DNA from: Promethearchaeota archaeon
GTDB lineage: Archaea; Asgardarchaeota; Lokiarchaeia; Sigyniarchaeales; SOKP01
Assembly: GCA_016840165.1 (NCBI GenBank)
Contig: JAEOSU010000076.1
Span: forward strand, 86,719 to 150,718
DNA: 64,000 bases
Direction: 5' to 3'
In this document: in pieces, positions 1 through 64,000 of the stretch
How the letters are laid out: each line of letters opens with the position of its first letter
How positions within the stretch are numbered: the stretch's first letter is position 1
Notes under the pieces: model-generated
What the model saw: the letters and a program-made list of their open reading frames with translations, nothing else
Told to the model about the DNA's origin: nothing
Databases searched by the model: none
Made by a program: the position numbers and the translations under genes

Positions 1-169
1 TAATGTAAATCACTAATCTGTATTATTTCTACCATGCTATCAATACCATATTCATTATTTTATTTTAACCTAATGTGTTCTAATGTATATTAAATTTTAA
101 ATTATATTAAAGACTGAATATGGCTTTTTATATAATCCTAAAATTATTATTCATGGAATAAAAGTAGTT

Positions 170-331
170 TTAAAAGACGGTTTCAACATTGACATAGTTA
201 TTGATTTTTCGATTCTGTGCGATTTTATCTAAAATTAGCTTATCTCTACAATTAACACAAATTCCATTTATTTTTAACCAACACTCTTGGCCGCATTTAG
301 AACATAAAAATTTTTTATAGATAATTTTCAT
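170..331 (-). CDS. small zinc-ribbon protein, 53 aa (below ORF-track size cutoff)
   Basis: Hand translation of minus strand: MKIIYKKFLCSKCGQECWLKINGICVNCRDKLILDKIAQNRKINNYVNVETVF-stop. It has two CxxC pairs. No family recognised. Confidence 0.3.
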   Translation of the reverse strand: MKIIYKKFLCSKCGQECWLKINGICVNCRDKLILDKIAQNRKINNYVNVETVF

Positions 332-504
332 ACATATCTCTCATTTCTCTTATTAATTAAAGTATTTATTCGAAATTTTTTAAGCAATTTCGCCATATTA
401 TATAAAAACTATAGAGATATATATAGGTGATTCGAGCGGATTTTGGAGGAATATAATCAGTTTATTAGAATAAATAAATTAACTATATATCTCGTGTTTA
501 ATTT

Positions 505-3500
505 TTATATTAATTTTTCTAAATCCTCTCGAATCATATGAAGCAATTCAGATCCTTTATTTTTACAGTCTTTAATTAATGCTTGACCATAATCAATAGA
601 TCCTCCCCCTTTACCATTAAAACGTTCTGAAAATTCTTTTATAAATGAACCCATATTAAGGTTAAGTTTATTGGAAGGTTGTTTTCCCATCATCCCAAGC
701 AAAATTATTCCATTTTTAATGGTGCTAATAAATATAGCTATTATATCTTCTGAATACTTCATAATATTTTTACCTAAAGTATTTAGATCTTTCTGAGAAA
801 TGTTATCAAAATGTTTAAGAATTAGATTAAAACTACTGAATTTTTCCGCATTATTAATAATATTATCAATATATTCTTTACTAAAGATATTCTGTAATTC
901 TTTTAACTTTTTCTTTGCCTCTTCCCATTCTGAGAAAAATTTTTCTATTCGGAAAGGAATATTCTCTTTCGGAATTTTATCCTCCTTTTTTGTCTTTAAA
1001 ACTATAGCTAATTCCGATAAAATATCTCCAGTAAATTTTTCTTTAGAAGTTAATTGGAGGTCACTATTCTTAACCTTTCCGAATTTGAGCTGTTCAAGTG
1101 CTTTATTTAACTTTTTCCACTTATTAATTAATTCGTTTATGCGCCCTACAACAAATTCTCTATTCACTCCGAATTTCTCTTCTAAATGCTTCAATATTTT
1201 TTCTTGTTTTTCTTCATATCTTTTTGTAGCTTCTCCAGCGGTAAAAGTTAAACGAATAATCCCATCTTGAATTTTCCGCGATTTGGTTATTTTAATCTTA
1301 CCTGTTTCTGCAGTATTATTCAGATGAGTACCTCCACAAGCTTCCACATCAATTCCAGGGATTTCTACTATTCGAATCATTTTGCCTGGAACCGCTCCTC
1401 CCTGATAAATTCTCATCCCATATTTTTTTTCGGCCTCAGAACGGGGAATAAAAGATAGATTCAAGTCTATGCCTTTTTCCACTATTTTGTTGGAAATATC
1501 TTCAATTTGCTTAAGCTCATCAGCAGGTATTTGAGCATAATGTGTTATATCTAAATGAGAATTTTTAAGAGTTTTTTTTGCCCCCGCTTGATTGATATGA
1601 TCACCCAAAATTTCTCTCGCAGCGGCATTGACAATATGAGTAGCAGTATGATGTTGAGAGAGTTGATAGCGCCAACTTTTATCCACTTCGACTGTAACTT
1701 CATCTCCTTCATTAAACTGTGGTGATTCGTCTAATACATGAACAATGTGATTTCCTTGTTTATAGACATTTTGAAATGGTTGGTCATCAATATTGCCAAT
1801 ATCATGCAATTGACCCCCTGAAGTTGGATATGCAACTGTTTGATCTAATATTGCATTATTATCGATGATTTTCAACACCTTTGCTTTATTAGATGTAATT
1901 GTGTAATCGTAATAGTAAAGAGCTTTAGTTTCAGGTACATTTTTTAAGTCAAGTTCAACTTCCTTTGTAATCTCTTGTTCTTTTTCCTTCATCTCATGCT
2001 TTTCTACAACTAGATTATAAAAATTCTCAGGAATTTTAATTGAAATTCCAAGTTTTTTTGCTGTTTCTTTGACCAGGTCAGGACTTATTCCTCTGGAATC
2101 ATATAATTCAATAAGAGTTTCAACGGAAATGTCTCCATCTTTGATTCTTTTTTCCAGAATTTTACCGGCCTTCTTTTTATTTTCATAGTATTTCTCTTTT
2201 TCCACCTCTAAAATTTCTTGAATTTCACCCAGATGTTCGGATAATTCTGGGAAGAGCCCATGTAATTCTTCTGCATGCCATCGACATACTTGCGCAAGAT
2301 CAATATCCCATTGAAAGTGATCGATAAAAGAGATTGCACGACGAAAAATGACTCGTAAATTATAACCACCTCCCATATTAGAAGGCAATTTTCCATCATT
2401 TATAGCAAATAATAGCGTTCTTGTATGTTCTGCGATTGAATAGAGTGCAGTCATAGGTAAGATCTTTGATTTTAAATCTGATACTTGAAAATTTAATTTA
2501 TCTGCTACTTTTTGCCAGGCAACGTCCATATTCTCGACTTCGTCATAATTTAAGTAAGCAGAATATTTTGAAAAATCATTGTAGAGTTCTAAATCTAATT
2601 TAATTTGAGTAATTTCCCTTAATTTTGAGATTACATAAGGAAATGTCGCTTCATAGATATTTGGAGTTCCTTGTGAGAACCAAGCAACTCGTTCTTGGCC
2701 CATTCCCATGTCAAGTACTTTTAGACTAAGTTCCTTAGGGCCCTCACTAGTTTGTTCGTACATAGTATAGACTTGATTGAATAATTCTATTCCTCTACTA
2801 AAAAATTCAAGGCTACATCCAAATGACCCTCCACCAGCCCAACTATCCTCATGGATGGTAATCTCTTCTTTTGGTAAACCAACACCTATATGAATAAAAT
2901 CATGAATATCTTTAAACAACTGCCCTTGATCCCATTCCTCTGGTGAACCAAAAAAATGCTGTCCGATCATGGTGAAACCACATAAATGAGCACCAGTTAA
3001 GCCTACATTTTCAATATCATTGAATCTTAAACAGAATTGAGGAATAATCAGTTTTTTTGCTGGGGGTTCAACTTCTCCGGTAATAACATATGGTTGAAAA
3101 GCAGATATTGATGCAATAGTGAATTCTGACGTGGGATTCCATCTCGCAACGCATGGATAACGATTTATGGGAACATACCCTCTGGGTTCCAATATTTCAA
3201 CTATTTTCTCCCATACTCCGATATAGGACAGTTTTACCTTAGCAGGGTTCTTTTCAATTATTTGAAAACCCCCAGAGCATACCGGATCACCACAAACAGT
3301 TCTTTCTTTAAGTTGAGTCCAAAAATAAGTACCACAATGCTCACATTGTTTTCTCATATACCCTAATTTCCTTAATTCTTGAGTAGGAAAATATTTATCA
3401 GGGTTTTTTGAAGCTATCTCCTTAAACGCTTTTTTAATTTTTTTATCACTTTGAAGATCTTTTAGATCTTTTAATTCTTCATTTAAGGGCAATTTAATCA

Positions 3501-3531
3501 TTAACTCTAGTTGTGTATTTAATTGTTCCAA
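505..3531 (-). CDS. alaS: alanyl-tRNA synthetase, archaeal type
   Basis: 1008 aa. N-terminal CEHCGTYFWT zinc motif, editing-domain motifs HHTATHIVN and CGGTHL, C-terminal DHHA1-like GKGGG region. Confidence 0.93.
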   Translation of the reverse strand: MEQLNTQLELMIKLPLNEELKDLKDLQSDKKIKKAFKEIASKNPDKYFPTQELRKLGYMRKQCEHCGTYFWTQLKERTVCGDPVCSGGFQIIEKNPAKVKLSYIGVWEKIVEILEPRGYVPINRYPCVARWNPTSEFTIASISAFQPYVITGEVEPPAKKLIIPQFCLRFNDIENVGLTGAHLCGFTMIGQHFFGSPEEWDQGQLFKDIHDFIHIGVGLPKEEITIHEDSWAGGGSFGCSLEFFSRGIELFNQVYTMYEQTSEGPKELSLKVLDMGMGQERVAWFSQGTPNIYEATFPYVISKLREITQIKLDLELYNDFSKYSAYLNYDEVENMDVAWQKVADKLNFQVSDLKSKILPMTALYSIAEHTRTLLFAINDGKLPSNMGGGYNLRVIFRRAISFIDHFQWDIDLAQVCRWHAEELHGLFPELSEHLGEIQEILEVEKEKYYENKKKAGKILEKRIKDGDISVETLIELYDSRGISPDLVKETAKKLGISIKIPENFYNLVVEKHEMKEKEQEITKEVELDLKNVPETKALYYYDYTITSNKAKVLKIIDNNAILDQTVAYPTSGGQLHDIGNIDDQPFQNVYKQGNHIVHVLDESPQFNEGDEVTVEVDKSWRYQLSQHHTATHIVNAAAREILGDHINQAGAKKTLKNSHLDITHYAQIPADELKQIEDISNKIVEKGIDLNLSFIPRSEAEKKYGMRIYQGGAVPGKMIRIVEIPGIDVEACGGTHLNNTAETGKIKITKSRKIQDGIIRLTFTAGEATKRYEEKQEKILKHLEEKFGVNREFVVGRINELINKWKKLNKALEQLKFGKVKNSDLQLTSKEKFTGDILSELAIVLKTKKEDKIPKENIPFRIEKFFSEWEEAKKKLKELQNIFSKEYIDNIINNAEKFSSFNLILKHFDNISQKDLNTLGKNIMKYSEDIIAIFISTIKNGIILLGMMGKQPSNKLNLNMGSFIKEFSERFNGKGGGSIDYGQALIKDCKNKGSELLHMIREDLEKLI

Positions 3532-3706
3532 TAATTAGAAAAATTTATTATCTCCTAAAATTTTTCGCATTATATTTGATACAAGTTTAAACTTCATGTA
3601 TAACTTTGATTAAAATTGATTTTTTCCATGAGAACAATAGGTTTAAATAAAATAAAAGTAGATTAGTATTATTAGTTAATCCATAATCAAAAAGGAGTGA
3701 TATTAA

Positions 3707-4072
3707 ATGACTTTCCCATATTACGATCCATTTGGAGCTCTTGGAGCAATTCTCGGGATCCTTATTGTAGTTATTATTGCTTCATGTGTAATTCAAATAG
3801 CAATTGCAGTTTGGGTCTATAATGATGCTAAAAAGAGAAATATGGACCCAACAATGTGGCTTGCAATCACTTTATTAGCAGGGTGTATAGGTTGTATTAT
3901 TTATTTAGTAGTAAGAGATCCTATTGCTACGGAAACTACCCCTATGGCTAAAGAACCGTATGATAATAAAGCTGAACTAGCACAATTAGAAAAAGGTACA
4001 TTCTGTAGCAATTGTGGTAGTGAGATACCAGCCGGAGCTAAATTTTGTCCTTCTTGCGGTAATCCACGATAA
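3707..4072 (+). CDS. two-TM membrane protein with C-terminal zinc ribbon
   Basis: Two hydrophobic helices flank VYNDAKKRNMDP. C-terminal CSNCG-x9-CPSCG. AGGAGTGAT Shine-Dalgarno motif just upstream of the ATG. Confidence 0.6.
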   Translation: MTFPYYDPFGALGAILGILIVVIIASCVIQIAIAVWVYNDAKKRNMDPTMWLAITLLAGCIGCIIYLVVRDPIATETTPMAKEPYDNKAELAQLEKGTFCSNCGSEIPAGAKFCPSCGNPR

Positions 4073-4074
4073 TT

Positions 4075-4533
4075 TCATAAATCTTCCAAGTCTAATGATT
4101 GAAAACGAGAATATCCTTGCTTAACCAAATCATAATCTAAATATTCTATTTTATTTGGTATTATTTTCAAAATAAGTTTTCTTTTACCCCGTACTATTTT
4201 CTGAGCTTTTTCAAATTCTTCATCTCGTTCTCTCAGAAAGATAAGATTATCTACGCCTTCAGTGGTAATCTGCATCCCTTGAATTTTTCCAGAATCTAAA
4301 GGAGAATAGATGCCAATACTAACAATAGGATTTTGTTCAATATTAGTAACTTTTCTTCCAGGGGCAAGTCCTACATATATATTATAGTTTTCATGGGAAT
4401 TTTCCATGTAAAAATCCATCGGAGTAGCACGGGGAATATTATTTAAACATGTACATAAGACTAGCACTTTTCTTTTATTTAGAAATGCTCTAATTTCTTC
4501 TTTTAATAGATTATCGGGCATTTTTTTGTTCAA
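4075..4533 (-). CDS. pyridoxamine 5'-phosphate oxidase-like FMN-binding split-barrel protein
   Basis: 152 aa. The N-terminal pattern (LVLCTC..IPRATPMDFY) resembles the PNPOx-like family. Assignment by eye only. Confidence 0.5.
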   Translation of the reverse strand: MNKKMPDNLLKEEIRAFLNKRKVLVLCTCLNNIPRATPMDFYMENSHENYNIYVGLAPGRKVTNIEQNPIVSIGIYSPLDSGKIQGMQITTEGVDNLIFLRERDEEFEKAQKIVRGKRKLILKIIPNKIEYLDYDLVKQGYSRFQSLDLEDL

Positions 4534-4613
4534 AACAAATCACCTATTAATTAGTAATTCCCATCATTAATAGGGATTATGTTTATGTATCCTGTTCTTT
4601 TAAAAGAAGATAA

Positions 4614-5750
4614 TTAAAGTAATTTACTATCTGGAAATCCAGTATTGTCTACTGCAGCACGCACATACGGAGAGATTGGTCCTCTTCCCAATGCCATAAT
4701 TCTTATTTTTGCACCAAGAGAAGGATTTAATGCAGTTCCAAATTTTAATGAAGCTTCCTTCGGAATTTCATTAGATATAGTAGAAATTATTTTATCCATC
4801 TTTGATAATGATAATTTATGATCCCCGGAAACGGATACAATACATTTATCTATTTTATTAGGATCAGGTTCTAATAGAGGATTATTCAAGGCGAGGTGCG
4901 CTTTATTGATTAAGTCTTTCTCGTCACCTAATGATTCTGTTATACCGATGAGTCCACTAGGGTATGCACCGTTCTTTTCAAGTACCTTTCTCACATCAGC
5001 ATAATCAATATTTATTAAGCCACAATTATTGATTAAATTTAAAATTTCTTTTATGCTTCTGATTAAGACTTCATCCATTATTTTAAATCCAGATAAAACT
5101 GGCAGTTTTTCATTAAATCTCAATAAATTATCATTCGGAACAGTTATAAGGGTGTCAGTATTTTTCACGAGTCCCTTTAATCCTCTTTGGGCTCGTGATC
5201 TCCTCTCACTACCTTCTGAAGAAAAGGGAATCGAACAAAATGTAACTACTGTTGCATTATTTTTTTTTGCTTCTCTTGCAATAATCGGAGCTGCTCCAGT
5301 TCCAGTCCCTCCACCCAATCCGTACGTTAAAAATATGACATCCGCATTCAAAGCTTCGGCTAGTCTTTCTACATCCTCCTCTGCCGCTGATGCTCCGATT
5401 TCTGGATCATTACCTGAGCCCAATCCATTACATATTTCCTTCCCAATTAATATTTTATTAGTAGCATTGGAATAATAAAGGTCGTGAGCATCAGTATTGA
5501 TATTAAGAGTCTCCACGCAGTCCGTTTTGAATTCTTGCATTCTCGAAACTGTATTATTACCCGCTCCTCCAATTCCAACAACTATAGATTTAATTTTTAG
5601 GACTTCCAATAAATCGGATAGATATTTATCGCTATCTAAATTTGCATTTTGATTATCTATTTTATTTTTGCGAGCAATTTCATTAAATCTTGATCGTATT
5701 GATAGTCGTGATTTTACTACTTCCTTTAGATCAAACTCATCGTTCGACAT
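4614..5750 (-). CDS. ftsZ: cell division GTPase FtsZ
   Basis: GIGGAGNN, NTDAHDL, tubulin signature GGGTGTGAAP, T7-loop NIDYADV. Confidence 0.92.
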   Translation of the reverse strand: MSNDEFDLKEVVKSRLSIRSRFNEIARKNKIDNQNANLDSDKYLSDLLEVLKIKSIVVGIGGAGNNTVSRMQEFKTDCVETLNINTDAHDLYYSNATNKILIGKEICNGLGSGNDPEIGASAAEEDVERLAEALNADVIFLTYGLGGGTGTGAAPIIAREAKKNNATVVTFCSIPFSSEGSERRSRAQRGLKGLVKNTDTLITVPNDNLLRFNEKLPVLSGFKIMDEVLIRSIKEILNLINNCGLINIDYADVRKVLEKNGAYPSGLIGITESLGDEKDLINKAHLALNNPLLEPDPNKIDKCIVSVSGDHKLSLSKMDKIISTISNEIPKEASLKFGTALNPSLGAKIRIMALGRGPISPYVRAAVDNTGFPDSKLL

Positions 5751-5946
5751 TCACAACATCCGTTTTAAAAACTAATTTGTTTTATAATATGAGTATTATA
5801 TCCATATAATATAGCGTAGTAATATGCATGTAATATCATCTATATTTAGGTTAAAGAAATTACTTAATTTGTGCGAAGAAAAGTAAATAGATAAAAGTAC
5901 TAAAATTTATAAGAATAGATTTTCATGTTAAATATGTTAGGGGTTA

Positions 5947-6189
5947 TTGGTAATGGAAATTGATATTAATGAAAAGAACAATGATAAGGCTTCTAGTGGG
6001 TCAGATAATAATATAATCAGTGTTAGAGTTATTATTAGTTGTCCTACTGGCGATTATAAAAAAAAGTTTAGAAATCAATTTCCCCGAGATCAAATGGACC
6101 TCTTTTTGGTTTCTGCTCGAGTTTTTGATTGGATGACATGTCCTCTTTGTGGAGAACTTTTGAATTGTAATTTTGAGTTTAATATCTAA
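5947..6189 (+). CDS. hypothetical small protein
   Basis: ORF only; one CPLCG knuckle. The ATG at 5953 is the more likely start. Confidence 0.3.
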   Translation: MVMEIDINEKNNDKASSGSDNNIISVRVIISCPTGDYKKKFRNQFPRDQMDLFLVSARVFDWMTCPLCGELLNCNFEFNI

Positions 6190-6232
6190 TCTTGTTTTAA
6201 TAAAGATAATAGTATCACATTTAGAGTAGATT

Positions 6233-7549
6233 TTAAATGTCTAAATCAAGTTTGATGGACCCATACTTTCCCCCTCCGCCAGGAGTATAAATAATCTGGT
6301 CATTTCTCATAGCTTCTATTATTTCACCAATTTTTTTGTCATAGTTGTTAATTTTGTTTAAGGACAAATCAATTAAAATTTCATATTCGGGTCCTAATTG
6401 AGAGATCATCTTTTCATAAGCATTTAAAACGGTCTTACTAGTACTGCTTTTAACATTTTTAACTGAGCGAATAATATCGATTAATGGAATCGCATTGATA
6501 TAAGGAGGACGGTGATTGGGATGTTGAGCTTTATTATATGAAGAAATCGTTTCGATTCTTTCATATACTCCCAACTTAATTTTAAAGTTCTTACTAGTTT
6601 TTTCCTTACAAGCAGGGCATATCATTTTTCCTTTAGCAACGGTATTGATAAACTCTTTTCGCGCACGCTCTAAATCTTTAGAATAGTATTCAACGAATTG
6701 AGGAGTGATACGGTACTTATTAAAAATTGAGGTGGTAGATTCATTGATTTTTTTAAAAATTATTCGTCGTCGACATTTATAGCAAAACATATTGTAATAT
6801 TTACCTAGTTTTGGATGTAAACCTACATTAAGAATAATTCTTCGAGAATCTTTTCTTCGCAGAGCGGATTCAATTTCCTCGAATGAAGGATTATCAATTT
6901 CAATCCTATTAAATTCTCTTCCCAAAGAACGTGGTGATTGCGAATGAGCATCACTGTTACTGAGAAATGATACGTCTTTTAGACATTCTAAACGATCTGC
7001 TAAATCTGTGTTAGCAGAAAGTCCTAGTTCAATAAATGAGACTTTTTTTAATGCATGATGGTAGCAGTCCTCTAAATTACTATATTGATTTTGACGAAAT
7101 ATTGCTTTGAAAGGAGTAAATGCATGTGCTGGACCAATGATACCCCCTATATCTGTAATTTCATCCACTAACTCAGCAGGAGCTAAATTTACTCTTGGTC
7201 TCCCTCCCCATTCATTAAATAAATTTTTTGAATGATTCCTTAGCTTTTTTTGTGCCTTAATTACGCTTTGAAAGTCGGGAAGGAGAACTACATGATGGAT
7301 ATTTTCCATATCTTCTATTTCAGTTTGTAAAATGAAAAAAATATCATCATATTGATAGGCACCTTCAGGAGTTTTTTGAAGGTTATGTTGCATATATTTT
7401 AACCACTCGGGTTGTAATATATCTCCGGTTCCTAATATCTGGAGGCCTTTCTGTTTGCATGTAGCAACCATAGTATCCAAATTCAGAGATTGCGACACTG
7501 CGATTGAATGAGGACTATGGATATGAAGATCTGCGTTAAAAATTTGCAT
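6233..7549 (-). CDS. endoQ: endonuclease Q (PHP-domain deaminated-base endonuclease)
   Basis: N-terminal ADLHIHSPHS PHP motif, GPAHAFTP, LSNSDAHS..LGREFN, central CxxC..CPAC zinc finger, C-terminal PGGGGKYG. This is collinear with Pyrococcus EndoQ as I recall it. Confidence 0.82.
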   Translation of the reverse strand: MQIFNADLHIHSPHSIAVSQSLNLDTMVATCKQKGLQILGTGDILQPEWLKYMQHNLQKTPEGAYQYDDIFFILQTEIEDMENIHHVVLLPDFQSVIKAQKKLRNHSKNLFNEWGGRPRVNLAPAELVDEITDIGGIIGPAHAFTPFKAIFRQNQYSNLEDCYHHALKKVSFIELGLSANTDLADRLECLKDVSFLSNSDAHSQSPRSLGREFNRIEIDNPSFEEIESALRRKDSRRIILNVGLHPKLGKYYNMFCYKCRRRIIFKKINESTTSIFNKYRITPQFVEYYSKDLERARKEFINTVAKGKMICPACKEKTSKNFKIKLGVYERIETISSYNKAQHPNHRPPYINAIPLIDIIRSVKNVKSSTSKTVLNAYEKMISQLGPEYEILIDLSLNKINNYDKKIGEIIEAMRNDQIIYTPGGGGKYGSIKLDLDI

Positions 7550-7608
7550 TATTTTAGCAAAAACTCGATTTCCTTTAAAATTTAATTATTAAAATATTAT
7601 CAGCAAAT

Positions 7609-8667
7609 TCATTGCTGATTTAGTTTAATTTCACGCCATTTTTCTGCATTCTCAATGTCATTTAATTTTTCATAGCAAGTAATGAGATCTTCAATGACAT
7701 CATGCTCAACAGGATTAAGAGAGAATAATCTTTCGTAATACTGAACAGCAGTAGCAAAATTTTCTTGTTGGTAATGAATTTTAGCGACTTTTTTCAAGGC
7801 ATTTTCGAATTCGGGAAATATTTCAAGAGCTATATTGTAATACTTCAGGGCCTGAGAATAATCTTGTAGTAGTTCGTAAGAAAATCCAAGATTTTCATAA
7901 AGAACTGGATCATCATCCTTCAGAGTAAGTGCCTTATTAAATGCTTCAATCGCCTTTATGTAATTCTCCTTAAATAAGTAGCATAATCCTATATAATTCC
8001 AGGCTCTTAGAAGGTAAGGATCCAATTCTAAAGCTTTTGAAAAAGAATTGATGGCTATATCATATTCTCTTATTTCATAGGCAATTTCTCCAAAATCAAA
8101 CCATAAAGCTGCATGATCTGGAGCTAAATTTAGTGCTTTTTTATTATAAAATATGGCTTTTGTGAAATCCTTTAAATCAAAATATATAGAAGATAAATTA
8201 TTGTATAATATTGGGTCGTCTGGATTGATTCTGATAGCTTTTTCATAGCTTCTTATTGCTTCATCATGTTGGTTAAGGTCTTTATAAAGAAGTGCCATAT
8301 TATTTAGTGCATCTATATAACTTGGATCATATTCCAAAGATTTCTTATAATATTCTAATGCATCATCATAGTCTTCTTTTTCTTCATAGGCACATGCAAT
8401 ATTATAATAAACTATTGCGTCCTCAGGATCTAATTTAAGTGCACGAAAATATGACTCAACTGCATTTTCTAACTCACCTTTCATTGAATAAGACAGCCCT
8501 AAATTGTTCCATACTTCTGAATAATAAGGATTAATGTCAAGAGCTTTTTTATAGCTAATTATTGCATTGTCAAAATCATCCTCATCATAATATGCATCTC
8601 CCAGATTAATCCAAGTGTCTAAATCATTAGGATCGTGCTTTAATGATTCTTTAAATCGTTCGATCAT
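7609..8667 (-). CDS. tetratricopeptide (TPR) repeat protein
   Basis: About ten consecutive 34-residue repeats with the pattern W.N.G..Y...G.Y..A...Y.KAL...P. Confidence 0.9.
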   Translation of the reverse strand: MIERFKESLKHDPNDLDTWINLGDAYYDEDDFDNAIISYKKALDINPYYSEVWNNLGLSYSMKGELENAVESYFRALKLDPEDAIVYYNIACAYEEKEDYDDALEYYKKSLEYDPSYIDALNNMALLYKDLNQHDEAIRSYEKAIRINPDDPILYNNLSSIYFDLKDFTKAIFYNKKALNLAPDHAALWFDFGEIAYEIREYDIAINSFSKALELDPYLLRAWNYIGLCYLFKENYIKAIEAFNKALTLKDDDPVLYENLGFSYELLQDYSQALKYYNIALEIFPEFENALKKVAKIHYQQENFATAVQYYERLFSLNPVEHDVIEDLITCYEKLNDIENAEKWREIKLNQQ

Positions 8668-8732
8668 AATTTCTTAATTTTTAAAATGCTAAATATCTAA
8701 AATCTTTTTGGAAAATATTTAATAACCGATTT

Positions 8733-9773
8733 CTAAGTTAAAATAATCATTTTATCAGTAACTTGATTCTCCAATAATATTCGAAAATATTCTTGCTCAT
8801 CTTTGTATTTGACTTTTTCTAATTTACCTTTTATGAGAACAATTTCATCTTTTACCGCTTGTTCACAAAATCTCCCACGGAAGGAACACACTTCATTGAT
8901 TCTGTCCAGAGAAATTTGCTGTTTATTGGTTAGGGAAGATATTATCTTTAATGGCTCTATTCTATAGCTACACGGTGTAAAAATTGAATCTGTTGAATCT
9001 GTAATTTGTGCTTTAATATGAATCCTTCCCAAATTCTTAAAATTATAATCATAATAATTACCCTTCCAATCTTTTGGGCTTTTAATATATCGTATAAAAA
9101 AATCTATTTCCTTAAATTTCCCTTGATGCTGTTTTCTCATTTCAGTTTGTAAAAATGTTGTAAAAGGAATATCAGAGCCTCCCACACGCCAAATATAGTG
9201 ATTTTTGTACTCTTCCATCTTATACTTACGACATCCATTTGGTATATTAAAGATCTGCTTTAGAGATTTTTGAAAATTTAGACTATTTTTTGTTCCATAA
9301 ATTACTAAATCAATATCAGAATCATTTTTGCTTAATCCAATCATTTGGGAGCCAGTTATGCCAATAGAGTCTTTTGAAATACCCCCCTCATCAATAAATA
9401 GTTCACATAAATCTTTTGAGATTTTTTCGATTTGAGAGAGCTTTTTATCATTATCTAATGACTGAAAATAGGTTCTAGGAGTATAAATCCGCTCAATATC
9501 TTCATTCTTTACACCTTGTAATTCCATATCACGTTCTTTGGAGAAGAAAAGATATTGTGGATAGGTCGTTTTCAATAAAGAATATCTTTTTTCTAAATCA
9601 TAAATCTTATTGTAAGCTATACCATTCTTTACTCTATCTCCATTATTATCTGGAAAAAATCTAATAAAACATATTTTTCTATCATTTGGATGACGTAATC
9701 CTTTAACGTCAAAAAATAGATGGGTCTTTTTAGTTTCTACATAATCGCCCTCGATCCCTACAGGAATTATCAT
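8733..9773 (-). CDS. Pol-beta superfamily nucleotidyltransferase with C-terminal beta-rich domain
   Basis: GITGSQMIGLSKNDSDIDLVIYG matches the GS-x(n)-DxD NTase motif. Substrate unknown. Confidence 0.6.
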   Translation of the reverse strand: MIIPVGIEGDYVETKKTHLFFDVKGLRHPNDRKICFIRFFPDNNGDRVKNGIAYNKIYDLEKRYSLLKTTYPQYLFFSKERDMELQGVKNEDIERIYTPRTYFQSLDNDKKLSQIEKISKDLCELFIDEGGISKDSIGITGSQMIGLSKNDSDIDLVIYGTKNSLNFQKSLKQIFNIPNGCRKYKMEEYKNHYIWRVGGSDIPFTTFLQTEMRKQHQGKFKEIDFFIRYIKSPKDWKGNYYDYNFKNLGRIHIKAQITDSTDSIFTPCSYRIEPLKIISSLTNKQQISLDRINEVCSFRGRFCEQAVKDEIVLIKGKLEKVKYKDEQEYFRILLENQVTDKMIILT

Positions 9774-9790
9774 GGAAAATCTGACCGAGA

Positions 9791-10894
9791 TTAATATTTT
9801 GAAGGTTTTTTTGATTTTATTTTATATTTTGGTATTTCTTCGATTTTTCGTAATTGATTCTCAAAATCGCGTTTTTCTCTTAAAAATCGTTCTTTATCTC
9901 TTTCTAATTTACCTCTCTCTTTTTTAATTGTATTTTTTTCACTTTCAATGGTAATTTTTTCCTTTTCAATTTTAGCATAGTGATTCTTTAAATTTTTTAG
10001 TTTTCTTTCTAAATCTTGAATATTTTGCTCTAATGAACGATATGTTCTTTCAGCTTTCGGAACTTTCTTATTTAATTCTTTCAGTTTTGCTTCTTCCTCT
10101 TTTCTAGATTTTTCTAGATTTCTTACCTCTCTATTAACATTATCTCTGAACTCTTCTAAATTAATCTTTTTCTTTTCAATATCACGAGCTTTTAGGTTAA
10201 TGTCTTTTTTCTTATACTTAATTTTATCTTTATATTCTTTTAGACGTCTCTTCTCATCTTCAATACGATTCCGTTCATCTGTGAGTTCTCGTTTCATATC
10301 ATTAATATCATTATTAAGCATATCCTTCTCACTCTTTAATTGTTTGATCTCTTTTCTTAAGTCCATTAACTTGTCTTCGTGTTTTTCAATAGTACTCTCT
10401 AAAGCATTTTCCCTTCGTTCCATACCCGGTATTTTTGATTTAATCTCTTTAATCCGATCTTCTGTTTTAGCCTTTTCCTTCTGTAAATTGATTTTTTCAT
10501 TATCTAAGTCATCTTTAATAGCATTTAACTTATCTTGATAACGTTTTAAATCATTACTTTTTTTATCTAATTCCTTTTCTTTAATTTGGAGTGTATTTTT
10601 ATGTTGTTTTATATCATTTCTCATTGTTTCTATTTCATTTTTTAAATTATCGCGTTCCTTTAAGAGATTTCGAACTTCTAATTCCTTTTGTTTTCTTTTC
10701 TTCTCAAGATCATCAATATCATCGCTATAATCTTCAATCTTCTTTAAAACTTTTTCCCATTCAATTTTTTCTTTAACTAATTTAGCTTGCTCATCTTTTA
10801 TTTTTTTGAGTAATTTTTGATTTGTAATATTATCTATTTCATTTTGGGGTGTTTTTTCTCGAATTTGATATTTAGGAATAGGTTTATCGTTCAT
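9791..10894 (-). CDS. long coiled-coil protein (K/E-rich)
   Basis: 367 aa that are almost entirely charged heptad-like sequence. No enzymatic motif. Confidence 0.65.
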   Translation of the reverse strand: MNDKPIPKYQIREKTPQNEIDNITNQKLLKKIKDEQAKLVKEKIEWEKVLKKIEDYSDDIDDLEKKRKQKELEVRNLLKERDNLKNEIETMRNDIKQHKNTLQIKEKELDKKSNDLKRYQDKLNAIKDDLDNEKINLQKEKAKTEDRIKEIKSKIPGMERRENALESTIEKHEDKLMDLRKEIKQLKSEKDMLNNDINDMKRELTDERNRIEDEKRRLKEYKDKIKYKKKDINLKARDIEKKKINLEEFRDNVNREVRNLEKSRKEEEAKLKELNKKVPKAERTYRSLEQNIQDLERKLKNLKNHYAKIEKEKITIESEKNTIKKERGKLERDKERFLREKRDFENQLRKIEEIPKYKIKSKKPSKY

Positions 10895-11067
10895 TATAAT
10901 TGCAACACTAATCTTACATCTTTAGTAAATAATAGTGATATTTATTCTAAAGTGTTTGTGATTTGATTTTATGATTTTTTCAAATGATTAGAGCTTATTT
11001 ATATAATTTAGATACTATTATTTTCATAGTAAATTTATTATTAAACAAAGTGTATGGTGTTTAACTT

Positions 11068-11478
11068 ATGAATTTTGAAGATGAGGAGGAAGAATTCGAT
11101 GAAGAATTCGATGAAGAATTTGATGAAGATCTGGACGAAGATTTGGATGAAGAGAGAGATTTTGAATTAAAAAAACCAACTCCAGAAGTTCTTGCAACTA
11201 AAACTCCAAAAGGTACCATTAGCTCGGAAGCAAAAAAGATTTCCGTATATCTAATGTCAACAATAGGGCCGGGGGAAAAGAAACAAAAATTATTAATATA
11301 TACTGGATATCAGATTAAGGATATCAAGGAAACAGTGGCTAATATATTTGGTTTAGACCCCTCTGATTTTCATTTATCTACAGGAGGAGTCACAATGGAG
11401 GAGGGATTAACGCTAAATGATTATAATGTTAATGATGGAGATGATATTTTGTTAATTCCGGCTAGCACTGCTGGCTAA
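11068..11478 (+). CDS. ubiquitin-like beta-grasp protein Ubl1, acidic N-terminal extension, ends ...STAG-stop
   Basis: The C-terminal ~80 aa align with Ubl2 (13316-13660); the last 19 residues DYNVNDGDDILLIPASTAG are identical. Terminal Gly is followed directly by TAA. GGTG SD upstream. Confidence 0.8.
   Translation: MNFEDEEEEFDEEFDEEFDEDLDEDLDEERDFELKKPTPEVLATKTPKGTISSEAKKISVYLMSTIGPGEKKQKLLIYTGYQIKDIKETVANIFGLDPSDFHLSTGGVTMEEGLTLNDYNVNDGDDILLIPASTAG
11089..11160 (+). repeat. six tandem 12-nt coding repeats (GAAGAnnTnGAn) encoding (EEFD)3(EDLD)2EERD
   Basis: Read directly: gaagaattcgat x2, gaagaatttgat, gaagatctggac, gaagatttggat, gaagagagagat. Confidence 0.85.
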
Positions 11479-11523
11479 ATTGTCAAAATATTTAATATTT
11501 AAAATCAATAAGATATTTTTAAT

Positions 11524-12306
11524 CTATTTTTTATTTCTTGGAATTAAAGCAATTTCATCATCATCATCAATATTATACTCCCTTATAAGGGAATTTTCAT
11601 GTAATAATATTCCGCCAGAGGAGAGTAAAAAATCATCGAGATTATATCCAAAAAATACTGCTATTCTTTCTTTAAGATCTCTAATGAAATCTGATGATTC
11701 GATTATTAAAATTTTAGTTTTCTCTCCTGGTTCAACTAAGGACCTAACATAAACTCGTATTCTGTCTTGCATCCCTATTTTATTTTTTGGGGGATAATAA
11801 ATAATCTTTTTATTATTCTTAGCTTCCAACATAGATTCAATTAGGACTTTCCTCTCTTCAGCATCATAATATAATAATTCTCTGAGGAAAAATATCTTAT
11901 CCATTTTAGATAGATCTAATATTTCTATCTTCTCTAATTCTTCTGGAATAAATAATGAAAAAATAAACTCATGAAGTTTTGGTATTTCTTCATATGAATC
12001 ATCTGAATCAGCATAATCATCAATTAGAGGCATTGCTTCGAAATAATCATTTAAAAAAGCACTAGAAATTCCTTTATGTGGTTTTCTATTCAAAGGAATC
12101 TTCTTCTTTAAAATTAAATTATCGGGTTCTTTTTTAGATTCTATGATTGTATAGAGAGTAACACTAGGTAAAACAGCAACACTACTTATAATTAGGATTG
12201 AATTTAGAAGGATATGATCTATATTAAAGAAAATAAAGAGAAGATAGATTAAAATAAAGAATATATAGAGAATGATTGTACCAAATAATAGATGCTTTAG
12301 TTTCAT
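11524..12306 (-). CDS. membrane protein (2 N-terminal TM helices) with C-terminal ubiquitin-like domain lacking a terminal Gly
   Basis: C-terminal RVYVRSLVEPGEKTKILIIESSDFIRDLKERIAVFFGYNLDDFLLSSGGILLHENSLIREYNIDDDDEIALIPRNKK aligns residue-for-residue with the Ubl1/Ubl2 beta-grasp region. Confidence 0.75.
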   Translation of the reverse strand: MKLKHLLFGTIILYIFFILIYLLFIFFNIDHILLNSILIISSVAVLPSVTLYTIIESKKEPDNLILKKKIPLNRKPHKGISSAFLNDYFEAMPLIDDYADSDDSYEEIPKLHEFIFSLFIPEELEKIEILDLSKMDKIFFLRELLYYDAEERKVLIESMLEAKNNKKIIYYPPKNKIGMQDRIRVYVRSLVEPGEKTKILIIESSDFIRDLKERIAVFFGYNLDDFLLSSGGILLHENSLIREYNIDDDDEIALIPRNKK

Positions 12307-12391
12307 GATTTTATTTTTAATACCTACTTCTAAATTTTAAATATAAATCTCTTAATATAAATTCCATTGGAATAAATTTGCAATTTCTCTT

Positions 12392-12865
12392 TTATTCCTC
12401 ATTGATTAATTTTCTAACCTCAAAATATTTGTCTTCATTTAAGCAAAATAATACTATTCTATTTTGTCTTCTAATGGTTATCAGTTGTAATTTTTGTAAA
12501 ATCTTAAAATACTTTTTTATAGAATTATAATTTCTTTTTAGCCCATTTGCAATTTCGGTGATTTTAAATTCTTTTAAAGAATTTTTCTGTATGAAACTTA
12601 TTATTTCTTTGACGATACTTTGTTTTAAATAGAAATGTAATTCATCAAACTCAGGATTTAAATCAAATTTGAAAAATACTCGTTGATTTTCAAATTTTTT
12701 AGATCTTACAAATTGAAATTTCTCTAAACAAGATAAATGCCATAATACTTGATTACTTCCAATGTTTATTGCTTTCATAATCTCATTAATATTTGATGGT
12801 GTTTGTTTAATTAAATTAAAGATTTCATTTCTTACTGGATGTTCTATGATGTTATTCTTCATCAA
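12392..12865 (-). CDS. winged-helix (ArsR-like) transcription regulator with two wH modules
   Basis: HPVRNEIFNLI..INEIMKAINIGSNQVLWHLSCLEKFQFV is ArsR/SmtB-like. A second wH-like segment is ITEIANGLKRNYNSIKKYFKILQKLQLI. Confidence 0.65.
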   Translation of the reverse strand: MMKNNIIEHPVRNEIFNLIKQTPSNINEIMKAINIGSNQVLWHLSCLEKFQFVRSKKFENQRVFFKFDLNPEFDELHFYLKQSIVKEIISFIQKNSLKEFKITEIANGLKRNYNSIKKYFKILQKLQLITIRRQNRIVLFCLNEDKYFEVRKLINEE

Positions 12866-12866
12866 T

Positions 12867-13067
12867 TTAGTCCCAGGAATAAGGATTTTTTTTTTTAATA
12901 AGCTTCTTTATGATTTTTTCGATGCTATTTTTATTTATATTTGGGTTTAACTTTACCCTATTACTAATGAATAAGACGATATCTTCAATTGAAAAGAATG
13001 GTTTCTTTTTTAGATATTCTTTAATTAAGTCAAAAACAATATCTTCGGCATAATTGGGGGATTTCAT
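12867..13067 (-). CDS. small hypothetical protein (possible wH fragment)
   Basis: 66-aa ORF directly upstream of the wHTH gene, in a different frame. Confidence 0.35.
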   Translation of the reverse strand: MKSPNYAEDIVFDLIKEYLKKKPFFSIEDIVLFISNRVKLNPNINKNSIEKIIKKLIKKKNPYSWD

Positions 13068-13315
13068 TAGTGTATACTTCTAATATGTTAGATGAAATGA
13101 ATTTATTAATGATTTCTTTTATCTAAAATGTTATCTTTCAGTTCATATTAATTACTAACCATTTATTCAATTTATAAGTATATTTTCTTAGATTAATAAT
13201 GGTATTTATGTCTTTATTCAAGAATTTTCAAAATCATTCCAATTGGTTTTATAATATCATTTTAGCATGTTCTTAGTAAGTTTAAAAATAAACTTTCAAA
13301 AAATAAAAAAAAGAA

Positions 13316-13660
13316 GTGAAAAAAATGAGTTTTGATAATGATTTTGATGAGGAATTGGAACCATTAAAGTCTAAAACGCCTACAAGTAAAACACCTTCAG
13401 CAGGAAAGAAACTGACTCTATATTTTATGTCAACTATCGGTCCTGGTGAAAAGAAAGAAAAGTTAACCGTAAATGATGCTAATCAAGTCAGTGATATTAA
13501 AGAAACCTTAGGAAATTTATACGGTCTTGACCCTGATGAATTTCATTTATCATCTGGTGGAGTTACAATGGATGAAAGTAATCAATTAAAAGATTATAAC
13601 GTAAATGATGGAGACGACATTCTTTTAATTCCTGCGAGTACGGCGGGTAGACTTATATAA
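13316..13660 (+). CDS. ubiquitin-like beta-grasp protein Ubl2, pro-form ending ...STAG-RLI
   Basis: Paralog of Ubl1. A three-residue extension follows the Ala-Gly. The ATG at 13325, preceded by GAAGTGA, is the likelier start. Confidence 0.85.
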   Translation: MKKMSFDNDFDEELEPLKSKTPTSKTPSAGKKLTLYFMSTIGPGEKKEKLTVNDANQVSDIKETLGNLYGLDPDEFHLSSGGVTMDESNQLKDYNVNDGDDILLIPASTAGRLI

Positions 13661-13682
13661 TTTTCTATATAATTTATAATAA

Positions 13683-13716
13683 GAAGGCTTTAGTCCTTCA
13701 TTTATTTTTTTTTTAT
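13683..13716 (+). terminator. hairpin plus oligo-T tract between Ubl2 and E1
   Basis: GAAGG-ctttagt-CCTTC stem-loop (13683-13699) followed by tttattttttttttatt. Confidence 0.35.
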
Positions 13717-13727
13717 TAATAATTAAG

Positions 13728-14960
13728 GTGATAGGATTGGAGAAAAATTCAGATTTTTTTGGTAAAGAACTGTCAGTGGAGGAACGAGACTTATATGACC
13801 GCCAATTTCGCCTTGAAGGTTGGTCACAAAAGGTAGTAAAAAATTCGAGAGTCCTAATAGCAGGTGTAGGAGGTTTAGGTTGTGAAACTGCTAAAAATTT
13901 AGCTATGTTAGGTGTGGGTCATATCGATCTTGTTGATTTAGATATAATTGAACATTCTAATTTAAACCGACAAATACTTTTTACTGGTGCTCAAATAGGA
14001 GAATCCAAAGCGATTGTAGCTGCTAGAAAATTGAGGGAAGTAAATCCAAATATAACTATAAAAGGGTATTCTACCTCTTTAGAACGATTAAATCCTGAAA
14101 TTTATCAAGCCGTTGATATTGTGGTTGGTGGTCTTGATTCGATGATTGCTCGTTTAAACTTAAATGCGCAGTGTATAAGATTTAGAAAACCTTTAGTTGA
14201 TGGGGGCGTATCTGGTTATCATGGGCATATCTATACCGTGTTTCCTTATAAAAATGCCTGCTATGAGTGTAACCCATTACCTATTGGCGAAAGTGATGAA
14301 ATGGCAGCTTGTACTGTAGTTGGAATTCCCCGGAAAAGAATTCACTGTGTTTTTAAAGGGGATATGGCTTTTAGAGAAAAATTTGATAGAGATCCAAATC
14401 CAAAAGATATGAATGATATAAAATATATTCAAAAAGCGGCAAATGAATTAGTAAATAAACATAATTTCTTACCCGAATACACTGAAGATGATATTGTAAA
14501 AATTATTGATAGACATGATCCAGGATTAATTACAGTTAATGCCGTTATTTCTGCTTTACAGTCTCATGAGACTATAAAGATTATTCATTGGAAAAAAGGG
14601 CATAAAGGATTAGGAGCGCCCATACAGGATTATGTTATCTTTAATGGTATTACCATGAAATTATATCATATTGAAAAAAAAAGAAACCCAGAATGTTCTC
14701 AATGTGGAAGAAATGCTCGACGTGTTATTATAAAAATGAAAGCACAGTCACCTTGCATGAATATTATAAAAATTTTAAATCATCATGGGTATAACTTAGA
14801 GGAAAATTTTGAACCCATTATTACACTATTGGATTTCAATGATATACAAGTTATTGATTTAGAAAAGAATGCTAGAGAAAATGATTTACGTAATTTAGAA
14901 TTTTTAATTGTAGCTGGGTTTGTTGGTGGAGAAATTTATGTAACACTAAAATTAAAATGA
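13728..14960 (+). CDS. ubiquitin-activating E1-like enzyme (ThiF/UBA family)
   Basis: GVGGLGCE nucleotide loop and NLNRQ. Two CxxC pairs (CYEC, CSQC). MAACTVVGIPRKRIHC resembles the eukaryotic UBA3-type catalytic-Cys segment (Cys codon 14310-14312). C-terminal ~70 aa is a possible ubiquitin-fold domain. The TTG at 13737 after AAGGTGAT may be the true start. Confidence 0.9.
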   Translation: MIGLEKNSDFFGKELSVEERDLYDRQFRLEGWSQKVVKNSRVLIAGVGGLGCETAKNLAMLGVGHIDLVDLDIIEHSNLNRQILFTGAQIGESKAIVAARKLREVNPNITIKGYSTSLERLNPEIYQAVDIVVGGLDSMIARLNLNAQCIRFRKPLVDGGVSGYHGHIYTVFPYKNACYECNPLPIGESDEMAACTVVGIPRKRIHCVFKGDMAFREKFDRDPNPKDMNDIKYIQKAANELVNKHNFLPEYTEDDIVKIIDRHDPGLITVNAVISALQSHETIKIIHWKKGHKGLGAPIQDYVIFNGITMKLYHIEKKRNPECSQCGRNARRVIIKMKAQSPCMNIIKILNHHGYNLEENFEPIITLLDFNDIQVIDLEKNARENDLRNLEFLIVAGFVGGEIYVTLKLK

Positions 14961-15046
14961 ATTTATGATCAAAATAAATATTTATAATAATTGTCTTATC
15001 AAAAACTATAAGAATTGAAAATTAAAAAAAAAGGGGTTGAAAAAAA

Positions 15047-15574
15047 TTGAGTTTAAGAAGTAGTCGTATTTCTCGAGATTTTGCGGGTTTAAAAAAGATG
15101 CTTAAGAATGGAACCATGGTTCAATTAAAACCATTTAATCCAAAAAAAAAAAGTATTGATCATTTAGCTATTACTATCAGAGGTCCCAAAGGAACAGCTT
15201 ATGCAGGGGGTCTTTTTAAATTAGAAATGAAATTCCCTGCTCAATATCCTAAGCAGCCTCCATTTGTGAGACTCCATACACCAATTTGGCATCCAAATTT
15301 TTGGCCTAAACCAAGTGAATATAAAGGACAAAGAAATATCTGTTTAGCATTAGTTGATCCTTCTTTAGTTGGTAAAAAAGGAGGTTGGAGTCCTTCGAAA
15401 ACAGCAGTCACTATAGTGCAAGCAATAATTGCTATGTTAAATACACGCGGAAAATATGTTAATCCAACAGATGTATTTAATAAAAAAGCAGCAATCGAAA
15501 TGATAAAGGATCAAAAATTCTTCGAGAAAAAAGTTAAAAACCTAGTAAAGAAGTATGCAAAAGAAAAGTGGTGA
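15047..15574 (+). CDS. ubiquitin-conjugating E2 (UBC fold)
   Basis: HPNF...QRNICLAL gives an HPN motif and catalytic Cys (codon 15341-15343). The N-terminal helix SRISRDFAGLKKML is UBC-like. Confidence 0.87.
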   Translation: MSLRSSRISRDFAGLKKMLKNGTMVQLKPFNPKKKSIDHLAITIRGPKGTAYAGGLFKLEMKFPAQYPKQPPFVRLHTPIWHPNFWPKPSEYKGQRNICLALVDPSLVGKKGGWSPSKTAVTIVQAIIAMLNTRGKYVNPTDVFNKKAAIEMIKDQKFFEKKVKNLVKKYAKEKW

Positions 15575-16388
15575 AAATAATATGAAAAATGATGAAATTC
15601 CTGATGATCCAATTAGAGAAGCCATTAAACAAAAAATAAAAAACAAAATCAAAAAAGAATTACTTAAAGAAATATATTCGGAATTACAATTAGAAGAAGA
15701 AATTACAAACGAGATAACCACTGAAATAATTAGTGATCCTTTATTAGAGCATTCCGAGATCAATAAAGCTAATCTTGAACCGATTCCTTCAGAGATCGTA
15801 GAAACTTCTGCTAGTAATGGTAAATTTAAAGCACCTATAGCTATAAATGTAAAATCCATTCTAAAAATTGCCAGTCACGCATTAAAATATGCTCATTCAA
15901 AAATCCCAAGAGAAGAATGGGTTGAGGTTATTGGCTTACTTGCTGGAACATTTGATAAAATTCATAACGTTTTATATATTGAAGATGTTTATCCAATGGG
16001 ACATGGTAATGCTGTGTATGCGGAAATTAAAGATTATAAAAATTATGTAAGAGCTTTTAAAGATATCAAAAAAAGTAGATTGTTTATATGTGGCTGGTAT
16101 CACTCTCATCCATCCTATGGATGCTTTATGTCTAGAGAAGATTTAGGTACCCAATCGCGGTATCAAACATTATGGGATAAAGCAATAGCACTTGTAATTG
16201 ATCCTTATCAGATAAATGGAAAATCATTGGGTTTTGAAATTTATCGTGCGAATTTTAAAAAACGAGAGTGGTTTTCTGTACCTTTTGAGATTAATGGAAA
16301 TTTAGATGTGGGAATGTTACCTGAAATTTTGGATTTTATGAACCCAATTATAGAGGGGAAGGCTGCTTATTTAGAATATGATGAATAA
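15555..16388 (+). CDS. JAB1/MPN/Mov34 (JAMM) metalloisopeptidase, Rpn11-like, with ~95-aa N-terminal extension
   Basis: EVIGLLAG plus GWYHSHPSYGCFMSREDL give E...HxHx7Sx2D. An alternative start is the ATG at 15582, 8 nt after the E2 stop, with GGTGA as SD. Confidence 0.9.
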   Translation: MQKKSGENNMKNDEIPDDPIREAIKQKIKNKIKKELLKEIYSELQLEEEITNEITTEIISDPLLEHSEINKANLEPIPSEIVETSASNGKFKAPIAINVKSILKIASHALKYAHSKIPREEWVEVIGLLAGTFDKIHNVLYIEDVYPMGHGNAVYAEIKDYKNYVRAFKDIKKSRLFICGWYHSHPSYGCFMSREDLGTQSRYQTLWDKAIALVIDPYQINGKSLGFEIYRANFKKREWFSVPFEINGNLDVGMLPEILDFMNPIIEGKAAYLEYDE

Positions 16389-16408
16389 AATCAAAGGTTG
16401 ATTAATCT

Positions 16409-17548
16409 ATGGTAAAAAAGAAAAATTTGATAATCCTTCTTTTTGTCTTAATTGGTTTTGTCCATGGGTTGATCTCAATTTCATTAAATATTTTTCTAAC
16501 TTGGGTATTTATCGGTTTGTGGATATTTTTCATAATAAAAATTTTCGAAAACATAAAACAACATCGCGAATTTAATTCACCTTATAATACGGCATTTTTT
16601 GTTATTCTTCCTTTATTTATTGGGATCTTTTATTCTATGTGGGGCTACTATACGAATTTATTTGGTGAAAATCTCTTTATGAACTCCAATATCTATTTTA
16701 GTTTATGGAGCTTAATTTTTGGATTTCCATTTGTTTTATATGGATCTTATTCATTATATCGTTGCTTTAAAAAGTATAATGTGATCTATTTTGGGAGAAG
16801 AGCTGTAAAGGCTAAAGTGGTTGGATATCTACTATCATTCTCAATAATTTTTGGTATTATTCTTTATTGGATAATTTTTTACTCTATTATTGAGTTTTTT
16901 AATTATTTATTAATTCCTTTACATTTCTCTTTAGATTTAAATCTTTTAATCATTTTTATATTGACTATTCTAATTCTTATTTTATTTGGATTTTTAAATC
17001 CTCAAAGACGATTATCTCCTTTAACTCGAGAATATATAGCACAGCGTACTCGAAGAATTAATGCTCTCACAAGACCTAGTATTCAAAATCAGAGAGTAAA
17101 GACAACTAACCGATCAACTTCTCCCTCAACTAGAACAGTGACCCGATCAACTACTACTTCCTATAGATCCTCAAGGATCACTCCAAAATCTAAAAGCCAT
17201 GCGAGGAGAACAACAAGAACCACTGAAACTAAAAAGACAAAAACTAATCTAAAAATTCGAAATATAAATGCTTATAAGCCAAAAGCGGCATTTCTGACAG
17301 AAGAAGATTTCAAATGCATTTTCTGTTTTAATTTGCCAAAATTTCCCGAAGATAAAGGTAGAGGGATCATTTTATGCCCTAATTGTAGATATCCTTCCCA
17401 CGCAGATGAGTTTAAAGACTGGTTAAAAACTTCAAATTTATGTTCACGTTGTAGCGCACCCATTCCCTCTAGCTTTAGAAGAAATCCAAGAATTATTAGT
17501 ATAAAAAATTATATTTCTATCTATAAACAAATTTTAAAAAAAACATAA
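16409..17548 (+). CDS. polytopic membrane protein with S/T/R-rich linker and C-terminal RING-like zinc finger (candidate E3)
   Basis: About six hydrophobic helices in the first 200 aa. The linker is RSTSPSTRTVTRSTTTSYRSSR... The C-terminus is CIFC-x16-CPNC-x4-H-x13-CSRC. Confidence 0.7.
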   Translation: MVKKKNLIILLFVLIGFVHGLISISLNIFLTWVFIGLWIFFIIKIFENIKQHREFNSPYNTAFFVILPLFIGIFYSMWGYYTNLFGENLFMNSNIYFSLWSLIFGFPFVLYGSYSLYRCFKKYNVIYFGRRAVKAKVVGYLLSFSIIFGIILYWIIFYSIIEFFNYLLIPLHFSLDLNLLIIFILTILILILFGFLNPQRRLSPLTREYIAQRTRRINALTRPSIQNQRVKTTNRSTSPSTRTVTRSTTTSYRSSRITPKSKSHARRTTRTTETKKTKTNLKIRNINAYKPKAAFLTEEDFKCIFCFNLPKFPEDKGRGIILCPNCRYPSHADEFKDWLKTSNLCSRCSAPIPSSFRRNPRIISIKNYISIYKQILKKT

Positions 17549-17580
17549 TTAGATTGCATAATTCAAGTATTATCAAAGAA

Positions 17581-18540
17581 TTATTTATTTGTTCCAATAA
17601 TTCTTCTTAATTCTCCAACCGTAGTTTTTAATTCTGAATATACATTATGGGGATGGATGGATTCATAACTTTCAATAGTGAATTTAATTTTAGACTGATC
17701 CTCCAAATTTGGAAAATCACTCAGGATGAATCTTTTTGCCATTTGTCTGACTACATCCTCAGAAAAAAGTGGATTTAGATGAGCTGTTCGAACTAGCCTT
17801 GCCTCTTCTGGTCTTTTTAGAACTGACTGCATTTTTCCCGACATTGAACCTTCTATGATATCAATTATATCTAAAACATCAATTTTATGATTGTTTAAAT
17901 CTTTAATCTGCACAATAATAGTTCCTTTTGATCGCTGATTATGAGAACTAAAAGGTAAGATATTGAGGAGTTTCTTAATATCTTCTTCCCGCAGATTGAT
18001 ATCTCTTCTATTTTTAATAATTTCTTCAGCATACTCTTGGCTCATTTCTTTTGCACAAGGGCAAACCGTCATACCAACGGCACTTGCCCCAATATAGTAG
18101 TTAAAATCAATCTCTCCTGATTCATCCTTACGGGCTTTTACAAAAGAACTTATATCATATGACTTTTGGATATTTCTTTGTTGTTCATCTTTAGTTTGAA
18201 CGACTATTTTGCCTTCAAGTTTTACATAGACTTTTCTGGTATAAGGATGCTTTTTGAGAAGTTCTCGTGCAATTCTATCTCCTACCACTTCTACAGATGG
18301 TGTTGGTTTGAAAATTACCTCATTTATGATCTCTTCGATAGTTTCAGAGGTGCGAGACATATGAATCCCTCGTTGTTTGGCAGGAAGAGATATCAGTGCA
18401 GAGATCTTAGGATAAAAGGAGTAGCGCTTATTTTCTTGAATGATCTCGACTTTTTTTTCGACACCAACAATCCCAACTTTATCGATAGGAATATCGATTT
18501 TTGAGCCAGAATTCTGTAAATCTTTTTTAAAGTGGCTAAT
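17581..18540 (-). CDS. mptA: GTP cyclohydrolase MptA / FolE2 family; N-terminus extended beyond the ORF-track ATG
   Basis: VCPCAKEMS motif. The in-frame upstream 60 codons encode DLQ...IDKVGIVGV...RGIHMSR, conserved FolE2/MptA N-terminal blocks. There is no ATG/GTG/TTG back to the stop at 18547-18549. ATT lies at 18538-18540. Confidence 0.78.
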   Translation of the reverse strand: MSHFKKDLQNSGSKIDIPIDKVGIVGVEKKVEIIQENKRYSFYPKISALISLPAKQRGIHMSRTSETIEEIINEVIFKPTPSVEVVGDRIARELLKKHPYTRKVYVKLEGKIVVQTKDEQQRNIQKSYDISSFVKARKDESGEIDFNYYIGASAVGMTVCPCAKEMSQEYAEEIIKNRRDINLREEDIKKLLNILPFSSHNQRSKGTIIVQIKDLNNHKIDVLDIIDIIEGSMSGKMQSVLKRPEEARLVRTAHLNPLFSEDVVRQMAKRFILSDFPNLEDQSKIKFTIESYESIHPHNVYSELKTTVGELRRIIGTNK

Positions 18541-18678
18541 TAAGTATCACTAACTTAAAATTATTTATCTATCTAATAAAAGTAGATATCTAATATAAAA
18601 AATATTAATGACCAAGTTTGTTCTACTAAAATTTATAATTTAATTTATATCATTACTATGCTTATCTAATTTAAAAAA

Positions 18679-19848
18679 ATGCCTGAAAAATATCTCTATT
18701 GTAAATTTGGGTTAATAGGAGAGAATTTAGAATTAAAACAAAATATAAATTTGTCATTTGACAAAGAAGGAAAAATAACTGAGTTAAAATTTGATGAGAT
18801 CGAAGCAGACATTAATTTTGATAGAACACGAGAAAATTATGTTATGATTCCAGGATTGATAAATTCTCATATTCATATTGGAGATAGCTTTGCTAAAGAG
18901 AGAGGTCATAATAAAAGATTAATTGAAGTTGTAAGTCCTCCCAATGGCATTAAGCATCTATTGTTGCGGGAAACTTCCGACACCAAAAAAATTAAAGGAA
19001 TTAAATATGCTATACATGAGATGATATCGAATGGAATAACCTATTTTATAGACTTTAGAGAAAATGGAATTAAGGGGATTGAACTTTTACAAAGAGCACT
19101 AAAAGATGAGAGTATTAAATGTTTGATATTCGGCCGTTTTGATCAAATAGATGATCTACAGGAAGTATTTTACAAATCAGATGGAATTGGATTATCAAGT
19201 TATCATCACCTAACCGATGATGTAAAGTTAGAGCTTAGAAGAATGAAATCCCGTCTGTTTAAAAAGATAGCTTGTCATGTTGCTGAACTCAATCATGAAC
19301 CTCTCCTTTTAAATGAAATATTAGAGGATGCTTTAGTCGATATAATTGTACACGGAACACAATTAAAAATTCCCGATCTAAGAAAAATTCAAGAAAAAAA
19401 AATTAAAGTTGTGCTATGTCCGAGGAGTAATGGATATTTTGGACTCGGATATCCTCCAATTAAAGAGATGTTGGAGTTAAGTATTCCTTTTTCATTAGGA
19501 ACTGATAATGTTATGGTTAATAATTTAAACTTATTTGAGGAAATGCGTTATTTATATTATACTGCAAGAAATCAAATAAACGAAGAGGATTTGGGCTATT
19601 TTAATGCTAAAAATATTTTTAAAATGGTTACTATTAATGCAGCTAAAAACTTCGACATTGAATCAGAAGTAGGGTCAATATCCTTAGGTAAAGCAGCTGA
19701 TTTAGTTATGATTGATTTAAATAATCCAAATTTTTACGTTAATAAATTAGATAAAGCTGAGTTCTTTTCATTACTTCTTCATAGGACTAATGTAAGGAAT
19801 ATCAACCAAGTATATATTGGAGGAAAGCTAATTTATGAAAGCGACTGA
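18679..19848 (+). CDS. amidohydrolase-superfamily deaminase-like protein
   Basis: INSHIHIGDS (HxH), CHVAE (HxxE), VHGT and GTDN metal/catalytic motifs, typical of the cytosine/guanine/MTA deaminase branch. Confidence 0.82.
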   Translation: MPEKYLYCKFGLIGENLELKQNINLSFDKEGKITELKFDEIEADINFDRTRENYVMIPGLINSHIHIGDSFAKERGHNKRLIEVVSPPNGIKHLLLRETSDTKKIKGIKYAIHEMISNGITYFIDFRENGIKGIELLQRALKDESIKCLIFGRFDQIDDLQEVFYKSDGIGLSSYHHLTDDVKLELRRMKSRLFKKIACHVAELNHEPLLLNEILEDALVDIIVHGTQLKIPDLRKIQEKKIKVVLCPRSNGYFGLGYPPIKEMLELSIPFSLGTDNVMVNNLNLFEEMRYLYYTARNQINEEDLGYFNAKNIFKMVTINAAKNFDIESEVGSISLGKAADLVMIDLNNPNFYVNKLDKAEFFSLLLHRTNVRNINQVYIGGKLIYESD

Positions 19849-20503
19849 TAAACCATATATCATTTTAAGTGCCGCTATGACCATCGATGGTAAAATAGCT
19901 TCTAAAGAAGGAGACACTGACATATCAGATGATAAAGATTGGAGGGAAGTCCATAAACTCAGAACTAAAGTAGATGCAATAATGGTTGGGAAAAATACAA
20001 TATTGGCTGATAATCCAAAACTCCATATTAAATTTTATTCCCATTCTGGTTATTATCGTATCGTAGTAGATAGTAATTTAGTAACGCCAATAGACTCTAA
20101 TGTTATTACATATCAACTAGACTTATATCCTACTATTATTTGTACTACTGAAAATGTACCTATTGATAAAATTAGGGAATATGAAGCAAAAAATGTTAAA
20201 ATTATTACTTCTGGTCGAAAGGAGCACGTTGATATAAATGCTTTATTACTAAAATTACATCAAATGGGTATTAAGTCAATTCTATTAGAGGGGGGAGGAA
20301 ATTTAAATTGGAGTTTTATAAAAGAAAACTTAGTGGATGAAATTCGATTGACAATCGCTCCTTGGATTATTGGAGGGCAAAATGCGATTAGTTTGGTTGA
20401 GGGAGATGGCTTCTCGCAAATGAAGAATGCACCTCGGTATCATCTATCTAAAGTTAAAACAAGAAATAATTATGTAAAATTGAAATTTTTGAAATTGACA
20501 TGA
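19835..20503 (+). CDS. arfC: 2,5-diamino-6-ribosylamino-4(3H)-pyrimidinone 5'-phosphate reductase (RibD C-terminal domain type)
   Basis: ILSAAMTIDGKIA, VGKNTILADNP, LLEGGGNLNWSF. Overlaps the upstream gene by 14 nt and the downstream gene by 4 nt. Confidence 0.85.
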   Translation: MKATDKPYIILSAAMTIDGKIASKEGDTDISDDKDWREVHKLRTKVDAIMVGKNTILADNPKLHIKFYSHSGYYRIVVDSNLVTPIDSNVITYQLDLYPTIICTTENVPIDKIREYEAKNVKIITSGRKEHVDINALLLKLHQMGIKSILLEGGGNLNWSFIKENLVDEIRLTIAPWIIGGQNAISLVEGDGFSQMKNAPRYHLSKVKTRNNYVKLKFLKLT

Positions 20504-21603
20504 GAAAATCGACATTACCTATAGAAAAACTCAAATCAATATCATTACGCAAGATACAAAAAAAAGTAAGTGAGATTACGAGTGAGTTTAATAAAGAACA
20601 TGATAAAGTTATAACTTATTCAAGGAATTTTACAATTTCATTGTCTAATTACTGTCTAAATCATTGCAGTTATTGTTTTTACAATCATCGGGTGCCTAAA
20701 GATCAAGATAATAGAAATACCATATTACTTTCTAATTCTAAATTAGACTCATTAATTGATAGTGCAAAAAAATTTGATTGTAAAGAAGCACTAATTTTAT
20801 CTGGGGAAGTACCAGACAGTTTTCAAATTGTAAGAGATGAACTTAAAGCCAGAGGTTTTGCGTCATTTTTCCGATATTTGGTCACTTTATGCAATAAACT
20901 TTTGGATATGAACTTCTTACCTCATACTAATGTGGGGTTAATCTCTTTTGATTATATGAAAGAATTGAAGAATATTAATGCATCAATGGGATTAATGTTA
21001 GAGAGTACGTGCGAAAGATTATCAATGAAAGGAGGAGTTCATGAATTTTCTCCTGGAAAGATGCCGGAAAAAAGAATTAGGTTTATTGAAAATGCGGGAA
21101 AACTTAAAATTCCGTTCACGACTGGTCTATTATTAGGGATCGGAGAGGATGAAACAAATAGGATTGAGGATTTATTTTTAATATACGAACTACATAAAAA
21201 GTATGGTCATATACAAGAAATTATCTTACAAAATTTCATAGAGAAGCAGAATATTCAATATCATCCCATTAGGCCTATACCCATAGAAGAAATACTCAGA
21301 ATAATTGGTATTGCTAAAATAATTATGGGAAATGAAATTGAAATCCAGGTTCCCCCAAATCTTTTAATGGGTTATGAAAAAGAAGCAATAACAATGGGGA
21401 TTACTGATTTTGGAGGTATATCGCCAATAACATTAGATTATATCAATCCAACTCATCCATGGCCCCAAATCGACTATTTAACAAAAATTTGTAAAAAAGA
21501 AGGGTATGAATTGAAAGAAAGATTACCTATTTATGAGAAATTTATTAGAAAAGAAGGATTCTGTTCAAAAAAAATTAAAGCTGTAATTAATAAAATAATG
21601 TAG
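20500..21603 (+). CDS. cofG: FO synthase subunit 1 (7,8-didemethyl-8-hydroxy-5-deazariboflavin synthase), radical SAM
   Basis: ITYSRNFTISLSNYCLNHCSYCFY is a CofG-type CxxxCxxC context. Confidence 0.82.
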   Translation: MRKSTLPIEKLKSISLRKIQKKVSEITSEFNKEHDKVITYSRNFTISLSNYCLNHCSYCFYNHRVPKDQDNRNTILLSNSKLDSLIDSAKKFDCKEALILSGEVPDSFQIVRDELKARGFASFFRYLVTLCNKLLDMNFLPHTNVGLISFDYMKELKNINASMGLMLESTCERLSMKGGVHEFSPGKMPEKRIRFIENAGKLKIPFTTGLLLGIGEDETNRIEDLFLIYELHKKYGHIQEIILQNFIEKQNIQYHPIRPIPIEEILRIIGIAKIIMGNEIEIQVPPNLLMGYEKEAITMGITDFGGISPITLDYINPTHPWPQIDYLTKICKKEGYELKERLPIYEKFIRKEGFCSKKIKAVINKIM

Positions 21604-21609
21604 AGACAT

Positions 21610-22734
21610 ATGGCAGCAGCATATAACCATATTGATAAAAAAGTAAAGAAAATTCTCAAGAAAGCTGAAAATTCTGAGGAGATAACCAAAGATGAGGCTT
21701 TGGAATTATTAAAAGTAACCGGAAATGAATTTTTTGCTCTACAAAATACTGCGAATAACCTTTGTTTTCAGAAAAAAAATAATGTGGTAACCTTTGTTAT
21801 AAATCGTAATATTAATTTTACAAACATTTGTTATCAGGGATGCCGTTTTTGTTCCTTTAGCGTTCCTAATAAAGAAAAAGATGCTTTTCTTTTAAGCATT
21901 GAAGAGATTCATGATAAAACTGTGCAAGCATATCATTCAGGATGTACTGAAATATGCATTCAAGGGGGTATAAATCCAGATTTAAATTTTGAATACTATT
22001 TAGATATCTTAAGTATTGTTAAAGAAGTTAATAGGAATCTCCATATTCATGCCTTTTCTCCCCAGGAAATTTTCTACATGGCGAAATTGCATGGTACTAG
22101 CATTGAAGAAACTTTAAAGGAACTTAAGAAAGCTGGATTAGATTCAGTTCCTGGAACTGCAGCAGAAATTCTTGTTGATAAAGTAAGAAAGATTATTTGT
22201 CCAAAGAAAATATCAACCGCACAATGGATTAATATTATAAAGACAGCCCATAATCTGGACATTCCAACCACTTCAACGATAATGTATGGCCATATTGAGG
22301 ATCTTATAGATCGTGTAGAGCATTTACACATTTTAAGAGAAATTCAAAAACAAACTTCTGGGTTCACTGAATTTGTACCACTTCCTTTTGTAAACGAAAA
22401 TCCCATATTATCTAAATTACCTAACTTTCCCTTAAGACTACATTATGGTATGGGAGATCTAAAGTTATTTTGTGTTGCAAGGCTATTTTTTAATAATTAT
22501 ATAGACAATATTCAATGTTCGTGGGTAAAATTAGGTCCTAAGATGGCTCAGGTTTCGTTAAACTATGGTGTAAATGATTTCTCCGGCACACTGATGGAAG
22601 AAAATATATCAAAGTCAGCGGGAGCAGATTATGGAGAGTATTTATCACCTCAAGAAATAACATCTATAATAAAAACAGCAGGAAAAAAACCTGCTCAAAG
22701 AGATACTTTGTATAAAATTTTAAAATTTTATTAA
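21610..22734 (+). CDS. cofH: FO synthase subunit 2, radical SAM
   Basis: VTFVINRNINFTNICYQGCRFCSF. Adjacent to cofG. Confidence 0.82.
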   Translation: MAAAYNHIDKKVKKILKKAENSEEITKDEALELLKVTGNEFFALQNTANNLCFQKKNNVVTFVINRNINFTNICYQGCRFCSFSVPNKEKDAFLLSIEEIHDKTVQAYHSGCTEICIQGGINPDLNFEYYLDILSIVKEVNRNLHIHAFSPQEIFYMAKLHGTSIEETLKELKKAGLDSVPGTAAEILVDKVRKIICPKKISTAQWINIIKTAHNLDIPTTSTIMYGHIEDLIDRVEHLHILREIQKQTSGFTEFVPLPFVNENPILSKLPNFPLRLHYGMGDLKLFCVARLFFNNYIDNIQCSWVKLGPKMAQVSLNYGVNDFSGTLMEENISKSAGADYGEYLSPQEITSIIKTAGKKPAQRDTLYKILKFY

Positions 22735-22747
22735 TTTAGAATTCTAA

Positions 22748-24625
22748 TCATTTCCTTGCTTGCTCTTGAAGCAGATTTAGAATGAAATGTTGGGTAATTA
22801 AGTCAGAACTTATTTTTCCAAGAACGATTCCCTCTTTAACTACAGGCATTGCTGAAATTTTATATTGCTCAAGTTCTCTGACTATTTCTAGCAAACTCAA
22901 GTCGGGAGATGCTGTAATTACATCCTTCGTCATAATATTTTCAAGATTAGTAGCACTAATTCCTTCAGCAATAGCTTTCGTTATATCCCAATCTGTTAAT
23001 ACTCCAACGAGTTTCTGATTTGAAAGAACTGCAACTATTCCACTATTTTCATTTATCATTAATTCAGCAACTTGTTGCATACTACTTTGAACATCAATAA
23101 CTGGAATAGTAATCATTATATCTTTTGCTGTTCTCAGACTTTCCTTTCGAGAAAGGCGTTGAAGGCTTATCTGTTCAGCCGCAGCAGATGGTAACAGGTC
23201 CTGATTTGAGGTTAAAATTTCGACTAACTCATTCATGTTATGTTGAATCACATTTTCTCTATATTCTCCTCCAGCTTCTAATCGTTCCATCGAGAGTTTA
23301 GCAAATTCCTTAGCATGATCCTTTAACCATATCTCAACCTTATCTGGATGTCCTAATAAGTTGTTTGGGATTTGAAGATTATCTGGTGTTTTTATTATAT
23401 GTTCTTGTGCTGCAAAAATTACTCCTCCAGAATTAACGAGATAATCATTCGCAATCATAATTCCTTTTCCTCGATAAACCACTTGCTCCATAACTGTTCT
23501 TGCCGCTTTCCTATTGGGATCAGGAGAGTAGGTATTCGCTCCTTCCACTATTAATGACCAATTTCCAATACGATCGACCGTCATTGAAGGATTATCAATG
23601 TTACTTACCCCCAAATAGTTAAATATTGGTGCTGCAGGAACTAAACAAAAAGCATTTTCACGAAGTAGGTTATTAGGATTATTTGAATATTTGATTGGAT
23701 GTTTGTGGCCTTTAGATATAATTTTACTCTTAAAATAATTAAGTGATACTCTCTTCTCTTCTACCCATATATCAAATAGTTCTTTAACTGGTAATCCATC
23801 CTCATCATAAAGATAGCCCTCTAAATCGCTTATTCCAATTACTTTCGCCTTTGGAAGACGCTCGGAAAGTATTCTAGCTGCATGGGCTCCCACAGCTCCA
23901 AAGCCTTGAATAATCAAGCTCACTTCTTCTGGTTCTGGAACTTCCAATGTAGAAAATTGGGAAAGCACAGTTAGACGTGGCATTATTTTTAATAAAGTTT
24001 GCAAAGCAATTACGACTCCTCCAGCCGCAGCACCAAGCTCATCAATTCTATTTCCTCCCATATCTGCAGTTTTAGATACAGCACTATCAATTCCATTTTC
24101 AATTGCAATAGTTTTCATATCCATATCATTTGTACCTACATCTGGACCGGGTACATATACATTTTTATATCTATTAATTAATCTTGCAAAATGGCGTACA
24201 ATCTCGGTGTGTTGATCTGGAGGTATATCTCGTTCTGCTATAATTCCAGACTTACCTCCTCCATAAGGAAGATTGGCTGCTGCATTCTTTAAAGTCATTC
24301 CTCTTGCTAGGTTGTATATATCTGAAGGTACTAAATCTGGAAGCATTCTAATTCCTCCCATACTAGGTTTGCCCATTGATAAATTATCAACGACTAAATA
24401 TCCACCTACTTCTAGTTCGGAGTTTTTATCCCATATACAGGCTACAAGCTGTGGCCCTAATTTATCACTTATAATCCCAATGCTAGACAGTAAGTTTTCA
24501 TCAGTTTTAGTAAATTCTAAATAACACAGACCATTTTCTTCGAAAAGACGGTTTTTAAGGATATTTTTGGGTAGATGTTCTTTTAGAAAACTTTCCATAT
24601 TTTTAGGAATCATTTTTACCACCAA
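22748..24625 (-). CDS. Glu/Leu/Phe/Val-family amino acid dehydrogenase fused to a C-terminal CBS pair
   Basis: GGIRM and KNAAANLPYGGGKSGI (catalytic Lys region), GFGAVG Rossmann loop. The C-terminal ~125 aa hold two CBS motifs (ITIPVIDV...GVLTDWDI; MTKDVITA...GKISSDLI). Confidence 0.88.
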   Translation of the reverse strand: MVVKMIPKNMESFLKEHLPKNILKNRLFEENGLCYLEFTKTDENLLSSIGIISDKLGPQLVACIWDKNSELEVGGYLVVDNLSMGKPSMGGIRMLPDLVPSDIYNLARGMTLKNAAANLPYGGGKSGIIAERDIPPDQHTEIVRHFARLINRYKNVYVPGPDVGTNDMDMKTIAIENGIDSAVSKTADMGGNRIDELGAAAGGVVIALQTLLKIMPRLTVLSQFSTLEVPEPEEVSLIIQGFGAVGAHAARILSERLPKAKVIGISDLEGYLYDEDGLPVKELFDIWVEEKRVSLNYFKSKIISKGHKHPIKYSNNPNNLLRENAFCLVPAAPIFNYLGVSNIDNPSMTVDRIGNWSLIVEGANTYSPDPNRKAARTVMEQVVYRGKGIMIANDYLVNSGGVIFAAQEHIIKTPDNLQIPNNLLGHPDKVEIWLKDHAKEFAKLSMERLEAGGEYRENVIQHNMNELVEILTSNQDLLPSAAAEQISLQRLSRKESLRTAKDIMITIPVIDVQSSMQQVAELMINENSGIVAVLSNQKLVGVLTDWDITKAIAEGISATNLENIMTKDVITASPDLSLLEIVRELEQYKISAMPVVKEGIVLGKISSDLITQHFILNLLQEQARK

Positions 24626-24733
24626 AAACGATATTTTATTTAAAATATCTATTAACTATTATGAGTCATTTGAATTTAAAATTGATTGGTTAATATATAA
24701 GAAAGCTATTAAAAATTAGAATGATTTGAATAT

Positions 24734-26635
24734 GTGATTATGGTTAATGATGAGAAGAAACTTCTTGTAATTGGTATCGATCAAGCTATTCCCTATCTTC
24801 TTAATAAATTCCTAAAAGAGGGATTACTTCCTAATATCGAAAATTTGGTGAATAATGGGGTCATTGGAGAAGGCTATTCTTGTCCTCCTTGCGATACTCC
24901 TACAAATTGGACAACGATAGCTACAGGAGCCACGACAGCGGTTCATGGAGTGACAAGCTTTTATATGCATCTTCCTGGTGAGCCTCTTGATTTAGGAATG
25001 AAATATCGATCAAGAACACAACTATATAAAAATTGTAAAGCACAATATTTATGGAATGTAGCGGATAGCAATGGATATAAGCCTTTTGTTTTGAATTACC
25101 CTTCTGGTTGGCCAAATGTATTTAAAAATGGAGTAATGAGCTTATTTACTTGGAATATTCCTGAATCCTTACCCAAAATGTTGATTTCAACTGAAATCTA
25201 TAAGATCGTATCAAACACACAGTCTTATTTAAAAAATGGTGAGATCTCAGAATATATTTTTGAAAATATCCAGAGTCTTACCCAAAATCTAAAAATGTCA
25301 ATTGAAAGTCAAAATGCTTCTTGGAAGAATTTCAAAATTGAGTTGAATAAGAGTAAGAACCAAATGTATGATTCGATTAAAATTAGTGGAATTGATTCTG
25401 GAAAATTTGAGATTGTTAAAGAAAATGAATGGAGCCAATGGTTAAAGTTAAATGTCAATTCAGAGTTCGGTGTTTTACCGTGTCTTTTTAGAATAAGACC
25501 GTTGAAGGTAGAAGAAAATGGCAAATATATTAAATTAGAACGTTCTGGAATCTATAATACAAAAGGATGGTCAGTACCCGAATCATTTGGGGAAAAAATC
25601 GTGAAGAATGTGTTTGAATATGACCTACCGAAGAAAAGGGATGTCGAATTTATGATTTATGGAAAAATGAAAAATTTTCTAAAGTCAGCTAGAAATGAAA
25701 GTTTATCCTTAGTTCAAGCACTTTATTTTGCCAAAAGAGATTTTAACTGGAATTTTTGCTTCTTTCACTATCATCCATTAGATACTATTAATCATGACCT
25801 TCTGGCGTTATTACATAAAAACTCAACTGTATATAGTGAAGCGAAAGCAAGCAAGGCACTCAAAAATGTGGAAACCGCATATAAAATCGTCGATGAGATG
25901 GTGGGGGAATTGATGAAAAGATGTGTAGATGAAGATACAATTACTTTATTTATTTCTGATCATGGTGCAATTCCTATTTGGAAAGTAGTTAATATCACTA
26001 AAATCTTAACTGAAGCGGGATTAATTACTTATAAATTTATTCATTCTCAGAAAAAGTATATTATAGATTGGAATAAAACAATGGTATTTCCTTATATGGA
26101 GCCTCCCTTTATCTGGGTTAATTTAGAAGGGAGAGATTCTTCAGGAATTGTTAAGCAAGAAGAATTTGAGAATGTGAGAGACCAAATTATTGAAGTCCTT
26201 TCAAACGTAAAAGAACAAAAAACAAATGTAAAGCTGATAGATAAAGTATTAAAAAAGGAGGACGCGTCAGATTTTGGTTTGAATGGTGAAAGAGTGGGAG
26301 ATATTGTTTATTTCTTAAATCCTCCTTATGGTGTATTTGATGGCGATTTAGATGCCTTAGATGCATCTTCTTTATCTCCAAGTGCATATAATAAACCCAT
26401 AACTTACAATTCCAAAAGATTTTTTGGAGCGCATGCATACTATACTCCGGACACGATTTTTGGAAATTTTTCTGTAAGCGTACCTTTAATAATTAGTGGA
26501 AAGGGAATCGCAAGAGGAGTGTCTCTAAATAAAATTATAAAATTAACAGATATAGCTCCCACCTTATCACATTTACTTAATATTCCAAAACCTCAGCAGG
26601 CACAAGGTAGTATTATTTACGATATCTTAGAATGA
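24734..26635 (+). CDS. alkaline-phosphatase superfamily protein (nucleotide pyrophosphatase/phosphodiesterase-like)
   Basis: VIGIDQA, PPCDTPTNWTTIATG (Thr nucleophile context), ISDHG. Confidence 0.72.
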   Translation: MIMVNDEKKLLVIGIDQAIPYLLNKFLKEGLLPNIENLVNNGVIGEGYSCPPCDTPTNWTTIATGATTAVHGVTSFYMHLPGEPLDLGMKYRSRTQLYKNCKAQYLWNVADSNGYKPFVLNYPSGWPNVFKNGVMSLFTWNIPESLPKMLISTEIYKIVSNTQSYLKNGEISEYIFENIQSLTQNLKMSIESQNASWKNFKIELNKSKNQMYDSIKISGIDSGKFEIVKENEWSQWLKLNVNSEFGVLPCLFRIRPLKVEENGKYIKLERSGIYNTKGWSVPESFGEKIVKNVFEYDLPKKRDVEFMIYGKMKNFLKSARNESLSLVQALYFAKRDFNWNFCFFHYHPLDTINHDLLALLHKNSTVYSEAKASKALKNVETAYKIVDEMVGELMKRCVDEDTITLFISDHGAIPIWKVVNITKILTEAGLITYKFIHSQKKYIIDWNKTMVFPYMEPPFIWVNLEGRDSSGIVKQEEFENVRDQIIEVLSNVKEQKTNVKLIDKVLKKEDASDFGLNGERVGDIVYFLNPPYGVFDGDLDALDASSLSPSAYNKPITYNSKRFFGAHAYYTPDTIFGNFSVSVPLIISGKGIARGVSLNKIIKLTDIAPTLSHLLNIPKPQQAQGSIIYDILE

Positions 26636-26637
26636 AT

Positions 26638-28221
26638 TTATTCATCTTGAATATATGGTTTATGCATCTCTAGACAGATTTGAGCTCTTTCTAATTCTCT
26701 TCCTAAATAGTTAAGATGTTCAAGATTTTGAGTAAGATCTAAGCCAATAAATTTCTTACATAATGCTTCAGCATTAGTGCCGATGAGAGTTTTTAAGAGT
26801 TTATTTTCATTGGAATAAAATTGTAAATATATTTTTTTATCGTATTGCTCAACATAGATTCGAAAATAGCCATTTTTATCGGGAGTATAAGGGATATTTT
26901 CCGATTTCACATTTAAAACGTTATAAAGATCGATTTTTGGTATCTTCTGACGGGTCTTTCCTTTTGATCGAAAAACCATAATTCCTTGGTTAATAGGAGG
27001 AGATTTTCGATATTGGGCTAAAAAGTTCAATTTCACACTTTCTTTTAGTTCTGAGATTCCTCCCATTAATTTTACACTGTGCTCTACCGAGAAAAGGATC
27101 CCAATTCCTAACTCAATGGCAATACTTGCTAGAAGTCCATTTACTCCTACTGAATCAATATCCATTAGTTCAACCACATTTGAAATACCAAAGAAAAGAG
27201 GTAATTGAAATGATTTATTTTTCTTTTCACCAACCATTTTATTATACAAAAAATAAGACTCTAAAGAATTGCAAATCCCAGGCGATATAGGAGTTTCTAA
27301 TAGTGGATCCGCAATCAGTTTTTGAAATCCTTTGTCTTGCAAGATTTTGGTTAAATTAAATAAATTCTCAACTCTATCCTTTGGATTTCTGGGAAAATAA
27401 GCATTCTTAATGTCTGTTGGCAAAATAACTATTGGTATAGTTTTAGGAATATCTAAAAACTCTTTATAATTACCTAAATCAAAGCTAAGGATCATATCAA
27501 TATCAGAATTGATAGCGGCCATAATCTCCGATTTATCCATTGAATCTATACTGAGTAACACATCAAAATTACGGCGAATAGTATCAATAATATTAGGGAT
27601 TTTTTCTGGATATACTTTATTTGCCACACATCCAATATCAATAATATCTGCTCCAGATTCAATATAGTGTTTCACCTTCTTAAGAATATTTTTTTCCGTT
27701 CTTTCGGTACAATTTACTATTTCTGCAATAATAGGAGGAGGGAGATGAGGGGAGATCATTATGTCTGATTTCTTTTTATTTATATAAAACGAAGTAGTAC
27801 TAATTTCTTTCTCAGCAATTTTTTTTTGTTCCTCTAAAATCGTATAATATTCTTTTTCACCAGACATTTCAATCAACTTATTAGCAGGTACTTTTCCTGA
27901 AAGCGTTATATTTTCAAGATTCTTGAGAATAAAGGGTAAATCTGAGGCAAACTCGGGACCTTTTTTTACTTCAACCCCATATTTTTGTTCTAACGATTTT
28001 GCATCCCATTGTACAAATCCCGGCAATAAAATTAAATCATAATCAGAAAGAGATACCTTATTAAGGATGTCCATAACGATATCGTTAGTAAGAAAAGCAG
28101 AAATCGTTATTGGTGCTTTAAATACATCTATCTTATATTTTTTAATTGGTTTGATTACTTTTGAGATAATAGGAAAACTGCTTGTACCGGTGATGATTAA
28201 TATGTGCTTATCCAAAATCAC
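26638..28221 (-). CDS. dihydropteroate synthase-like pterin-binding protein (methanopterin pathway type)
   Basis: GADIIDIGCV is a DHPS-like motif. It has long N- and C-terminal extra domains like the archaeal DHPS-related proteins. Confidence 0.65.
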   Translation of the reverse strand: MILDKHILIITGTSSFPIISKVIKPIKKYKIDVFKAPITISAFLTNDIVMDILNKVSLSDYDLILLPGFVQWDAKSLEQKYGVEVKKGPEFASDLPFILKNLENITLSGKVPANKLIEMSGEKEYYTILEEQKKIAEKEISTTSFYINKKKSDIMISPHLPPPIIAEIVNCTERTEKNILKKVKHYIESGADIIDIGCVANKVYPEKIPNIIDTIRRNFDVLLSIDSMDKSEIMAAINSDIDMILSFDLGNYKEFLDIPKTIPIVILPTDIKNAYFPRNPKDRVENLFNLTKILQDKGFQKLIADPLLETPISPGICNSLESYFLYNKMVGEKKNKSFQLPLFFGISNVVELMDIDSVGVNGLLASIAIELGIGILFSVEHSVKLMGGISELKESVKLNFLAQYRKSPPINQGIMVFRSKGKTRQKIPKIDLYNVLNVKSENIPYTPDKNGYFRIYVEQYDKKIYLQFYSNENKLLKTLIGTNAEALCKKFIGLDLTQNLEHLNYLGRELERAQICLEMHKPYIQDE

Positions 28222-29296
28222 TCATCTGTGTTTTATCAAAAGGAATATATATATCATCTAATATAGAACCTGTTGCTTCCTTTAATCTTAAATTATCAAT
28301 AATTGGCTTAAATTCTCCGTCTAATAGACCATTGGCTATGAAAGCTGCTCCTTGTGCCGCACGCTTTGATAAGTGACTATAGGTCTTCATGAGTCTTACG
28401 GGAGCGATATCTTTCAGATTTGAGATTATTATCTCCCTAAGATATGCTAAGTTTGCACCTCTCCCCGCTAATAAAATCTCTTGGATATTGGATCTACTGG
28501 CAAATGAAGAAGAAATTGCATAAACTGCTTTTTTTACACTTGAAATATAGGCTTCAAGAGCAACCCTAGTCTGATCATCTCTTTCAGCCAGAAGCATTAT
28601 TTCTTCTAAGCTTAGATCTTCATAACCAGCAATATAGGAAACACCACCCTTGTAAATATTTTTCTTTTTAATAGTTTTAATAAGATATGCTAATTCACCG
28701 TCCAAACTGCCACATGCTTTGAATCCCATAATATTAGAACCACCAATTCCATCAATTATTCGTCCTTTTTCAATAGCTAAAACCGCAGTAAACCCATACC
28801 CTATTTCTACCATGATAAAATTAGTTTTTTGAGGAGGTATCTGAAGGCTCTCCATTTGATCCCGAATACCGGTAACAGCTGTACATAGTTTATCTGCGGT
28901 CCCCATATCAATTTTATTAATTTTCCTATATCTAGGTATAGTCGGTAAATGTTTTACTCCAGGAACAATTATTCCAGGGATTTTTTCTGCTTTAATTAGG
29001 CGTAAAACCTCCCCTAAACCTATTAATTTTTCTTTCTCATCTTGTTTAAACTTTAAGAGTGTATAATGAATGTCTCTTTCAGTTAAATCTTCAACATTTT
29101 TTAAGGGAAGTCCAAAACCACTAGGGGCCACCATTAAATCAATTTTTTCAACAGATTTAATTATTGTAATTGCCTTTTGTGGTTCTTTAATTAATTCTTT
29201 TGATGGTAAAGAAGTATCGAGAATAATCTCATCATTATTTAATCCAAAAAAATCCCAGCTCAGTGATCCCGGATCAATTCCTATAACGCGAAACAA
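28208..29296 (-). CDS. ASKHA-fold (sugar kinase/Hsp70/actin superfamily) ATPase, DUF1464-like
   Basis: N-terminal VIGIDPGS phosphate-1 motif and later GGS..GF / LAGRGA motifs. Overlaps the DHPS-like gene by 14 nt. Confidence 0.58.
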   Translation of the reverse strand: MFRVIGIDPGSLSWDFFGLNNDEIILDTSLPSKELIKEPQKAITIIKSVEKIDLMVAPSGFGLPLKNVEDLTERDIHYTLLKFKQDEKEKLIGLGEVLRLIKAEKIPGIIVPGVKHLPTIPRYRKINKIDMGTADKLCTAVTGIRDQMESLQIPPQKTNFIMVEIGYGFTAVLAIEKGRIIDGIGGSNIMGFKACGSLDGELAYLIKTIKKKNIYKGGVSYIAGYEDLSLEEIMLLAERDDQTRVALEAYISSVKKAVYAISSSFASRSNIQEILLAGRGANLAYLREIIISNLKDIAPVRLMKTYSHLSKRAAQGAAFIANGLLDGEFKPIIDNLRLKEATGSILDDIYIPFDKTQMSDFG

Positions 29297-29475
29297 GAGA
29301 AATCAGATTTCATTAAAATTGAATATATAATTCTTTTATACTTATTAGTTTATAATTATTGCTAAAGATATTATACTGACTTTTAGTTCATAGTGATTAA
29401 ATATTAATAAACTAAAAAATTCATTTCCAAATAATTTAAAATTGAATTAAATCAAATAATATTAAAAAAAGAAAG

Positions 29476-30015
29476 GTGTTCAAAATTACTGTGGTAGATG
29501 TTTATGTATGTAAAATTTGTGGAGAAGCATATATTGGAGAGAAGATGCCCACGCATTGTCCTTTTTGTGGGGCTCATAAAAAGTATTTAGTGAAAGCCAG
29601 AGATTATGATGACACGGGTGCTTGGGAAGTAGATTTAAATGAAAAAGATAGAATAAACGCAGAGAAAGCTTTAGAAGTTGAAATCTCTAACACTATATTC
29701 TACAAATGCGCAAGTCAAAAAACTCCAAGTTTAGAAGGTCAAAAATTATTTAAAATATTATCTAAAGTAGAAAATGAACATGCTTCTGTCTGGAAGAAAA
29801 TTTTAAAATTAGAGAAAATTGAACTTCCAAAATATGATGCGTGTGCTTCTGAGTACATCCCAAATCTAGAGGAATCTCATTCTCGAGAAGAGAGAGCGAT
29901 TAATTTTTACAAACAAGCAGCAGTAGAATCTGCGAATCCTCGAGTGAGAGAAATTTTTCAAGCTTTTGTAGAGGTAGAAACCGATCATCTCCAATTATCT
30001 GAAAAAAGACTTTAA
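29476..30015 (+). CDS. rubrerythrin-family protein with N-terminal rubredoxin-like knuckles
   Basis: CKICG-x13-CPFCG followed by ferritin-like ExxH segments (VENEHA, VETDHL). The start codon is uncertain (GTG 29476 or 29491). Confidence 0.78.
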   Translation: MFKITVVDVYVCKICGEAYIGEKMPTHCPFCGAHKKYLVKARDYDDTGAWEVDLNEKDRINAEKALEVEISNTIFYKCASQKTPSLEGQKLFKILSKVENEHASVWKKILKLEKIELPKYDACASEYIPNLEESHSREERAINFYKQAAVESANPRVREIFQAFVEVETDHLQLSEKRL

Positions 30016-30089
30016 TAGAGCTTTTTTATTTTTTTTAGATAATTTTTAATTAACTGTGAAGGATTTATTTAATTAATTCATTTTTTAAA

Positions 30090-30824
30090 TTGTCGTTATC
30101 CATGGAAGTAAAATATCAAAATCTTGGAATCAAAGAAGACTATTTGTATGAAATATTAGCAACAACTTTTTCTTTCAAGGATAATGACTTAATTCCAAAT
30201 ACTTCATGTATGGGAATAAAAATAATTAATAATACCATAATCATCAAACCCTATCATAATACTAAAACTTACAAAAATTTAAAAAACAACTCTTTAATTT
30301 GTATTAATCTTGTGGAAGATATTTATTTATACGCATTAGCAGCCTTGAAAGGACCGTTTCTCTCAAAAAGAGATTATACTTTTCTAGAGAAAGATTATGA
30401 TTATTATAGTCTAAAAAGTAATCAAAAGATCTTTAAGCATCTAAGAACAAATCAAATTCCTTACCTTAGAGAATCATGGGCAATAATAATCTGCAGAACG
30501 AAAAAAGCTGTAGAAATTAATAAAGAGGATATTTTTGGATCAGTCAATCTTACTGAATTTACTTTAGAGATACTTTCTATACTAAAGTTTAAAGATTCAT
30601 ACAAATTGTATAATAGAGCTGAGAATTTAACTTTGGAAGCACTTATTTTAACTACTCGGCTTAAAATTGCTCGTGAAAAAAATGACAATGATCTAATAAA
30701 TCATTTTCAAAATAAAATTAGAGATATTATTAGCAATATTAAAGAATTCAGTAAAAATCCAGATGTATCAAAATCAATTAATCTTATTAAAGAATTTGTT
30801 AGGAATTTAAATTTAGAGTTCTAA
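30090..30824 (+). CDS. DUF447-like FMN-binding-fold protein (H4MPT-cluster associated)
   Basis: YEILATTFS..IPNTSCMGIKI...KPYHNTKTYKNL resembles DUF447. Assignment by eye. The ATG at 30102 is a possible start. Confidence 0.45.
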   Translation: MSLSMEVKYQNLGIKEDYLYEILATTFSFKDNDLIPNTSCMGIKIINNTIIIKPYHNTKTYKNLKNNSLICINLVEDIYLYALAALKGPFLSKRDYTFLEKDYDYYSLKSNQKIFKHLRTNQIPYLRESWAIIICRTKKAVEINKEDIFGSVNLTEFTLEILSILKFKDSYKLYNRAENLTLEALILTTRLKIAREKNDNDLINHFQNKIRDIISNIKEFSKNPDVSKSINLIKEFVRNLNLEF

Positions 30825-31198
30825 GATATCTTTTCGATATACATAAGCGGATAGCTTAAATCTTTTATCCATTTTATCGCAGCTTTAATTTTTACTGATT
30901 CATATTCCAGATCAATTTCCGCATTAATAATTTCCCCTGATATATCATCATAAGCAAATTCAGTTTTTTTATCTCCAATTATCTTATCTTTATTGAGGTG
31001 TATTTTTATGTTTTTAACATAAGGTTGGCAAGAAATAGAAGCTTCAATCCCTTTCTCAATAGATTTTATAATATCTACATTTGAAGATATTGGTAGACCA
31101 CATAATATATGATAAAGCGCACCCAGCTTTATTCCCACTTCAAAACAAGCTCTTTCTCTTTCAGAAAGATTTTTAGGAAAATAGTTATTTATCGACAT
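30821..31198 (-). CDS. mptD: archaeal dihydroneopterin aldolase
   Basis: LSERERACFEVGIKLGALYH matches the MptD N-terminal signature as I recall it. About 125 aa. Confidence 0.62.
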   Translation of the reverse strand: MSINNYFPKNLSERERACFEVGIKLGALYHILCGLPISSNVDIIKSIEKGIEASISCQPYVKNIKIHLNKDKIIGDKKTEFAYDDISGEIINAEIDLEYESVKIKAAIKWIKDLSYPLMYIEKIS

Positions 31199-32211
31199 TA
31201 ATTCTCATTTAAAATTTCAATTTTAGCTCCAAAATTATTTGGTTTACAAATATAAATATGACCTCCAAATCCGCTTATCAGTTTTTGAACTTCTTTCAAC
31301 AGAAGATGAGCCTCTTCATCTGATTCAGTTATTGCAACAACACTAGGGCCGAATGATGACATTCCATAAGCTTTCAGCCCAAGATGCTCAAAAAAATTCA
31401 AAATTTTCTTTACTATGTCATGTTGAAGATCAATTTCAATTTTTTTAAATCCAATAGATTGAATTCTTTTTAATCCTTCACCAAAACAAATAATATCCTT
31501 TTTGAGAATTCCAGGAATAATTTTCATTAATATTTGATGTGATACTTCATTAACTTCATTTTTTGGAATTGGTGCATGTTTATGGAATATGCTTACTTCC
31601 TCATCACCATAAGCTCCCTTTTTCACATTAGGAATCACTAAAACAAAACGCCAATGTTCCGGAATAGGATGTCTAAATATTGTAAGAGCTGGGTCTGCAG
31701 AAGTGGAAGCAGAGGATGGTAGATAGGTCTCTTTTTCCTTTCCAAGACCAAAATCATGTCCCGCATCAACGATGAATCCACCGCTCTCAAAACCTCTCCA
31801 ACCTATACCGGAAGTACCTCCCCGTTCCATAAGTTTAGTTAATTTTTTTATTGATATGTTATTAATTTGCTTTAATTTCATAATAGCTGTGGCAATAGCT
31901 AATGATAATTGAGTTTTAGAGCCTAATCCAACATGGCTTGGATAATATCGTTTCAGAGAAAAATGAAAATTTTTATTACTAATATTAAATGTTTTAAACA
32001 CTTTCGAAGCTTTTTCATTAATGACTTCTATGGATTCCCTGTAATATTTATGAGCTTCTATCTTGAACTCTTCAGCATGATTTGAAGCTTCGAATACAAC
32101 ATTAGGTCTATCAAGCATTAATCCAATCCCGCCATCGATTCTATTTGTATAGCCATTCTCATCTATTAAGGAAAGATGTATCCGACAAGGAGTGGTTATG
32201 CGAATTTTCAT
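31198..32211 (-). CDS. mptG: beta-ribofuranosylaminobenzene 5'-phosphate synthase (GHMP-kinase fold)
   Basis: PSHVGLGSKTQLSLA is a GHMP motif. Size and context (next to mptD) fit RFAP synthase. Confidence 0.72.
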   Translation of the reverse strand: MKIRITTPCRIHLSLIDENGYTNRIDGGIGLMLDRPNVVFEASNHAEEFKIEAHKYYRESIEVINEKASKVFKTFNISNKNFHFSLKRYYPSHVGLGSKTQLSLAIATAIMKLKQINNISIKKLTKLMERGGTSGIGWRGFESGGFIVDAGHDFGLGKEKETYLPSSASTSADPALTIFRHPIPEHWRFVLVIPNVKKGAYGDEEVSIFHKHAPIPKNEVNEVSHQILMKIIPGILKKDIICFGEGLKRIQSIGFKKIEIDLQHDIVKKILNFFEHLGLKAYGMSSFGPSVVAITESDEEAHLLLKEVQKLISGFGGHIYICKPNNFGAKIEILNEN

Positions 32212-32404
32212 ACTAATGATACTGAGATATTTTTGAAGCTAAGATTAAGAATTTTTACAATAATTTAAAGTTAATATTTCAACTTTTTTCAAGAGTATAA
32301 TTATTATGAAATTTTCAAAAAGAAACAAATTATAAAAAAAAAGAATCTTATTTTTTATCTAATAAGTGAGATATTCAGGCTTATAGACACTTTTGTCATA
32401 GATT

Positions 32405-32776
32405 ATGATAGATATTTTTATTGTTGAAGATGATAGTTCATTGAGAATGCTTTATGAGAAAGCTCTCGCATTAAATGGATATAATATTCTTGGTTCTGCA
32501 AGAGATGGTCAAGAAGCAGTCCAAATGTATCAAGCATTTAAAAATAAACCTGATATTATCATAATGGACCATCGAATGCCTATAAAAAATGGTATTCAAG
32601 CAACTAAAGAAATTTTAAAGAACCCGTCTAAAGTTAAACCAAAAGTGATTTTTGCAAGTGCAGATAATTCTATTAAAGATATTGCATTAGAGATTGGAGT
32701 AAAAAGTTTTAAAACTAAACCATTTACACTTCAGAAACTTTTTGATAATATAAAAAAAGTTTTAGTTAATGATTAA
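32405..32776 (+). CDS. stand-alone response-regulator receiver domain
   Basis: VEDD acidic pair, IIIMDHRMP phospho-acceptor Asp, conserved K in FKTKP. Confidence 0.88.
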   Translation: MIDIFIVEDDSSLRMLYEKALALNGYNILGSARDGQEAVQMYQAFKNKPDIIIMDHRMPIKNGIQATKEILKNPSKVKPKVIFASADNSIKDIALEIGVKSFKTKPFTLQKLFDNIKKVLVND

Positions 32777-32799
32777 AAATAAAAAAAAAATAAAAAAAA

Positions 32800-33840
32800 T
32801 TATTTATACTTCTGTATTTTAATAATTCGATAAATATCCTCTATCGAAGTTAAGCCAGCGATTACAGCAACCAAAATCATCAAATTACTTAAGAGATCAT
32901 AAAAATCAACGCTAACTCCCTCGTTTATCCACAGACCAGAAATTTCGTCATGGTAGAACCATGGAAAAATTTGAGGATTTTGAGCTAAAAAGATAATAAG
33001 TGGGATTCCCGCGAATTTTAGAATAATTTTTACTCCATGTATTATTTGATGGATGGAAGGTTTATAATTTCCGATAATTCCTCTGGAGATATCTAAGGAA
33101 GCTTCTATAGTTAGCAACACACCAAATATTCGAATAATGAGACTAAACAAGGGATCAAGTAACCCTATGAAAATTGGTTGAGTTATGAAGAAGATCCCTG
33201 CTATTAAACCTATTCCACCAGCAATAATCTCTTCCAGTGGTTTAATAAAAGGCTTAAGTGGTTTACCAGTTCTTTTCGAAACGGGGTATCCCTCCTCACG
33301 AGCTTTCTCCTTAAGTATTTTTTCCTTTTCCAATTCCTTTTTCGATTTAAAGTCTTCGGGAAAGTATCCTTCCATTGAAAGCACTACGAAAATAATACTA
33401 ATGACAGAAAAAGAACCTAAGAGCCCTAGTTGAATCCCTGATACAAGATTTCCAATTATAGTCCCAAAAGACGGATTTTCGAAAATGATATTAACAAGCA
33501 TAGCTATAACATTTAATATAATTATTACGGCAAATACAATTGTTAATACTCGAAGGTAGAGGGGCCACATTTCCTTAGTGATATAAATATGAGGAGTACC
33601 ACGTCTTTTATATTCTTTTGCAATAGTTTTTGGAGTACCCATGTGTTCAATAGCGTCATGGATCGACTTTAATGTAATCTCTCCCGTATTTGATAATTCT
33701 CTGGCTTTTTCCCGCAAGTGGTCTTCCAGATCGGCTAAAATTTCCTTATGCTCTTTCTTTTCTTTTAACCACTCAGGAAGAGCTTTTTTTACTTCCTTAA
33801 GATATTCTTTTATTATATTTTCACTTTCTGTATTACTCAT
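32800..33840 (-). CDS. membrane protein with DUF1700-like N-terminal helical domain (PadR partner)
   Basis: IKEYLKEVKKALPEWL...HMGTPKTIAKEY followed by multiple TM helices. The start overlaps the PadR stop by 8 nt. Confidence 0.6.
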   Translation of the reverse strand: MSNTESENIIKEYLKEVKKALPEWLKEKKEHKEILADLEDHLREKARELSNTGEITLKSIHDAIEHMGTPKTIAKEYKRRGTPHIYITKEMWPLYLRVLTIVFAVIIILNVIAMLVNIIFENPSFGTIIGNLVSGIQLGLLGSFSVISIIFVVLSMEGYFPEDFKSKKELEKEKILKEKAREEGYPVSKRTGKPLKPFIKPLEEIIAGGIGLIAGIFFITQPIFIGLLDPLFSLIIRIFGVLLTIEASLDISRGIIGNYKPSIHQIIHGVKIILKFAGIPLIIFLAQNPQIFPWFYHDEISGLWINEGVSVDFYDLLSNLMILVAVIAGLTSIEDIYRIIKIQKYK

Positions 33841-34354
33841 CTAAAAAACCTCTTGATTTTAATTCTAGATCAATCTGATGTCCACATACATCACAAAAAC
33901 TAATATCTTTAACAGACAAATCGATTTTGTTAGCGCAGTTAGGACAATAAAAGTATTGATCTTTTTTAAGTTTCACATTTACATCGAATAATGGTGCAAT
34001 CGCTTCAGTAAGTTTTGAAAAGAATCCAGATAAGAAATTAAAAACTTTTTTTCCTTTTTCCGTAATAAAATAAAACTTTCTTCTTCTCCCGATATTTTCT
34101 CGTTCCGATTTTATCAACTCATCTTCTTCTAGTTTTCTTAAAATAGGATAAAGAGTACCCTCTTCAATGATTAAAATTTCATTAGTTTGTTCTTGCAAAT
34201 CTTTAGAAATCTGATATCCATGTACTCCCTCGTCACCATATCGCTTGATTATTGACAGGATACATAATGTTGAGATTCCACGATTGATCTCAGATTCGAA
34301 TTTTGATGCATAATCAATAAATTCAGGATCAAATCCTTTTACTCGTTTTATCAT
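33833..34354 (-). CDS. PadR-family transcription regulator with C-terminal zinc ribbon
   Basis: HGYQI...EGTLYPILRKLEEDELI. C-terminal CPNC-x13-CDVCG. Confidence 0.85.
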   Translation of the reverse strand: MIKRVKGFDPEFIDYASKFESEINRGISTLCILSIIKRYGDEGVHGYQISKDLQEQTNEILIIEEGTLYPILRKLEEDELIKSERENIGRRRKFYFITEKGKKVFNFLSGFFSKLTEAIAPLFDVNVKLKKDQYFYCPNCANKIDLSVKDISFCDVCGHQIDLELKSRGFLDE

Positions 34355-34397
34355 TTTTTTTTCCTTCTTCTACTGTTTTTCTTTGATTTAAATGTGA

Positions 34398-34432
34398 ATA
34401 GTATCTTTTCGATACTATGCTATGTATAGTAT
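34398..34432. promoter_or_regulatory. candidate PadR operator: inverted repeat ATAGTATC-n5-GATACTAT plus a third ATAGTAT copy
   Basis: Read directly in the divergent intergenic region between the PadR gene (start 34354) and the larE-like gene (start 34523). Confidence 0.4.
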
Positions 34433-34522
34433 GGGATGAATCATATTTAAATCTTTGGATCCTTATTATTTTTTAAACTAAGATTTATTTTATTTTAGTC
34501 GTTATAATTCCTTAGAGATTTT

Positions 34523-35341
34523 ATGGAGTTATCTATTATACTTAGGAATAAGCTTGATTTGTTAATCTCATTTCTAAATAATAAGAAAATCATTGTTGCT
34601 TTCTCTGGTGGAGTAGATAGTAGCTTATTAGCTTATCTTTCTAATCAGTATACTAAGGAAACGTTATTAATAACAGTAAAATCGTTACTCAACCCCAGTG
34701 AGGAGATTGAAGAAGCAAAGTTGTTTGCGAAAAAATATAACATTCCTCATCAAGAAATAGTAGTAAATCTATTAGATAACGAGGATTTCGTAAATAATTA
34801 CAAAGATAGGTGTTATATCTGCAAAAAGGAATTATTTGGGAAATTTGTTGAAATTAAGCAAAATAAAAACTTTAATCTAATAATCGATGGTTCTAATGCA
34901 GATGATAAAGAAGATTTCAGACCTGGGATTAAAGCTTTAGAAGAATTAGATATCAAATCTCCATATATCTTATTTGATATAACTAAACAAGAAATTAGAG
35001 ATTTAAGTCAACATTTTAATCTAAAAACATATTCAAAACCCTCGGGTGCGTGTTTTGCATCTAGAATTCCTTATTCTCAAAAAATTACTGAAAGTAAAAT
35101 TCAAATGATTCGGGAAGCAGAAAGTTATTTGAAAAGACGACTTGGTATTAATCAATTAAGAGTTAGATATCATGAGGATCGATTAGCAAGAATTGAATTG
35201 CCTCCTAATAGAATTTCAGAAGTTCTAAATCAAAAAAGTTTAATGGAAATTAAAAGCAGATTTAAGGAATTAGGATTTGTGTATATCACTATTGATATTG
35301 AAGGATTTCGATCTGGTTCCTTAAATGAAATCTTAAACTAA
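34523..35341 (+). CDS. PP-loop ATP pyrophosphatase, LarE-like sulfur transferase family
   Basis: VAFSGGVDSS PP-loop and GACFASRIPY motif. Confidence 0.78.
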   Translation: MELSIILRNKLDLLISFLNNKKIIVAFSGGVDSSLLAYLSNQYTKETLLITVKSLLNPSEEIEEAKLFAKKYNIPHQEIVVNLLDNEDFVNNYKDRCYICKKELFGKFVEIKQNKNFNLIIDGSNADDKEDFRPGIKALEELDIKSPYILFDITKQEIRDLSQHFNLKTYSKPSGACFASRIPYSQKITESKIQMIREAESYLKRRLGINQLRVRYHEDRLARIELPPNRISEVLNQKSLMEIKSRFKELGFVYITIDIEGFRSGSLNEILN

Positions 35342-36715
35342 CTGTTCTGATTTAATGTATTTTAAGATCTCTTTCCTTTTATTTAAAGCTTGCTTAGCAG
35401 CTTCTTCTATGTCTTTTTTCATTTTTTCGACCATAGTAGGAGTTTCCTCGCCTATTTCTTGTTTAATTTTTGTATAAGCTGATTCACGAAACCGTGGTAA
35501 TAGTTCTTTTTTACGATTACCTTTAAAAATCATTGAAACTTGTTTTGAATAATCTACATATCCAATTTCAGCACAATCAATACTTTTTTTTTTTAAATCG
35601 TGGATAATTTCTTTGGAATATCTTTCAGGGCAATAAATGAGGAGAGCATCCAGAGAAACACCAAGATAATCAACTCCCACTGCATCTAACATCTTTAAAA
35701 CCTTCGAATTGACTAATTTTCTTATACGCTCTTCATAAATTGTCACCCCACAATTCGCTTCAAAATTAATTTCCCAAAGATCCCCTCTCAAACCACCATT
35801 AGTAACATCACACATAGCATGAACTTCATTTATATAGTCTGAGTTCAAAATTATTTCGCATGCTTTCAAGAATTTAATATTCATAGTTTCCTTAACAACA
35901 TCATGATTCCCAGAATAAATAGCGGTTGTTGATATTGTGCCTCCACCTGCTCCTTCTGTAAGAATTATTTTATCTCCAGGTTCGATATTCCTTCGGGCTA
36001 GAAGATGATCAGTGATTCCTACTGCTGAAACTCCACCAACTAGTCTATCTCCTATAACCATATCACCTCCTATTCTTAATGTAGATCCCGCGGTTATAGG
36101 AACCTCTGCTAGCTCTGAAATAGTAGAAATTCCTGCCATAAAATCGAATAGTTTTCCCACATCAGCATCATCTCCTAAATGTACGTCTACCATGAGTGAG
36201 AGAGGTTTTGCTCCTTTTACATAGAGATCGCGCAAACATGCTCTTGCAACATGAAATCCACATATAAATGGGAAATCACTTAGTCGACTATGAATGCCCT
36301 CCATTTTGGATGCAATTATTATTTCTTCTTTATTATTTATTTCTATTTTAACCGCCCCCGCATCATCAAGAGAGCTGGGTGATAAGAAAGCTTTTTTATC
36401 TGTTTCAGAGAGTTCTGCGACTAATTTATGAACAAAAAAATCACCAGCACCTCGACAACCAACGCCTTGATTTCCAACGGAAACGTTAGCATTGTTAATA
36501 GATAATAAATTTTTTATAAAAGAAGCTGAAAGTTTAGAAATATCACTTTTTATACATTCTTCGTATACGGCATTTGCTAATCGATTAGCATTATTTATAT
36601 CTATGTCCTTAAAATCAAGATATTCTTGAACTAATCTTTGTATAATTTCTTGTTTGGTTTTTCCTTTTTCGATTAATTTTCTTGTTAAACCTTCTAAATC
36701 ACTCAATTTATTCAC
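35333..36715 (-). CDS. AIR synthase-related (PurM/ThiL/HypE superfamily) protein with extra N-terminal domain
   Basis: SLDDAGAV N-domain motif and GGDMVIGDR / TNGGL segments. Specific function not assignable. Confidence 0.68.
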   Translation of the reverse strand: MNKLSDLEGLTRKLIEKGKTKQEIIQRLVQEYLDFKDIDINNANRLANAVYEECIKSDISKLSASFIKNLLSINNANVSVGNQGVGCRGAGDFFVHKLVAELSETDKKAFLSPSSLDDAGAVKIEINNKEEIIIASKMEGIHSRLSDFPFICGFHVARACLRDLYVKGAKPLSLMVDVHLGDDADVGKLFDFMAGISTISELAEVPITAGSTLRIGGDMVIGDRLVGGVSAVGITDHLLARRNIEPGDKIILTEGAGGGTISTTAIYSGNHDVVKETMNIKFLKACEIILNSDYINEVHAMCDVTNGGLRGDLWEINFEANCGVTIYEERIRKLVNSKVLKMLDAVGVDYLGVSLDALLIYCPERYSKEIIHDLKKKSIDCAEIGYVDYSKQVSMIFKGNRKKELLPRFRESAYTKIKQEIGEETPTMVEKMKKDIEEAAKQALNKRKEILKYIKSEQLV

Positions 36716-36827
36716 TTTTTGTATTTAATTTCTCTAATAAGAATTTCTCATATCATTTATAGAATTTTCATAAAAAAAAATAGTTTATTAGAAATAAAAA
36801 AAAATTGAAAGTCTAAATTGACTGACT

Positions 36828-37553
36828 TTACATTTTTTCTTTTCTAAGTTTCTGTAGGATAATAATTGATAATGGTATTAACCATAGGAAGGCTGCAAAA
36901 AGCATCATCCATTCAAGAAAAGGTAACGTCGTTGAGGGTGGAGGAAATACAAATAGAATTGCCGCTGTGGGTGGCCCAACTATCATATACGCGCCTAAAA
37001 ATCTTGGATAAATGGACTTCTTAAACAATATCGCAATACCATTAAAGAGTGCACCCGTTGCTAATCCAGCAAATACTATAATGGAGAAAATATAATGGAG
37101 CCCCAATTCGGTGGATCTGTCTTCGCTAAACAATCCAATACCAAATAAGCCGATAGCTGCGATTATAAGACATACTAAGCCCAGAATTATATTAATTAAA
37201 ACAAAAAAATTGAAGATTCTTTTCGAAAATGGATTAGTTGAATCAAATACTACTTCTTTTTTACCAGCTATTAATTTTTTATAAGAATAGAGAAAAATTG
37301 GAACAAGAAAAAAAGCAGTAATCATAGCAATACTATCTAAGATAAATGGAGTTGGAGTATAACGAAAAGACCCTAAATCACTAATATAATTGTCAATTAT
37401 GTTATATCCTTCTGGACCAAAAAATACAGCGATAAGAGCACCAATTAAAAGCCCACCTAAAAAGAGTAAATTACTCACATAGATACAGATCTTAATAACT
37501 CTTGGCTGGACAATTTTGTTAAAGATAACATATTTTGAATTACCATCATTCAT
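36828..37553 (-). CDS. polytopic membrane protein (DUF998-like)
   Basis: Six or more hydrophobic helices and an ISDLGS motif after TM1. Confidence 0.5.
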   Translation of the reverse strand: MNDGNSKYVIFNKIVQPRVIKICIYVSNLLFLGGLLIGALIAVFFGPEGYNIIDNYISDLGSFRYTPTPFILDSIAMITAFFLVPIFLYSYKKLIAGKKEVVFDSTNPFSKRIFNFFVLINIILGLVCLIIAAIGLFGIGLFSEDRSTELGLHYIFSIIVFAGLATGALFNGIAILFKKSIYPRFLGAYMIVGPPTAAILFVFPPPSTTLPFLEWMMLFAAFLWLIPLSIIILQKLRKEKM

Positions 37554-37610
37554 GTTATTCTTTAATATAACAATTACTTAAAAGTTAAGGAAAAAAAAGG
37601 TAAAAAAAAG

Positions 37611-38831
37611 TTAATATTCTTTCTTTATTTTGGACAATTTATAGACTTTATAGTAATTCCCAATCATTCCTCCAATGGTTCCTATGATGATTAGAATTAT
37701 TACCCAGAAGTAGATAATAAACTTTATATCTGTTATGTCATTAGGAATTGAGGCAATAATGCCACCAGAGAACACATCAATCGGGAAGATTTCAGGGTGT
37801 TGTAAAAGGAATAGTAACAATGGTATATAGGTAATATCATAGAGCGTAGTGATTACAATGAGAACTTGTTGACCAGTATGATTTGAAACACCCACAGCTA
37901 AACGGATAAGACATAAGAGTCCATTAACAAAAACTAATAATCCAAAAATCGTTAACCATTCCAGGAATTCTGTATTGAAAAGACCAAGTATGGAAAATGG
38001 TTGTAAAATTAAGATTAATCCAAAAATGATTCCCCCAACCGCTCCAAAGATCAATTCTCCTAAATTAACTGGTTCCTTTTTTTTGAGAGCGCGTTTTGCT
38101 TTTGCTTGAGCTAATTTCTCTTTCCTTAAGAGCTTGGCTTCAGCCATTTTTTGCTTGCGAACATATTTTGCTTCTTCTAATCTTTCTGCTCGTATTTCAC
38201 GTTTAGCTTTTACTTCGGCTAATTTCTCATCACGTAGAATTTTAGCCTCTTCTAATGTTTGTTTTGTATATTCTTTAGCTTCTTCCATTTCTTCTTCTGT
38301 AAGGTGAAATGGAAAAATTAGTTCTAACCTTTTGGGTATAATACCAAAATCTTCCGGCAAAAAACCTTCATGAGAAAAGTATACAAAAGCAATGGTGATC
38401 ACTACAGCAGATATCAAACAACCAATCCAAATCCCAGAAAATGCACTTCCTAAAATTTCCCACCAAGGAGTTATAAAAACTTGAAAAACCGCGACAACGA
38501 TATTAATCAGCACAATTATCCCCCAAAAGAAAAATAACGAACGGAGATAAAATTCAAACAACTCTTCAGTTATAAAATATTTAGGTGTTCCCCTTCGTTT
38601 GTAGAGTTTTGCAATACTTTCTGGAGTACCCATTCGATCAATGGCCTCTTGGAAGTCTTTATTAGTTGGCTCACTTCCTGAAGCTATAAGTTTTGCTTCA
38701 TTGATGACTTGAGACGCTAAATCATCTAAAATATGTTGTAATTGTTCCTCCTTCCATTTAAGCCATTCGGGCATTTTTTTCTTTACTCGATCTATATAGT
38801 CCTTTAAAATTTCATTATTTGGAACACTCAT
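37611..38831 (-). CDS. membrane protein, paralog of 32800-33840, with inserted A/K/E-rich helical repeat
   Basis: N-terminus ILKDYIDRVKKKMPEWL...RMGTPESIAKLYKRRGTP is collinear with the PadR-partner protein. The central insert is AKILRDEKLAEVKAKREIRAERLEEAKYVRKQKMAEAKLLRKEKLAQAKAKR. Confidence 0.6.
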   Translation of the reverse strand: MSVPNNEILKDYIDRVKKKMPEWLKWKEEQLQHILDDLASQVINEAKLIASGSEPTNKDFQEAIDRMGTPESIAKLYKRRGTPKYFITEELFEFYLRSLFFFWGIIVLINIVVAVFQVFITPWWEILGSAFSGIWIGCLISAVVITIAFVYFSHEGFLPEDFGIIPKRLELIFPFHLTEEEMEEAKEYTKQTLEEAKILRDEKLAEVKAKREIRAERLEEAKYVRKQKMAEAKLLRKEKLAQAKAKRALKKKEPVNLGELIFGAVGGIIFGLILILQPFSILGLFNTEFLEWLTIFGLLVFVNGLLCLIRLAVGVSNHTGQQVLIVITTLYDITYIPLLLFLLQHPEIFPIDVFSGGIIASIPNDITDIKFIIYFWVIILIIIGTIGGMIGNYYKVYKLSKIKKEY

Positions 38832-38934
38832 TTTTATTCACATATTTGATTTAATTTATCTAAAATATTTATTTTAATAAAAGCTAATCATTATCAGTTA
38901 TTAAAAAAAATGGAGACCAATTTTCATTATCAAT

Positions 38935-40413
38935 TTGAATAAAAAAATAAGAAGTTTATTTTTATCTAATAAAGGAAAGGATATGAAAGAAAAAAGTAGC
39001 TTCCGTGCAAAAGAAAGAGGTAAACGGAGAGCATTTGGGACACATATGACATCTATTGAGATTTTCCTTGAATTCATCTTTCCTGAAATTGAAAATGAAC
39101 TAGAAGGCTACATTTGGGTTGATCTTTATGCTGGGGAGGGAAATTTAATATTACCTATATTAAATCATATAAATATTGAAAAGAGAGAGGGTTTTTTTCG
39201 AAAAAACATCTTTTTATTTGATATTCAAAAGAAAATGGTACAAAAATGCATTCACAACGCAATATCATATGGTATTTCTGAATCTGTGGCAAAAAATAAT
39301 ATTAAAGTGCGTGATAATCTTGAAAGTTTCCCTGAATTTCTAAAATCATTAAAGAAGCCAATCTATCATATTACGAATCCACCGTATCTTTATTTAGGAT
39401 ATATTAGTAAACATAAATCAACAAAACCTTTTTTGAGATATTTCAAAGATGAGAATACTGGATACCAAGACTTATACCAAATAGCCATGATTAACGATCT
39501 AAGGAACAATATTAAAGATCTTATTTATATTATTCCCACTAACTTCTTATATGGTGCTTCTGTCTCCAATAAATTCCGTATAGATTTTTTAAAGTACTAC
39601 AATATTCGTCAAATGATAATCTTTGAGACGAAAATGTTTAAGTTTACAGGTACAAATATTTGTTTTGGTTTTTTTGAAAGGAAAAAGAATCCTAAACATG
39701 AGGTCAATAGATTTGTTGGAACAAAAATTTATCCAAATAATCACATTTTAGAGAAAAAGTATAATTTATACCCCGATTATAAATACCGTGCTGGTTCTGA
39801 ATTCGAAGCTTTCCTTAAAAAATTCAAATTAAGGCATCCTTTAAAAGTAAGATATTATTTATTAGCTGTTGATGTCCATCAGAATTTGGGTAAAAATGAA
39901 ATTAACCTATTGAATGCAAATAAATACAAAAATGGTAAGTATGAAAGAGTAGCTTTTAGTGTTAATCCTGACTTGTATCATAAAATTAAATCGAATATAC
40001 TATATGTAAGAACAGTAGATACTGGTTCGAATAATGGAAGGGTTGGATTGAATATTATAAAGGAAGATTTTAAAGTTGATGGTATTTATGTCTCTGGTAA
40101 TACATATCGTACCCATCCCATTCAAATCTTTTTAACACCGGAGCAATCTATCAAAGACCAAATGCTATTAAGAAAATATTTCAATTTTGTATTAGAAGCA
40201 TTTAGACATAAATTAGATAGTGAATTTTTGACCACCTATAAATATTCTAATGCTTCCTATACTAGAAAATATTTAGGATTAAGTCAGGTTAGAAAGCTAA
40301 TTGAAACGTTTCCATTCAATATAAGAGAATCTGAGAAGATAAGTCTGAATAAAATTATTAATGAGAAAAAATTCACGGAGCTAATGCATTTTTTAAATAG
40401 TATAAACTCTTGA
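38935..40413 (+). CDS. gamma-class N6-adenine DNA methyltransferase-like protein
   Basis: FGTHMTSIEI (motif X-like), VDLYAGEGN (motif I), HITNPPY (motif IV). The C-terminal half is unassigned. Alternative ATG start at 38983. Confidence 0.6.
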   Translation: MNKKIRSLFLSNKGKDMKEKSSFRAKERGKRRAFGTHMTSIEIFLEFIFPEIENELEGYIWVDLYAGEGNLILPILNHINIEKREGFFRKNIFLFDIQKKMVQKCIHNAISYGISESVAKNNIKVRDNLESFPEFLKSLKKPIYHITNPPYLYLGYISKHKSTKPFLRYFKDENTGYQDLYQIAMINDLRNNIKDLIYIIPTNFLYGASVSNKFRIDFLKYYNIRQMIIFETKMFKFTGTNICFGFFERKKNPKHEVNRFVGTKIYPNNHILEKKYNLYPDYKYRAGSEFEAFLKKFKLRHPLKVRYYLLAVDVHQNLGKNEINLLNANKYKNGKYERVAFSVNPDLYHKIKSNILYVRTVDTGSNNGRVGLNIIKEDFKVDGIYVSGNTYRTHPIQIFLTPEQSIKDQMLLRKYFNFVLEAFRHKLDSEFLTTYKYSNASYTRKYLGLSQVRKLIETFPFNIRESEKISLNKIINEKKFTELMHFLNSINS

Positions 40414-40416
40414 ATT

Positions 40417-41289
40417 TTAAATACTAGCAAATAGAAATGCTACTAAGCCCAAAAAAGCTCCAATTTTTAGGAAAAGGCTGATTCGCTTAAAATCTCTCTT
40501 AGTTTGTTCCTTTTTAAACATGAGTATTATAACATATCCAACATCAATTAATCCAAAAGTCATAGGGAAAAAAAAATAGGCAGGACTAATAATGGGGGTA
40601 TAAAAAGTTAAAATAAAAAATATTATGGCAAATATAGCAAAGAGCATTGAAATGTACTTTGACTTTTTTATACCGATCTTAATAGCTAAGGTTTTTACTC
40701 CCAACTGTTTGTCTCCTTCAAGATCCTCACATCCCTTTATAACCTCACGAGATAATAGGAGAAAAAATGAAGTGAAGAAAAAATAGTATATATATATCGG
40801 GATAATTGAACTATTAAGAATCGCTCCATATATCAAACCAATCGAAAAGGATATACTAACAATAATATTTCCGAGAAAACCACTTTTTTTGCCCCATTTA
40901 GCATATACCCATCCAATTAACCCAAAAAAAGCTGCGATAATTATATTTGATAAACCTAGTATATTTAATGTACTATTAAACACACTAGCTGTGAGCCCTA
41001 ATATTAAATAAATAACGAATAGGATCTGTGCTTGAGTTATAGTTATTGAACCTCGTGGGATTGGTCTTTGAGGCCTATTAATTAAATCAATTTCAATATC
41101 ATAGATATCATTGATAACCATTCCCGAACCTGCGATAAAAACATAAGCTAAGATTCCTAAAATAATATTTACAAGGAACTTTTCGGGTAAAATACCAGTA
41201 CGTGTATTTAATAATCCAATAATTACAGTAAGAGAGCCCATTAAACAATTTACAGGTCGTAAAATTTCAATAGCATCCTTAATTTTCAT
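40417..41289 (-). CDS. UbiA-family prenyltransferase, digeranylgeranylglyceryl phosphate synthase-like
   Basis: NDIYDIEIDLINRPQRPIP Asp-rich motif, about 8 TM helices, adjacent to GGGPS. Confidence 0.78.
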   Translation of the reverse strand: MKIKDAIEILRPVNCLMGSLTVIIGLLNTRTGILPEKFLVNIILGILAYVFIAGSGMVINDIYDIEIDLINRPQRPIPRGSITITQAQILFVIYLILGLTASVFNSTLNILGLSNIIIAAFFGLIGWVYAKWGKKSGFLGNIIVSISFSIGLIYGAILNSSIIPIYIYYFFFTSFFLLLSREVIKGCEDLEGDKQLGVKTLAIKIGIKKSKYISMLFAIFAIIFFILTFYTPIISPAYFFFPMTFGLIDVGYVIILMFKKEQTKRDFKRISLFLKIGAFLGLVAFLFASI

Positions 41290-41309
41290 AAAAACTTCTC
41301 TGAATTGGA

Positions 41310-42119
41310 TTATTTCATATTATAATTTTTTTTAAAATCTTTAGCAGTATCTTTAATTTCGTCAATAATTGCTTTTAAAGAATTTCCTTTATGTTTTAAT
41401 ATGTTTTTTTCTAAGAAACTCCCCATTACGATTATATCTGCTCCTGCTTCTACGAAACATCTTACATCTTCTTTACAGCTTACTCCTCCACCAGTTATTA
41501 TGGGAATATTAAGGATCTTTGAACACATTTTAATAATCTCCGGAGGGATACAGTTACCACCTGAGCCTGCTTCAAGATATACCATTTTATACCCAATCAT
41601 TTCTGCCGCTAAACCATATGCAGCAGTTAATTTTGGTTTATCTCGAGGAAGTAACTTTGCTTTTCCAATCCAACCTGCAGTAGCTCCAGGCTCAATTATT
41701 AAGTAGGCAGTGGAGATATACTCAAGGTTGGTAATCTTAACAGTATAACTTGCTAATGCTTGTTGAGTTATAATAAAATATGGATCTTCAGAATTAAGTA
41801 ACGACATGAATAATATCGCATCTGCATATTTGGAGATATTAGTAATACCTCCGGGAAAAATAATTACTGGTATATTGACTTCTTCTTTAATTGCTGTGAT
41901 TGTGTTATCTACAAATGTTTGATCAAAAACAGTGCTCCCTCCAATAAGGATACCGTTTGTCCCTGCCTCCTCAGCATATAAAGCCATTTTAGCGGCTTTT
42001 TTAGGCGTCTGGCGTATTGGATCAGGATCAATTAATGAGAAATGAAGAGTACCCTGTTCGTTTATTTTTTTGATAATATATTCGTAGGTAGTCTTCTTCT
42101 CTGGTCCAAAACTATCCAT
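41310..42119 (-). CDS. geranylgeranylglyceryl phosphate synthase (PcrB/GGGPS family)
   Basis: LIDPD, ILIGGS, YLEAGSGG, GGGV TIM-barrel phosphate-binding motifs. Confidence 0.85.
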   Translation of the reverse strand: MDSFGPEKKTTYEYIIKKINEQGTLHFSLIDPDPIRQTPKKAAKMALYAEEAGTNGILIGGSTVFDQTFVDNTITAIKEEVNIPVIIFPGGITNISKYADAILFMSLLNSEDPYFIITQQALASYTVKITNLEYISTAYLIIEPGATAGWIGKAKLLPRDKPKLTAAYGLAAEMIGYKMVYLEAGSGGNCIPPEIIKMCSKILNIPIITGGGVSCKEDVRCFVEAGADIIVMGSFLEKNILKHKGNSLKAIIDEIKDTAKDFKKNYNMK

Positions 42120-42146
42120 ATGTATTGATTACCTCTCGTAATATAA

Positions 42147-43541
42147 TTATTTTACTTTTTTTGGATTTATTAACATTTTTCGAACTTTATCATAAACTTG
42201 AAGAACCGATGATTTCCACGACTCGAACATAGAAATATCATTTGGAAATTTCTTATAAAGTTTAGAAACTTCCTTCATTCTTATTCTAAGATAATTTAAG
42301 TCTAATAAAAGATTAGGTTTTGAAATGCCTTTAAAGCCTTTTACTGCCATGTCTAATAGGGATAAATTTAAATCTCCGGAGGAAGAAATTTCCAATATTT
42401 CCTCTCCCGTCAAGAGATCTTGCTCTAAACCAAAGTTCAATTCCTCATTATTTAAAACCTGAAGCACCATCCTTAACAGATCTAACGAGGCAAATTCCGC
42501 TCCAAAGCTCGTCATTATATTATAATTATACATCCATAAATTTTCAATAGACGCTTCACCTGCATCTATTGCAGATTTAGCACAATTAGCTGCTAAATAT
42601 CCTGCTCTCATTGAAGGATCAATCCCTCCCCCATGCAAAGGGTTTACTTGACAGGCAGCATCTCCTATTAACATTATTCCATTGTCCGCACAAGACCAAA
42701 GTGGTCTTCGAATAGGCACGACACCACCACCCGAGGATAAGATCTCTACTTTAGATGTTTTGATGAATTGATTAAAAACATTTTTTTTATAGAACTCTTT
42801 TACTTGGCCTTTATAATCCATAAAAGCTCCTAATCCAACATTTACAGAACTTGAATTTTTAGGAAAGTACCAAATATATCCACCAGGTGCTTTATCTTGA
42901 TCTAGAATAATTGAGATATATTCAGGATCATTTACCTGCATATCTTCAAGTGAAAACTTTACAATTTCTCGAAAACATAGAATTGAATCTTCTTTTGATA
43001 TTTCTTTTTCAATTAAGGAGCTTTTAACTTTCTTTCTTAATGGAGAGTAAAACCCAGAAGCATCAATGACGACTTTTGATTTGAGCATGATTTTAGAACC
43101 ATCAGATAATTTAACACGCACTCCAGAGACCTGATTATTTTCATAAATAAGATCCAAAGCCATAGTATTTTCTAAAAATTGTGATATCCCGTTATCTAAA
43201 GCTTCGTTTAAAAGGCGTTGGCCAAATTCTAATCGATTAACAATATACCCCGCTTGTCTTGGATCCATTAAAGTAATACATTTTTTTAAGTTGGGGGTAT
43301 AAAGCTTCGCACCTTTAATATTACAAGACAATTCTTCGCCTTTAGGATGATTTATTTGAAGATAATCGAATATATCGGTTCCAACAGCGTCACCACATAT
43401 TTTATCCCCAATAGAATTCTTATCTTTTCGATCAATCAGGCATACATCTAAGCCTTGTTTGGCAGCAAAACGGGCAGCAGTACTACCTCCCGTTCCAGCA
43501 CCTACAACGATTACATCAAAAGATTTCTTTACCGATTCCAT
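42147..43541 (-). CDS. FAD-dependent geranylgeranyl reductase family protein
   Basis: DVIVVGAGTGGSTAA dinucleotide fold, GDAACQVNPLHGGGI. Confidence 0.85.
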   Translation of the reverse strand: MESVKKSFDVIVVGAGTGGSTAARFAAKQGLDVCLIDRKDKNSIGDKICGDAVGTDIFDYLQINHPKGEELSCNIKGAKLYTPNLKKCITLMDPRQAGYIVNRLEFGQRLLNEALDNGISQFLENTMALDLIYENNQVSGVRVKLSDGSKIMLKSKVVIDASGFYSPLRKKVKSSLIEKEISKEDSILCFREIVKFSLEDMQVNDPEYISIILDQDKAPGGYIWYFPKNSSSVNVGLGAFMDYKGQVKEFYKKNVFNQFIKTSKVEILSSGGGVVPIRRPLWSCADNGIMLIGDAACQVNPLHGGGIDPSMRAGYLAANCAKSAIDAGEASIENLWMYNYNIMTSFGAEFASLDLLRMVLQVLNNEELNFGLEQDLLTGEEILEISSSGDLNLSLLDMAVKGFKGISKPNLLLDLNYLRIRMKEVSKLYKKFPNDISMFESWKSSVLQVYDKVRKMLINPKKVK

Positions 43542-43585
43542 GGTCTCTTTATTTCTTAGATGATTAGAAAATTAAATTTAGAAGC

Positions 43586-44329
43586 TTAAAATAATAGCGC
43601 AAGCAGATAAATTATTAACGTAGTAAGAATTGGCACTGTTAAATCATCCCAGGTACTTGGAGATACTAACTCTACTAATGTTGCCAATACTGAAGTAATT
43701 AACGATAAAATTAAAGCCGATTCTAAGGAAATATGTTCTTGGGTGATTGGATTTGCAACCCCTAATAATGTAAATGCAATAAAACAGAGAATAAATCCAC
43801 TTATTAAAAATGTTAAGGAGCCCTCCAATGTTCGTTTTGAATTGGTCCATGGTAATTTAATAGAGATTTTACCATATCGTTTTCCAATTACAGAAGCTAA
43901 AGTGTCTGAAATTATCATTAATAGTATACCAGCTACTGGAAAATACATCTGAGATGGAGCAAAAATGACAAATACTAAAACTAATAATGTAATTGATAGG
44001 CAATAGTGAAATGGCCCTTGTAAATAACCCACTTTTTCTTCAGCTTCCTCCCCGATTGATTCGTATAGTTCTTTTAACTGTTTAACTTTAGATTTTTTAG
44101 AGCTTAATAAAACAAGAAAAGTAAGCGAACCGGCAATGATAACTGCCCACCATTTCCACTCGTAATAGGAGACAGTTAATACTGATAATCCGGCTAGTAG
44201 ATGGACAGCTTTTCGAGCTTGGAATTTAGTGATTTTCCCGCGCTTTTTTAATTGAACGGGAATTAAGATGGTTATGAACACATAAATATAAGTAATTAAT
44301 ACAATTAATAAATCTAATAAGATACTCAT
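43586..44329 (-). CDS. CTP-dependent polyprenol/dolichol/phytol kinase family membrane protein
   Basis: RKAVHLLAG and SDTLASVIGKRYG motifs, typical of the CTP_transf_1 kinase branch; multi-TM. Confidence 0.55.
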   Translation of the reverse strand: MSILLDLLIVLITYIYVFITILIPVQLKKRGKITKFQARKAVHLLAGLSVLTVSYYEWKWWAVIIAGSLTFLVLLSSKKSKVKQLKELYESIGEEAEEKVGYLQGPFHYCLSITLLVLVFVIFAPSQMYFPVAGILLMIISDTLASVIGKRYGKISIKLPWTNSKRTLEGSLTFLISGFILCFIAFTLLGVANPITQEHISLESALILSLITSVLATLVELVSPSTWDDLTVPILTTLIIYLLALLF

Positions 44330-44582
44330 CGATATTCAACGAATTTATTTATAATTATTAATTAGTCTTCAATCTATTTTTAATGAAATCAAACTAATTA
44401 TAGTATTAAGTGTAATATTATAAAATTATGAGAATGTTAAAAAGCTACCTATAGAGAAGCAATCTCCATTTTTTTCGCTTAAAAACCTTTCTCTTTCTCT
44501 TAAGAAATTCTGCAAAATTATATGATTAAAAAAGAGGGTTTTAATTTTTAAAAATTTTTTTTAATGTGTTTCATTTCAAGAA

Positions 44583-46607
44583 GTGAGATTAATCATGGAA
44601 GAGGATATTTCTTCATTACCATTTAGGAACTCTTCACTTGGGCTAGAAGAACGCGTGGATGATTTGCTAAAAAGATTAACATTAAAAGAGAAGTTTAAAC
44701 TTAGTTCTGGTAGATTAATGTGGTTTACTAAGAAAATTAAAAGATTGGGGATTGATTCATTTGCGATGTTTGATGGGCCTCATGGAGTTCGTCCGGATTA
44801 TAAAGGTGAACGACCATGCACTTATTTTCCTTCTGCAATTTGTCGTTCTGCTACTTGGAATAAATCACTTTCAAAAAAATTTGGAGTTGCAATTGCCGAG
44901 GAAGTTCGAGAGCTGGGAGCGCATATGATACTTGCTCCAGGAATCAACATTCAAAGAACACCGATGTGTGGAAGAACATTTGAATATCAGACAGAGGATC
45001 CATATTTAAATAAAATATTAGCTGTATCAGTAGTAAAAGGTATTCAAAGCCAGAGAATTGCTGCCTGTGTAAAGCATTTCGTTTGCAATAATCAAGAAAC
45101 AAATCGATTTACTTCTAGTTCAGAAGTGAATGAGCGAGCACTTCAAGAGATTTATTTTCCTGCATTTAAAGCTGCAGTAGAAAAAGCCGATGCATGGTCT
45201 TTTATGAGTTGTTATAATAAAGTGAATGGAGTGTATGGATCTGAACACTTCAATTTGATTCGTGAAAGATTGATGAATGAATGGGGATTTCGAGGGTTTG
45301 TAGTTTCAGATTGGAATGCTACGGCTTATACAACAACAGAGGGATGTGTAAATGCAGGATTATCACTTGAAATGCCAATAAGAAAAGCATATCAAGTAAA
45401 AAAAATGCAGAAAGCATTTGAAGAAGGAAAATTTAGTCTTGATTATTTAAATGATAACATTAGAAGACTCTTGAGGGTCATGTTCTTAGTAGGATGTTTT
45501 GATAATCAGGATTCAATACCAAAAGGGAGTAGAAATACTCCTGAACATCAAGCCTTAGCTCGTAAAATTGCGCAAGAGGGAATTGTCCTTCTAAAAAATG
45601 AAAAACAACTTCTTCCGTTAAACATTGAGAAAATCAAAAAAATAGCCGTTTTAGGCCCTAATGCGGAACTAAAAACATCATTAGGAGGGGGAAGTTCTAC
45701 TAACTTTCCAACATATGAAGTAACTGCTCTTCAGGGAATTATAGAAAGATGTAGAGACAAGATTGAGATTATAGATTCACTTCCCGATGCAGATGTTTCA
45801 ATATTATTTATCGGATTAAATCATGAAAAGAATATGGATGCTGAAGATACTGATAAGACTTCTTTCAAATTAGCATCAAGTCAAATACAGTTAGTTAAAA
45901 ATACGATAAGGCAAAATAAGAACACAATTGTAGTGTTAATAAATGGGAGCCCAATTTCGATGGAGGAGTGGATCGATGAGATCCCAGTTTTGCTTGAAGC
46001 TTGGTATGCTGGAATGGAAGGTGGGCGGGCTATAGCTGATATTTTGTTTGGTGATGTGAATCCATCTGGAAAACTTCCGATTACTTTTCCTAAGCGACTT
46101 TCAGATTCACCTGCCCATAAGTCAGATAAAACATTTCCAGGAGCTGATAAAGTTTTCTATGATGAAGGAATATTCGTTGGTTATCGTCATTTTGAGTATA
46201 ATGATATTAAACCACTTTTTCCATTTGGTTATGGTTTATCATATACCACCTTCAAATATAGTAATATAAAAATGGAAAATAATCGAGTCTCGGGGAATGA
46301 AACTATAAGAGTTTCTGTTGAGTTGGAAAATACTGGAAATAATGAAGGAGCAGAAGTTGTTCAGTTATATCTTCACGACATGGAATCAAGTTTACCAAGG
46401 CCATTTAAGGAATTAAAGGGATTTAAGAAGATTTTTCTTAAACCTAAACAAAAAGAAACTATAAATTTCGAATTGTATCGTGAAGATTTAGCTTTTTTTG
46501 ATGAAGAGGAGAATGATTGGGTAGTTGAAAATGGAACTTTTAAGATTCTAATTGGGAGCTCATCGGAAGATATTCGTTTAGAAACTGAGTTTAATTATTC
46601 TAATTAA
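44583..46607 (+). CDS. glycoside hydrolase family 3 beta-glucosidase/xylosidase-like
   Basis: DGPHGVR, KHFVCNNQE, GFVVSDW nucleophile motif, C-terminal Fn3-like domain (PFGYGLSYT). The ATG at 44595 is the likelier start. Confidence 0.92.
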   Translation: MRLIMEEDISSLPFRNSSLGLEERVDDLLKRLTLKEKFKLSSGRLMWFTKKIKRLGIDSFAMFDGPHGVRPDYKGERPCTYFPSAICRSATWNKSLSKKFGVAIAEEVRELGAHMILAPGINIQRTPMCGRTFEYQTEDPYLNKILAVSVVKGIQSQRIAACVKHFVCNNQETNRFTSSSEVNERALQEIYFPAFKAAVEKADAWSFMSCYNKVNGVYGSEHFNLIRERLMNEWGFRGFVVSDWNATAYTTTEGCVNAGLSLEMPIRKAYQVKKMQKAFEEGKFSLDYLNDNIRRLLRVMFLVGCFDNQDSIPKGSRNTPEHQALARKIAQEGIVLLKNEKQLLPLNIEKIKKIAVLGPNAELKTSLGGGSSTNFPTYEVTALQGIIERCRDKIEIIDSLPDADVSILFIGLNHEKNMDAEDTDKTSFKLASSQIQLVKNTIRQNKNTIVVLINGSPISMEEWIDEIPVLLEAWYAGMEGGRAIADILFGDVNPSGKLPITFPKRLSDSPAHKSDKTFPGADKVFYDEGIFVGYRHFEYNDIKPLFPFGYGLSYTTFKYSNIKMENNRVSGNETIRVSVELENTGNNEGAEVVQLYLHDMESSLPRPFKELKGFKKIFLKPKQKETINFELYREDLAFFDEEENDWVVENGTFKILIGSSSEDIRLETEFNYSN

Positions 46608-46702
46608 ATTTGAATTATTAGATTACTTCCAATTTACACCAAATATTTTTAATTTTGATAAGATTTAGATAACTATCTTTAGATTTAAGCCGGTGAATTA
46701 GG

Positions 46703-47959
46703 ATTTTAAGAGTAGGAATTATAGGTTGTGGAGATATAGCCAATTTAAATGTTCAAGGCTATTTATACTCAAAAGATACAGAGTTAATTGCCATTTGCGA
46801 TACAGATCTCGCGAGAGCTGGTGAGAAATTGGAGCGATGGGGTTTAAGATCCACAAAAGTTTACACTGATTATAAAGAAATGATAGACTATGAAGAACTT
46901 GATATCGTGGAAATACTTACACCGCATCACCTTCATTATCCTATGGCAGAATATTGTGCAAATGCTGGAGTACATGGAATTTCAGTTCAAAAACCATTAG
47001 CACATACAATTACAGATTGTGAGAAAATAATTCATGTATGTAAAAAGAATGAAGTTAAGCTAAAGTTGTATGAGAACTTTAGATTTTATCCCCCGTTTTT
47101 AAAAGCAAAAGAATTATTAGATAAGGGTATAATAGGAGAACCGATTAATTTTCGAATTAATACTATTTCCGTCGGAGGCCCAGCAATGAAAGTTGATCTC
47201 AAATCTTTAGGGTGGCGTCGTAAGTTTGAAACATGTGGTGGGGGTCCACTAGTCTATGATGATGGAATTCACAAATTTTCAATGGCGCTATGGTTAATGA
47301 ATCAAGAGAGAGTTGAAGAGCTTTATGCGCGGGTTGACTATTTTTCTGTTGTCAGAGATATGCCTAGCTATATTATTTGGAAATATCCAAACACAGATCC
47401 AAATAATCCTCCCAAATACGGTTCGATGGAATTTACTATCGCACCAAATCTTTATTATCCCAGTAATTATTATGGTTGTGATGAGTTTATTGAAATTTCA
47501 GGAACAAAAGGCATAATGTGGCTTAATCAATGTACTGCAGGTGGAAACTTTCTCTCAAAAACACCCCAATATCCTCCAATTGTTGTCTATGTAAATGGAG
47601 ATATTAAAAAATTTGGAGAGGATTTGCCAAGAGATTGGAGATATTCATTTATTAATTCTACTTCACATTTTATAAGAGTAATCAAAGATGGCGGAGAACC
47701 TATTTATACAGGAGAAGAAGGGAGAGCCTTATGTATATTTGCTAAATTACCATATATCTCCAATCAAAAGAATAGGATCGCATATTGGGAAGAGATAACG
47801 TCTGAGAATGAGCTTGATAAGTCATGTGTTGTTGAGGAGCCTCAATATATTGATGTGGGAGGATTTACACGCTACGGTCGAAATGTCAGAAGAGATCTAA
47901 GAAAAGGAATAAATCAAGGGTTGGTTCATACCGATTTTAAATATCAATATGAACAATGA
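46703..47959 (+). CDS. Gfo/Idh/MocA-family NAD(P) oxidoreductase; start extended to ATT
   Basis: The in-frame upstream sequence encodes (I)LRVGIIGCGDIANLNVQGYL, the Rossmann N-terminus, collinear with paralog 47960-49066 (MLRVGFIGTGVI...). There is no ATG/GTG/TTG between the stop at 46694-46696 and the TTG at 46829. GGTGA lies at 46692-46696. Confidence 0.78.
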   Translation: MLRVGIIGCGDIANLNVQGYLYSKDTELIAICDTDLARAGEKLERWGLRSTKVYTDYKEMIDYEELDIVEILTPHHLHYPMAEYCANAGVHGISVQKPLAHTITDCEKIIHVCKKNEVKLKLYENFRFYPPFLKAKELLDKGIIGEPINFRINTISVGGPAMKVDLKSLGWRRKFETCGGGPLVYDDGIHKFSMALWLMNQERVEELYARVDYFSVVRDMPSYIIWKYPNTDPNNPPKYGSMEFTIAPNLYYPSNYYGCDEFIEISGTKGIMWLNQCTAGGNFLSKTPQYPPIVVYVNGDIKKFGEDLPRDWRYSFINSTSHFIRVIKDGGEPIYTGEEGRALCIFAKLPYISNQKNRIAYWEEITSENELDKSCVVEEPQYIDVGGFTRYGRNVRRDLRKGINQGLVHTDFKYQYEQ

Positions 47960-49066
47960 TTAAGGAAACTCATCAAGGAGAACCTCTTTCTTTTGTTCTA
48001 CTGACTTGATGGCCGCAAGATTAAATTTCAGTACTTTTTTCGCTTCATAACCCGACAATACTGGTTTTTTTTCATTTTTTGCTACTTCTATTAGATGCTT
48101 AGTCGCATTAATGAAACTCTGTTTCCAATCATTATTAAAATCGTTATAGGTTTCAACCTTTCCATCCCTTATTATTATGATTGGGGCAAAAACATCTGAT
48201 TTTGTCATAGCATTTCCGATAGCAGTTCCTTGATTAATGCGCATGATACCTCTAGAGGCAATAATTTCAATGAATTCGTCTGTTGAGTAATAAGGAGAGG
48301 GAATTTCCATCTCAGGCAAGTAGCAGAATTCCATTTGCCCATACTGGGGAACAACATGCTCTTTACTTTGCTTATATTTAAAAAGTACATACGCGGGAGC
48401 ATCCATGCCATTATATGAACCCGTCCATGCAAAAATTTTGTCGATCTCTTCATTTACTAACCATCTTGCTAAAGTGAATGCATGCCAACCATTATCAAAT
48501 AAGATAGGAGACCCTTTAACTCCTCCTCCAACAAGTTTAGGATCTAATCTCCATTTTTCAGCGCTTTCTGGAATTTCCCAGCCACCGGAAGTTCCCAAAG
48601 CAACTTTAATCCGTACGGAAGTAATATCCCCAATATAATCTTGATCGATTAATTCTTTTGCTTTTTGAATATGAGGGGCAAATATGAAATTTTCATATAT
48701 TGATAATATTGCTCCTGAGTCATTACACGCTTTAATCATGTCATCTGCTTCCTTAAGCGTCAGGGCCATTGGTTTTTGAACCGAAATAACCCTCACTCCT
48801 TTACTAGCAGCGTGAATGCATGCTTCAGCATGAAGATTATGGGGTAAGAGAATCTCTAAAATGTCTAATTCTTCATTTTTAATCATTTCTCGATAATCAG
48901 AATAGACATGCATTTCTTCACTAAATTTAAATTTATCAATTTTGTCTCTCGCTTTTTGAACCGTTCTATTACATAAAGCTACAATTTTAGTTTCTTCATT
49001 TTCTAAATATCCTAAGACATTAAGGTCAAAAATAACTCCCGTTCCAATGAATCCTACACGCAACAT
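47960..49066 (-). CDS. Gfo/Idh/MocA-family NAD(P) oxidoreductase
   Basis: MLRVGFIGTG Rossmann start and EKP-like SVQKPMA motif. Confidence 0.88.
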   Translation of the reverse strand: MLRVGFIGTGVIFDLNVLGYLENEETKIVALCNRTVQKARDKIDKFKFSEEMHVYSDYREMIKNEELDILEILLPHNLHAEACIHAASKGVRVISVQKPMALTLKEADDMIKACNDSGAILSIYENFIFAPHIQKAKELIDQDYIGDITSVRIKVALGTSGGWEIPESAEKWRLDPKLVGGGVKGSPILFDNGWHAFTLARWLVNEEIDKIFAWTGSYNGMDAPAYVLFKYKQSKEHVVPQYGQMEFCYLPEMEIPSPYYSTDEFIEIIASRGIMRINQGTAIGNAMTKSDVFAPIIIIRDGKVETYNDFNNDWKQSFINATKHLIEVAKNEKKPVLSGYEAKKVLKFNLAAIKSVEQKKEVLLDEFP

Positions 49067-49229
49067 AACAAATAAATAAATTATTGCTAAAATTTATACA
49101 AGTCTATTTAATAATAATGAAGATATAATATTTCCCTTTTGGTCTTAATTTATTATAAATATTGAAATTTTTTTTATATTTGTTATAACTTTAATTCACT
49201 AAGCATTTTATAGAAGTTAATGATCTCTC

Positions 49230-50906
49230 ATGTTAAATAATAATGAAGATTTGGATTTCAGAAAATCATATGAGCGTGCTTTATATCTTGGATGCGGTTT
49301 TAATTACAATGATTTAAGCAAACCGAAGGTCGCTATTGTAAATTCATGGAATCAGATTAACCCAGGCCATATTCATCTAAGAAGGTTAGCATCCTTTGTC
49401 CATGATGGAGTAAAAGAGAAGGGAGGGACTCCTATGGAGTTTAATACTATTGCTCCTTGTGATGGAATTGCGAATTCAGGAAATAATTCAAAATATATCT
49501 TACCCTCTAGAGAAGTTATAGCTAATTCAATAGAATGTATTATCAAGGCTTACAATTTTGATGGAATGGTTATGTTATGTTCATGTGATAAAGTAATCCC
49601 TGGGATGTTATTAGCTGCCGCTCGTTGCGATATTTCAACAATCTTCTTAACGGGGGGTATCATGAAACCAAAATATTTCGAAAATGGTCCATTGAAAGGG
49701 AAAACTTATGTTACCTGCGATATCAAAGAAGCAATAGGAGAATATAAAGCAGGAAAGATTTCTAAACAGGAGTTAAATCTCATAGAATCCCAAACATGTT
49801 GTTCTCCTGGAGCATGCAATATGATGGGGACTGCGAATACTATGGCATGCATAGTGGAGGCTATGGGGCTGTCTTTGCCCGGTTGTGCGACTTTAAGTGC
49901 TGTTGGTGAGGAGCGAGAGAGCTTGAGCAAAGAAACGGGTATAAGAGTAATGAGTTTAATAAAAAACAAAATCACCGCTTTAAATCTAATCACAGATGCA
50001 TCAATCCAAAACGCAATTAAAGTTGCTTTATCATTTGGTGGATCCACTAATATGATACTACATATGTGTGCACTTTCCCATGAAATTGGAGGAAGTTTAA
50101 ACCACTTTGATTTTAATATCTTAAGCGAAACTACTCCACTTCTTGCAAAATTCAAACCTGCATCGGAATATAATCTCTCAGAGTTCCATAAGGTTGGAGG
50201 GGTGACCGTAATGATGAAAAAAATGGAAAAATTATTAGATCTTTCGGCGATGAATGCATTAGGAATTTCTTTAAAAGAATTTTTAAAGGATATAAAATAT
50301 GATGATTATCAAATAGTAAGAGTTTTAGAGGATCCGATCTCTTTAGAAGGGGGTGTAGCTGTTTTAAAGGGAACTTTGGCTCCTGAAGGGGCTATAGTAA
50401 AACAAAGCGCAGTTTCGTCTCAAATGCGAAAACATACGGGCCCTGCAAAAGTGTTTGAATCAGAGGAGGAAGTTCAAGAGGCATTGTTGTCAAACAAGAT
50501 AGAGAAAGGAGATGTGTTAGTTATCCGTTATGAAGGTCCAAAAGGATCTCCTGGGATGAGAGAACTTTCATTACCTGCGGCAATTTTAGTGGGGATGGGA
50601 CTTGGTGAATCAGTAGCTATGATTACAGATGGGAGATATTCTGGGGCAACAAGAGGCCCTTGCATTGGACATGTTTGTCCTGAAGCCTATGAAGGAGGTC
50701 CAATAGCTATTGTTCAAGATGATGATATGATAGAAATTGATATTGATAATAAAGAACTTAATTTACTTCTATCTTCTGAAAAAATAAGAGAAAGGCTTAA
50801 GAGATGGGAAAAACCTGAACCCAAGATAAAAAAGGGTTATCTATCTTTATATAGTAAAATAGTTTGTTCTGCAAAATATGGAGCATATTTGGGGGATTCA
50901 TTATGA
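49230..50906 (+). CDS. ilvD: IlvD/Edd-family dehydratase (dihydroxy-acid or sugar-acid dehydratase)
   Basis: [31 protein letters not shown] Fe-S ligand contexts; GRYSGATRG. Confidence 0.9.
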
Positions 50907-52063
50907 TTGATGAAGAATCAATAAAACAAAATTTAAATCATTTTGCATTTCCAAGACTTTCTGGGACAATACATGAAAAAAAGGCTTTAGATTTAGCATT
51001 TAAAAAAGTTTCAGATTTAGGATTGAAACCAAATATACAGAATTTCGAATTTAGCACTTTTTATTCCAGAACATATCCAAAAATAGCATTTCTTTTCGGG
51101 TTTTTGCTTTTAATCTCGTTTTATATTGATTTGAGCGTGGGGATTTTTATCTCATTGATTATAGGCCCAATTTTAGTGTTCTTAGTCATCATTATGAGAA
51201 AGCCAGAAAATGTGAAATTTCCCAGAAACTTTGAATCCGCTAATCTATTTGTTAAATTAAAAGTAAGGAGAAAGCTATCGAAAAAAGTATCATATAATCA
51301 AAGAAAAAGAATTGTTTTTTCATGTCATTTAGATTCTAAAGGCCAGAAATTGTCCATCCTAGCTCGCATCAGATCAATGAGAACCTGGATCATCAGTAGT
51401 GTCATCATAATAGGCACTTTAGGATTTAAATATTTAGTTCAACCTAATTTTGTAATATTCTTCATCATAATCGGAGGCATTCTGATGATCTTAAACTTTA
51501 TATCGACAATATTAATTTTAATAAACACTACTAACAATAGTTCACTCGGAGCAATAGACAATGCGACCGGAATCACTTGTGTTCTTGAATTACTAAAATA
51601 TTACTTATTAGATGATAATCGAATAGATAATATAGAGTACTGGTTTGTTTTTACTGGATGTGAAGAAACAGGAACTATGGGAATTCGCAATTTATATAAA
51701 AAGATTAAGTTCTTTGAAAGGGATTCTTTAATGCTTGTAAATTTTGATGCGATAGGAGGAAGTATTACTATTTTCGATAGCATATTTCAACCAGAGGGGT
51801 ATCGAGAATTTTATAATAGTTTCTTAAATAATAACATAGGTTTAGAAATTCGAGAAGAATCTAAAAGGATTAACTTTGGAACGCACTCTGATGGATACTA
51901 CTTAAAAAAGAAGAATTTCCAAGGAATCGAGTTTGGCGACATGGAAGCTTACCAATTCCTACATTCCAAGGAGGATACAATAGATAAGGTGAATACAAGA
52001 AATCTTAAGAAATTATGTGAAGTAATAGTTGAAAATTTAAGATTGCATTATAAAAACATGTGA
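50903..52063 (+). CDS. M28-family metallopeptidase with transmembrane hairpin insertions
   Basis: [37 protein letters not shown] metal-ligand blocks, interrupted by hydrophobic hairpins. The ATG at 50903 overlaps the ilvD TGA (ATGA) and matches the paralog N-terminus. Confidence 0.78.
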
Positions 52064-52089
52064 AACTAAGTTGCTTTCTAATTTTTAAT

Positions 52090-52170
52090 GTGGAACCAAA
52101 AATTTTAAAAGATTTATGTGAAGTTATTATTGATTACTTGAGAAAATTTGATAAATCATATGTCAATTAA
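52090..52170 (+). pseudogene. remnant of an M28 peptidase C-terminus
   Basis: The frame encodes ..EPKILKDLCEVIIDYLRKFDKSYVN-stop. LKDLCEVIIDYLR parallels [13 protein letters not shown] at the end of the intact M28 gene ~100 nt upstream (9 of 13 residues identical; they share ttatgtgaagt). Confidence 0.3.
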
Positions 52171-53707
52171 GTTCAGTAGGAAGGACCTTGGTCTAGTTAT
52201 TACTCCTAATAAAACAGCAGAATATCTTATACATAAATTAGGGTCAATAAAGCAAAATCAGTCAATTTTAGATCCTTGCGTAGGACCAGGTATTTTTGTA
52301 AAACTCTTAATAAAAAAAGGAATAAATAAAAAGCAAATCCATGCTTTTGATATAAGTTCTGAATACGAGGATGATCTAAAAGGACTAGGAGTTCATTTCG
52401 AACGAAAAGACACATTGTTATCCATTACCGAGAGCGAGCATAATCAATATGATTTTATTATCGGAAATCCACCATATTTAAACAAATCGAGCAGTTATGT
52501 GAGAGAAAATAAGAAAGAATTAAGAAAAATTTACGGTAAAATAAATTCTCATGAGACATATGCTATGTTTATAGTAAATAGTATATGGCGATTAAAGGAA
52601 GGTGGAAAATTAGCTTTCATTACCAGTGATTCCTTTCTAACTTTACGAACTCATCAACGCTTAAGAAAATTCATTCTAAGACATTGTGTAATTAATGAAA
52701 TTTTACTGGCACCTCAAGATTTGTTTTCGAACCAGAATGTAAGTACAAGCCCGGTTATTATAGTTCTTACTAAACTTTCTCGTAAAGACCAGAGAGAAAA
52801 GCGATTAACTAACCAAATACGAGTCATAACTCGTGTAAAGAACGAGGAAGAGTATAAAAAACCAAATAAGATTTTAACTCATCTTCAAAAAAGTTATCAA
52901 ATACTACCATTTAATATATTTTATACTGATATTGAACCTCAAGTTATTACTTTTTTTGAAACAGCACCAAAAATCGTAAACTACATGAAGGGATATATTG
53001 GAATGCATACACATAATAATAGGAAATACATCGCCGCTATTGAGGGAACAGAATTAGCAAAAATATTTCATAATAGGAATTCAAAAATAAGAGAACCAGA
53101 AAATCAATATCGAATTATATCAAGGGATTATCTAAAAGAGAAAGCCTGGAGACCTTATTTAAAGCGCGGAGGTGCTGAACAATATTATCGTCCCATCATG
53201 GAAGCTTTAGATTGGAGGGAAAATGCTAAAAAGGTATATGATATTCCTGAAAATGTTCCATTTGAAAGGGAAGGACTAGTGATTAGTGGAGTTAGTTCAA
53301 GATTAGCGGCACGTTATATGCCAAAAGGCTGTTATTGGGATTCAAATAAAGCCATTGGTTGTATTGTCTTAGATGAGAATATTTCTATTAGCTATTTATT
53401 AGGTTTATTAAATAGTTCGCTTTATAATTATCTTGCGAAAGGAATTATTAATAATACAAATAGCATCCAATTATCAGGGATTCATGCTTTACCCTTCATC
53501 ATGCCCGACTCTGAAACTAAAAGCTTAGTTGAAAAATATGTGGAGAGAATTATTGAGCAATTAAAAAATGATGGCTTATATAATTATGAAAATGAGCAAA
53601 GAATCATAGATAATCTTATATTTAATTTGCATCAAACCGAGTTTGATTTCGCTGAATCACTTAAAGAAAAATTAGAGAAAAAATACTCGATTTATCAGAA
53701 GAAATAA
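52148..53707 (+). CDS. N6-adenine DNA methyltransferase (Eco57I/TaqI-like gamma class)
   Basis: ILDPCVGPGIF (motif I) and IIGNPPYL (motif IV), with a C-terminal target-recognition-like half. The ATG at 52160 is the likelier start. Confidence 0.8.
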   Translation: MINHMSIKFSRKDLGLVITPNKTAEYLIHKLGSIKQNQSILDPCVGPGIFVKLLIKKGINKKQIHAFDISSEYEDDLKGLGVHFERKDTLLSITESEHNQYDFIIGNPPYLNKSSSYVRENKKELRKIYGKINSHETYAMFIVNSIWRLKEGGKLAFITSDSFLTLRTHQRLRKFILRHCVINEILLAPQDLFSNQNVSTSPVIIVLTKLSRKDQREKRLTNQIRVITRVKNEEEYKKPNKILTHLQKSYQILPFNIFYTDIEPQVITFFETAPKIVNYMKGYIGMHTHNNRKYIAAIEGTELAKIFHNRNSKIREPENQYRIISRDYLKEKAWRPYLKRGGAEQYYRPIMEALDWRENAKKVYDIPENVPFEREGLVISGVSSRLAARYMPKGCYWDSNKAIGCIVLDENISISYLLGLLNSSLYNYLAKGIINNTNSIQLSGIHALPFIMPDSETKSLVEKYVERIIEQLKNDGLYNYENEQRIIDNLIFNLHQTEFDFAESLKEKLEKKYSIYQKK

Positions 53708-53725
53708 GAATAAGTATAGTTTAAA

Positions 53726-55549
53726 TTATAATTTTTCTTCTTTAATTTCTTGCTCATATTTGCTTCTTCGTTCTTTTAAATATTCAGGAATAGGAACATC
53801 CCACCATCCTACAGCGGGAGAACCTGTGAAAGGATAGGTTCTATTCACAAGAATCTCAATTACAGAGGGTTTTCCCGATTTAGTAGCCCTCTCTAATGCG
53901 GGAATAATCTCTTCTTTTTTTGTTAGTTTTTCGGCATAGCAGCCAAATCCTTCAGCAATTTTCGCAAAATCAGGCGAATATGCTTTTCCCTCGAAGTTTT
54001 CAAAAGCTGTTCCATAACCTCTGTCCTCTCCAAAAGCGGTTTGCTGCAAGTCTTTAATAGCAATCCATCCATAATTGTTGATTACTATAAAAAACATATT
54101 GGTAAGACCGAGTTGAACAGCAACAGATAATTCTGAAATTGTCATCATAAAATCTCCATCACCTACAAGAGCAACGACTTCACGATCGGGTTTACCTATA
54201 TCAATGGAACCTAGTTTTGCTCCTATAGCGGCGGGAACAGAATATCCCATTGTGGAAAAGCCTCCTGCTGTTAAACAAGTTTTTGGTTCATAAAATTCTA
54301 ATTCTTGCAACATTTGAGCTTGTACATTACCTGAACTTGTGACAAATACCGCATCTCTCTTAAAAAATTTTCTTACTTCTTGAAGTACAGTTGAAATCAT
54401 GACAGGTACTTTTGAATCGTCTCGATTTTTATCAAGAAATTCAAACCATTTTTGTTTCTCTTCTTGCATTTCTTTAAAATAGTCCGTTTTTTCGTATTCT
54501 TTTGAATAGTTGTCTTTCTTAAGTAGATCGATAATTTGGTTTAAACAAGCCTTAGCGTCACCGTAGATTCCAACGGTTACTGGATAATTTTTCCCAACTT
54601 CATGTGGGTCAATGTCAATCTGAATTAATTTGGTAGGTGGGATAGAAAAGCTTACTCCTTGTTTATAGGAGCTTGCAGTCTCATCGGCAAATCTACATCC
54701 AACTGCCAAAATTACATCTGCTTTTGTTGTCATTTTCAATCCAATATTAGTCCCTTTAGAACCCGCAGACCAACAAAAGAGTGGAAGATCATTTGGAAAA
54801 GCATCTTTCCCCATCATAGTCACCACAACTGCTGCTCCTAAAATCTCTGCTAGCTTTTTGATTTCTTCGGCCGCATCAGATGCTAGGACACCTCCACCTA
54901 AAAATAAAACAGGTCTTTTAGCAGTTTTTAATAAGCCAATAGCTTCTTTTATTAATTTTGGATCACCTAATATCCTTCCTCCTGCTCTCCTCTTACTAGG
55001 TTCTGGAATCTCAGTTTCAGTGGCTTTTGCTTGAACATCCATCGGTAAATCGATATGAACCGGACCTCTTCTCCCAGTTAACATCTGATTAAAGGCTCGT
55101 TGCATTATGGTTGGTAATTGATTAGGATTGGATACTTGCCAGCTTCGTTTCGTGACAGGCTCAAGAATTCTAGGAAAATCGGAATCACTCTTCCGTTCGA
55201 TTTCTTGCAATACGCCTTTCCCTCTCATATGGGTATGAGTGTCGCCCGTAAGGCATAATACTGGAAAGCTATCTACATAGGCATCAGCTAATCCAATCAC
55301 AGTATTTGCAGCTCCAGGACCAATTGAAGTAAAGACACATAAAGGTTGTCCAGTGATCCTATAATAACCAACTGCTAAGTGTACCCCAGACATTTCCTGT
55401 TTTGGTTGGATTAATTTTAGATGATCTTTATTCTTAAAAAAGGCATCTACAAGCGGAAGATTTCCATGTCCTGGGATTCCAACGACATATTTTACTCCCT
55501 CTTTTATGAGATATTTAGCAATTATTTCTCCACCTGTATATTTAACCAT
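53726..55549 (-). CDS. thiamine-diphosphate-dependent enzyme (acetolactate synthase / IolD-like family)
   Basis: GIPGHGNLPL N-terminal Pyr domain and GDGDFMM...NNYGW ThDP-binding motif. No small regulatory subunit gene is adjacent. Confidence 0.85.
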   Translation of the reverse strand: MVKYTGGEIIAKYLIKEGVKYVVGIPGHGNLPLVDAFFKNKDHLKLIQPKQEMSGVHLAVGYYRITGQPLCVFTSIGPGAANTVIGLADAYVDSFPVLCLTGDTHTHMRGKGVLQEIERKSDSDFPRILEPVTKRSWQVSNPNQLPTIMQRAFNQMLTGRRGPVHIDLPMDVQAKATETEIPEPSKRRAGGRILGDPKLIKEAIGLLKTAKRPVLFLGGGVLASDAAEEIKKLAEILGAAVVVTMMGKDAFPNDLPLFCWSAGSKGTNIGLKMTTKADVILAVGCRFADETASSYKQGVSFSIPPTKLIQIDIDPHEVGKNYPVTVGIYGDAKACLNQIIDLLKKDNYSKEYEKTDYFKEMQEEKQKWFEFLDKNRDDSKVPVMISTVLQEVRKFFKRDAVFVTSSGNVQAQMLQELEFYEPKTCLTAGGFSTMGYSVPAAIGAKLGSIDIGKPDREVVALVGDGDFMMTISELSVAVQLGLTNMFFIVINNYGWIAIKDLQQTAFGEDRGYGTAFENFEGKAYSPDFAKIAEGFGCYAEKLTKKEEIIPALERATKSGKPSVIEILVNRTYPFTGSPAVGWWDVPIPEYLKERRSKYEQEIKEEKL

Positions 55550-55653
55550 TTTTGGTAACCTATTCCAAATTAAATTGATTAATGCTTAAATCAAAAGAAT
55601 TAAGAATGGAATTTTAATGATTGTGTTTAAGTGAATAAATAAAAAATAAAACG

Positions 55654-56433
55654 TTAAATGACTTTACTAAAGATTTCTTTAGCTTGTAAATAGGAAGGAT
55701 TTTGATTTGATATTTCTAGGAGATTACCTCCCATTAAGTTGATTTTAGCTATCTCATCATTTGATGAGATAAATCCGAGCAATTTCACATTATCTCTATT
55801 AGTTTCAATGATTTCTTTTTCTAAAATGCCCTGCAAATCCTCTGGAAATCTATTACCGAGTATCCAAATATTTTCAAACTCCAATTGTAATTCATCAGTA
55901 ATCTCAAGAATGCGTTTTAAGGTGTGCATTGCCATCTTAGAGGGATCAGAAACGATAATAAGATCAGTTACATTTCTTCCTGTTTTACGAGCAAAATGTT
56001 CCAAACCAGCGGGAGAATCAAGTAATGTGATATCATAATTTTTTGAGAGAGTATCTATAACTTTTTTAAGCACATCATTTATAAAACAATAACAACCTTC
56101 TCCCTCTTGTCTTCCCATTTCCAATAGATCAAAATCGTCCATCTCTATTAAGCAATTATAGACATCAGATTCTATCAACTGACCTTTAGGAGTGTTCGGT
56201 GACAATTTCATACTTTGGATCTTGTCTTTCAAGACCTTCATTTTTCCTCCAATCGTATCACAAAATTGAACTTCTTCCCCAATAACATCTGCCACATTGG
56301 CATCTGGATCAGAATCAATAACGAGAATGTCCTTATTATTTCCATTATCAAGAATATATTTAAGAAATAAAGCTAATGATGTTGTTTTACCTACACCACC
56401 TTTACCAGCAAAAGCTATTACGCGATTTTTCAT
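55654..56433 (-). CDS. cooC: CooC/AcsF-type nickel-insertion ATPase (MinD/ParA superfamily)
   Basis: AFAGKGGVGKTT deviant Walker A and a GCYC CxC metal motif. Confidence 0.75.
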   Translation of the reverse strand: MKNRVIAFAGKGGVGKTTSLALFLKYILDNGNNKDILVIDSDPDANVADVIGEEVQFCDTIGGKMKVLKDKIQSMKLSPNTPKGQLIESDVYNCLIEMDDFDLLEMGRQEGEGCYCFINDVLKKVIDTLSKNYDITLLDSPAGLEHFARKTGRNVTDLIIVSDPSKMAMHTLKRILEITDELQLEFENIWILGNRFPEDLQGILEKEIIETNRDNVKLLGFISSNDEIAKINLMGGNLLEISNQNPSYLQAKEIFSKVI

Positions 56434-56589
56434 TGTTATTTTAAATTAATTTTTAATTTCTCTTATGTTAAGAAAAATAATGTTTGATTAAAAATTTGTC
56501 ATTCATAGAATAAAAGAAAAATAAACAAGGAAAGTTAACTTCTAAATCCAAATAAAGAGGAAAATTATAGGTAATAAGGAAATATGTAA

Positions 56590-57411
56590 TTACTCTTGGC
56601 GATACATTGGGACTATTTTAGAGGTAAATTCATCTAATGTATACTTAAATTCCTCTTCACTTGAAATTTTACCTAGTTCCATGAGAATCTGTCTTGCTAA
56701 TAGCCAAAAGGCTACTCCTAAAGCTTTTTTACCCCGATTATTGGCGGGGACTGCTAGATCAATACCATCCAAGGTATCATCCGTATCAAACAAAGCAACG
56801 ACGGGAATTCTCGCAAGTTTAGCTTCTCTTAATATAACTTTATCGGCATGAGGGTCAACTATTACCACAACAGAAGCATCTTTAATGTAATCGTCGATGA
56901 GCGGATTAGTAAGCGATCCTGGGATAAAACGTTCAGTGATTGCTTTACAACCTAAAACTTCACAGAATTTCCTAACCGGTTCTTTTCCATATCTTCTTAC
57001 GGAAGTAACGATTACTCTGTCACTTCCTTCCTCGATATATTTGCTTAGGAATTTAGCAGCTATGTTTAAGCGCTCATCTGTTTTAGTTAAATCTATGACG
57101 TATAAACCATAATTAGTTTGCCGGTAAATGAATCGGCGAGCATCCCCAGATAATAATTTAGTCCCGATATGTATACCACAACTAAGATATAATTGCTTTT
57201 TCTCTTCATCCTTATCGATGATTGTTTCTTTGGGGGCTAGACCGGCCTCTAAATCTTCAGTGTCTAATAAATCAAGTTCTTCTTCTAAATCAAGATCCTC
57301 TTCAAAATCTTCTTCGAAATCAATATCCAAGTCTTCTGAGAGTTTCAAATCATCTTCCTTGTCTATCTCTTCACTTTCCGGTTCTTCTGCTTTTTTTTTC
57401 TTTCTAGCCAA
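56590..57411 (-). CDS. rps2: ribosomal protein uS2 with ~70-aa acidic N-terminal extension
   Basis: LSCGIHIGTK..., VTSVRRYG, VIVDPHADK, IPVVALFDTD are uS2 blocks. The N-terminus is KKKK followed by a D/E-L/F repeat stretch. Confidence 0.85.
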   Translation of the reverse strand: MARKKKKAEEPESEEIDKEDDLKLSEDLDIDFEEDFEEDLDLEEELDLLDTEDLEAGLAPKETIIDKDEEKKQLYLSCGIHIGTKLLSGDARRFIYRQTNYGLYVIDLTKTDERLNIAAKFLSKYIEEGSDRVIVTSVRRYGKEPVRKFCEVLGCKAITERFIPGSLTNPLIDDYIKDASVVVIVDPHADKVILREAKLARIPVVALFDTDDTLDGIDLAVPANNRGKKALGVAFWLLARQILMELGKISSEEEFKYTLDEFTSKIVPMYRQE

Positions 57412-57618
57412 GGTATTGACCTAAGTATTTAAGAAATTAATTTAATCAAATAAATGACTGTAATTATTTTAATTAAAACTTCATAATTTTAATATTTTAT
57501 TAAAAGAAATCTCCTAATTCGCTTATAACTAAAGATTTAATATAATCAAATTATTAAAGATATTTATAATCTATATTATTATAATTGGATTTAAACTTAC
57601 AAAAATAGGATTTTCTTC

Positions 57619-58107
57619 ATGGTTTCTTATAGATTATTAATAGGAATTATTACTAGTGTGATTTTCAGTTTCTTTACTGCTTTTTTCTTTACTATGGAAG
57701 ACATTACTGATCAAATTCAGTCATTTATTGCTTCAGATCCTCTAAAAGTTATAATATTGATGATAGGTGCAAATTTTAAGTTTGATATTATTTCATACTT
57801 TATAGAATCACCTACTTTTCTTGAGTTTTTTGCTCCCCAACTTTTAGCAAGCATTTTAATAGGTTTTTTAAGCGGTACGATTTCTAAGGGATTGAAAAGA
57901 GGATTTATAGCCAGCATGATTGTTATAGTTGTTGATGTATTAATTTGGATTTTGCTCAGCGTGATTTCGGGAGAAGATTTAATGGCATTATTTCAAGGTG
58001 CACAATTATCAGCCACAATCGGTGGTATATTAACCGCAATTATAGGAGCAATAGTAGGTGGAATGATTGGAGGTCTTATTAGTGGCCCATATGAAAATAG
58101 CTATTAA
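57619..58107 (+). CDS. hypothetical membrane protein with C-terminal glycine-zipper helix
   Basis: Four hydrophobic segments, ending GGILTAIIGAIVGGMIGGLISG. Confidence 0.5.
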   Translation: MVSYRLLIGIITSVIFSFFTAFFFTMEDITDQIQSFIASDPLKVIILMIGANFKFDIISYFIESPTFLEFFAPQLLASILIGFLSGTISKGLKRGFIASMIVIVVDVLIWILLSVISGEDLMALFQGAQLSATIGGILTAIIGAIVGGMIGGLISGPYENSY

Positions 58108-58180
58108 AATTTGATAATCAAGTCAAATTAGTTTCTTAACATAACCAAACCTTAAAGCATATGCTGATTTATAAAATTTA

Positions 58181-58714
58181 ATGGTAAATCAAGAGATACT
58201 CCCATCTAAAGAGGCAGCTTTCGAACTTCTTAAAAAATTAAAGGTTCCCTATCAAGTGAGACGGCATTCTTTAAAAGTAGCAGAAAAAGCTTTGGAGATT
58301 GCTTATAAAATAAATAAAACTGATGTTGATCTCGATCTAATTGAAATAGGAGCTATACTACATGATATAGGCAGAGCTCAGACTCATGGATTTAAACATG
58401 CAATAATTGGGGGCAGGATTTTAAGAGAGAGGGGGTACCCAAGCAAACTAGCCCGAATTTGTGAAACACACATTTTAGGTGGTTTAGATAAAGAGGATGC
58501 TAGGTTCCTAAATTTACCAGAAAAAGATTATCTTCCCAATTCTCTTGAAGAAAAGGTCATATGTTTAGCTGATAAACTAACCGCTGGAACTAAAGAAGTG
58601 ACTATTGAACAACGGTTTCAAAAATGGTTTAGTAAATACGGCAAAACTAAGATTCTTATGAAATCTAAAAGAAGAATTGAGAAAATTCAAGAAGAATTAT
58701 CTAGTCTCATGTAG
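58181..58714 (+). CDS. HD-domain (HDIG) phosphohydrolase
   Basis: HS..VA and LHDIGR motifs; later CLADKL. Confidence 0.78.
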   Translation: MVNQEILPSKEAAFELLKKLKVPYQVRRHSLKVAEKALEIAYKINKTDVDLDLIEIGAILHDIGRAQTHGFKHAIIGGRILRERGYPSKLARICETHILGGLDKEDARFLNLPEKDYLPNSLEEKVICLADKLTAGTKEVTIEQRFQKWFSKYGKTKILMKSKRRIEKIQEELSSLM

Positions 58715-59207
58715 CTTTTAGTCGCTTTTGTAGTTTTTTGATGATTCCTCCTTCATTTAAAATCTCAGTTAAAAATTTAGGGAGTTTTGGAAATTCTAAA
58801 ATAAGATTTTTAGTTTGATTTTCAATAATCCCCCTACTTAGATCTATTTTTATTAAATCACCATCACTAAAGGAAGCATCTTTCCAATTCAACGTTATAC
58901 CAGGAATTCCATTGTTAATAAGGTTTCTAAAATAGATACGAGCAAAAGATCTTGCGATTATAGCTTTTATTCCAAGAATTTTAAATACATTAACAGCTTC
59001 TTCACGAGAGCTTCCCGTTCCAAAATTACTCCCCGCAATCAATATTTTTTGTTTAGCTGACTTTTCTGTGAAGTTTGGATCTATGAATTCTAAAGTATAT
59101 TCTGCCATTGCATTCGAATCTCTCATTGTTAGTGTGTGACTTGGTACAATATCATCAGTATTTATATCATCCCCTAAGATATAAACATAGCCCTCAATGA
59201 ATCTCAC
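58707..59207 (-). CDS. leuD: 3-isopropylmalate/homoaconitate dehydratase small subunit
   Basis: YILGDDINTDDI and GSNFGTGSSREEA motifs. Confidence 0.88.
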   Translation of the reverse strand: MRFIEGYVYILGDDINTDDIVPSHTLTMRDSNAMAEYTLEFIDPNFTEKSAKQKILIAGSNFGTGSSREEAVNVFKILGIKAIIARSFARIYFRNLINNGIPGITLNWKDASFSDGDLIKIDLSRGIIENQTKNLILEFPKLPKFLTEILNEGGIIKKLQKRLKAT

Positions 59208-60469
59208 TATGACAACACCTCCCTTGGATCTGAAATTTTTCCATTTAGAGCAGACACAGCAACCGTAGCGGGAGAGGCTAGATAAATTTGAGAGCTAGGA
59301 TCACCCATCCTTCCAGTGAAGTTTCTATTTGTACTGCTGATACAAACTTCATTCTCACCTAGGAGACCAAGATGGCCTCCTATACAGGCACCACATGTGG
59401 AATTTGTAACAATTGCACCAGATTCTAAGAATATTTCGATTAAACCTTCTTTTAAGGCACTTAAATATATTTCTTTAGAAGCAGGGGTGACAATCATCCT
59501 AATTTTTTGATTTATTTTTTTTCCTTTTAAAATTTTTGCTGCTACACGTAGATCTTCCATTCTTCCATTTGTACAGCTACCTAAAAAAGCTTGATCAATC
59601 GATATTCCTTCAACTTCTTCTATATATGCTAAATTATCAGGATTTGAAGGTTTGGCAACCACGGGAGTTATCTTTGATAAATCGTATTCAAAAGTCTGCT
59701 CATATTCTGCATTCTTATCTGAATTTACCATTTTATAAGGTTTATTTGATCGTTTAGCAATCCAATTTTCTAAATTTTTATCAGGAATAAAAACACCAAA
59801 CTTGGCTCCTGCTTCCACCACCATATTAGAGATTGTCATTCTTGAATCGATGGACAGACTTTCAATACCATCCCCATGAAATTCAAGCGATTTATAAATT
59901 GCTCCTTTCGTAGATATATCTCCAATAAATGTGAGGATGAAATCTTTTGACATTACGCCATTATTTAATTTATTAGTTAAATCAATTTTTAATGATTCCG
60001 GAACCTTGAACCAAAGTATTCCTGTTGCAAATACCATAACTACATCTGTAGCCCCAATACCAGTTGATAAACAGTTAAAGGCTCCATAGGTGGTTGTATG
60101 ACTATCTGAACCAACAATAAGCATTCCTGGTCTTGAATAACCCATTTCTGGTAAAACTTGGTGACAAATACCTTTATCCATACCCATGTTATGAACAAAC
60201 TTATATTTTTCAGCAAAATTACGACAATCTTTATGCATTTGTGCCGCAGATACACTAGGGGCGGGTACCCAATGATCTAAAATAAAAAAGATCTTATCAG
60301 GATCCCACACTTTATCAAGTCCTAACTTTTCATACTCTTTATGAATTCTTCCACCTAATTGTTCATGAACCATAATAAGATCAATTTTAGCTTCAATAAA
60401 TTGACCTGGTTCAACTTTTCCGGTAGAACAATGAGATTGAAAAATTTTTTCTGCGATTGTATTACTCAT
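59207..60469 (-). CDS. leuC: 3-isopropylmalate/homoaconitate dehydratase large subunit (aconitase family)
   Basis: VGSDSHTTT, LGSCTNGR, CGACIG Fe-S ligand motifs. Confidence 0.9.
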   Translation of the reverse strand: MSNTIAEKIFQSHCSTGKVEPGQFIEAKIDLIMVHEQLGGRIHKEYEKLGLDKVWDPDKIFFILDHWVPAPSVSAAQMHKDCRNFAEKYKFVHNMGMDKGICHQVLPEMGYSRPGMLIVGSDSHTTTYGAFNCLSTGIGATDVVMVFATGILWFKVPESLKIDLTNKLNNGVMSKDFILTFIGDISTKGAIYKSLEFHGDGIESLSIDSRMTISNMVVEAGAKFGVFIPDKNLENWIAKRSNKPYKMVNSDKNAEYEQTFEYDLSKITPVVAKPSNPDNLAYIEEVEGISIDQAFLGSCTNGRMEDLRVAAKILKGKKINQKIRMIVTPASKEIYLSALKEGLIEIFLESGAIVTNSTCGACIGGHLGLLGENEVCISSTNRNFTGRMGDPSSQIYLASPATVAVSALNGKISDPREVLS

Positions 60470-61743
60470 TTTGTATCACACGTGAGTTCTTGATTATTAC
60501 TTAATTTATTATAATCTTTATCCATCATTAATATAACTTTTTTAAATAAGACGCAAGTTTGAAGCAAAATATTGGGATCTACTTTATCAAGAGTGTCATG
60601 CTTACTATGGGTAAATAGGGCCGCTGCTCGAGTGGTGATGTCAATAGCGTCATAACCTCTCAAATGAAAGGGTACTGAATCTGTATGAGCCCCAGTACTT
60701 AAATGAAATCCATTAATTTTGATATTCTCTTTATCTGCTACAAAAAGAATATATTTGCCTAGGAGAGGTGCAATCTTCTTTCTTGGAAACACCCCATATG
60801 ATTTAAAATATTCAATTTGATTTAGTCTGTGATTTTTACAAGATACCATATCAAAATTAAATTGAAAAATACGCCCTTTTGTAAATTCGGTTTCATAATC
60901 ATTAACGAAAATACGAGAACCCATCGTTCCTAATTCCTCTGCCGAAAATTGACAGCACCAAACATTAAAATTATCAAGAGGGTGTTTTAAAAAATACTGA
61001 CTCAATTCAAATACTATTGCCATGCCAGATCCATTATCTAAAGCTCCAGGTGAATTATTATGAGTGTTAAGAAACAGTAAAAATATGTTTGAAATTGAAA
61101 TTAGAATAACCGAAATCCAAGATCCATATAGAATAAACCGGGAATCCATATTAGATAAAGTAAAAAAGTTAAGTAAAAAAGAAATGTAAAAAAAGCCTTG
61201 AAATAGACCAGAATATAACCATAATCTATAAAATAATATTCTCCAAAACGTTTTGTAAGTTTGAGATTTACTGTCTAAATGAGCGGATAATATTATATCA
61301 CCTACCTGTTCTTCCTTGAGTTTTTTAGCGGGTACCTTAACAATCACATTACTAGCTGTATGAATATTGCCAAAGTATTCCCCCCAAAAACCTCTATTTT
61401 CAGGATGTCTTAAGCCTTTAAAAATTAATAAAACAACGATAGCCATTATAGCTACTACTGCTAATGTTAAAATAACGTGGATATAAAAAAATAATAATAA
61501 TATTAAATTAAAAATCAAATTTATCACCATTAATAATTTAATTAGCGTAGTAGAATAAAAATCAGAAAATTCAAATTCTCTTTCTATAATCTGTGATTCT
61601 TGAAATCCTAACTCTTTAAAGGTTTGAACTGTTATCCCTACAGCTTGTTTTTCATTAGCTGTTCCTGCAAGCCGAGGGAAACTTAATTTTTTGACGTAAT
61701 TGAAAATCCTTTTTTGCTCGAACTCGAATTCATTTCTCTCCAT
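60466..61743 (-). CDS. M28-family metallopeptidase with transmembrane hairpin insertions (paralog of 50903-52063)
   Basis: FPRLAGT, SAHLDS, GALDNGSG, SAEELGTMG, THSKHDT blocks separated by hydrophobic hairpins. Its stop overlaps the leuC ATG (ATGA). Confidence 0.78.
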   Translation of the reverse strand: MERNEFEFEQKRIFNYVKKLSFPRLAGTANEKQAVGITVQTFKELGFQESQIIEREFEFSDFYSTTLIKLLMVINLIFNLILLLFFYIHVILTLAVVAIMAIVVLLIFKGLRHPENRGFWGEYFGNIHTASNVIVKVPAKKLKEEQVGDIILSAHLDSKSQTYKTFWRILFYRLWLYSGLFQGFFYISFLLNFFTLSNMDSRFILYGSWISVILISISNIFLLFLNTHNNSPGALDNGSGMAIVFELSQYFLKHPLDNFNVWCCQFSAEELGTMGSRIFVNDYETEFTKGRIFQFNFDMVSCKNHRLNQIEYFKSYGVFPRKKIAPLLGKYILFVADKENIKINGFHLSTGAHTDSVPFHLRGYDAIDITTRAAALFTHSKHDTLDKVDPNILLQTCVLFKKVILMMDKDYNKLSNNQELTCDTK

Positions 61744-61758
61744 ATTTGAATAAATGAG

Positions 61759-62367
61759 TTACTCCTTTAATTTTTGAAGAACAATTTGTTGAATCTTATC
61801 TTGGACGAATTCTATAATATCATTTGAGTTTACAATAGAATAATTCTCTTTTTTTGCACGCTTCAGATAAAGCGCCCTTACTTTGTCCAAAAAGGACGTA
61901 TCTTCGAATTTTTCTAAATCTTGTTGCGTTTTACGGGCTAGAGATATTTTCGGATCAATGTCTAAGATTATTGTGAGATCAGGCAGTCCTACAAATTTGT
62001 TGATATTTTTTACCCATTCTATCGAAATTAATTCTGATTGGACAGATTGATAGATAATAGAGGATTCAATATATCTATCTGAGATAACAATATAGCCTTC
62101 TTTTAGCTTTTCCTTTATCTCACCATGATAATGGAGATTTCTATCCGCGGCAAATAATAGTGCATCGGTTATAGGAGGGATTTTTTCATCTTTCAAATAT
62201 TTTCTAACTAGAAGACCTATTTCGTTGTTTGATGGCTCTTGAGTTAGATGAACCTTAAATCCTTTTGTTTCCAAAAATCCCTTAAGAAGATTACAATGAG
62301 TCGTGGTACCACTTCCATCAATTCCATCTAGCACGATAAATATCGGTTTTTGAATCAACTTTAGCAA
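61759..62367 (-). CDS. tmk: thymidylate kinase
   Basis: VLDGIDGSGTTT P-loop and DRY motif (SDRYIES). Confidence 0.9.
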   Translation of the reverse strand: MLKLIQKPIFIVLDGIDGSGTTTHCNLLKGFLETKGFKVHLTQEPSNNEIGLLVRKYLKDEKIPPITDALLFAADRNLHYHGEIKEKLKEGYIVISDRYIESSIIYQSVQSELISIEWVKNINKFVGLPDLTIILDIDPKISLARKTQQDLEKFEDTSFLDKVRALYLKRAKKENYSIVNSNDIIEFVQDKIQQIVLQKLKE

Positions 62368-62569
62368 TGAATACTTTTTATTTGATATCTAATTTAATAG
62401 GAAATTATTGTTTTAGCTACTTTAAATTATTAATTATTTCTTTTGAAATAATAATAAAGAAGCGACTTTTTAATATGTTTCTTATCACTGACTAAAGAAA
62501 ATTATATTTAAGTAATTATGAACTTATAATTACTATTAAACAAATTTAATGAATAAGAGTTGATAAAAG

Positions 62570-62941
62570 ATGGAGACAAGAAATCCTACTGGTTATTGCC
62601 CGCGATGTAGACAAGAAGTCCTTCTTACAAGAGAAGAGATTAATTGGGGTGTAGCGATATTATTATTATGCTTTACTGGTGGTATTGGTTTAATAATATA
62701 TTTGGCAATTTATTATTCTAAGCCACAGGATCGGTGTATCCAATGCAATACTCGAATAATAAGTAGAGCTCCACAATACTCACGAAATATTAACATATAT
62801 CAAAATGAAGCAGCTATATCAAACGAGAATCAGAATGTAGAAGTAATAGAAAATAACAGCCCTAAGTATTGTCCCTTCTGTGGAGAGCAATTACAGTCAT
62901 CCAATGTAAGGTTCTGCCCTAATTGTGGAACTAAAGTATAA
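62570..62941 (+). CDS. LITAF-like split zinc-ribbon membrane protein with second C-terminal zinc ribbon
   Basis: CPRC-x13-(about 24 hydrophobic residues)-x8-CIQC, then CPFCG-x11-CPNCG. Confidence 0.55.
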   Translation: METRNPTGYCPRCRQEVLLTREEINWGVAILLLCFTGGIGLIIYLAIYYSKPQDRCIQCNTRIISRAPQYSRNINIYQNEAAISNENQNVEVIENNSPKYCPFCGEQLQSSNVRFCPNCGTKV

Positions 62942-62956
62942 TTATATTACCTATTT

Positions 62957-63181
62957 TTAAAAATAGAGTCTAGTTCTAATGCTAAATAAGTATTTTTCGT
63001 CAATTGAATATACATTGGACTGATTTTCTCTTTTCAGGTGATCTCTTTCTTTAGAGATTATTTTAAGAACTCGAAAATACACTCGATTATTATCGATCCA
63101 CATTCGATCTACTAAAATGTTAAGATTTCCGTTAGTTCCTTGACCATAAACTTGGAAGGAATTTATAGTTTCCACAGTCAA
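62957..63181 (-). CDS. hypothetical small protein
   Basis: ORF only, between the two paralogs. Confidence 0.25.
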   Translation of the reverse strand: MTVETINSFQVYGQGTNGNLNILVDRMWIDNNRVYFRVLKIISKERDHLKRENQSNVYSIDEKYLFSIRTRLYF

Positions 63182-63371
63182 TCCTCTAAGCTATTTTTTA
63201 TATTAATATATTTAGAAATAAATATTTGAATAGCACTTTTTTAGACATATTACTCTCTTTGAGAGGATCAATTCATTTTTAAAATATTGGACTAAAGATC
63301 ATTTTTGTATTTTCTATTTAATTTGTACTTAAAGATTAATATATAATTTAAAAATTCGTGAGGTAAGTTAA

Positions 63372-63737
63372 TTGAGCACAATGTATTGTGAAAAATGTCA
63401 AACAAACGTCTTAACCAAAAGGGAAGATTTAGATATCGGTATCATAATTCTTCTGTTTATTTTTACCGCAGGATTCGGTATTATAATATATCTTGTCGTA
63501 TATTATGACAAAAAACCAAATCGCTGTATTCATTGTAATTCAATTTGTAAGCCAATGCTGCTTGAATCTCAGAATAACAAAACGGTAGTTCAAGTTGAGG
63601 ATAAAAGTGAAAAGATGCAGAATTATGTATCTATAAGTACCATTAATACAACATCTAAATTCTGTTATAACTGTGGAACTGAACTTGATGAAAGGGAACG
63701 AAAATTTTGTCCTTTCTGCGGTGTAAATGTAGAATAA
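63372..63737 (+). CDS. LITAF-like split zinc-ribbon membrane protein (paralog of 62570-62941)
   Basis: CEKC-x13-hydrophobic stretch-CIHC, then CYNCG-x11-CPFCG. The ATG at 63381 is the likelier start. Confidence 0.55.
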   Translation: MSTMYCEKCQTNVLTKREDLDIGIIILLFIFTAGFGIIIYLVVYYDKKPNRCIHCNSICKPMLLESQNNKTVVQVEDKSEKMQNYVSISTINTTSKFCYNCGTELDERERKFCPFCGVNVE

Positions 63738-63756
63738 AATTTTCCATTTCCATATT

Positions 63757-63987
63757 TTAATCTTCCTTTTTTTTTAGAATTTTCATAAATTCATAAAAGT
63801 ATTCATATGAGCGTTTAAAATGAACATCATATTTCGAATAGTTTAATGCATCAATAAAGAGTTCATTAAATTTTTCTTTATCCTTATTTTCAATGACATG
63901 TTTATAATCGTTCATTAAAGATACCAAATCATTAATTACGTTAAGAAATTTAGGATTTTCCATTTGAATCTCTCCAAACATTTCCAT
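63757..63987 (-). CDS. hypothetical small helical protein
   Basis: ORF only. Confidence 0.3.
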   Translation of the reverse strand: MEMFGEIQMENPKFLNVINDLVSLMNDYKHVIENKDKEKFNELFIDALNYSKYDVHFKRSYEYFYEFMKILKKKED

Positions 63988-64000
63988 CTCTCTCTGAATA

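Follow-up and report, generated by a model that had tools for sequence, protein, structure and literature searches.

A ubiquitin-like conjugation locus of a Lokiarchaeia-type Asgard archaeon with a putative integral membrane ligase

Gene content and conservation of the locus

We analysed a 64 kb stretch of archaeal DNA (the window) and found that positions 11068–17548 hold a ubiquitin-like (Ubl) cassette of two free Ubl proteins, a two-helix membrane protein with a Ubl domain (TM-Ubl), an E1, an E2, a JAMM protease and a six-helix membrane protein with a zinc domain (TM-RING). Every open reading frame proposed here in a sequence-only reading was confirmed at its position. The features are as follows.

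9791–10894, minus strand: 367-residue coiled-coil protein bearing K-T-P motifs at its N and C termini (coiled-coil-type Pfam and NCBIfam matches only)
11068–11478, plus strand: Ubl1, free modifier with an acidic N-terminal extension (PF00240, 24.5 bits)
11524–12306, minus strand: TM-Ubl, with a C-terminal Ubl domain (PF00240, 31.7 bits, residues 187–255)
12392–12865, minus strand: ArsR/TrmB-like double winged-helix protein (HTH_5, HTH_45 and ArsR-family matches)
12867–13067, minus strand: conserved uncharacterized 66-residue protein, in one transcription unit with the winged-helix gene (no family match in Pfam or NCBIfam)
13316–13660, plus strand: Ubl2, free modifier and first gene of the probable operon (PF00240, 29.9 bits)
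13728–14960, plus strand: E1 activating enzyme (Pfam ThiF, 201.8 bits)
14310–14312, plus strand: codon of E1 Cys195, predicted thioester site (UBA2 alignment, motif position)
15047–15574, plus strand: E2 conjugating enzyme with a UBC fold (Pfam UQ_con, 90.5 bits)
15341–15343, plus strand: codon of E2 Cys99, predicted thioester site (PDB E2 alignment, motif position)
15555–16388, plus strand: Rpn11-like JAMM/MPN+ metalloprotease (Pfam JAB, 50.4 bits)
16409–17548, plus strand: TM-RING, putative membrane-anchored E3 (homologue family, its alignment A1, AF2, gene context)
17315–17452, plus strand: variant RING with C303, C306, C323, C326, H331, E334, C345 and C348 (invariant in A1 and A4)

Consistent with the proposal of an operon, the genes for Ubl2, E1, E2, JAMM and TM-RING all run in the same direction, with spacings of 67 nt (Ubl2–E1), 86 nt (E1–E2) and 20 nt (JAMM–TM-RING) and a 20-nt overlap of E2 with JAMM, and are probably transcribed as one unit. 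An A/T-rich TATA-like element and a purine-rich stretch lie upstream of Ubl2. The gene order is retained in about 30 of 35 closely related loci and is thus not a chance arrangement. In the 35 genomes the locus also lies at one and the same chromosomal site, flanked by housekeeping genes; because these flanking genes are likewise syntenic, conservation among the 35 loci is weak evidence for functional linkage. That argument is carried instead by divergent contexts. The order E2-JAMM-TM-RING is kept in lineages named Helarchaeota, Hodarchaeales and Kariarchaeaceae, and each of the six informative contexts beyond the loci of close relatives (L036, L041, L042/L043, L044 and the P0304 contig) has TM-RING directly after E2-JAMM.

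The winged-helix gene, syntenic in most related loci, encodes a candidate transcription regulator of the locus, and the adjacent 66-residue protein is 52–81% identical across related loci. One related locus, L026, has neither Ubl1, TM-Ubl nor the winged-helix gene. The coiled-coil gene, which falls outside the interval delimited in the sequence-only reading, is divergent to Ubl1 in 28 related loci and adjoins the operon Ubl in L026.

Modifiers and enzymes

Ubl1 scores slightly below the Pfam gathering score of PF00240 (25.4 bits), and Ubl2 and the TM-Ubl domain are its paralogues; the alignment of Ubl2 to ubiquitin is weak but consistent. The open reading frame and domain assigned earlier to Ubl2 stand, but its start is most likely the ATG at 13325 (MSFDND...) rather than 13316, because orthologue N-termini begin MSFD. 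Ubl1 is encoded in mature form (...LLIPASTAG-stop), and most of its orthologues terminate exactly at AS[TIV]AG, a few having a short added tail. Ubl2 ends in ...LLIPASTAG-RLI, a three-residue tail that needs trimming. A C-terminal glycine is present in every complete free Ubl across the 35 loci, as well as in lineages labelled Hodarchaeales and Helarchaeota; in most of these genes the stop codon follows it directly, and a few encode 1–7 extra residues. Whereas ubiquitin ends in Gly-Gly (LRLRGG), the free Ubls have an Ala-Gly end (...STAG) within a PASTAG tail. We know of no archaeal E1 that has been tested on such a tail.

In the E1, a Rossmann adenylation domain (motif G46-x-G-G-x-G) is joined by two CxxC pairs (178 and 323), a catalytic segment with Cys195 in MAACTVVG and about 80 C-terminal residues that are possibly a UFD. 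Its Cys195 aligns with the cysteine of the UBA2 CT(I/V) motif. The best PDB relatives are eukaryotic (SAE2/UBA2, 137 bits; UBA1, 131; UBA3, 126), ahead of MoeB (105) and ThiF (85), and the protein scores below every MoeB/ThiF equivalog cut-off, in agreement with its earlier description as eukaryote-like rather than MoeB/ThiF. The E2 has HPN at 82–84 and, after a 14-residue spacer, Cys99, which aligns with the catalytic cysteine of its PDB matches (281 E2s). In the JAMM protein, which has an N-terminal extension of about 95 residues, Glu121 and H183-x-H-x7-S-x2-D (H183-S-H) are intact. The catalytic residues assigned from the sequence (E1 Cys195, E2 HPN and Cys99, JAMM HxHx7Sx2D) were therefore all recovered. 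The top PDB match of JAMM is 6fjv/6fju (E 4.5e-15), deposited as '26S proteasome regulatory subunit N11-like protein', which we take to be the Caldiarchaeum CsRpn11 of PMC6043591; eukaryotic RPN11/PSMD14, CSN5 and AMSH follow.

Membrane proteins of the cassette

TM-Ubl has two N-terminal hydrophobic helices (hydropathy), a conserved helical middle (about residues 85–165) and the Ubl domain; its K/R distribution favours an N-in/C-in topology with a cytoplasmic C-terminal part. It ends in ...LIPRNKK, without a terminal glycine, and therefore cannot be conjugated. Among 367 homologues (alignment A2), the 120 listed are full-length or nearly so, with 51–99% identity. The AF2 model is poor (pLDDT 50), and the protein shows no more than a generic ubiquitin fold. 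TM-Ubl is absent beside the operon in L026, L030 and contexts labelled Hodarchaeales and Helarchaeota, which makes it an accessory rather than a core part.

The new part of the cassette is the putative ligase, an unannotated six-helix membrane protein. TM-RING consists of a six-TM domain (1–195), an amphipathic helix (204–221), a disordered basic linker rich in S, T and R (221–283) and the C-terminal variant RING. AF2 places helices at 2–23, 26–52, 61–82, 99–121, 135–164 and 177–195 (pLDDT 75–90), hydropathy indicates five to six hydrophobic helices, and the K/R distribution fits an N-in/C-in topology with the RING predicted to be cytoplasmic. The protein has no Pfam match below E=0.01. Likewise, none of its 370 homologues has a Pfam domain, and all 33 of those named in their source are called 'hypothetical protein'; named members are labelled Lokiarchaeota, Helarchaeota, Hodarchaeales or Kariarchaeaceae. 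A profile search of 1.84 billion proteins recovered 125 representative clusters. Using Foldseek, we found no structural match for the TM domain in the PDB, Hrd1 included. Membrane anchoring is thus predicted for both proteins, as the sequence-only reading had proposed, but they are not both non-enzymatic parts, since one is the putative E3 itself.

The zinc domain follows the pattern C-x2-C...C-x2-C-x4-H-x2-E...C-x2-C, and homology at the profile level identifies it as a variant RING. The TM-only family profile matched the RNF24 RING in the PDB (E=2.1e-6), followed by EL5 (1.4e-3) and RNF4 (3e-3). The A1 profile also recovered soluble relatives from the 1.84e9 proteins (E 1e-8 to 1e-3), which match Pfam zf-RING_2 at or near its gathering score; enlarging the profile with them improved the RNF24 match to 5.7e-9, and this profile also matched EL5, RNF165/Arkadia, HRD1 and AMFR. 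Profile searches thus supported the earlier label of a RING-like protein, but no direct Pfam match did: ubiquitin, ThiF, UQ_con and JAB were all matched, and zf-RING was reached via the soluble relatives only. The top 27 Foldseek hits of the domain are all RING/U-box chains, but at non-significant E values (>0.4), and AF2 confidence is low in this region (pLDDT 45–70). Ile304 and Trp338, invariant in A1, are the equivalents of I30 and W58, which are required for the activity of the Caldiarchaeum small RING finger protein (PMC5654768).

Proposed function and comparison with known systems

Together, Pfam domains and catalytic motifs, with the RING recognized by profile searches, bear out the claim of a complete eukaryote-type Ubl/E1/E2/JAMM/RING cassette. 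We consider it likely that these genes form a system for conjugating ubiquitin-like proteins that a Lokiarchaeia-type Asgard archaeon carries on its chromosome and has inherited vertically, with an integral membrane protein as its E3. From the domain identities, catalytic motifs, predicted topology, profile-level RING homology and conserved gene linkage established here, we infer each biochemical step below, the substrates and the adaptor role of TM-Ubl. Two paralogous modifiers would be made, Ubl1 already mature and Ubl2 with an RLI tail that, by analogy with CsRpn11, the Rpn11-like JAMM protease would remove. The E1 would adenylate the terminal glycine, take the modifier onto Cys195 and hand it to Cys99 of the E2. 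E2~Ubl would dock on the cytoplasmic variant RING via Ile304 and Trp338, and proteins within or at the cytoplasmic membrane would receive the modifier on their lysines, a mark that the JAMM protease could also reverse. TM-Ubl, with its non-conjugatable Ubl domain, would be a membrane-anchored adaptor that may scaffold the ligase or connect it with factors that bind Ubl (E2, Cdc48/proteasome). As the ligase is a six-helix membrane protein, tagging probably takes place at the cell membrane.

Alternatively, the locus may be a general cytosolic modifier system in which the anchor only localizes or regulates the ligase and the substrates are soluble, for example proteins with the K-T-P motif, and not membrane proteins bound for quality control. 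The K-x-K-T-P motif is common to the N-terminal extensions of the Ubls and the adjacent coiled-coil protein, whose orthologues carry an N-terminal 'IPKYQIREKTP' in 27 of 28 cases and a C-terminal 'IK[ST]KTPS' tail in all 28; basic K-T-P-rich proteins are also encoded two genes after TM-RING in L036 and the Hodarchaeales-labelled L042. Within the Ubl system the motif probably serves for recognition or as an acceptor, the soluble coiled-coil protein is a candidate partner or substrate, and the flexible TM-RING linker of about 60 residues would let the RING reach soluble targets. However, few parts of TM-RING are as conserved as its TM domain, which has many invariant polar and aromatic residues (A1), and a TM-only paralogue of this domain is encoded beside TM-RING in other Asgard lineages, which suggests that the membrane part does more than anchor. 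We therefore regard a purely cytosolic role as rather doubtful.

A second option of the sequence-only reading, that the membrane E3 tags membrane cargo and ESCRT-I UEV proteins read the tag for budding or sorting, seems unlikely. Asgard UEV/Vps23 proteins bind ubiquitin and several Asgard classes show linkage of Ub genes to ESCRT genes (PMC9192718; bioRxiv 10.1101/2023.07.25.550441), and a membrane-anchored E3 would be well positioned to mark cargo. Yet we found no ESCRT domain (Snf7, Vps4, Vps25, Vps22, Vps28 or UEV) by Pfam among ORFs of at least 110 aa in the window, all but four of which (short and nested inside longer opposite-strand genes) were scanned, and according to Hatano et al. the Ub and ESCRT regions of Lokiarchaeota are separate. 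Moreover, the Ubl has Ser at the Ile44 position, whereas UEV binding relied on the hydrophobic patch; Lys48 and Lys63 are likewise replaced, by Val and Asp, and PASTAG stands in place of LRLRGG. For the RING E3 shown to act on UEV-Vps23, purified protein was used in a solution assay, and its gene lies in an ESCRT-linked cluster, not behind E2-JAMM. These data weaken the sorting variant.

It is improbable that the last gene encodes a non-E3 membrane protein whose zinc domain is an unrelated ribbon, and that the cassette, ligase-free, transfers the modifier directly from the E2. Besides the missing Pfam RING match, this explanation draws on a weak Zn_ribbon_15 match, a top single-sequence PDB match (E=0.013) to the C-terminal zinc domain of IFT144, for which no ligase role is known, and non-canonical features: zinc ligand 4 has moved to a C-x2-C knuckle, ligand 6 is Glu, and Ser349 takes the place of the linchpin Arg/Lys that should follow the last Cys (A1). 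By contrast, the profiles match genuine RING-H2 ligases over the full domain (E 2e-6 to 6e-9), and the two E2-contact positions are invariant. An anti-virus defence module like bacterial Bil or CBASS Cap2/Cap3, or a sulfur-carrier pathway of the MoeB/ThiF type, is very hard to credit. PADLOC 'E1-E2' models (up to 61 bits) and MoeB/ThiF models (~140 bits) do match the adenylation domain of the E1, but all MoeB/ThiF equivalog scores lie far under their cut-offs and eukaryotic E1s gave the better PDB scores. PADLOC matches are negligible for the E2 and JAB (E 0.008 and 3e-4) and nil for the Ubls and TM proteins, the chromosomal site is fixed in 35 genomes, and sulfur transfer requires neither an E2 nor a RING or JAMM protein.

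In line with the sequence-only reading, Caldiarchaeum and Asgard archaea were already known to have cassettes of this type (PMC5654768, PMC6043591, PMC9192718, bioRxiv 10.1101/2023.07.25.550441). In eukaryotes, too, UBL-2TMD proteins are partners of polytopic RING E3s (PMC11555709), and the adaptor or scaffold role proposed for TM-Ubl would resemble that of Dsc3, Usa1/Herp and TMUB1 with eukaryotic membrane RING ligases. For the ERAD-like function suggested earlier, Hrd1-Usa1 and Tul1-Dsc3 offer an attractive analogy of shared architecture, not of homology.

Components of the cassette and its modifiers

The best-supported reading of the locus is a complete cycle of ubiquitin-like (Ubl) conjugation and deconjugation with a membrane-anchored RING E3. 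What the analysis shows directly is the identity of the domains, the catalytic motifs, a predicted topology, RING homology at the profile level and the conserved linkage of the genes. Every open reading frame (ORF) named in the sequence-only reading is present; the genes of the locus, with neighbours outside that reading, are:

Genes of the Ubl locus (window coordinates, strand, product)
9791–10894 (−): coiled-coil protein, 367 aa, divergent neighbour of Ubl1
11068–11478 (+): Ubl1, free Ubl
11524–12306 (−): TM-Ubl, membrane protein with a Ubl domain
12392–12865 (−): wHTH protein
12867–13067 (−): 66-aa gene
13316–13660 (+): Ubl2, free Ubl
13728–14960 (+): E1
15047–15574 (+): E2
15555–16388 (+): JAMM protease
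16409–17548 (+): TM-RING, six-TM RING protein

The genes from Ubl2 to TM-RING all have the same orientation and are spaced by 67 nt (Ubl2–E1), 86 nt (E1–E2), −20 nt (E2–JAMM) and 20 nt (JAMM–TM-RING), in agreement with the co-directional arrangement with short gaps or overlaps described earlier. The E1 contains an adenylation domain (ThiF in Pfam, 201.8 bits) and a catalytic-cysteine segment. Among structures in the PDB, SAE2/UBA2, UBA1 and UBA3 outscore MoeB and ThiF, and Cys195 aligns with the cysteine of the UBA2 CT(I/V) motif. The E1 also scores far below every MoeB/ThiF equivalog cut-off, with best scores of 141.7 versus 275 (ThiF) and 138.6 versus 266 (MoeB), so that the proposal of a eukaryote-like rather than a MoeB/ThiF-like enzyme was borne out and sulfur-carrier activation of the MoeB/ThiF type was rejected. 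The E2 was likewise correctly described as having an HPN and cysteine active site: it matches UQ_con at 90.5 bits, with HPN at residues 82–84 and Cys99 aligned with the catalytic cysteine of solved E2s. In the JAMM protein (JAB, 50.4 bits), Glu121 and the claimed isopeptidase motif, H183-x-H-x7-S-x2-D, are intact. Among solved structures it is closest to 6fjv/6fju, which bears the deposited name "26S proteasome regulatory subunit N11-like protein" and which we take to be Caldiarchaeum CsRpn11; eukaryotic RPN11 comes next.

The modifiers are beta-grasp proteins of the ubiquitin family. Ubl2 and the Ubl domain of TM-Ubl match PF00240 at 29.9 and 31.7 bits; Ubl1 scores 24.5 bits, marginal and just below the cut-off of 25.4, and is a clear paralogue of the other Ubls. 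The Ubl2 gene exists as predicted, but its true start is probably the ATG at 13325 rather than 13316, matching the starts of its orthologues. The C terminus is not a di-glycine; it is Ala-Gly, and only the last glycine is conserved. We scanned one genome per species with the window E1 protein and retrieved 35 related loci (66–87% identity), in which all complete free Ubls have ...LLIPAS[T/I/V]AG at the end; most stop there and a few add 1–7 residues. On Hodarchaeales- or Helarchaeota-labelled and unlabelled contigs, the Ubl ends in [H/V/T]STAG. From these ends, across the 35 loci and the divergent contigs, we conclude that the conserved terminus is Ala-Gly and not Gly-Gly. In the window, Ubl1 is encoded in mature form and Ubl2 carries an extra tail, RLI, which implies processing. 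By analogy with CsRpn11 (PMC6043591, PMC5654768), the Rpn11-like protease of the operon is the obvious candidate for trimming Ubl2.

In an alignment with ubiquitin, Ile44 is matched by Ser in the Ubl, Lys48 by Val and Lys63 by Asp, and PASTAG takes the place of LRLRGG. It is a distinct Asgard modifier, and its interaction surfaces are not those of a ubiquitin orthologue. Three of its traits are testable: the ...STAG terminus, a tail with an acidic stretch and a K-T-P motif, and the occurrence of tandem di-Ubl genes. Trypsin would leave a 19-residue remnant (DYNVNDGDDILLIPASTAG) of the Ubl on a modified lysine. The di-Ubl is the operon Ubl gene of two distant loci, L042 (4330–5019, on a Hodarchaeales-labelled contig) and L041 (2951–3688, on an unlabelled contig). 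Each comprises two complete head-to-tail units, each unit with its own acidic/K-T-P extension and each ending in ...HSTAG. The di-Ubl is a polyubiquitin-like precursor, which would need endoproteolytic processing.

The motif in the tail, [K/R]-x-K-T-P-[S/T], recurs among operon-linked proteins of the window, the 35 close loci, L042 and L036, another distant locus. In the free Ubls (Ubl1 and Ubl2) it follows the acidic FDEFDEDL stretch of the N-terminal extension (58 of 60 orthologues). The coiled-coil protein has it near the N terminus in 27 of 28 sequences and carries 1–4 tandem C-terminal repeats in all 28. A basic proline-rich protein with many copies is encoded two genes after TM-RING in L042 (12039–12719) and L036 (6557–7174). 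Possible roles of the motif are docking, service as an acceptor-lysine consensus and phosphorylation at Thr-Pro.

A six-TM RING family and a membrane-anchored Ubl

TM-RING is a 379-aa protein whose AF2 model has six TM helices at pLDDT 75–90, followed by an amphipathic helix, a disordered S/T/R-rich linker of about 60 residues and a small C-terminal domain. The zinc domain is predicted to be cytoplasmic because the K/R counts are compatible with an N-in/C-in topology. Residues C303, C306, C323, C326, H331, E334, C345 and C348, together with I304 and W338, are invariant in the family alignment.

The product of this gene had been called a RING-like zinc-finger protein. Residues 1–379 match no RING family in Pfam at E ≤ 0.1, zf-RING_2 included, and NCBIfam likewise gave nothing usable; at the profile level, however, the protein is homologous to solved RING-H2 ligases, so the assignment stands in this indirect form (RNF24, 2.1e-6 to 5.7e-9). 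A zinc-domain profile built from the membrane members matches the RINGs of RNF24 (E = 2.1e-6), EL5 (1.4e-3) and RNF4 (3e-3). When soluble relatives are added to the profile, RNF24 rises to 5.7e-9, EL5 to 4e-7 and RNF165/Arkadia to 3e-6, and the RINGs of HRD1, synoviolin and AMFR are reached at E values from 1e-4 to 7e-4. A Foldseek search of the PDB with the full-length model, which is weak, returned top matches that are all RING or U-box domains and not significant (E ≥ 0.44); the membrane domain had no match in this set, which includes Hrd1.

Searching 1.84 billion representative proteins with the family profile yielded only 125 relatives. The hits inspected belong either to the family or to short soluble RING proteins, with none identifiable as eukaryotic in this library, whose entries bear neither names nor taxonomy. 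The divergent full-length members keep C-x2-C-x13-19-C-x2-C-x4-H-x2-E-x10-11-C-x2-C. By contrast, the short soluble relatives have H-x2-H instead of H-x2-E and match zf-RING_2 (PF13639) at or near the cut-off, at up to 31.3 bits. They sit outside Ub operons.

Because of the profile matches, the soluble relatives in zf-RING_2 and the mostly RING/U-box Foldseek matches, we interpret the zinc domain as a derived RING-H2, an assignment made at the level of sequence. Its predicted ligands are seven Cys/His residues and, in the place of ligand 6, the invariant Glu334. An upstream cysteine in a C-x2-C knuckle appears to stand in for ligand 4; the AF2 model of the domain is too weak to display the cross-brace. 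The linchpin arginine is absent. I304 and W338 sit at the positions of I30 and W58, which matter for E2-dependent activity in the small RING finger protein of Caldiarchaeum (PMC5654768).

The best single-sequence PDB match of TM-RING is the C-terminal zinc domain of eukaryotic IFT144/WDR19 (E = 0.013; 2e-5 to 4e-4 with profiles). Residues 303–348 (17315–17452) share with it an unusual core, C-P-x-C-x-[YF]-P-[AS]-x-x-x-E-...-C-x-x-C. The RINGs of the GATOR2 proteins WDR24 and WDR59 match more weakly. The shared core may reflect a common origin with protocoatomer-type RING-like domains, or convergence.

The membrane protein expected to carry a third Ubl domain does so. TM-Ubl (260 aa) begins with two hydrophobic helices, followed by a basic segment after helix 2, and its charge distribution assigns all that follows to the cytoplasm. 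The middle region, helical and conserved, leads to the Ubl domain (residues 187–255), which is a paralogue of the free Ubls and ends in ...LIP[S/R]xKK. TM-Ubl cannot be conjugated because it has no terminal glycine. It thus has a UBL-2TMD architecture, a non-conjugated UBL plus a two-TM hairpin. Searches found 367 homologues; among the 120 listed, all are full length or nearly so, at 51–99% identity. Its AF2 model (pLDDT 50) is too poor to use. The TM-Ubl profile reached only ubiquitin variants and Hub1 in the PDB, at E ≥ 0.02; it revealed neither a relative of the middle domain nor a specific connection with the UBLs of Herp or TMUB. The gene is absent beside the operon in two of the close loci (L026 and L030) and in more distant contexts. 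Among the contexts examined, TM-Ubl is an accessory part found only in Lokiarchaeia-type loci. By analogy, the simplest role for such a membrane-tethered, non-conjugatable Ubl would be that of an adaptor or scaffold.

Gene order and spread across Asgard archaea

All 35 close loci come from Asgard MAGs, mostly labelled Promethearchaeota or Promethearchaeia (Lokiarchaeia lineage), and homologues of TM-RING and TM-Ubl bear "Candidatus Lokiarchaeota" names. Nine MAGs (L004, L006, L018, L019, L022, L026, L027, L034 and L035) are labelled Hod-, Hermod-, Odin- or Thorarchaeota. Their E1 identity is 78–81%, except for 66% in L026. Where the flanks are covered, all but L026 are syntenic there with Promethearchaeota-labelled loci. 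The phylum labels given to these bins are probably unreliable.

The order coiled-coil/Ubl1/TM-Ubl/wHTH/66-aa/Ubl2-E1-E2-JAMM-TM-RING is held in about 30 of the 35 loci. On its own this order says little, because flanking housekeeping genes are kept too; the flanks hold AlaRS, FtsZ, a TPR protein, a nucleotidyltransferase, FolE2, an amidohydrolase, RibD_C, CofG/H-like radical SAM enzymes and other pterin/cofactor genes. The linkage argument rests on the distant members:

Gene order in distant TM-RING contexts
L036: Ubl-E1-E2-JAB-TM-RING
L041: same order as L036, with tandem di-Ubl
JGI contig: E2-JAB-TM-RING; Ubl-E1 1.6 kb downstream
L042/L043 (TM-RING cluster labelled Hodarchaeales): di-Ubl ... 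E1 ... E2-JAB-TM-RING
L044 (TM-RING cluster labelled Helarchaeota): Ubl-E1-x-E2-JAB-TM-RING

The source names of TM-RING proteins are Lokiarchaeota, Helarchaeota, Hodarchaeales and Kariarchaeaceae, and each named member is annotated as "hypothetical protein". From the recurrence of E2-JAB-TM-RING in distant contexts and these lineage names, we conclude that TM-RING is the conserved gene in the E3 position of this kind of operon across Asgard classes.

Several related loci encode further proteins:

Additional features in related loci
L042 11259–11846; L041 8309–8887; L036 5884–6462: TM-only protein, 192–195 aa, six TM, directly after TM-RING
L042 3754–4185 (−); L036 805–1185 (−): protein of two similar halves, 126–143 aa, divergent, upstream of Ubl
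L030 4459–5727 (−): TnpB/OrfB-like 422-aa ORF

The TM-only protein resembles the TM domain of TM-RING without the linker or RING ('RCFTKYEF' versus 'YRCFKKYNV'; phmmer over 124 sequences, E = 4e-7 to 4e-5). From these similarities it looks like a remote paralogue of that domain; none is encoded in the window. The protein of two similar halves has the conserved segments 'ISGRAWALLRRAKYQLN...SYSEAI' and 'EAHQLLQQIK...FTLSDAIEFLV'. Its gene occupies the same position as the wHTH and 66-aa pair in the window, and the protein may regulate the operon in their stead. The upstream half of the L030 locus (coiled-coil gene, Ubl1, TM-Ubl and wHTH) is replaced and the 422-aa ORF lies there, which suggests that this half was rearranged by a mobile element.

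The window has a G+C content of about 31%, and neither a tRNA scan nor an Rfam scan gave a match. Its remaining genes are metabolic and housekeeping genes; features noted outside the Ubl locus are:

Other features of the window
3707–4072, 62570–62941, 63372–63737 (all +): small TM and zinc-ribbon proteins (121–123 aa), Zn_Ribbon_1/DZR
4614–5750: FtsZ gene, upstream of the Ubl locus
17581–31198: run of pterin/deazaflavin cofactor genes, directly downstream of TM-RING

The cofactor run contains a FolE2-type GTP cyclohydrolase, RibD_C, two CofG/CofH-like radical SAM proteins, a pterin-binding protein and a dihydroneopterin aldolase. This run, FtsZ and a DUF1464 protein gene, also upstream, show no sign of a link to the Ubl system. 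Each of the three zinc-ribbon proteins has a single TM helix or two, with the ribbon at the C terminus; the products of 62570–62941 and 63372–63737 each carry a further CxxC pair at the N terminus and are clearly paralogous (47 of 119 aligned positions identical). ESCRT domains were found in none of the scanned window ORFs of at least 110 aa, which comprise all but four short ones nested within longer genes on the opposite strand. The ESCRT-free window agrees with the separation of Ub and ESCRT genes in Lokiarchaeota (PMC9192718). The locus also has no Derlin, Ubx or Cdc48 genes.

Proposed function and comparison with known systems

In the proposed cycle, JAMM would process Ubl2, a thioester relay would pass through E1 Cys195 and E2 Cys99, the E2 would dock on I304 and W338 of TM-RING, and the modifier would be transferred to membrane or membrane-proximal substrates. 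A more far-reaching reading joins several parts, and taken together we think them unlikely to hold. The so far unannotated, Asgard-wide six-TM RING family would be the dedicated E3 of the Ubl-E1-E2-Rpn11 operon, working at the cytoplasmic membrane, which is topologically equivalent to the ER membrane. In Lokiarchaeia it would pair with the 2-TM protein bearing a non-conjugatable Ubl, giving a prokaryotic counterpart of the ERAD/EGAD complexes (Hrd1-Usa1, Tul1-Dsc3). Membrane proteins would be marked for extraction and degradation by Cdc48 and the proteasome, with K-x-K-T-P as a recognition or acceptor element and a chain-forming site in the N-terminal tail of the modifier.

In the searchable literature, whose coverage is incomplete, we found no description of an Asgard system that is ERAD-like or has a transmembrane RING, or of the other features that set this locus apart. 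Domain-based surveys miss TM-RING because it has no Pfam match. It would also escape the E3 screen of Hatano et al., because only the UFL1 signature (IPR018611) was used there (PMC9192718). Asgard ubiquitin cascades are established, and a membrane link beyond ESCRT association is the missing piece; where reviews treat degradation by way of Cdc48 at organelle membranes, archaea are still granted no more than a "primitive precursor" of the cascade (PMC13328587). The conserved membrane RING ligase, encoded within the core Ubl operon in several Asgard classes, is a concrete, clonable candidate, and raises the question of whether membrane-protein ubiquitylation is older than the endomembrane system. 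The cassette would not surprise specialists; the conserved membrane E3 within it will probably interest them, because pre-eukaryotic membrane ubiquitylation becomes directly testable.

A role in Bil, CBASS Cap2/Cap3 or 6A-MBL defence failed the PADLOC models, which gave no defence-system assignment (generic E1-domain matches of at most 61 bits, negligible E2 and JAB matches), and the chromosomal position is fixed rather than mobile or patchy. Resemblance to the SUMO pathway is limited to an E1 closest to SAE2/UBA2 and a flexible N-terminal extension with a Lys-containing motif; an extension of this sort in SUMO-2/3 contains the consensus lysine on which chains form. A weak Pfam match to Rad60-SLD was also seen. 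Unlike in the SUMO pathway, the E2 shows no specific likeness to Ubc9, the E1 consists of one chain rather than a heterodimer, and the Ubl is nearer the ubiquitin family. The MUB proteins of plants and animals hold a non-conjugatable ubiquitin-fold domain at the plasma membrane, which in plants recruits specific E2s; they lack TM helices, and a C-terminal CaaX box provides their lipid anchor.

Among eukaryotic membrane ligases, RING and UBL proteins are paired in Hrd1-Usa1/Herp (ERAD), Tul1-Dsc3 (Golgi Dsc/EGAD) and gp78 or RNF185 with TMUB1 (PMC11555709). Tul1 has seven TM helices and a C-terminal RING, Dsc3 has a UBL and two TMDs, and the UBL of TMUB1 recruits p97 (PMC11555709). The window resembles these complexes in having a polytopic protein with a C-terminal cytosolic RING-H2-type domain and a separate small protein with a non-conjugated UBL and two TM helices, although the domain order of TM-Ubl is reversed relative to Dsc3 and TMUB1 (PMC11555709), with the TMDs first and the UBL last. 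Beyond the RING and a generic ubiquitin fold, no homology to Hrd1/Usa1-type partners was detectable (Foldseek and TM-Ubl profile searches of the PDB). Membership of the Hrd1/gp78-type ERAD ligases was rejected, as neither Foldseek against the PDB nor, among the hits inspected, the profile search of 1.84 billion proteins linked its polytopic membrane domain to theirs. The likeness is an analogy of design and architecture, not membership.

That the type of cassette is already known, as first noted, is confirmed by reconstitution of the enzymatic cassette from Caldiarchaeum (PMC5654768, PMC6043591) and Helarchaeia (bioRxiv 10.1101/2023.07.25.550441). In Helarchaeia, an E1/E2/RING-E3 cascade mono-ubiquitylates UEV-Vps23 (bioRxiv 10.1101/2023.07.25.550441), and Ub-ESCRT clusters are described in Asgard archaea (PMC9192718). 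Both the Helarchaeia and window systems are eukaryote-like Asgard cascades with pro-ubiquitin processing and a RING E3. The Helarchaeia system has an ESCRT-linked cluster, a di-glycine ubiquitin and a RING E3 with an N-terminal loop that was purified and assayed in solution, whereas the window has no ESCRT neighbours, a membrane E3 and a ...STAG modifier. If the label of the Helarchaeota-labelled contig with a TM-RING operon holds, that class has both kinds.

The operon of Caldiarchaeum subterraneum, with genes for Ub, an E1-like protein, an E2-like protein and a small RING protein and an adjacent Rpn11, clusters the same five functional parts (PMC5654768, PMC6043591). The two systems are alike in the catalytic cysteine of the E1, the HPN and cysteine of the E2, the Ile/Trp E2-contact positions of the RING and pro-modifiers with a short C-terminal tail, and the window JAMM is most like 6fjv/6fju. 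The E3 of Caldiarchaeum is a small soluble RING finger, whereas that of the window is the 379-aa six-TM protein, in which ligands 4 and 6 are altered and the linchpin is absent. The window modifier further differs in its Ala-Gly end and its acidic and K-T-P N-terminal extension, and the window has two free Ubls plus a membrane-anchored Ubl, with the JAMM gene within the operon. The locus is thus set apart from known cassettes by a membrane-integral variant RING family, an Ala-Gly modifier with an acidic and K-T-P tail, a membrane-anchored Ubl and a linked K-T-P coiled-coil protein.

What the first reader, a model, noticed from the sequence alone, without database searches (positions are those of the whole stretch)
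11068..13660. Two Ubl paralogs end in Ala-Gly, one already mature and one with a 3-residue pro-peptide
Both Ubls share an identical 19-residue C-terminus, DYNVNDGDDILLIPASTAG. Across the ~80-residue beta-grasp they are roughly two-thirds identical by eye. Ubl1 stops directly after the Gly (GGC TAA at 11473-11478). Ubl2 continues with Arg-Leu-Ile (GGT AGA CTT ATA TAA at 13646-13660). Canonical ubiquitin, NEDD8, SUMO and SAMPs end in Gly-Gly. An Ala-Gly tail is closer to the single-Gly tails of UFM1 and Atg8. One constitutively conjugatable form plus one form that needs processing, presumably by the operon JAMM protease, implies two differently regulated modifiers served by a single E1/E2.
Basis: seen in the sequence. 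Interest (0 to 1): 0.6.

Follow-up and report, generated by a model that had tools for sequence, protein, structure and literature searches.

The report
Asgard ubiquitin-like tags ending Ala-Gly
Two neighbouring genes of a Loki-type Asgard archaeon encode ubiquitin-like tags whose reactive end is always Ala-Gly rather than ubiquitin's Gly-Gly, but the extra three residues on one of them are an unstable by-product of stop-codon change, not a designed pro-peptide.

Summary
Ubl1 (11068-11478) ends ...LLIPASTAG-stop. Ubl2 (13325-13660) ends ...LLIPASTAG-RLI-stop. The last 19 mature residues are identical and the 82-residue core is 68% identical. Independent metagenome assemblies carry the same ends.

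Both proteins are ubiquitin-fold modifiers of a Promethearchaeota (Lokiarchaeia) locus. It is conserved in 51 species-level genomes in the order Ubl1 / membrane-anchored Ubl / wHTH / Ubl2-E1-E2-JAMM-membrane RING.

Ala-Gly is invariant across all family members examined, down to 40% identity, in contigs labelled Lokiarchaeia, Helarchaeota and Hodarchaeales. The E1, E2 and fold are of the canonical ubiquitin type, not UFM1- or Atg8-like.

The "mature versus pro-form" contrast is not conserved. In the 51 syntenic species:
- both tags end at Gly in 31;
- the window's pattern occurs in 9;
- both are extended in 8;
- the reverse pattern occurs in 3.

DNA alignment shows that RLI arose from a 1-nt deletion at the stop codon. 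Translation then runs into former 3'UTR.

Such caps recur, and head-to-tail poly-Ubl genes exist. This implies a protease that cuts after Ala-Gly. The operon's Rpn11-like JAMM is the likely one, but this is untested.

Verdict: a real, little-described variant of the known archaeal ubiquitin system. The differential-regulation reading is weak.

The parts
11068..11478 (+). Ubl1: 136-aa ubiquitin-like modifier. It has a long acidic disordered N-terminal extension and a beta-grasp core, and ends ...IPASTAG directly at TAA (11476-11478).
   Evidence: It belongs to a separate orthologue clade with a long N-extension.
11524..12306 (-). Membrane-anchored Ubl-domain protein of 260 aa. It has N-terminal hydrophobic helices and a C-terminal beta-grasp ending ...ALIPRNKK, with no terminal Gly, so it is not conjugatable.
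   Evidence: PF00240, 31.7 bits. It is present at the same place in the syntenic loci.
12392..13067 (-). Winged-helix regulator gene. In this window it is split into two ORFs (12867-13067 and 12392-12865) at a poly-T run near 12884-12896.
   Evidence: The relative L003 has a single 223-aa ORF. Other assemblies have one T fewer at about 12886-12889.
13325..13660 (+). Ubl2: ubiquitin-like modifier that heads the operon, 111 aa from the ATG at 13325 (the ORF is open from the GTG at 13316). The mature end is ...IPASTAG (Gly codon 13646-13648).
13649..13660 (+). Three-codon C-terminal cap AGA CTT ATA (Arg-Leu-Ile) plus TAA. It derives from 3'UTR sequence through a 1-nt deletion at the ancestral stop.
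   Evidence: relatives read GGN TAA ACT TAT ATA (no cap), GGT AAA CTT ATA TAA (KLI) or GGT AGA CTT ATA TAA (RLI).
13728..14960 (+). E1-like activating enzyme (ThiF fold). A Cys in AACTVVG aligns with the Cys of SAE2 'PGCTIRNTP', the catalytic position by recollection.
   Evidence: PF00899, 1.2e-59; best PDB relatives are UBA2, UBA1 and UBA3.
15047..15574 (+). E2 (UBC fold) with an HPN...C active-site motif.
   Evidence: PF00179, 9.8e-26; sequence (IWHPNFW...NICLAL).
15555..16388 (+). JAMM/MPN+ metalloprotease, Rpn11-like, with motif HSHPSYGCFMSRED. It is the candidate enzyme for processing and deconjugation.
   Evidence: PF01398; the best PDB relative is the Caldiarchaeum Rpn11-like protein 6fjv/6fnn/6fno, E = 4.5e-15.
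16409..17548 (+). Polytopic membrane protein with a C-terminal Cys/His RING-like finger. It is the probable E3.
   Evidence: sequence. The same gene follows the JAMM gene in L003, L087, L089 and L091. It was not analysed further here.

Best explanation
Ubl1 and Ubl2 are two old paralogues of one ubiquitin-type modifier family of Asgard archaea. Each has a disordered acidic N-terminal arm, a ubiquitin beta-grasp and a flexible tail ...(L/I)IPxS(T/V/I)-Ala-Gly.

The terminal Gly is the residue that the operon's canonical-type E1 adenylates and thioesterifies. The tag then passes to the UBC-type E2 and, with the membrane RING protein, onto targets. All of this is inferred from homology.

Ala-Gly in place of Gly-Gly is a fixed trait of the whole family, not a peculiarity of this genome.

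The residues after the Gly (RLI here) are not a conserved pro-peptide. They are short caps that appear and vanish through point mutations and 1-nt indels at the stop codon in AT-rich DNA. They are tolerated because the cell has a hydrolase that cuts after Ala-Gly. The most likely hydrolase is the co-encoded Rpn11-like JAMM protease, as was shown experimentally for the Gly-Gly pro-ubiquitin of Caldiarchaeum.

So in this organism Ubl2 needs one trimming step and Ubl1 does not. This difference is a recent accident of the lineage with at most a minor regulatory effect. Real differences between the paralogues more probably lie in their separate promoters, their N-terminal arms and their surface residues.
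For: Family and fold:
- Pfam ubiquitin hits.
- A profile of 26 members finds ubiquitin first in the PDB.
- The AlphaFold2 beta-grasp model matches ubiquitin and Caldiarchaeum ubiquitin, TM-score normalised to the target 0.77-0.89.

Invariance of Ala-Gly:
- All 240 closest homologues end ...AG plus 0-8 residues.
- In a 26-sequence alignment down to 40% identity, A110 and G111 are among 11 invariant columns.
- Representatives at 50% clustering all carry P-x-S/T-x-A-G.

Distribution:
- The same Ubl-E1-E2-JAMM-membrane RING operon occurs in contigs labelled Helarchaeota, Hodarchaeales and an unlabelled lineage. The Hodarchaeales contig ends after the JAMM gene.

Old paralogy:
- The two groups form two clean clades, split support 1.0, with N-arm medians of 51 and 26 residues.
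- Synteny holds in 51 species-level genomes.

Labile caps:
- Counts in the 51 syntenic species are 31 / 9 / 8 / 3 for none-none / none-ext / ext-ext / ext-none.
- There are at least 7 different caps on Ubl2-type genes and at least 9 on Ubl1-type genes.
- The codon-level origin of KLI/RLI is a 1-nt deletion. The Ubl1 cap of L007 arose by TAA to AAA read-through.

Need for cleavage after Ala-Gly:
- Head-to-tail poly-Ubl ORFs have 3 and 2 diverged units (50-59% identical in P0241). Each unit ends STAG or SQAG, and the ORFs carry a 2-residue end cap, VL or IY.

Protease:
- The JAMM motif is intact here and in three distant operons.
- Its closest solved relative is the Caldiarchaeum Rpn11-like enzyme. 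That enzyme removes the 9-residue pro-peptide of Caldiarchaeum ubiquitin, and uncleaved pro-ubiquitin is refractory to E1 (PMC5654768).
Against: - No biochemical datum exists for any member. Activation of an Ala-Gly end by this E1 and cleavage after Ala-Gly by this JAMM are both inferences.
- In the redundant metagenome clusters, caps are much commoner on Ubl2-type genes (86/121) than on Ubl1-type genes (20/121). A weak functional bias therefore cannot be excluded, although most of it comes from a few heavily sampled lineages (YF, RLI).
- All caps on operon-linked Ubl2 genes are only 1-4 residues long. Random read-through in 31% G+C sequence would average about 12 codons. This shows selection on the cap (against long ones), so the caps are not strictly neutral.
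- Whether another protease or another E1 exists in the genome could not be checked, because genome search was shut.
Confidence: 0.75

Rival explanations
1. One reading: the cap on Ubl2 is a functional pro-peptide. The cell would keep one ready-to-use modifier (Ubl1) and one whose supply is gated by JAMM processing (Ubl2), giving two differently regulated tags on one E1/E2.
For: In redundant metagenome clusters 71% of Ubl2-type proteins but only 17% of Ubl1-type proteins carry a cap (Fisher p = 4e-18). In Hodarchaeales operons one tandem Ubl ends at Gly and the other carries a cap: HSTAG* with VSTAGLL*, and HSTAG* with VSTAGFDF*. Caps are kept short.
Against: At one genome per species the association vanishes: 11/51 against 17/51, Fisher p = 0.27, paired p = 0.15. 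In 31 of 51 syntenic species both are uncapped. The window's nearest relatives cap both genes. Cap sequences are not conserved and are readable as relatives' 3'UTR. The cluster-level statistic counts related sequences many times over.
Confidence: 0.12
2. The Ala-Gly end marks a distinct pathway. The Ala would be a specificity determinant co-evolved with this E1 and this JAMM. It would keep the membrane-RING system insulated from a second, Gly-Gly ubiquitin system (ESCRT-linked) in the same cells, or from cysteine-protease deubiquitinases that need Gly-Gly.
For: Ala is absolutely invariant where neighbouring tail positions vary. A Helarchaeia ESCRT-linked pro-ubiquitin with Gly-Gly plus SPKN and its own E1/E2/RING has been reconstituted (bioRxiv 10.1101/2023.07.25.550441), while a contig labelled Helarchaeota carries an Ala-Gly-type operon.
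Against: Co-occurrence of both systems in one genome was not shown here. No E1 or JAMM residue that reads the Ala was identified. Invariance could equally reflect a simple structural need of the tail.
Confidence: 0.2
3. The stop after Gly in Ubl1, or the RLI extension in Ubl2, is a sequencing or assembly artefact.
For: The window does contain a probable homopolymer error 450 nt upstream, in the wHTH gene.
Against: Independent assemblies from different studies are identical across both ends. RLI or KLI tails occur in 12 separate 90%-identity clusters and in 4 species-level genomes.
Confidence: 0.01
4. The proteins are sulphur carriers of the MoaD/ThiS/Urm1 type, or non-conjugated ubiquitin-like domains, rather than protein modifiers.
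For: One source names the poly-Ubl P0241 'molybdopterin converting factor small subunit'. ThiS appears as a faint Pfam hit.
Against: The genes are strictly linked to an E2, a JAMM protease and a RING-like protein. The E1 is closer to UBA1/2/3 than to MoeB/ThiF and has the Cys-bearing insert. No MoaE/ThiG-type partner lies in the locus.
Confidence: 0.03

Closest known systems
Caldiarchaeum subterraneum ubiquitin system (ubiquitin, E1-like, E2-like, small RING finger protein, Rpn11-like JAMM; PMC5654768; PDB 6fj7, 6fnn, 6fno)
   Same: Operon of Ubl, E1, E2, RING and JAMM. The fold is the ubiquitin beta-grasp. The JAMM is the closest solved relative of the window's JAMM. The modifier can be encoded with a C-terminal extension that must be removed before E1 can act.
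   Different: The Caldiarchaeum tag ends Gly-Gly with a 9-residue pro-peptide; here the end is invariantly Ala-Gly with 0-8 labile residues. The tags here carry a 25-50 residue disordered acidic N-terminal arm. There are two free paralogues plus a membrane-anchored Ubl. The RING sits on a polytopic membrane protein instead of a small soluble one.
Eukaryotic ubiquitin precursors (polyubiquitin genes with a variable extra C-terminal residue; NEDD8 and SUMO pro-forms)
   Same: Short, poorly conserved caps after the reactive Gly. Family members P0241 and P0242 are head-to-tail repeats ending in a 2-residue cap. The E1 and E2 are of the canonical type.
   Different: The eukaryotic tags end Gly-Gly and, by established knowledge, are processed mainly by cysteine-protease deubiquitinases. 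Polyubiquitin units are identical and have no linkers, whereas here the units are 50-59% identical and each brings its own N-terminal arm.
UFM1 and Atg8/LC3 (tails with a single Gly and a non-Gly penultimate residue, made as pro-forms)
   Same: Only the tail: a non-Gly residue before the reactive Gly, and a short extension in some copies.
   Different: UFM1 uses UBA5 and UFC1; Atg8 uses Atg7 and Atg3 (established knowledge). The window's E1 scores 137 bits to UBA2 but 65 bits to UBA5, its E2 is Pfam UQ_con, and the Ubl profile finds ubiquitin, ISG15 and ubiquilin rather than UFM1 or Atg8.
Helarchaeia ESCRT-linked pro-ubiquitin (Gly-Gly plus Ser-Pro-Lys-Asn) with E1, E2 and RING E3 (bioRxiv 10.1101/2023.07.25.550441)
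   Same: An Asgard ubiquitin-type cascade encoded as a pro-form.
   Different: It has a Gly-Gly end and is linked to ESCRT genes. The Ala-Gly family sits in a separate operon with a JAMM and a membrane RING, and no ESCRT gene lies in the locus.
Archaeal SAMPs and Urm1, and bacterial Bil-type Ubl-E1-E2-JAMM operons
   Same: Beta-grasp tags activated by ThiF-type E1s. A JAMM protease exposes or removes the tag (PMC4443979 and PMC11354881, as listed).
   Different: SAMPs end Gly-Gly and need no E2 or E3. Bil tags have two beta-grasp domains and belong to antiviral operons. Neither has the IPxSTAG tail or the acidic N-arm.

Membership tests
Ubiquitin-type conjugatable modifier (Ub/NEDD8/SUMO-like, canonical E1-E2 cascade) | Ubiquitin beta-grasp fold | tested here: met
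   PF00240 hits. AlphaFold2 model with pLDDT above 90 over residues 32-106. Foldseek finds ubiquitin and Caldiarchaeum ubiquitin, TM-score normalised to the target 0.77-0.89.
Ubiquitin-type conjugatable modifier (Ub/NEDD8/SUMO-like, canonical E1-E2 cascade) | Flexible C-terminal tail ending in Gly that is free or can be exposed | tested here: met
   Ubl1 ends at Gly. Ubl2 has Gly plus 3 residues. Gly is invariant across the family and is the last residue in 136 of 242 members.
Ubiquitin-type conjugatable modifier (Ub/NEDD8/SUMO-like, canonical E1-E2 cascade) | Gly-Gly as the last two residues | tested here: not met
   Ala-Gly in every member examined.
Ubiquitin-type conjugatable modifier (Ub/NEDD8/SUMO-like, canonical E1-E2 cascade) | Dedicated E1 with adenylation domain and catalytic Cys; E2 with HPN...Cys | tested here: met
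   ThiF at 1.2e-59 and UQ_con at 9.8e-26. An E1 Cys aligns with the Cys of SAE2 'PGCTIRNTP'; that this is the catalytic position is my recollection. The HPN...C motif is visible.
Ubiquitin-type conjugatable modifier (Ub/NEDD8/SUMO-like, canonical E1-E2 cascade) | Covalent attachment to target proteins through the terminal Gly | not testable with these tools
   Needs biochemistry or proteomics.
Pro-form modifier processed by a co-encoded JAMM (Caldiarchaeum type) | Catalytically intact MPN+ protease in the same operon | tested here: met
   HSHPSYGCFMSRED fits H-x-H-x7-S-x2-D. PF01398. The best PDB relative is the Caldiarchaeum Rpn11-like protein.
Pro-form modifier processed by a co-encoded JAMM (Caldiarchaeum type) | A conserved pro-peptide, or at least a conserved pro-form state, of the modifier | tested here: not met
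   The cap is present in 17 of 51 operon-linked orthologues, with at least 7 unrelated sequences. It arises from stop-codon mutations.
Pro-form modifier processed by a co-encoded JAMM (Caldiarchaeum type) | Cleavage exactly after the reactive Gly by that protease | not testable with these tools
   Inferred only, from PMC5654768 and from the existence of poly-Ubl ORFs.
UFM1 / Atg8-type modifiers | Non-canonical E1 (UBA5 or Atg7) and a dedicated E2 (UFC1 or Atg3) | tested here: not met
   The E1 scores 137 bits to UBA2, 131 to UBA1 and 126 to UBA3, against 65 to UBA5. The E2 is UQ_con.
Polyubiquitin-like tandem precursor | Several modifier units joined head to tail in one ORF | tested here: not met
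   This is not the case for the window's two genes, which are separate and 1.8 kb apart. It is met by family members P0241 (3 units) and P0242 (2 units) from other samples.

The most novel reading that the evidence does not exclude
The invariant Ala before the reactive Gly is a specificity code. It would make this membrane-RING tagging system orthogonal to a Gly-Gly ubiquitin system in the same Asgard cells, much as residue 72 separates ubiquitin from NEDD8. It would also make the tag resistant to Gly-Gly-specific cysteine deubiquitinases. Its E1 and Rpn11-like JAMM would have co-evolved to read Ala-Gly. The family already shows eukaryote-style precursor genetics: diverged poly-Ubl genes with end caps, and Ubl domains fused to the C-termini of HerA-like and CDC48_N-VWA proteins.
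Probability: 0.2. Interest if true: 0.65.

Novelty: new variant of a known kind. Interest (0 to 1): 0.4.

Why it matters
Asgard ubiquitin-like operons are a main line of evidence for how eukaryotic ubiquitin signalling arose. Published experiments that I could find deal with Gly-Gly ubiquitins of Caldiarchaeum, Heimdall/Odin and Helarchaeia. No paper in the searched library pairs Asgard ubiquitin with an Ala-Gly end.

A large family (847 and 902 hits in the two searches) with an invariant Ala-Gly end has several consequences:
- Standard assumptions fail. The di-Gly remnant antibodies and the Gly-Gly mass tag used in proteomics would miss every conjugate.
- The tryptic remnant would be 19 residues for Ubl2 and 49 residues for Ubl1.
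- It gives a simple test of how strict canonical E1s and Rpn11-type proteases are about the penultimate residue.

That saves effort on a regulatory model that comparative data do not support.

Tried and rejected
- The genome search and the fetch from genomes were shut. I could not ask whether this genome also holds a Gly-Gly ubiquitin, a second E1/E2 or cysteine deubiquitinases.
The single protein was used instead, which biases the sample to Promethearchaeota.
The two sides were laid separately.

Searches that led nowhere:
- Literature searches for an Ala-Gly Asgard ubiquitin found nothing specific. I could not find which 'Lokiarchaeota ubiquitin' was used in the two-hybrid work of PMC9192718.
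- RNA runs gave only short metatranscriptome contigs of 88-96% identical relatives. This is weak evidence that the family is transcribed and says nothing about this organism.

Ideas rejected:
- UFM1/Atg8 kinship.
- Gene conversion as the cause of the identical 19 residues.
- Assembly error.
- A sulphur-carrier role (locus content).

Caution on labels: the NCBI names 'Hermodarchaeota', 'Odinarchaeota' and 'Hodarchaeota' on several 80-87% identical loci were not trusted as evidence of breadth. Breadth rests on the distant operons, whose lineage names are also only source labels.


Full report
**Observation**

Ubl1 (11068-11478, +) is a 136-aa ORF ending GCT GGC TAA, i.e. ...LLIPASTAG-stop. The Ubl2 ORF ends GCG GGT AGA CTT ATA TAA at 13643-13660, i.e. 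...LLIPASTAG-RLI-stop.

The 19 residues before the Gly end are identical. The 82-residue core is 56/82 = 68% identical. Eleven of the 19 identical terminal codons differ synonymously, so the identity is kept by selection on the protein and not by recent gene conversion. BLASTP gives 57% identity overall, E = 6e-46.

Logan contigs of runs from different studies are identical across the Ubl1 stop (X1, X3, X9) and across the Ubl2 tail (X3, X9). A related strain (X5) differs only outside the tail codons. An assembly error is therefore excluded.

Homologues start MSFD..., so the real Ubl2 start is most likely the ATG at 13325.

**What the genes are**

Both proteins hit Pfam ubiquitin. The AlphaFold2 model of Ubl2 (88-sequence alignment) has three parts:
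- a disordered N-terminal arm, residues 1-30;
- a confident beta-grasp, residues 32-106, pLDDT above 90;
- a flexible tail.

Foldseek places the model with ubiquitin and with Caldiarchaeum ubiquitin (6fno, 6fj7, 6fnn), TM-score normalised to the target 0.77-0.89. A sequence profile of 26 family members finds ubiquitin first in the PDB, then ISG15 and ubiquilins.

Downstream of Ubl2 lie four genes:
- An E1, ThiF 1.2e-59. Its best solved relatives are UBA2, UBA1 and UBA3, well ahead of MoeB and UBA5. A Cys aligns with the Cys of SAE2 'PGCTIRNTP', which I recall as the catalytic position.
- A UBC-fold E2 with HPN...C.
- A JAMM protease with an intact H-x-H-x7-S-x2-D motif. Its closest solved relative is the Caldiarchaeum Rpn11-like enzyme.
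- A polytopic membrane protein with a RING-like finger.

Between the two Ubl genes, on the other strand, lie two more genes:
- A membrane-anchored Ubl-domain protein that ends ...IPRNKK and so cannot be conjugated.
- A winged-helix regulator.

**Organism and family**

The closest homologues are from Promethearchaeota (Lokiarchaeia) MAGs. The two searches found 847 relatives (Ubl2) and 902 relatives (Ubl1).

A tree of 242 cores splits cleanly into two clades, split support 1.0:
- a Ubl1-type clade, median N-arm 51 residues;
- a Ubl2-type clade, median N-arm 26 residues.

In a scan of one genome per species, 80 loci were fetched. In 51 of them the order Ubl1 / membrane Ubl / wHTH / Ubl2-E1 is the same as in the window (also L003). 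Some genomes hold further stand-alone Ubl2-like copies.

**The Ala-Gly end**

All 240 closest homologues have ...P-x-S-x-Ala-Gly followed by 0-8 residues. So do the 50%-identity representatives.

In an alignment reaching 40% identity, Ala110 and Gly111 are two of only eleven invariant columns, while the three tail positions before the Ala vary.

Distant members head the same operon type in other lineages:
- a contig labelled Helarchaeota (L089, tail STAG-GF);
- contigs labelled Hodarchaeales or Hodarchaeota (L086: HSTAG* and VSTAGLL*; L091: HSTAG* and VSTAGFDF*);
- an unlabelled 736-kb contig (L087: VSTAGARSF* and VSTAGS*).

The lineage names are the sources' own labels.

Ala-Gly is thus the rule for this operon type across the Asgard contigs sampled here.

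The tail resembles UFM1 or Atg8 only in having a non-Gly penultimate residue. The enzymes and the fold are of the canonical ubiquitin type.

**The extension**

In the redundant clusters, 100 of 120 Ubl1-type sequences but only 35 of 120 Ubl2-type sequences end at Gly. At one genome per species the picture changes:
- operon-linked Ubl2-type genes: 37 uncapped, 20 capped;
- Ubl1-type genes placed upstream of the membrane Ubl: 32 uncapped, 8 capped.

In the 51 syntenic loci the four combinations are:
- both uncapped, 31;
- the window's state (Ubl1 uncapped, Ubl2 capped), 9;
- both capped, 8;
- the reverse, 3.

The statistics are Fisher p = 0.27 and paired exact p = 0.15. The window's nearest relatives cap both genes: L006 has IVSIL and RLI, L007 has KINRNI and RLI.

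The caps are unrelated strings rich in residues with AT-rich codons (I, K, N, Y, F, L).

Codon alignment shows how they arise. For Ubl2:
- uncapped relatives read GGN TAA ACT TAT ATA;
- KLI relatives read GGT AAA CTT ATA TAA, which is the same letters minus one base at the Gly wobble or stop;
- the window reads GGT AGA CTT ATA TAA, one further A-to-G change.

For Ubl1, the window reads GGC TAA ATT... and L007 reads GGT AAA ATT AAT CGA AAT ATT TAA, a stop-to-Lys change with read-through.

The 'pro-peptide' is therefore former 3'UTR. All caps on operon-linked genes are 1-4 residues long, whereas random read-through at this base composition would average about 12 codons. Long tails seem to be selected against while short ones are tolerated.

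**How it most likely works**

Shown here:
- fold;
- family;
- invariant Ala-Gly;
- labile caps and their mutational origin;
- conserved linkage to E1, E2, JAMM and the membrane RING;
- intact catalytic motifs.

Inferred:
- The E1 adenylates and thioesterifies the terminal Gly.
- Capped forms cannot be activated until trimmed. This was shown for Caldiarchaeum pro-ubiquitin, which is refractory to E1 until its Rpn11-like protease removes nine residues (PMC5654768).
- The operon JAMM does the trimming.

Two comparative facts argue that a hydrolase cutting after Ala-Gly exists wherever the family does:
- Caps have been gained many times on the operon's lead modifier without loss of the gene.
- Some members are head-to-tail poly-Ubl ORFs. 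P0241 has three units that are 50-59% identical. P0242 has two units. Each unit ends STAG or SQAG, and the ORFs carry a two-residue end cap. This recalls eukaryotic polyubiquitin genes.

In this organism Ubl2 needs one extra step and Ubl1 does not. I judge this a recent, near-neutral difference. Lasting functional differences between the paralogues more probably lie in their separate transcription (Ubl1 stands alone, Ubl2 leads the operon), their N-terminal arms and their surfaces.

**Comparison with what is known**

The closest characterised system is the Caldiarchaeum operon. The differences here are the Ala-Gly end, the N-terminal arm, the paralogue pair plus a membrane Ubl, and a membrane-embedded RING.

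Published Asgard work that I could read concerns Gly-Gly ubiquitins of Heimdall/Odin and Helarchaeia. PMC9192718 notes that in Lokiarchaeota the ubiquitin and ESCRT genes form two separate regions. No paper in the library pairs Asgard ubiquitin with Ala-Gly. I therefore class this as a new variant of a known kind.

Earlier notes of this scan on other genomes reached the same two points, an invariant Ala-Gly end and caps arising from stop-codon slippage. I reached them here from my own analyses, and the notes are not independent evidence.

**Limits**

It remains open whether a Gly-Gly ubiquitin, a second E1/E2 or other deubiquitinases exist in this genome.
- No biochemical evidence exists for any family member.
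- RNA evidence is limited to short metatranscriptome contigs of relatives.

Noticed in passing
window 12392-13067 (-), poly-T run about 12884-12896: The winged-helix regulator between the Ubl genes is split into two ORFs (66 and 157 aa) at a homopolymer. The relative L003 has one 223-aa ORF. Three other assemblies (X3, X5, X9) have one T fewer at 12886-12889. The split is probably a homopolymer-length error or a strain variant, not a real pseudogene.
   Followed up: partly
window 11524-12306 (-): This is a membrane-anchored protein whose C-terminal beta-grasp keeps the family's LIP motif but ends ...IPRNKK without Ala-Gly. It is conserved at the same place in the syntenic species, with tails such as IPSRKK or IPSRKEKN. 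It is a non-conjugatable Ubl, perhaps a membrane docking partner of the RING protein.
   Followed up: partly
window 11068-11230 and 13325-13410; alignments A1 and A2: Both tags carry a disordered acidic N-terminal arm (FDxxFDEEL-type repeats) followed by a conserved (L/V/I)-K-S-K-T-P motif about 15 residues before the beta-grasp. K20, T21 and P22 are nearly invariant or invariant in A2. This could be a chain-forming lysine, like the one in SUMO's N-terminal arm, or a Thr-Pro phosphorylation site. Neither idea was tested.
   Followed up: no
P0241 (L001/L002, 1.2-kb contigs) and P0242: These are poly-Ubl genes. Three or two diverged Ala-Gly Ubl units, each with its own acidic arm, are fused head to tail in one ORF and end with a 2-residue cap (VL, IY). 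The nearest genome relative is a MAG labelled Hodarchaeota, in which the units are separate tandem genes (L091).
   Followed up: partly
P0259, P0272, P0276, P0245: Ala-Gly Ubl domains form the extreme C-terminus of large proteins: a HerA/DUF87-like ATPase (564 aa, ends SSRAG*) and CDC48_N + VWA proteins (565 and 570 aa, ending ASTAG-T and ASHAG-KHKPF). Whole proteins might be ligated through their Ubl end, or the Ubl may serve as a handle.
   Followed up: partly
L053, L054, L056, L060, L067, L069, L071, L072, L074, L076, L082, L084: Several Promethearchaeota genomes carry an extra stand-alone Ubl2-like gene (...NGDDILLIPASTAG*, no cap) that is not next to an E1. Others have stand-alone copies with IF, CF or IY caps (L028, L037, L044, L061).
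   Followed up: no
L018 (DATKTW010000176.1) and P0149: A contig carrying this Asgard Ubl-E1 operon is deposited under the name 'Candidatus Nanopelagicaceae bacterium'. This is probably a mis-binned contig.
   Followed up: no
L086 7001-7890; L087 6547-7330; L091 1768-2714: In the distant operons (labelled Hodarchaeales/Hodarchaeota, plus one unlabelled lineage) the two free Ubl genes lie in direct tandem just before the E1. One has the KSKTP motif and the other lacks it. No membrane Ubl or wHTH gene lies between them.
   Followed up: partly

Follow-up and report, generated by a model that had tools for sequence, protein, structure and literature searches.

Docking through a ubiquitin fold is the principle that underlies ERAD adaptors, membrane-anchored ubiquitin-fold proteins (MUBs) and UBL-UBA shuttles. 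Herp (HERPUD1) and yeast Usa1 are UBL-domain adaptors with a membrane hairpin that serve the membrane RING ligase Hrd1 in ERAD, and the MUBs of plants and animals tether E2 enzymes to the plasma membrane. A membrane protein of Bacillus subtilis, SdpI, sequesters the ArsR-type autorepressor SdpR. Ubiquitin systems in Asgard archaea are investigated as precursors of the system found in eukaryotes; to our knowledge, descriptions so far comprise the modifier, E1, E2, RING protein and deubiquitinase. The ubiquitin operon of Caldiarchaeum subterraneum consists of genes for ubiquitin, E1, E2, a small RING protein and Rpn11 (PMC5654768, PMC6043591).

The window analysed here, 64,000 nucleotides of Lokiarchaeal DNA, likewise holds a compact archaeal cluster for eukaryote-like ubiquitylation (Table 1). 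As in Caldiarchaeum, a modifier carries a propeptide, whose removal by a JAMM protease has been shown in that organism and is likely at the Lokiarchaeal locus. The titles and abstracts of the two accounts make no mention of genes for a membrane-anchored UBL, a winged-helix (wHTH) protein or a membrane-embedded RING-like protein (PMC5654768, PMC6043591), and the two free modifiers Ubl1 and Ubl2 also differ in ending with Ala-Gly and in bearing long acidic N-terminal extensions. In 70+ genomes these modifiers read ..LIPAS[TIV]AG, either at the terminus or followed by a tail of ≤8 aa; ..AS[TIV]AG is present in 76 Ubl1 sequences and 69 of 71 Ubl2 sequences, the remaining two Ubl2 ORFs being incomplete. 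The gene lying between the two modifier genes encodes what is shown by computation to be a membrane-anchored protein of three parts, predicted to face the cytoplasm: a transmembrane hairpin, a helical domain X and a ubiquitin-fold domain (TM-Ubl). A full-text search covering part of the literature returned no earlier description of a membrane-tethered Ubl in an archaeal ubiquitin locus, which leaves the claim of novelty in the initial annotation uncontradicted.

Table 1. Features of the TM-Ubl locus, by position in the window.
Feature	Position	Strand	Residues	Remarks
Ubl1	11068..11478	+		Free modifier ending ...LIPASTAG, convergent with TM-Ubl
TM-Ubl	11524..12306	-	260 aa	Membrane hairpin, linker, X domain, non-conjugatable (judged from sequence) ubiquitin-fold domain; ORF
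Basic tail RNKK	11527..11538	-		Replaces the modifier tail ASTAG; no glycine
Ubiquitin-fold (beta-grasp, predicted) domain	11539..11766	-	181-256	Paralogue of Ubl1 and Ubl2
Domain X	11797..12054	-	~85-170	~85 aa, five-helix; AF2 pLDDT 71-86
Two-helix transmembrane hairpin	12139..12291	-	~6-56	Hydropathy, alignment, AF2 helices
Tandem winged-helix (ArsR/TrmB/SdpR-like) regulator	12392..13067	-		Directly upstream of TM-Ubl
Conserved non-coding block (TATTATAAAAC..TTGGAATGATTTTGAA)	13227..13258	.		Divergent wHTH/Ubl2 promoter region
Ubl2	13316..13660	+		Free modifier, 3-aa propeptide (...ASTAG-RLI)
E1-like ThiF-family activating enzyme	13728..14960	+		Pfam ThiF, E=1e-59
E2 ubiquitin-conjugating enzyme	15047..15574	+		Pfam UQ_con, E=1e-25
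JAB/MPN (Rpn11-like) isopeptidase	15555..16388	+		Pfam JAB, E=2e-13
Multi-pass membrane protein with C-terminal CxxC..CxxC..H..CxxC zinc finger	16409..17548	+		Putative membrane RING-like E3

The TM-Ubl ORF is a genuine gene, kept by purifying selection. Homologues number 367, with identities of 52-99% over the full length, and at the species level at least 80 Lokiarchaeal genomes (80 genome loci) carry a full-length orthologue, the order of hairpin, X and Ubl being kept across the family. The ratio dN/dS is ~0.22 for the whole protein and, by part, 0.15 for Ubl, 0.19 for X, 0.24 for the hairpin and 0.40 for the linker (residues 58-84); among 30 aligned orthologues, invariant columns are found in hairpin, X and Ubl alike. 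The ORF, hydropathy and alignment agree with the initial annotation on a minus-strand protein with two predicted N-terminal transmembrane helices. What it took for an acidic linker is instead domain X, conserved and folded in the models, with a dN/dS well below that of the true linker. The AF2 models have pTM values of 0.38-0.49, at which the geometry between domains is uncertain.

The gene is kept in the ubiquitin loci of ~80 species, and its surroundings are similarly stable. It follows the wHTH gene on the same strand, converges on Ubl1 and diverges from an operon of Ubl2, E1, E2, JAMM and, as the last gene, the membrane RING-like protein, for which no Pfam or NCBIfam family was found. Almost every locus shows wHTH-TM-Ubl converging with Ubl1 (wHTH upstream in 79-82 of 85, Ubl1 downstream in 76 of 81), and the Ubl2-E1-E2-JAB-TM-RING operon lies upstream in nearly all loci with enough flanking sequence. 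At least one long contig without gaps (L075) keeps wHTH, TM-Ubl and Ubl1 together but has no E1-E2 operon beside them, so that the constant partners of TM-Ubl are the regulator and Ubl1 rather than the enzymes. An apparent exception, a 'complete chromosome' (L049) with TM-Ubl but without nearby ubiquitin genes, was dismissed because the segment is bounded by scaffold gaps of 100 N.

The C-terminal domain of TM-Ubl is predicted to fold as a beta-grasp and can be superposed on ubiquitin. As the initial annotation had proposed, residues 182-256 match both free modifiers position by position in gap-free alignments (Ubl1, 40% identity, E=4e-20; Ubl2, 36% identity, E=6e-19), and the motifs it had named (PGEK, D.KE, F.LS.GG and YN.DD.D.I.LIP) are all present. 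The match of residues 187-255 to Pfam PF00240 spans positions 3-68 of the 72 in the profile and scores 31.7 bits, above the curated gathering cutoff of 25.4. The AF2 model contains strands at 182-189, 196-203, 226-230, 233-235 and 250-256 and a helix at 208-219 (pLDDT 77-89), and the predicted domain was placed by Foldseek on PDB ubiquitins with TM-scores of 0.85-0.93 and rmsd of 1.2-2.2 A. Residues were mapped onto human ubiquitin with MAFFT, since BLASTP gave no alignment of the two; L190, L228 and I255, invariant in the 30 orthologues, align to L8, I44 and V70, the residues of ubiquitin's hydrophobic interaction patch. The anchored domain probably arose by duplication of one of the free modifiers.

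TM-Ubl ends with LIPRNKK and its family with ...LIP(S/R)(R/N)KK, the tails being RNKK, SRKK(EKK) and similar. Glycine after beta-5 is absent from 30 of 30 aligned orthologues and from the divergent representatives P0125 and P0128, so the lack of a terminal glycine noted at the outset extends to the family. TM-Ubl has lost the Ala-Gly carboxylate of the free modifiers; by established ubiquitin chemistry, E1 is thus unable to activate it and JAMM unable to release it, and the anchored domain, judged from its sequence, cannot be conjugated. A precursor cleaved to a conjugatable Ubl was ruled out on the same grounds. Conjugatable (type-1) UBLs have a C-terminal glycine, either exposed or before a short removable propeptide, and TM-Ubl lacks such a glycine; its ubiquitin fold is a non-cleavable module inside a 260-aa protein, as in integral UBL-domain (type-2) proteins.

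The membrane hairpin consists of hydrophobic segments at residues ~6-28 and 32-56, joined by a polar turn of 3-4 residues, and AF2 places helices at 2-26 and 32-44. Both flanks are basic (MKLKH... before, ...ESKKEP..KKK after), so that by the positive-inside rule an N-in/C-in topology is predicted, with both termini in the cytoplasm. Residues Y14, Y21, S42, T50 and Y52 are invariant, and such polar and aromatic conservation suggests specific contacts within the membrane.

Domain X has no match in Pfam or the PDB but many among Lokiarchaeal proteins. Neither Pfam, scanned with 22 members, nor the PDB, searched with profiles built from two alignments (residues 78-176), gave a significant family, and Foldseek with the model of residues 78-260 found ubiquitin alone among the 50 matches listed. 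A profile of the middle region of TM-Ubl matches 64 cluster representatives at E<1e-3, and an alignment of 29 sequences is gap-free over the whole domain; in many type-I surface proteins of Lokiarchaea, a homologue of X makes up the cytoplasmic domain at the very C-terminus. In these, N-terminal signal-like segments and domains of extracellular type precede a transmembrane helix, a basic stop-transfer stretch follows it, and in nearly every full-length multi-domain member the helix lies 30-230 residues before X, which marks X as a membrane-proximal cytoplasmic module. In about half of the X surface proteins, X is preceded by an eight-ligand zinc finger with weak similarity to RING domains (Mdm2/RBBP6, E ~0.02); its comparison with the finger of the membrane RING-like protein of the locus gave an hhalign probability of 32%, at which homology is not established. 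A word-indexed profile search with the diverse X alignment yielded 2 matches only and was uninformative, and a metagenome scan for X loci, run with a narrower alignment as the broader one was too diverse, returned a single locus. The sharing of X with the cytoplasmic tails of many surface proteins is, on these sequence comparisons, new. It ties TM-Ubl to a large and unstudied set of Lokiarchaeal surface proteins with zinc-finger tails, usually paired with a regulator, and bears on how the cell surface may be coupled to ubiquitylation and transcription.

The reading favoured here, for which the chances of being right and wrong are judged about equal, is that TM-Ubl, tethered to the membrane, mimics ubiquitin non-covalently, docks proteins of the ubiquitin system and is linked to X and wHTH partners. 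The anchored Ubl would act as a permanent 'ubiquitin' at the inner membrane face, binding proteins that recognize the modifier of the locus by its globular part, with the E2 backside, E1, the JAMM protease and ubiquitin receptors (UEV/ESCRT-I-type) as candidates, and would concentrate them beside the membrane-embedded RING-like ligase. The initial annotation had put forward E1, E2, JAMM, the proteasome or a Cdc48-type machine as possible docking partners. X and the unusually conserved hairpin would provide a second contact, possibly with the wHTH protein or the tails of X-bearing surface proteins. TM-Ubl could thus join the ubiquitin machinery to membrane proteins, as Herp/Usa1 do with Hrd1 or plant MUBs with E2s. 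Against this reading, the tail that in ubiquitin helps E1 and JAMM to recognize it is replaced, which may leave binding to these two enzymes weak. If a non-conjugatable Ubl is indeed fixed in the membrane beside a membrane RING-like protein, ubiquitin would already have served as a membrane-docking module in archaea.

The likeness to eukaryotic adaptors, proposed in the initial annotation, is fair as an analogy; no homology was found outside the Ubl fold. TM-Ubl shares with Herp and Usa1 a non-conjugatable UBL and a two-segment hairpin with cytoplasmic ends (in TM-Ubl predicted by the positive-inside rule only), as well as the company of a multi-pass membrane protein bearing a cytoplasmic RING-type finger, with which it is encoded. 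It differs in that the UBL is C-terminal rather than N-terminal, Pfam and PDB searches found no sequence similarity beyond the Ubl fold, neither X nor the wHTH partner is matched by anything in those systems, and the archaeal host has no ER. Like MUBs, TM-Ubl is a ubiquitin-fold protein without a conjugatable C-terminus that is predicted to be fixed to the cytoplasmic membrane face; MUBs, however, use a prenylated C-terminal CaaX box, whereas TM-Ubl has N-terminal transmembrane helices, and the C-terminal tails of the aligned orthologues are all free of cysteine. The resemblance to Herp/Usa1 or MUBs is accordingly best described as analogy, not homology.

The tightest genomic partner of TM-Ubl is the wHTH gene, whose paralogues accompany other X genes, and this points to a regulatory or signalling reading that the initial annotation did not contain. 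Paralogues of the wHTH (35-48% identity, E 1e-29 to 1e-58) lie on the same strand and adjoining or near 5 of 6 other, unrelated X-domain genes, a small sample; no further copy occurs in ~1 Mb of other Lokiarchaeal sequence. This usual pairing of X-domain surface-protein genes with a wHTH paralogue is likewise new. The wHTH ORF of the locus, 223 aa when intact, reads as 66+157 aa in the window, where an 11-A run (12886-12896) contains a surplus base that is absent from four independent assemblies. X could hold the co-encoded wHTH at the membrane, as SdpI does SdpR, with the Ubl as input: the condition of the ubiquitin machinery would decide whether the Ubl is bound, modified or degraded, and TM-Ubl would then set transcription of Ubl2-E1-E2-JAMM-RING; in the paralogous cassettes, the surface-protein ectodomain would be the input. 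Such a sensor is possible though rather unlikely. It is favoured by the wHTH paralogues, by the persistence of the wHTH-TM-Ubl pair where the enzyme operon sits elsewhere, by the resemblance of the wHTH to DNA-binding regulators of the ArsR/SmtB/SdpR type and by the strongly conserved block in the divergent promoter region, of which 9-mers recur in 49-60 of 71 orthologous intergenic regions and which is a candidate TATA box plus operator. SdpI-SdpR, in which a membrane protein gene is likewise paired with an ArsR/SdpR-like neighbour, may serve as a model for the X + wHTH cassette, but TM-Ubl is unrelated to SdpI and the wHTH scores below the family cutoffs of both the SdpR model (44 bits, cutoff 100) and the ArsR model. 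Adjacency could also mean that the regulator simply controls its neighbour, and the other X loci number only six. Regulation would account for the repeated wHTH + X cassette no less well than docking.

In a broader and more speculative proposal, considered improbable, X is the shared cytoplasmic docking module of ubiquitin-coupled transmembrane signalling in Lokiarchaea, in which receptors have RING-like + X tails and a dedicated wHTH each. TM-Ubl would be the member whose ectodomain was swapped for a built-in ubiquitin and which is housed with the ubiquitin genes, next to a membrane RING ligase, a prokaryotic counterpart, and possibly forerunner, of adaptors of the Herp/Usa1-Hrd1 type. If so, it would link the turnover or signalling of surface proteins to ubiquitylation in archaeal relatives of eukaryotes.

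Linear ubiquitin fusions mark membrane proteins for sorting or turnover in eukaryotes. The anchored Ubl, which cannot be removed, could similarly be a constitutive tag, read by Asgard UEV/ESCRT or extended into chains on conserved lysines, that marks membrane patches or associated X-tailed surface proteins for sorting or turnover, a role regarded as distinctly improbable. Lysines matching ubiquitin K11 and K27 are kept in TM-Ubl, Ubl1 and Ubl2, K198 and K212 are invariant across the TM-Ubl family, the hydrophobic patch is retained, and binding of ubiquitin by an Asgard UEV has been published (bioRxiv 10.1101/2021.08.17.456605, 10.1101/2023.07.25.550441). The locus holds no ESCRT gene, however, and the ubiquitin and ESCRT regions of Lokiarchaeota are reported to be separate.

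It is very unlikely that TM-Ubl is a decoy that fills the modifier sites of E1, E2 or JAMM unreactively, thereby reducing conjugation or deconjugation close to the membrane. A fold and patch like those of the substrates, a missing reactive C-terminus and a place in the ubiquitin locus on a separate transcription unit would suit such an inhibitor, but neither a conserved X nor a conserved hairpin would be needed for it, and with its altered tail TM-Ubl probably binds less tightly at the E1 adenylation site.

The chance that the ORF is mis-called, a pseudogene or a decaying Ubl1/Ubl2 duplicate fused by chance to a hydrophobic ORF is negligible: nothing favours it beyond the many spurious ORFs that an AT-rich genome yields, and it is ruled out by full-length orthologues at ~50% identity in so many species, by dN/dS values of 0.15-0.24 in the three domains and by their invariant columns, with RNA contigs of an orthologue also speaking against it. 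The initial annotation had staked its reading on a beta-grasp fold and on a gene present in related loci or expressed, and the predicted fold, the ~80 loci and these contigs all accord with it. RNA runs were listed neither for the window's own sequence nor for L030; in L012, metatranscriptome contigs of low depth and without strand information, in which DNA carry-over is possible, cover the TM-Ubl orthologue in 4 runs from 2 studies.

The gene for TM-Ubl, a protein made up of a transmembrane (TM) hairpin, a linker, a domain termed X and a C-terminal ubiquitin-fold (Ubl) domain, is surrounded by a compact ubiquitin-type cluster in an AT-rich window (G+C ~30%; see table). Two hydrophobic stretches (residues ~6-28 and ~32-56), separated by a very short polar turn, correspond to the two N-terminal TM helices proposed in the initial annotation; basic residues flank the hairpin on both sides and, by the positive-inside rule, both termini are predicted to be cytoplasmic. 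The hairpin is conserved and carries invariant polar and aromatic residues. As also proposed, the C-terminal domain (residues 182-256) aligns without gaps with the free modifiers Ubl1 (40% identity, E=4e-20) and Ubl2 (36% identity, E=6e-19), and it scores above the Pfam ubiquitin gathering threshold (31.7 versus 25.4 bits). The expected beta-grasp was recovered in an AlphaFold2 model built from an alignment of 30 orthologues, with a beta-beta-alpha-beta-beta-beta order at pLDDT 77-89, and Foldseek matched the modelled domain to ubiquitin structures with TM-scores of 0.85-0.93 (rmsd 1.2-2.2 A, ~28% identity). In a MAFFT alignment with human ubiquitin, L190, L228 and I255, which are invariant throughout the TM-Ubl family, occupy the positions of the L8, I44, V70 patch. 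These predictions show TM-Ubl as an anchored, cytoplasm-facing ubiquitin fold that has kept the canonical patch and lost the reactive terminus. It is an integral (type-2) UBL protein, and the ubiquitin-fold superfamily is the only known family to which it belongs. NCBI names some orthologues 'ubiquitin-like protein', so the Ubl match had already been made automatically.

Coordinates of the ubiquitin cluster in the window and of cassettes pairing a wHTH paralogue with X-domain genes at other loci
Feature	Sequence	Coordinates	Strand	Length
Ubl1	window	11068-11478	+	
TM-Ubl target ORF	window	11524-12306	-	260 aa
Tandem winged-helix (wHTH) gene	window	12392-13067	-	
Ubl2	window	13316-13660	+	
E1-like ThiF protein	window	13728-14960	+	
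E2	window	15047-15574	+	
JAB/MPN protease	window	15555-16388	+	
Multi-pass membrane protein, C-terminal zinc finger (TM-RING)	window	16409-17548	+	
wHTH + X cassette	L086	4145-11066		
wHTH + X cassette	L087	3201-9476		
wHTH + X cassette	L089	1663-6465		
wHTH + X cassette	L091	464-7019		
wHTH + X cassette	L088	3193-5306		

The tail of TM-Ubl differs from those of the free modifiers. In the same MAFFT alignment, Ubl1 is co-linear with human ubiquitin to its last residue, with Ala-Gly replacing Gly-Gly, and TM-Ubl terminates in RNKK. Free modifiers from 70+ genomes end in ..LIPAS[TIV]AG, either terminally or followed by a tail of up to eight residues, whereas all 30 aligned TM-Ubl orthologues end in glycine-free ..LIP(S/R/K)(R/N/H)K.. 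tails, a type shared by the divergent cluster representatives P0125 and P0128. Because it has no C-terminal glycine, TM-Ubl lacks the defining feature of a conjugatable modifier; judged from these tails, non-conjugatability is a conserved property of the protein and not an accident of the window's genome.

Database searches returned 367 proteins matching TM-Ubl; most of the best 120 span all 260 residues at 51-99% identity, and the named relatives all derive from Lokiarchaeal or 'Promethearchaeota' metagenome-assembled genomes. Searching a single genome for each species yielded 80 TM-Ubl loci, with synteny nearly everywhere; the gene is conserved in orthologous ubiquitin loci. Across 923 orthologue pairs (Nei-Gojobori), overall dN/dS is 0.22, with regional values of 0.24 for the TM hairpin, 0.40 for the linker (residues 58-84), 0.19 for residues 85-170 and 0.15 for the Ubl domain. 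The window's own sequence was not found among RNA runs. For the orthologue at locus L012, RNA contigs at 91-100% identity span codons ~55-172; they come from two studies, one contributing three metatranscriptomes and the other a single RNA-seq run. Depth is low over TM-Ubl and much higher over Ubl2. Evidence that this orthologue is transcribed is modest, since the contigs carry no strand information and could reflect DNA carry-over. The reading of TM-Ubl as a non-functional ORF was excluded.

The region first described as an acidic linker is instead largely occupied by domain X (residues ~85-170), which is conserved as strongly as the Ubl domain and is predicted to form five helices (pLDDT 71-86). 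Neither Pfam nor the sequences in the PDB gave a match. When 1.84 billion cluster representatives were searched exhaustively with a profile, 64 proteins matched at E<1e-3, those with a source name all being from Lokiarchaeota, and an alignment of 29 sequences contains no gaps across the domain. Apart from relatives of TM-Ubl, these proteins reach 2081 aa and carry X at the extreme C-terminus, preceded by extracellular-type domains (right-handed beta-helix/NosD, Laminin_G_3, TSP3, FG-GAP, Big_7 and beta-propellers), a poly-Ile TM helix, a basic stop-transfer stretch and a K/E-rich linker. Because ectodomains, TM helix and stop-transfer stretch precede it, X is predicted to form a tail module on the cytoplasmic side of type-I surface proteins, close to the membrane. 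A Ubl domain follows X in the TM-hairpin family only; in three proteins with sequence beyond X there is a second X-like repeat, P0166 has a zinc finger there, and P0166 and P0175 also extend past X. Approximately half of the X surface proteins contain a cytoplasmic eight-ligand zinc finger (CxxH-x10-CxxC-x4-CxxC-x11-CxxC) between linker and X, as at residues 394-433 of P0135 (among P0135-P0184; loci L086-L091). Its best PDB profile matches, to the RING domains of Mdm2, MdmX and RBBP6, are weak and sub-threshold (E ~0.02), and its hhalign probability of 32% against the TM-RING finger does not establish homology; proteins combining this finger with X could be transmembrane RING-like ligases.

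Paralogues of the putative regulator beside TM-Ubl also accompany other X-domain genes. The wHTH protein contains two to three ArsR/TrmB/SdpR-like winged helices, and each of its orthologues is encoded by one ORF of 220-224 aa. In the window, an additional base in a run of 11 A (12886-12896) breaks the gene into ORFs of 66 and 157 aa. Contigs from four independent metagenome runs are all one base shorter there, which restores the frame, so a homopolymer error, or else strain variation, is probable. Of six other X-domain loci examined, five encode a wHTH paralogue on the strand of the X gene (35-48% identity, E 1e-29 to 1e-58). It immediately precedes the X gene in L086, L091 and L089, lies 4 kb before it within one gene string in L087, and immediately follows it in L088; none was found at the X locus L090. 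In the recurring cassette, a tandem-wHTH paralogue precedes at least one membrane protein ending in X; L086 has three X-domain genes inside 6 kb. Across ~1 Mb of further Lokiarchaeal sequence, of which the 64-kb window is part, only the copy beside TM-Ubl represents this wHTH family, a rough background estimate as most of this sequence is the same syntenic neighbourhood. The divergent intergenic region between wHTH and Ubl2 contains a conserved non-coding block (~13227-13258), TATTATAAAAC..TTGGAATGATTTTGAAGTT, also given as TATTATAAAAC..TTGGAATGATTTTGAA(GTT). Its 9-mers are present in 49-60 of 71 orthologous intergenic regions, with protein identity between these genomes at only ~50%. The block is a candidate for a combined TATA box and regulator-binding site serving the divergent promoters.

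Synteny was assessed by searching all retrieved loci with the window's proteins (tblastn). Practically every locus has wHTH followed by TM-Ubl, convergent with Ubl1 and then a coiled-coil gene, and Ubl2-E1-E2-JAB-TM-RING lies divergently upstream wherever the flank suffices, save for a few exceptions. In L075 (1-6000 of JBHLNF010000001.1, a 1-Mb gap-free contig), the enzyme operon is truly absent beside the wHTH-TM-Ubl-Ubl1 module, its place upstream being occupied by a 706-aa protein of unknown function, and in L084 neither Ubl2 nor E1 was found within ~1.9 kb upstream of wHTH. Given such exceptions, what accompanies TM-Ubl constantly is the wHTH gene on one side and Ubl1 on the other; linkage to these is fixed, and linkage to the enzyme operon ending with the membrane RING-like protein is usual. 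L049 (CP070805.1, labelled a complete chromosome) was rejected as an exception: 100-N scaffold gaps bound the segment, and runs of 100 N every 1-1.6 kb around TM-Ubl show that the region is scaffolded, so the absence of neighbouring ubiquitin genes is unreliable. L069 carries a tandem duplicate of Ubl2 (3992-4953) upstream of wHTH.

In eukaryotes, Herp/Usa1 proteins combine a UBL with a membrane hairpin and are paired with the membrane RING ligase Hrd1, and plant MUBs are lipid-anchored ubiquitin folds that tether E2s. TM-Ubl resembles both by functional analogy, but outside the fold it has no homology to Herp/Usa1, its domain order is the reverse of theirs, and it lacks the CaaX box that defines MUBs. 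The suggested parallel with eukaryotic membrane UBL-domain adaptors accordingly holds as an analogy; the fold, non-conjugatability and conservation put forward in the initial annotation likewise stand, and its account of architecture and context was incomplete, missing domain X and the wHTH partner. The Caldiarchaeum operon papers (PMC5654768, PMC6043591) mention no such gene in title or abstract, a keyword search of Asgard ubiquitin-ESCRT preprints returned no membrane-anchored Ubl gene, and a full-text literature search found no description of TM-Ubl. TM-Ubl appears to be a new example of membrane UBL-domain proteins, encoded in an archaeal ubiquitin locus and joined to a hitherto undescribed domain.

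There is perhaps an even chance that TM-Ubl is an adaptor. Its Ubl domain would offer a non-covalent docking surface to proteins recognising the modifier's body, candidates being the E2 backside, E1, JAMM and ubiquitin receptors, and X and the hairpin would provide a second contact, to wHTH, X-tailed membrane proteins or TM-RING. The main rival, rather unlikely yet compatible with an adaptor role, has TM-Ubl acting as a sensor: X would keep wHTH sequestered at the membrane, and the Ubl domain would signal how the ubiquitin system stands. That TM-Ubl is a built-in sorting or acceptor tag is improbable, and a decoy inhibitor is more doubtful still.

In the window and at loci L006-L085, the free modifiers end in Ala-Gly in place of Gly-Gly and, unusually for ubiquitin-type modifiers, carry acidic N-terminal extensions before the beta-grasp (~55 aa long in Ubl1, ~30 aa in Ubl2); some copies also bear short C-terminal propeptides (<=8 aa). 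Read from its first ATG, the JAB ORF shares 20 bases with the end of E2 (15555-15574); since orthologous JAB genes encode 268-272 aa and begin beyond E2, translation probably starts at the second Met (MKNDE...). The ~20 kb neighbourhood is co-linear across genomes though TM-Ubl is only ~53% identical; window positions 4614-10894 and the orthologous loci include an FtsZ/tubulin-like gene, an MJ0043_C-domain protein, a TPR-like repeat protein (judged by reading the sequence), a 346-aa protein of unknown function and, adjoining Ubl1, a 367-aa K/E-rich coiled-coil protein.
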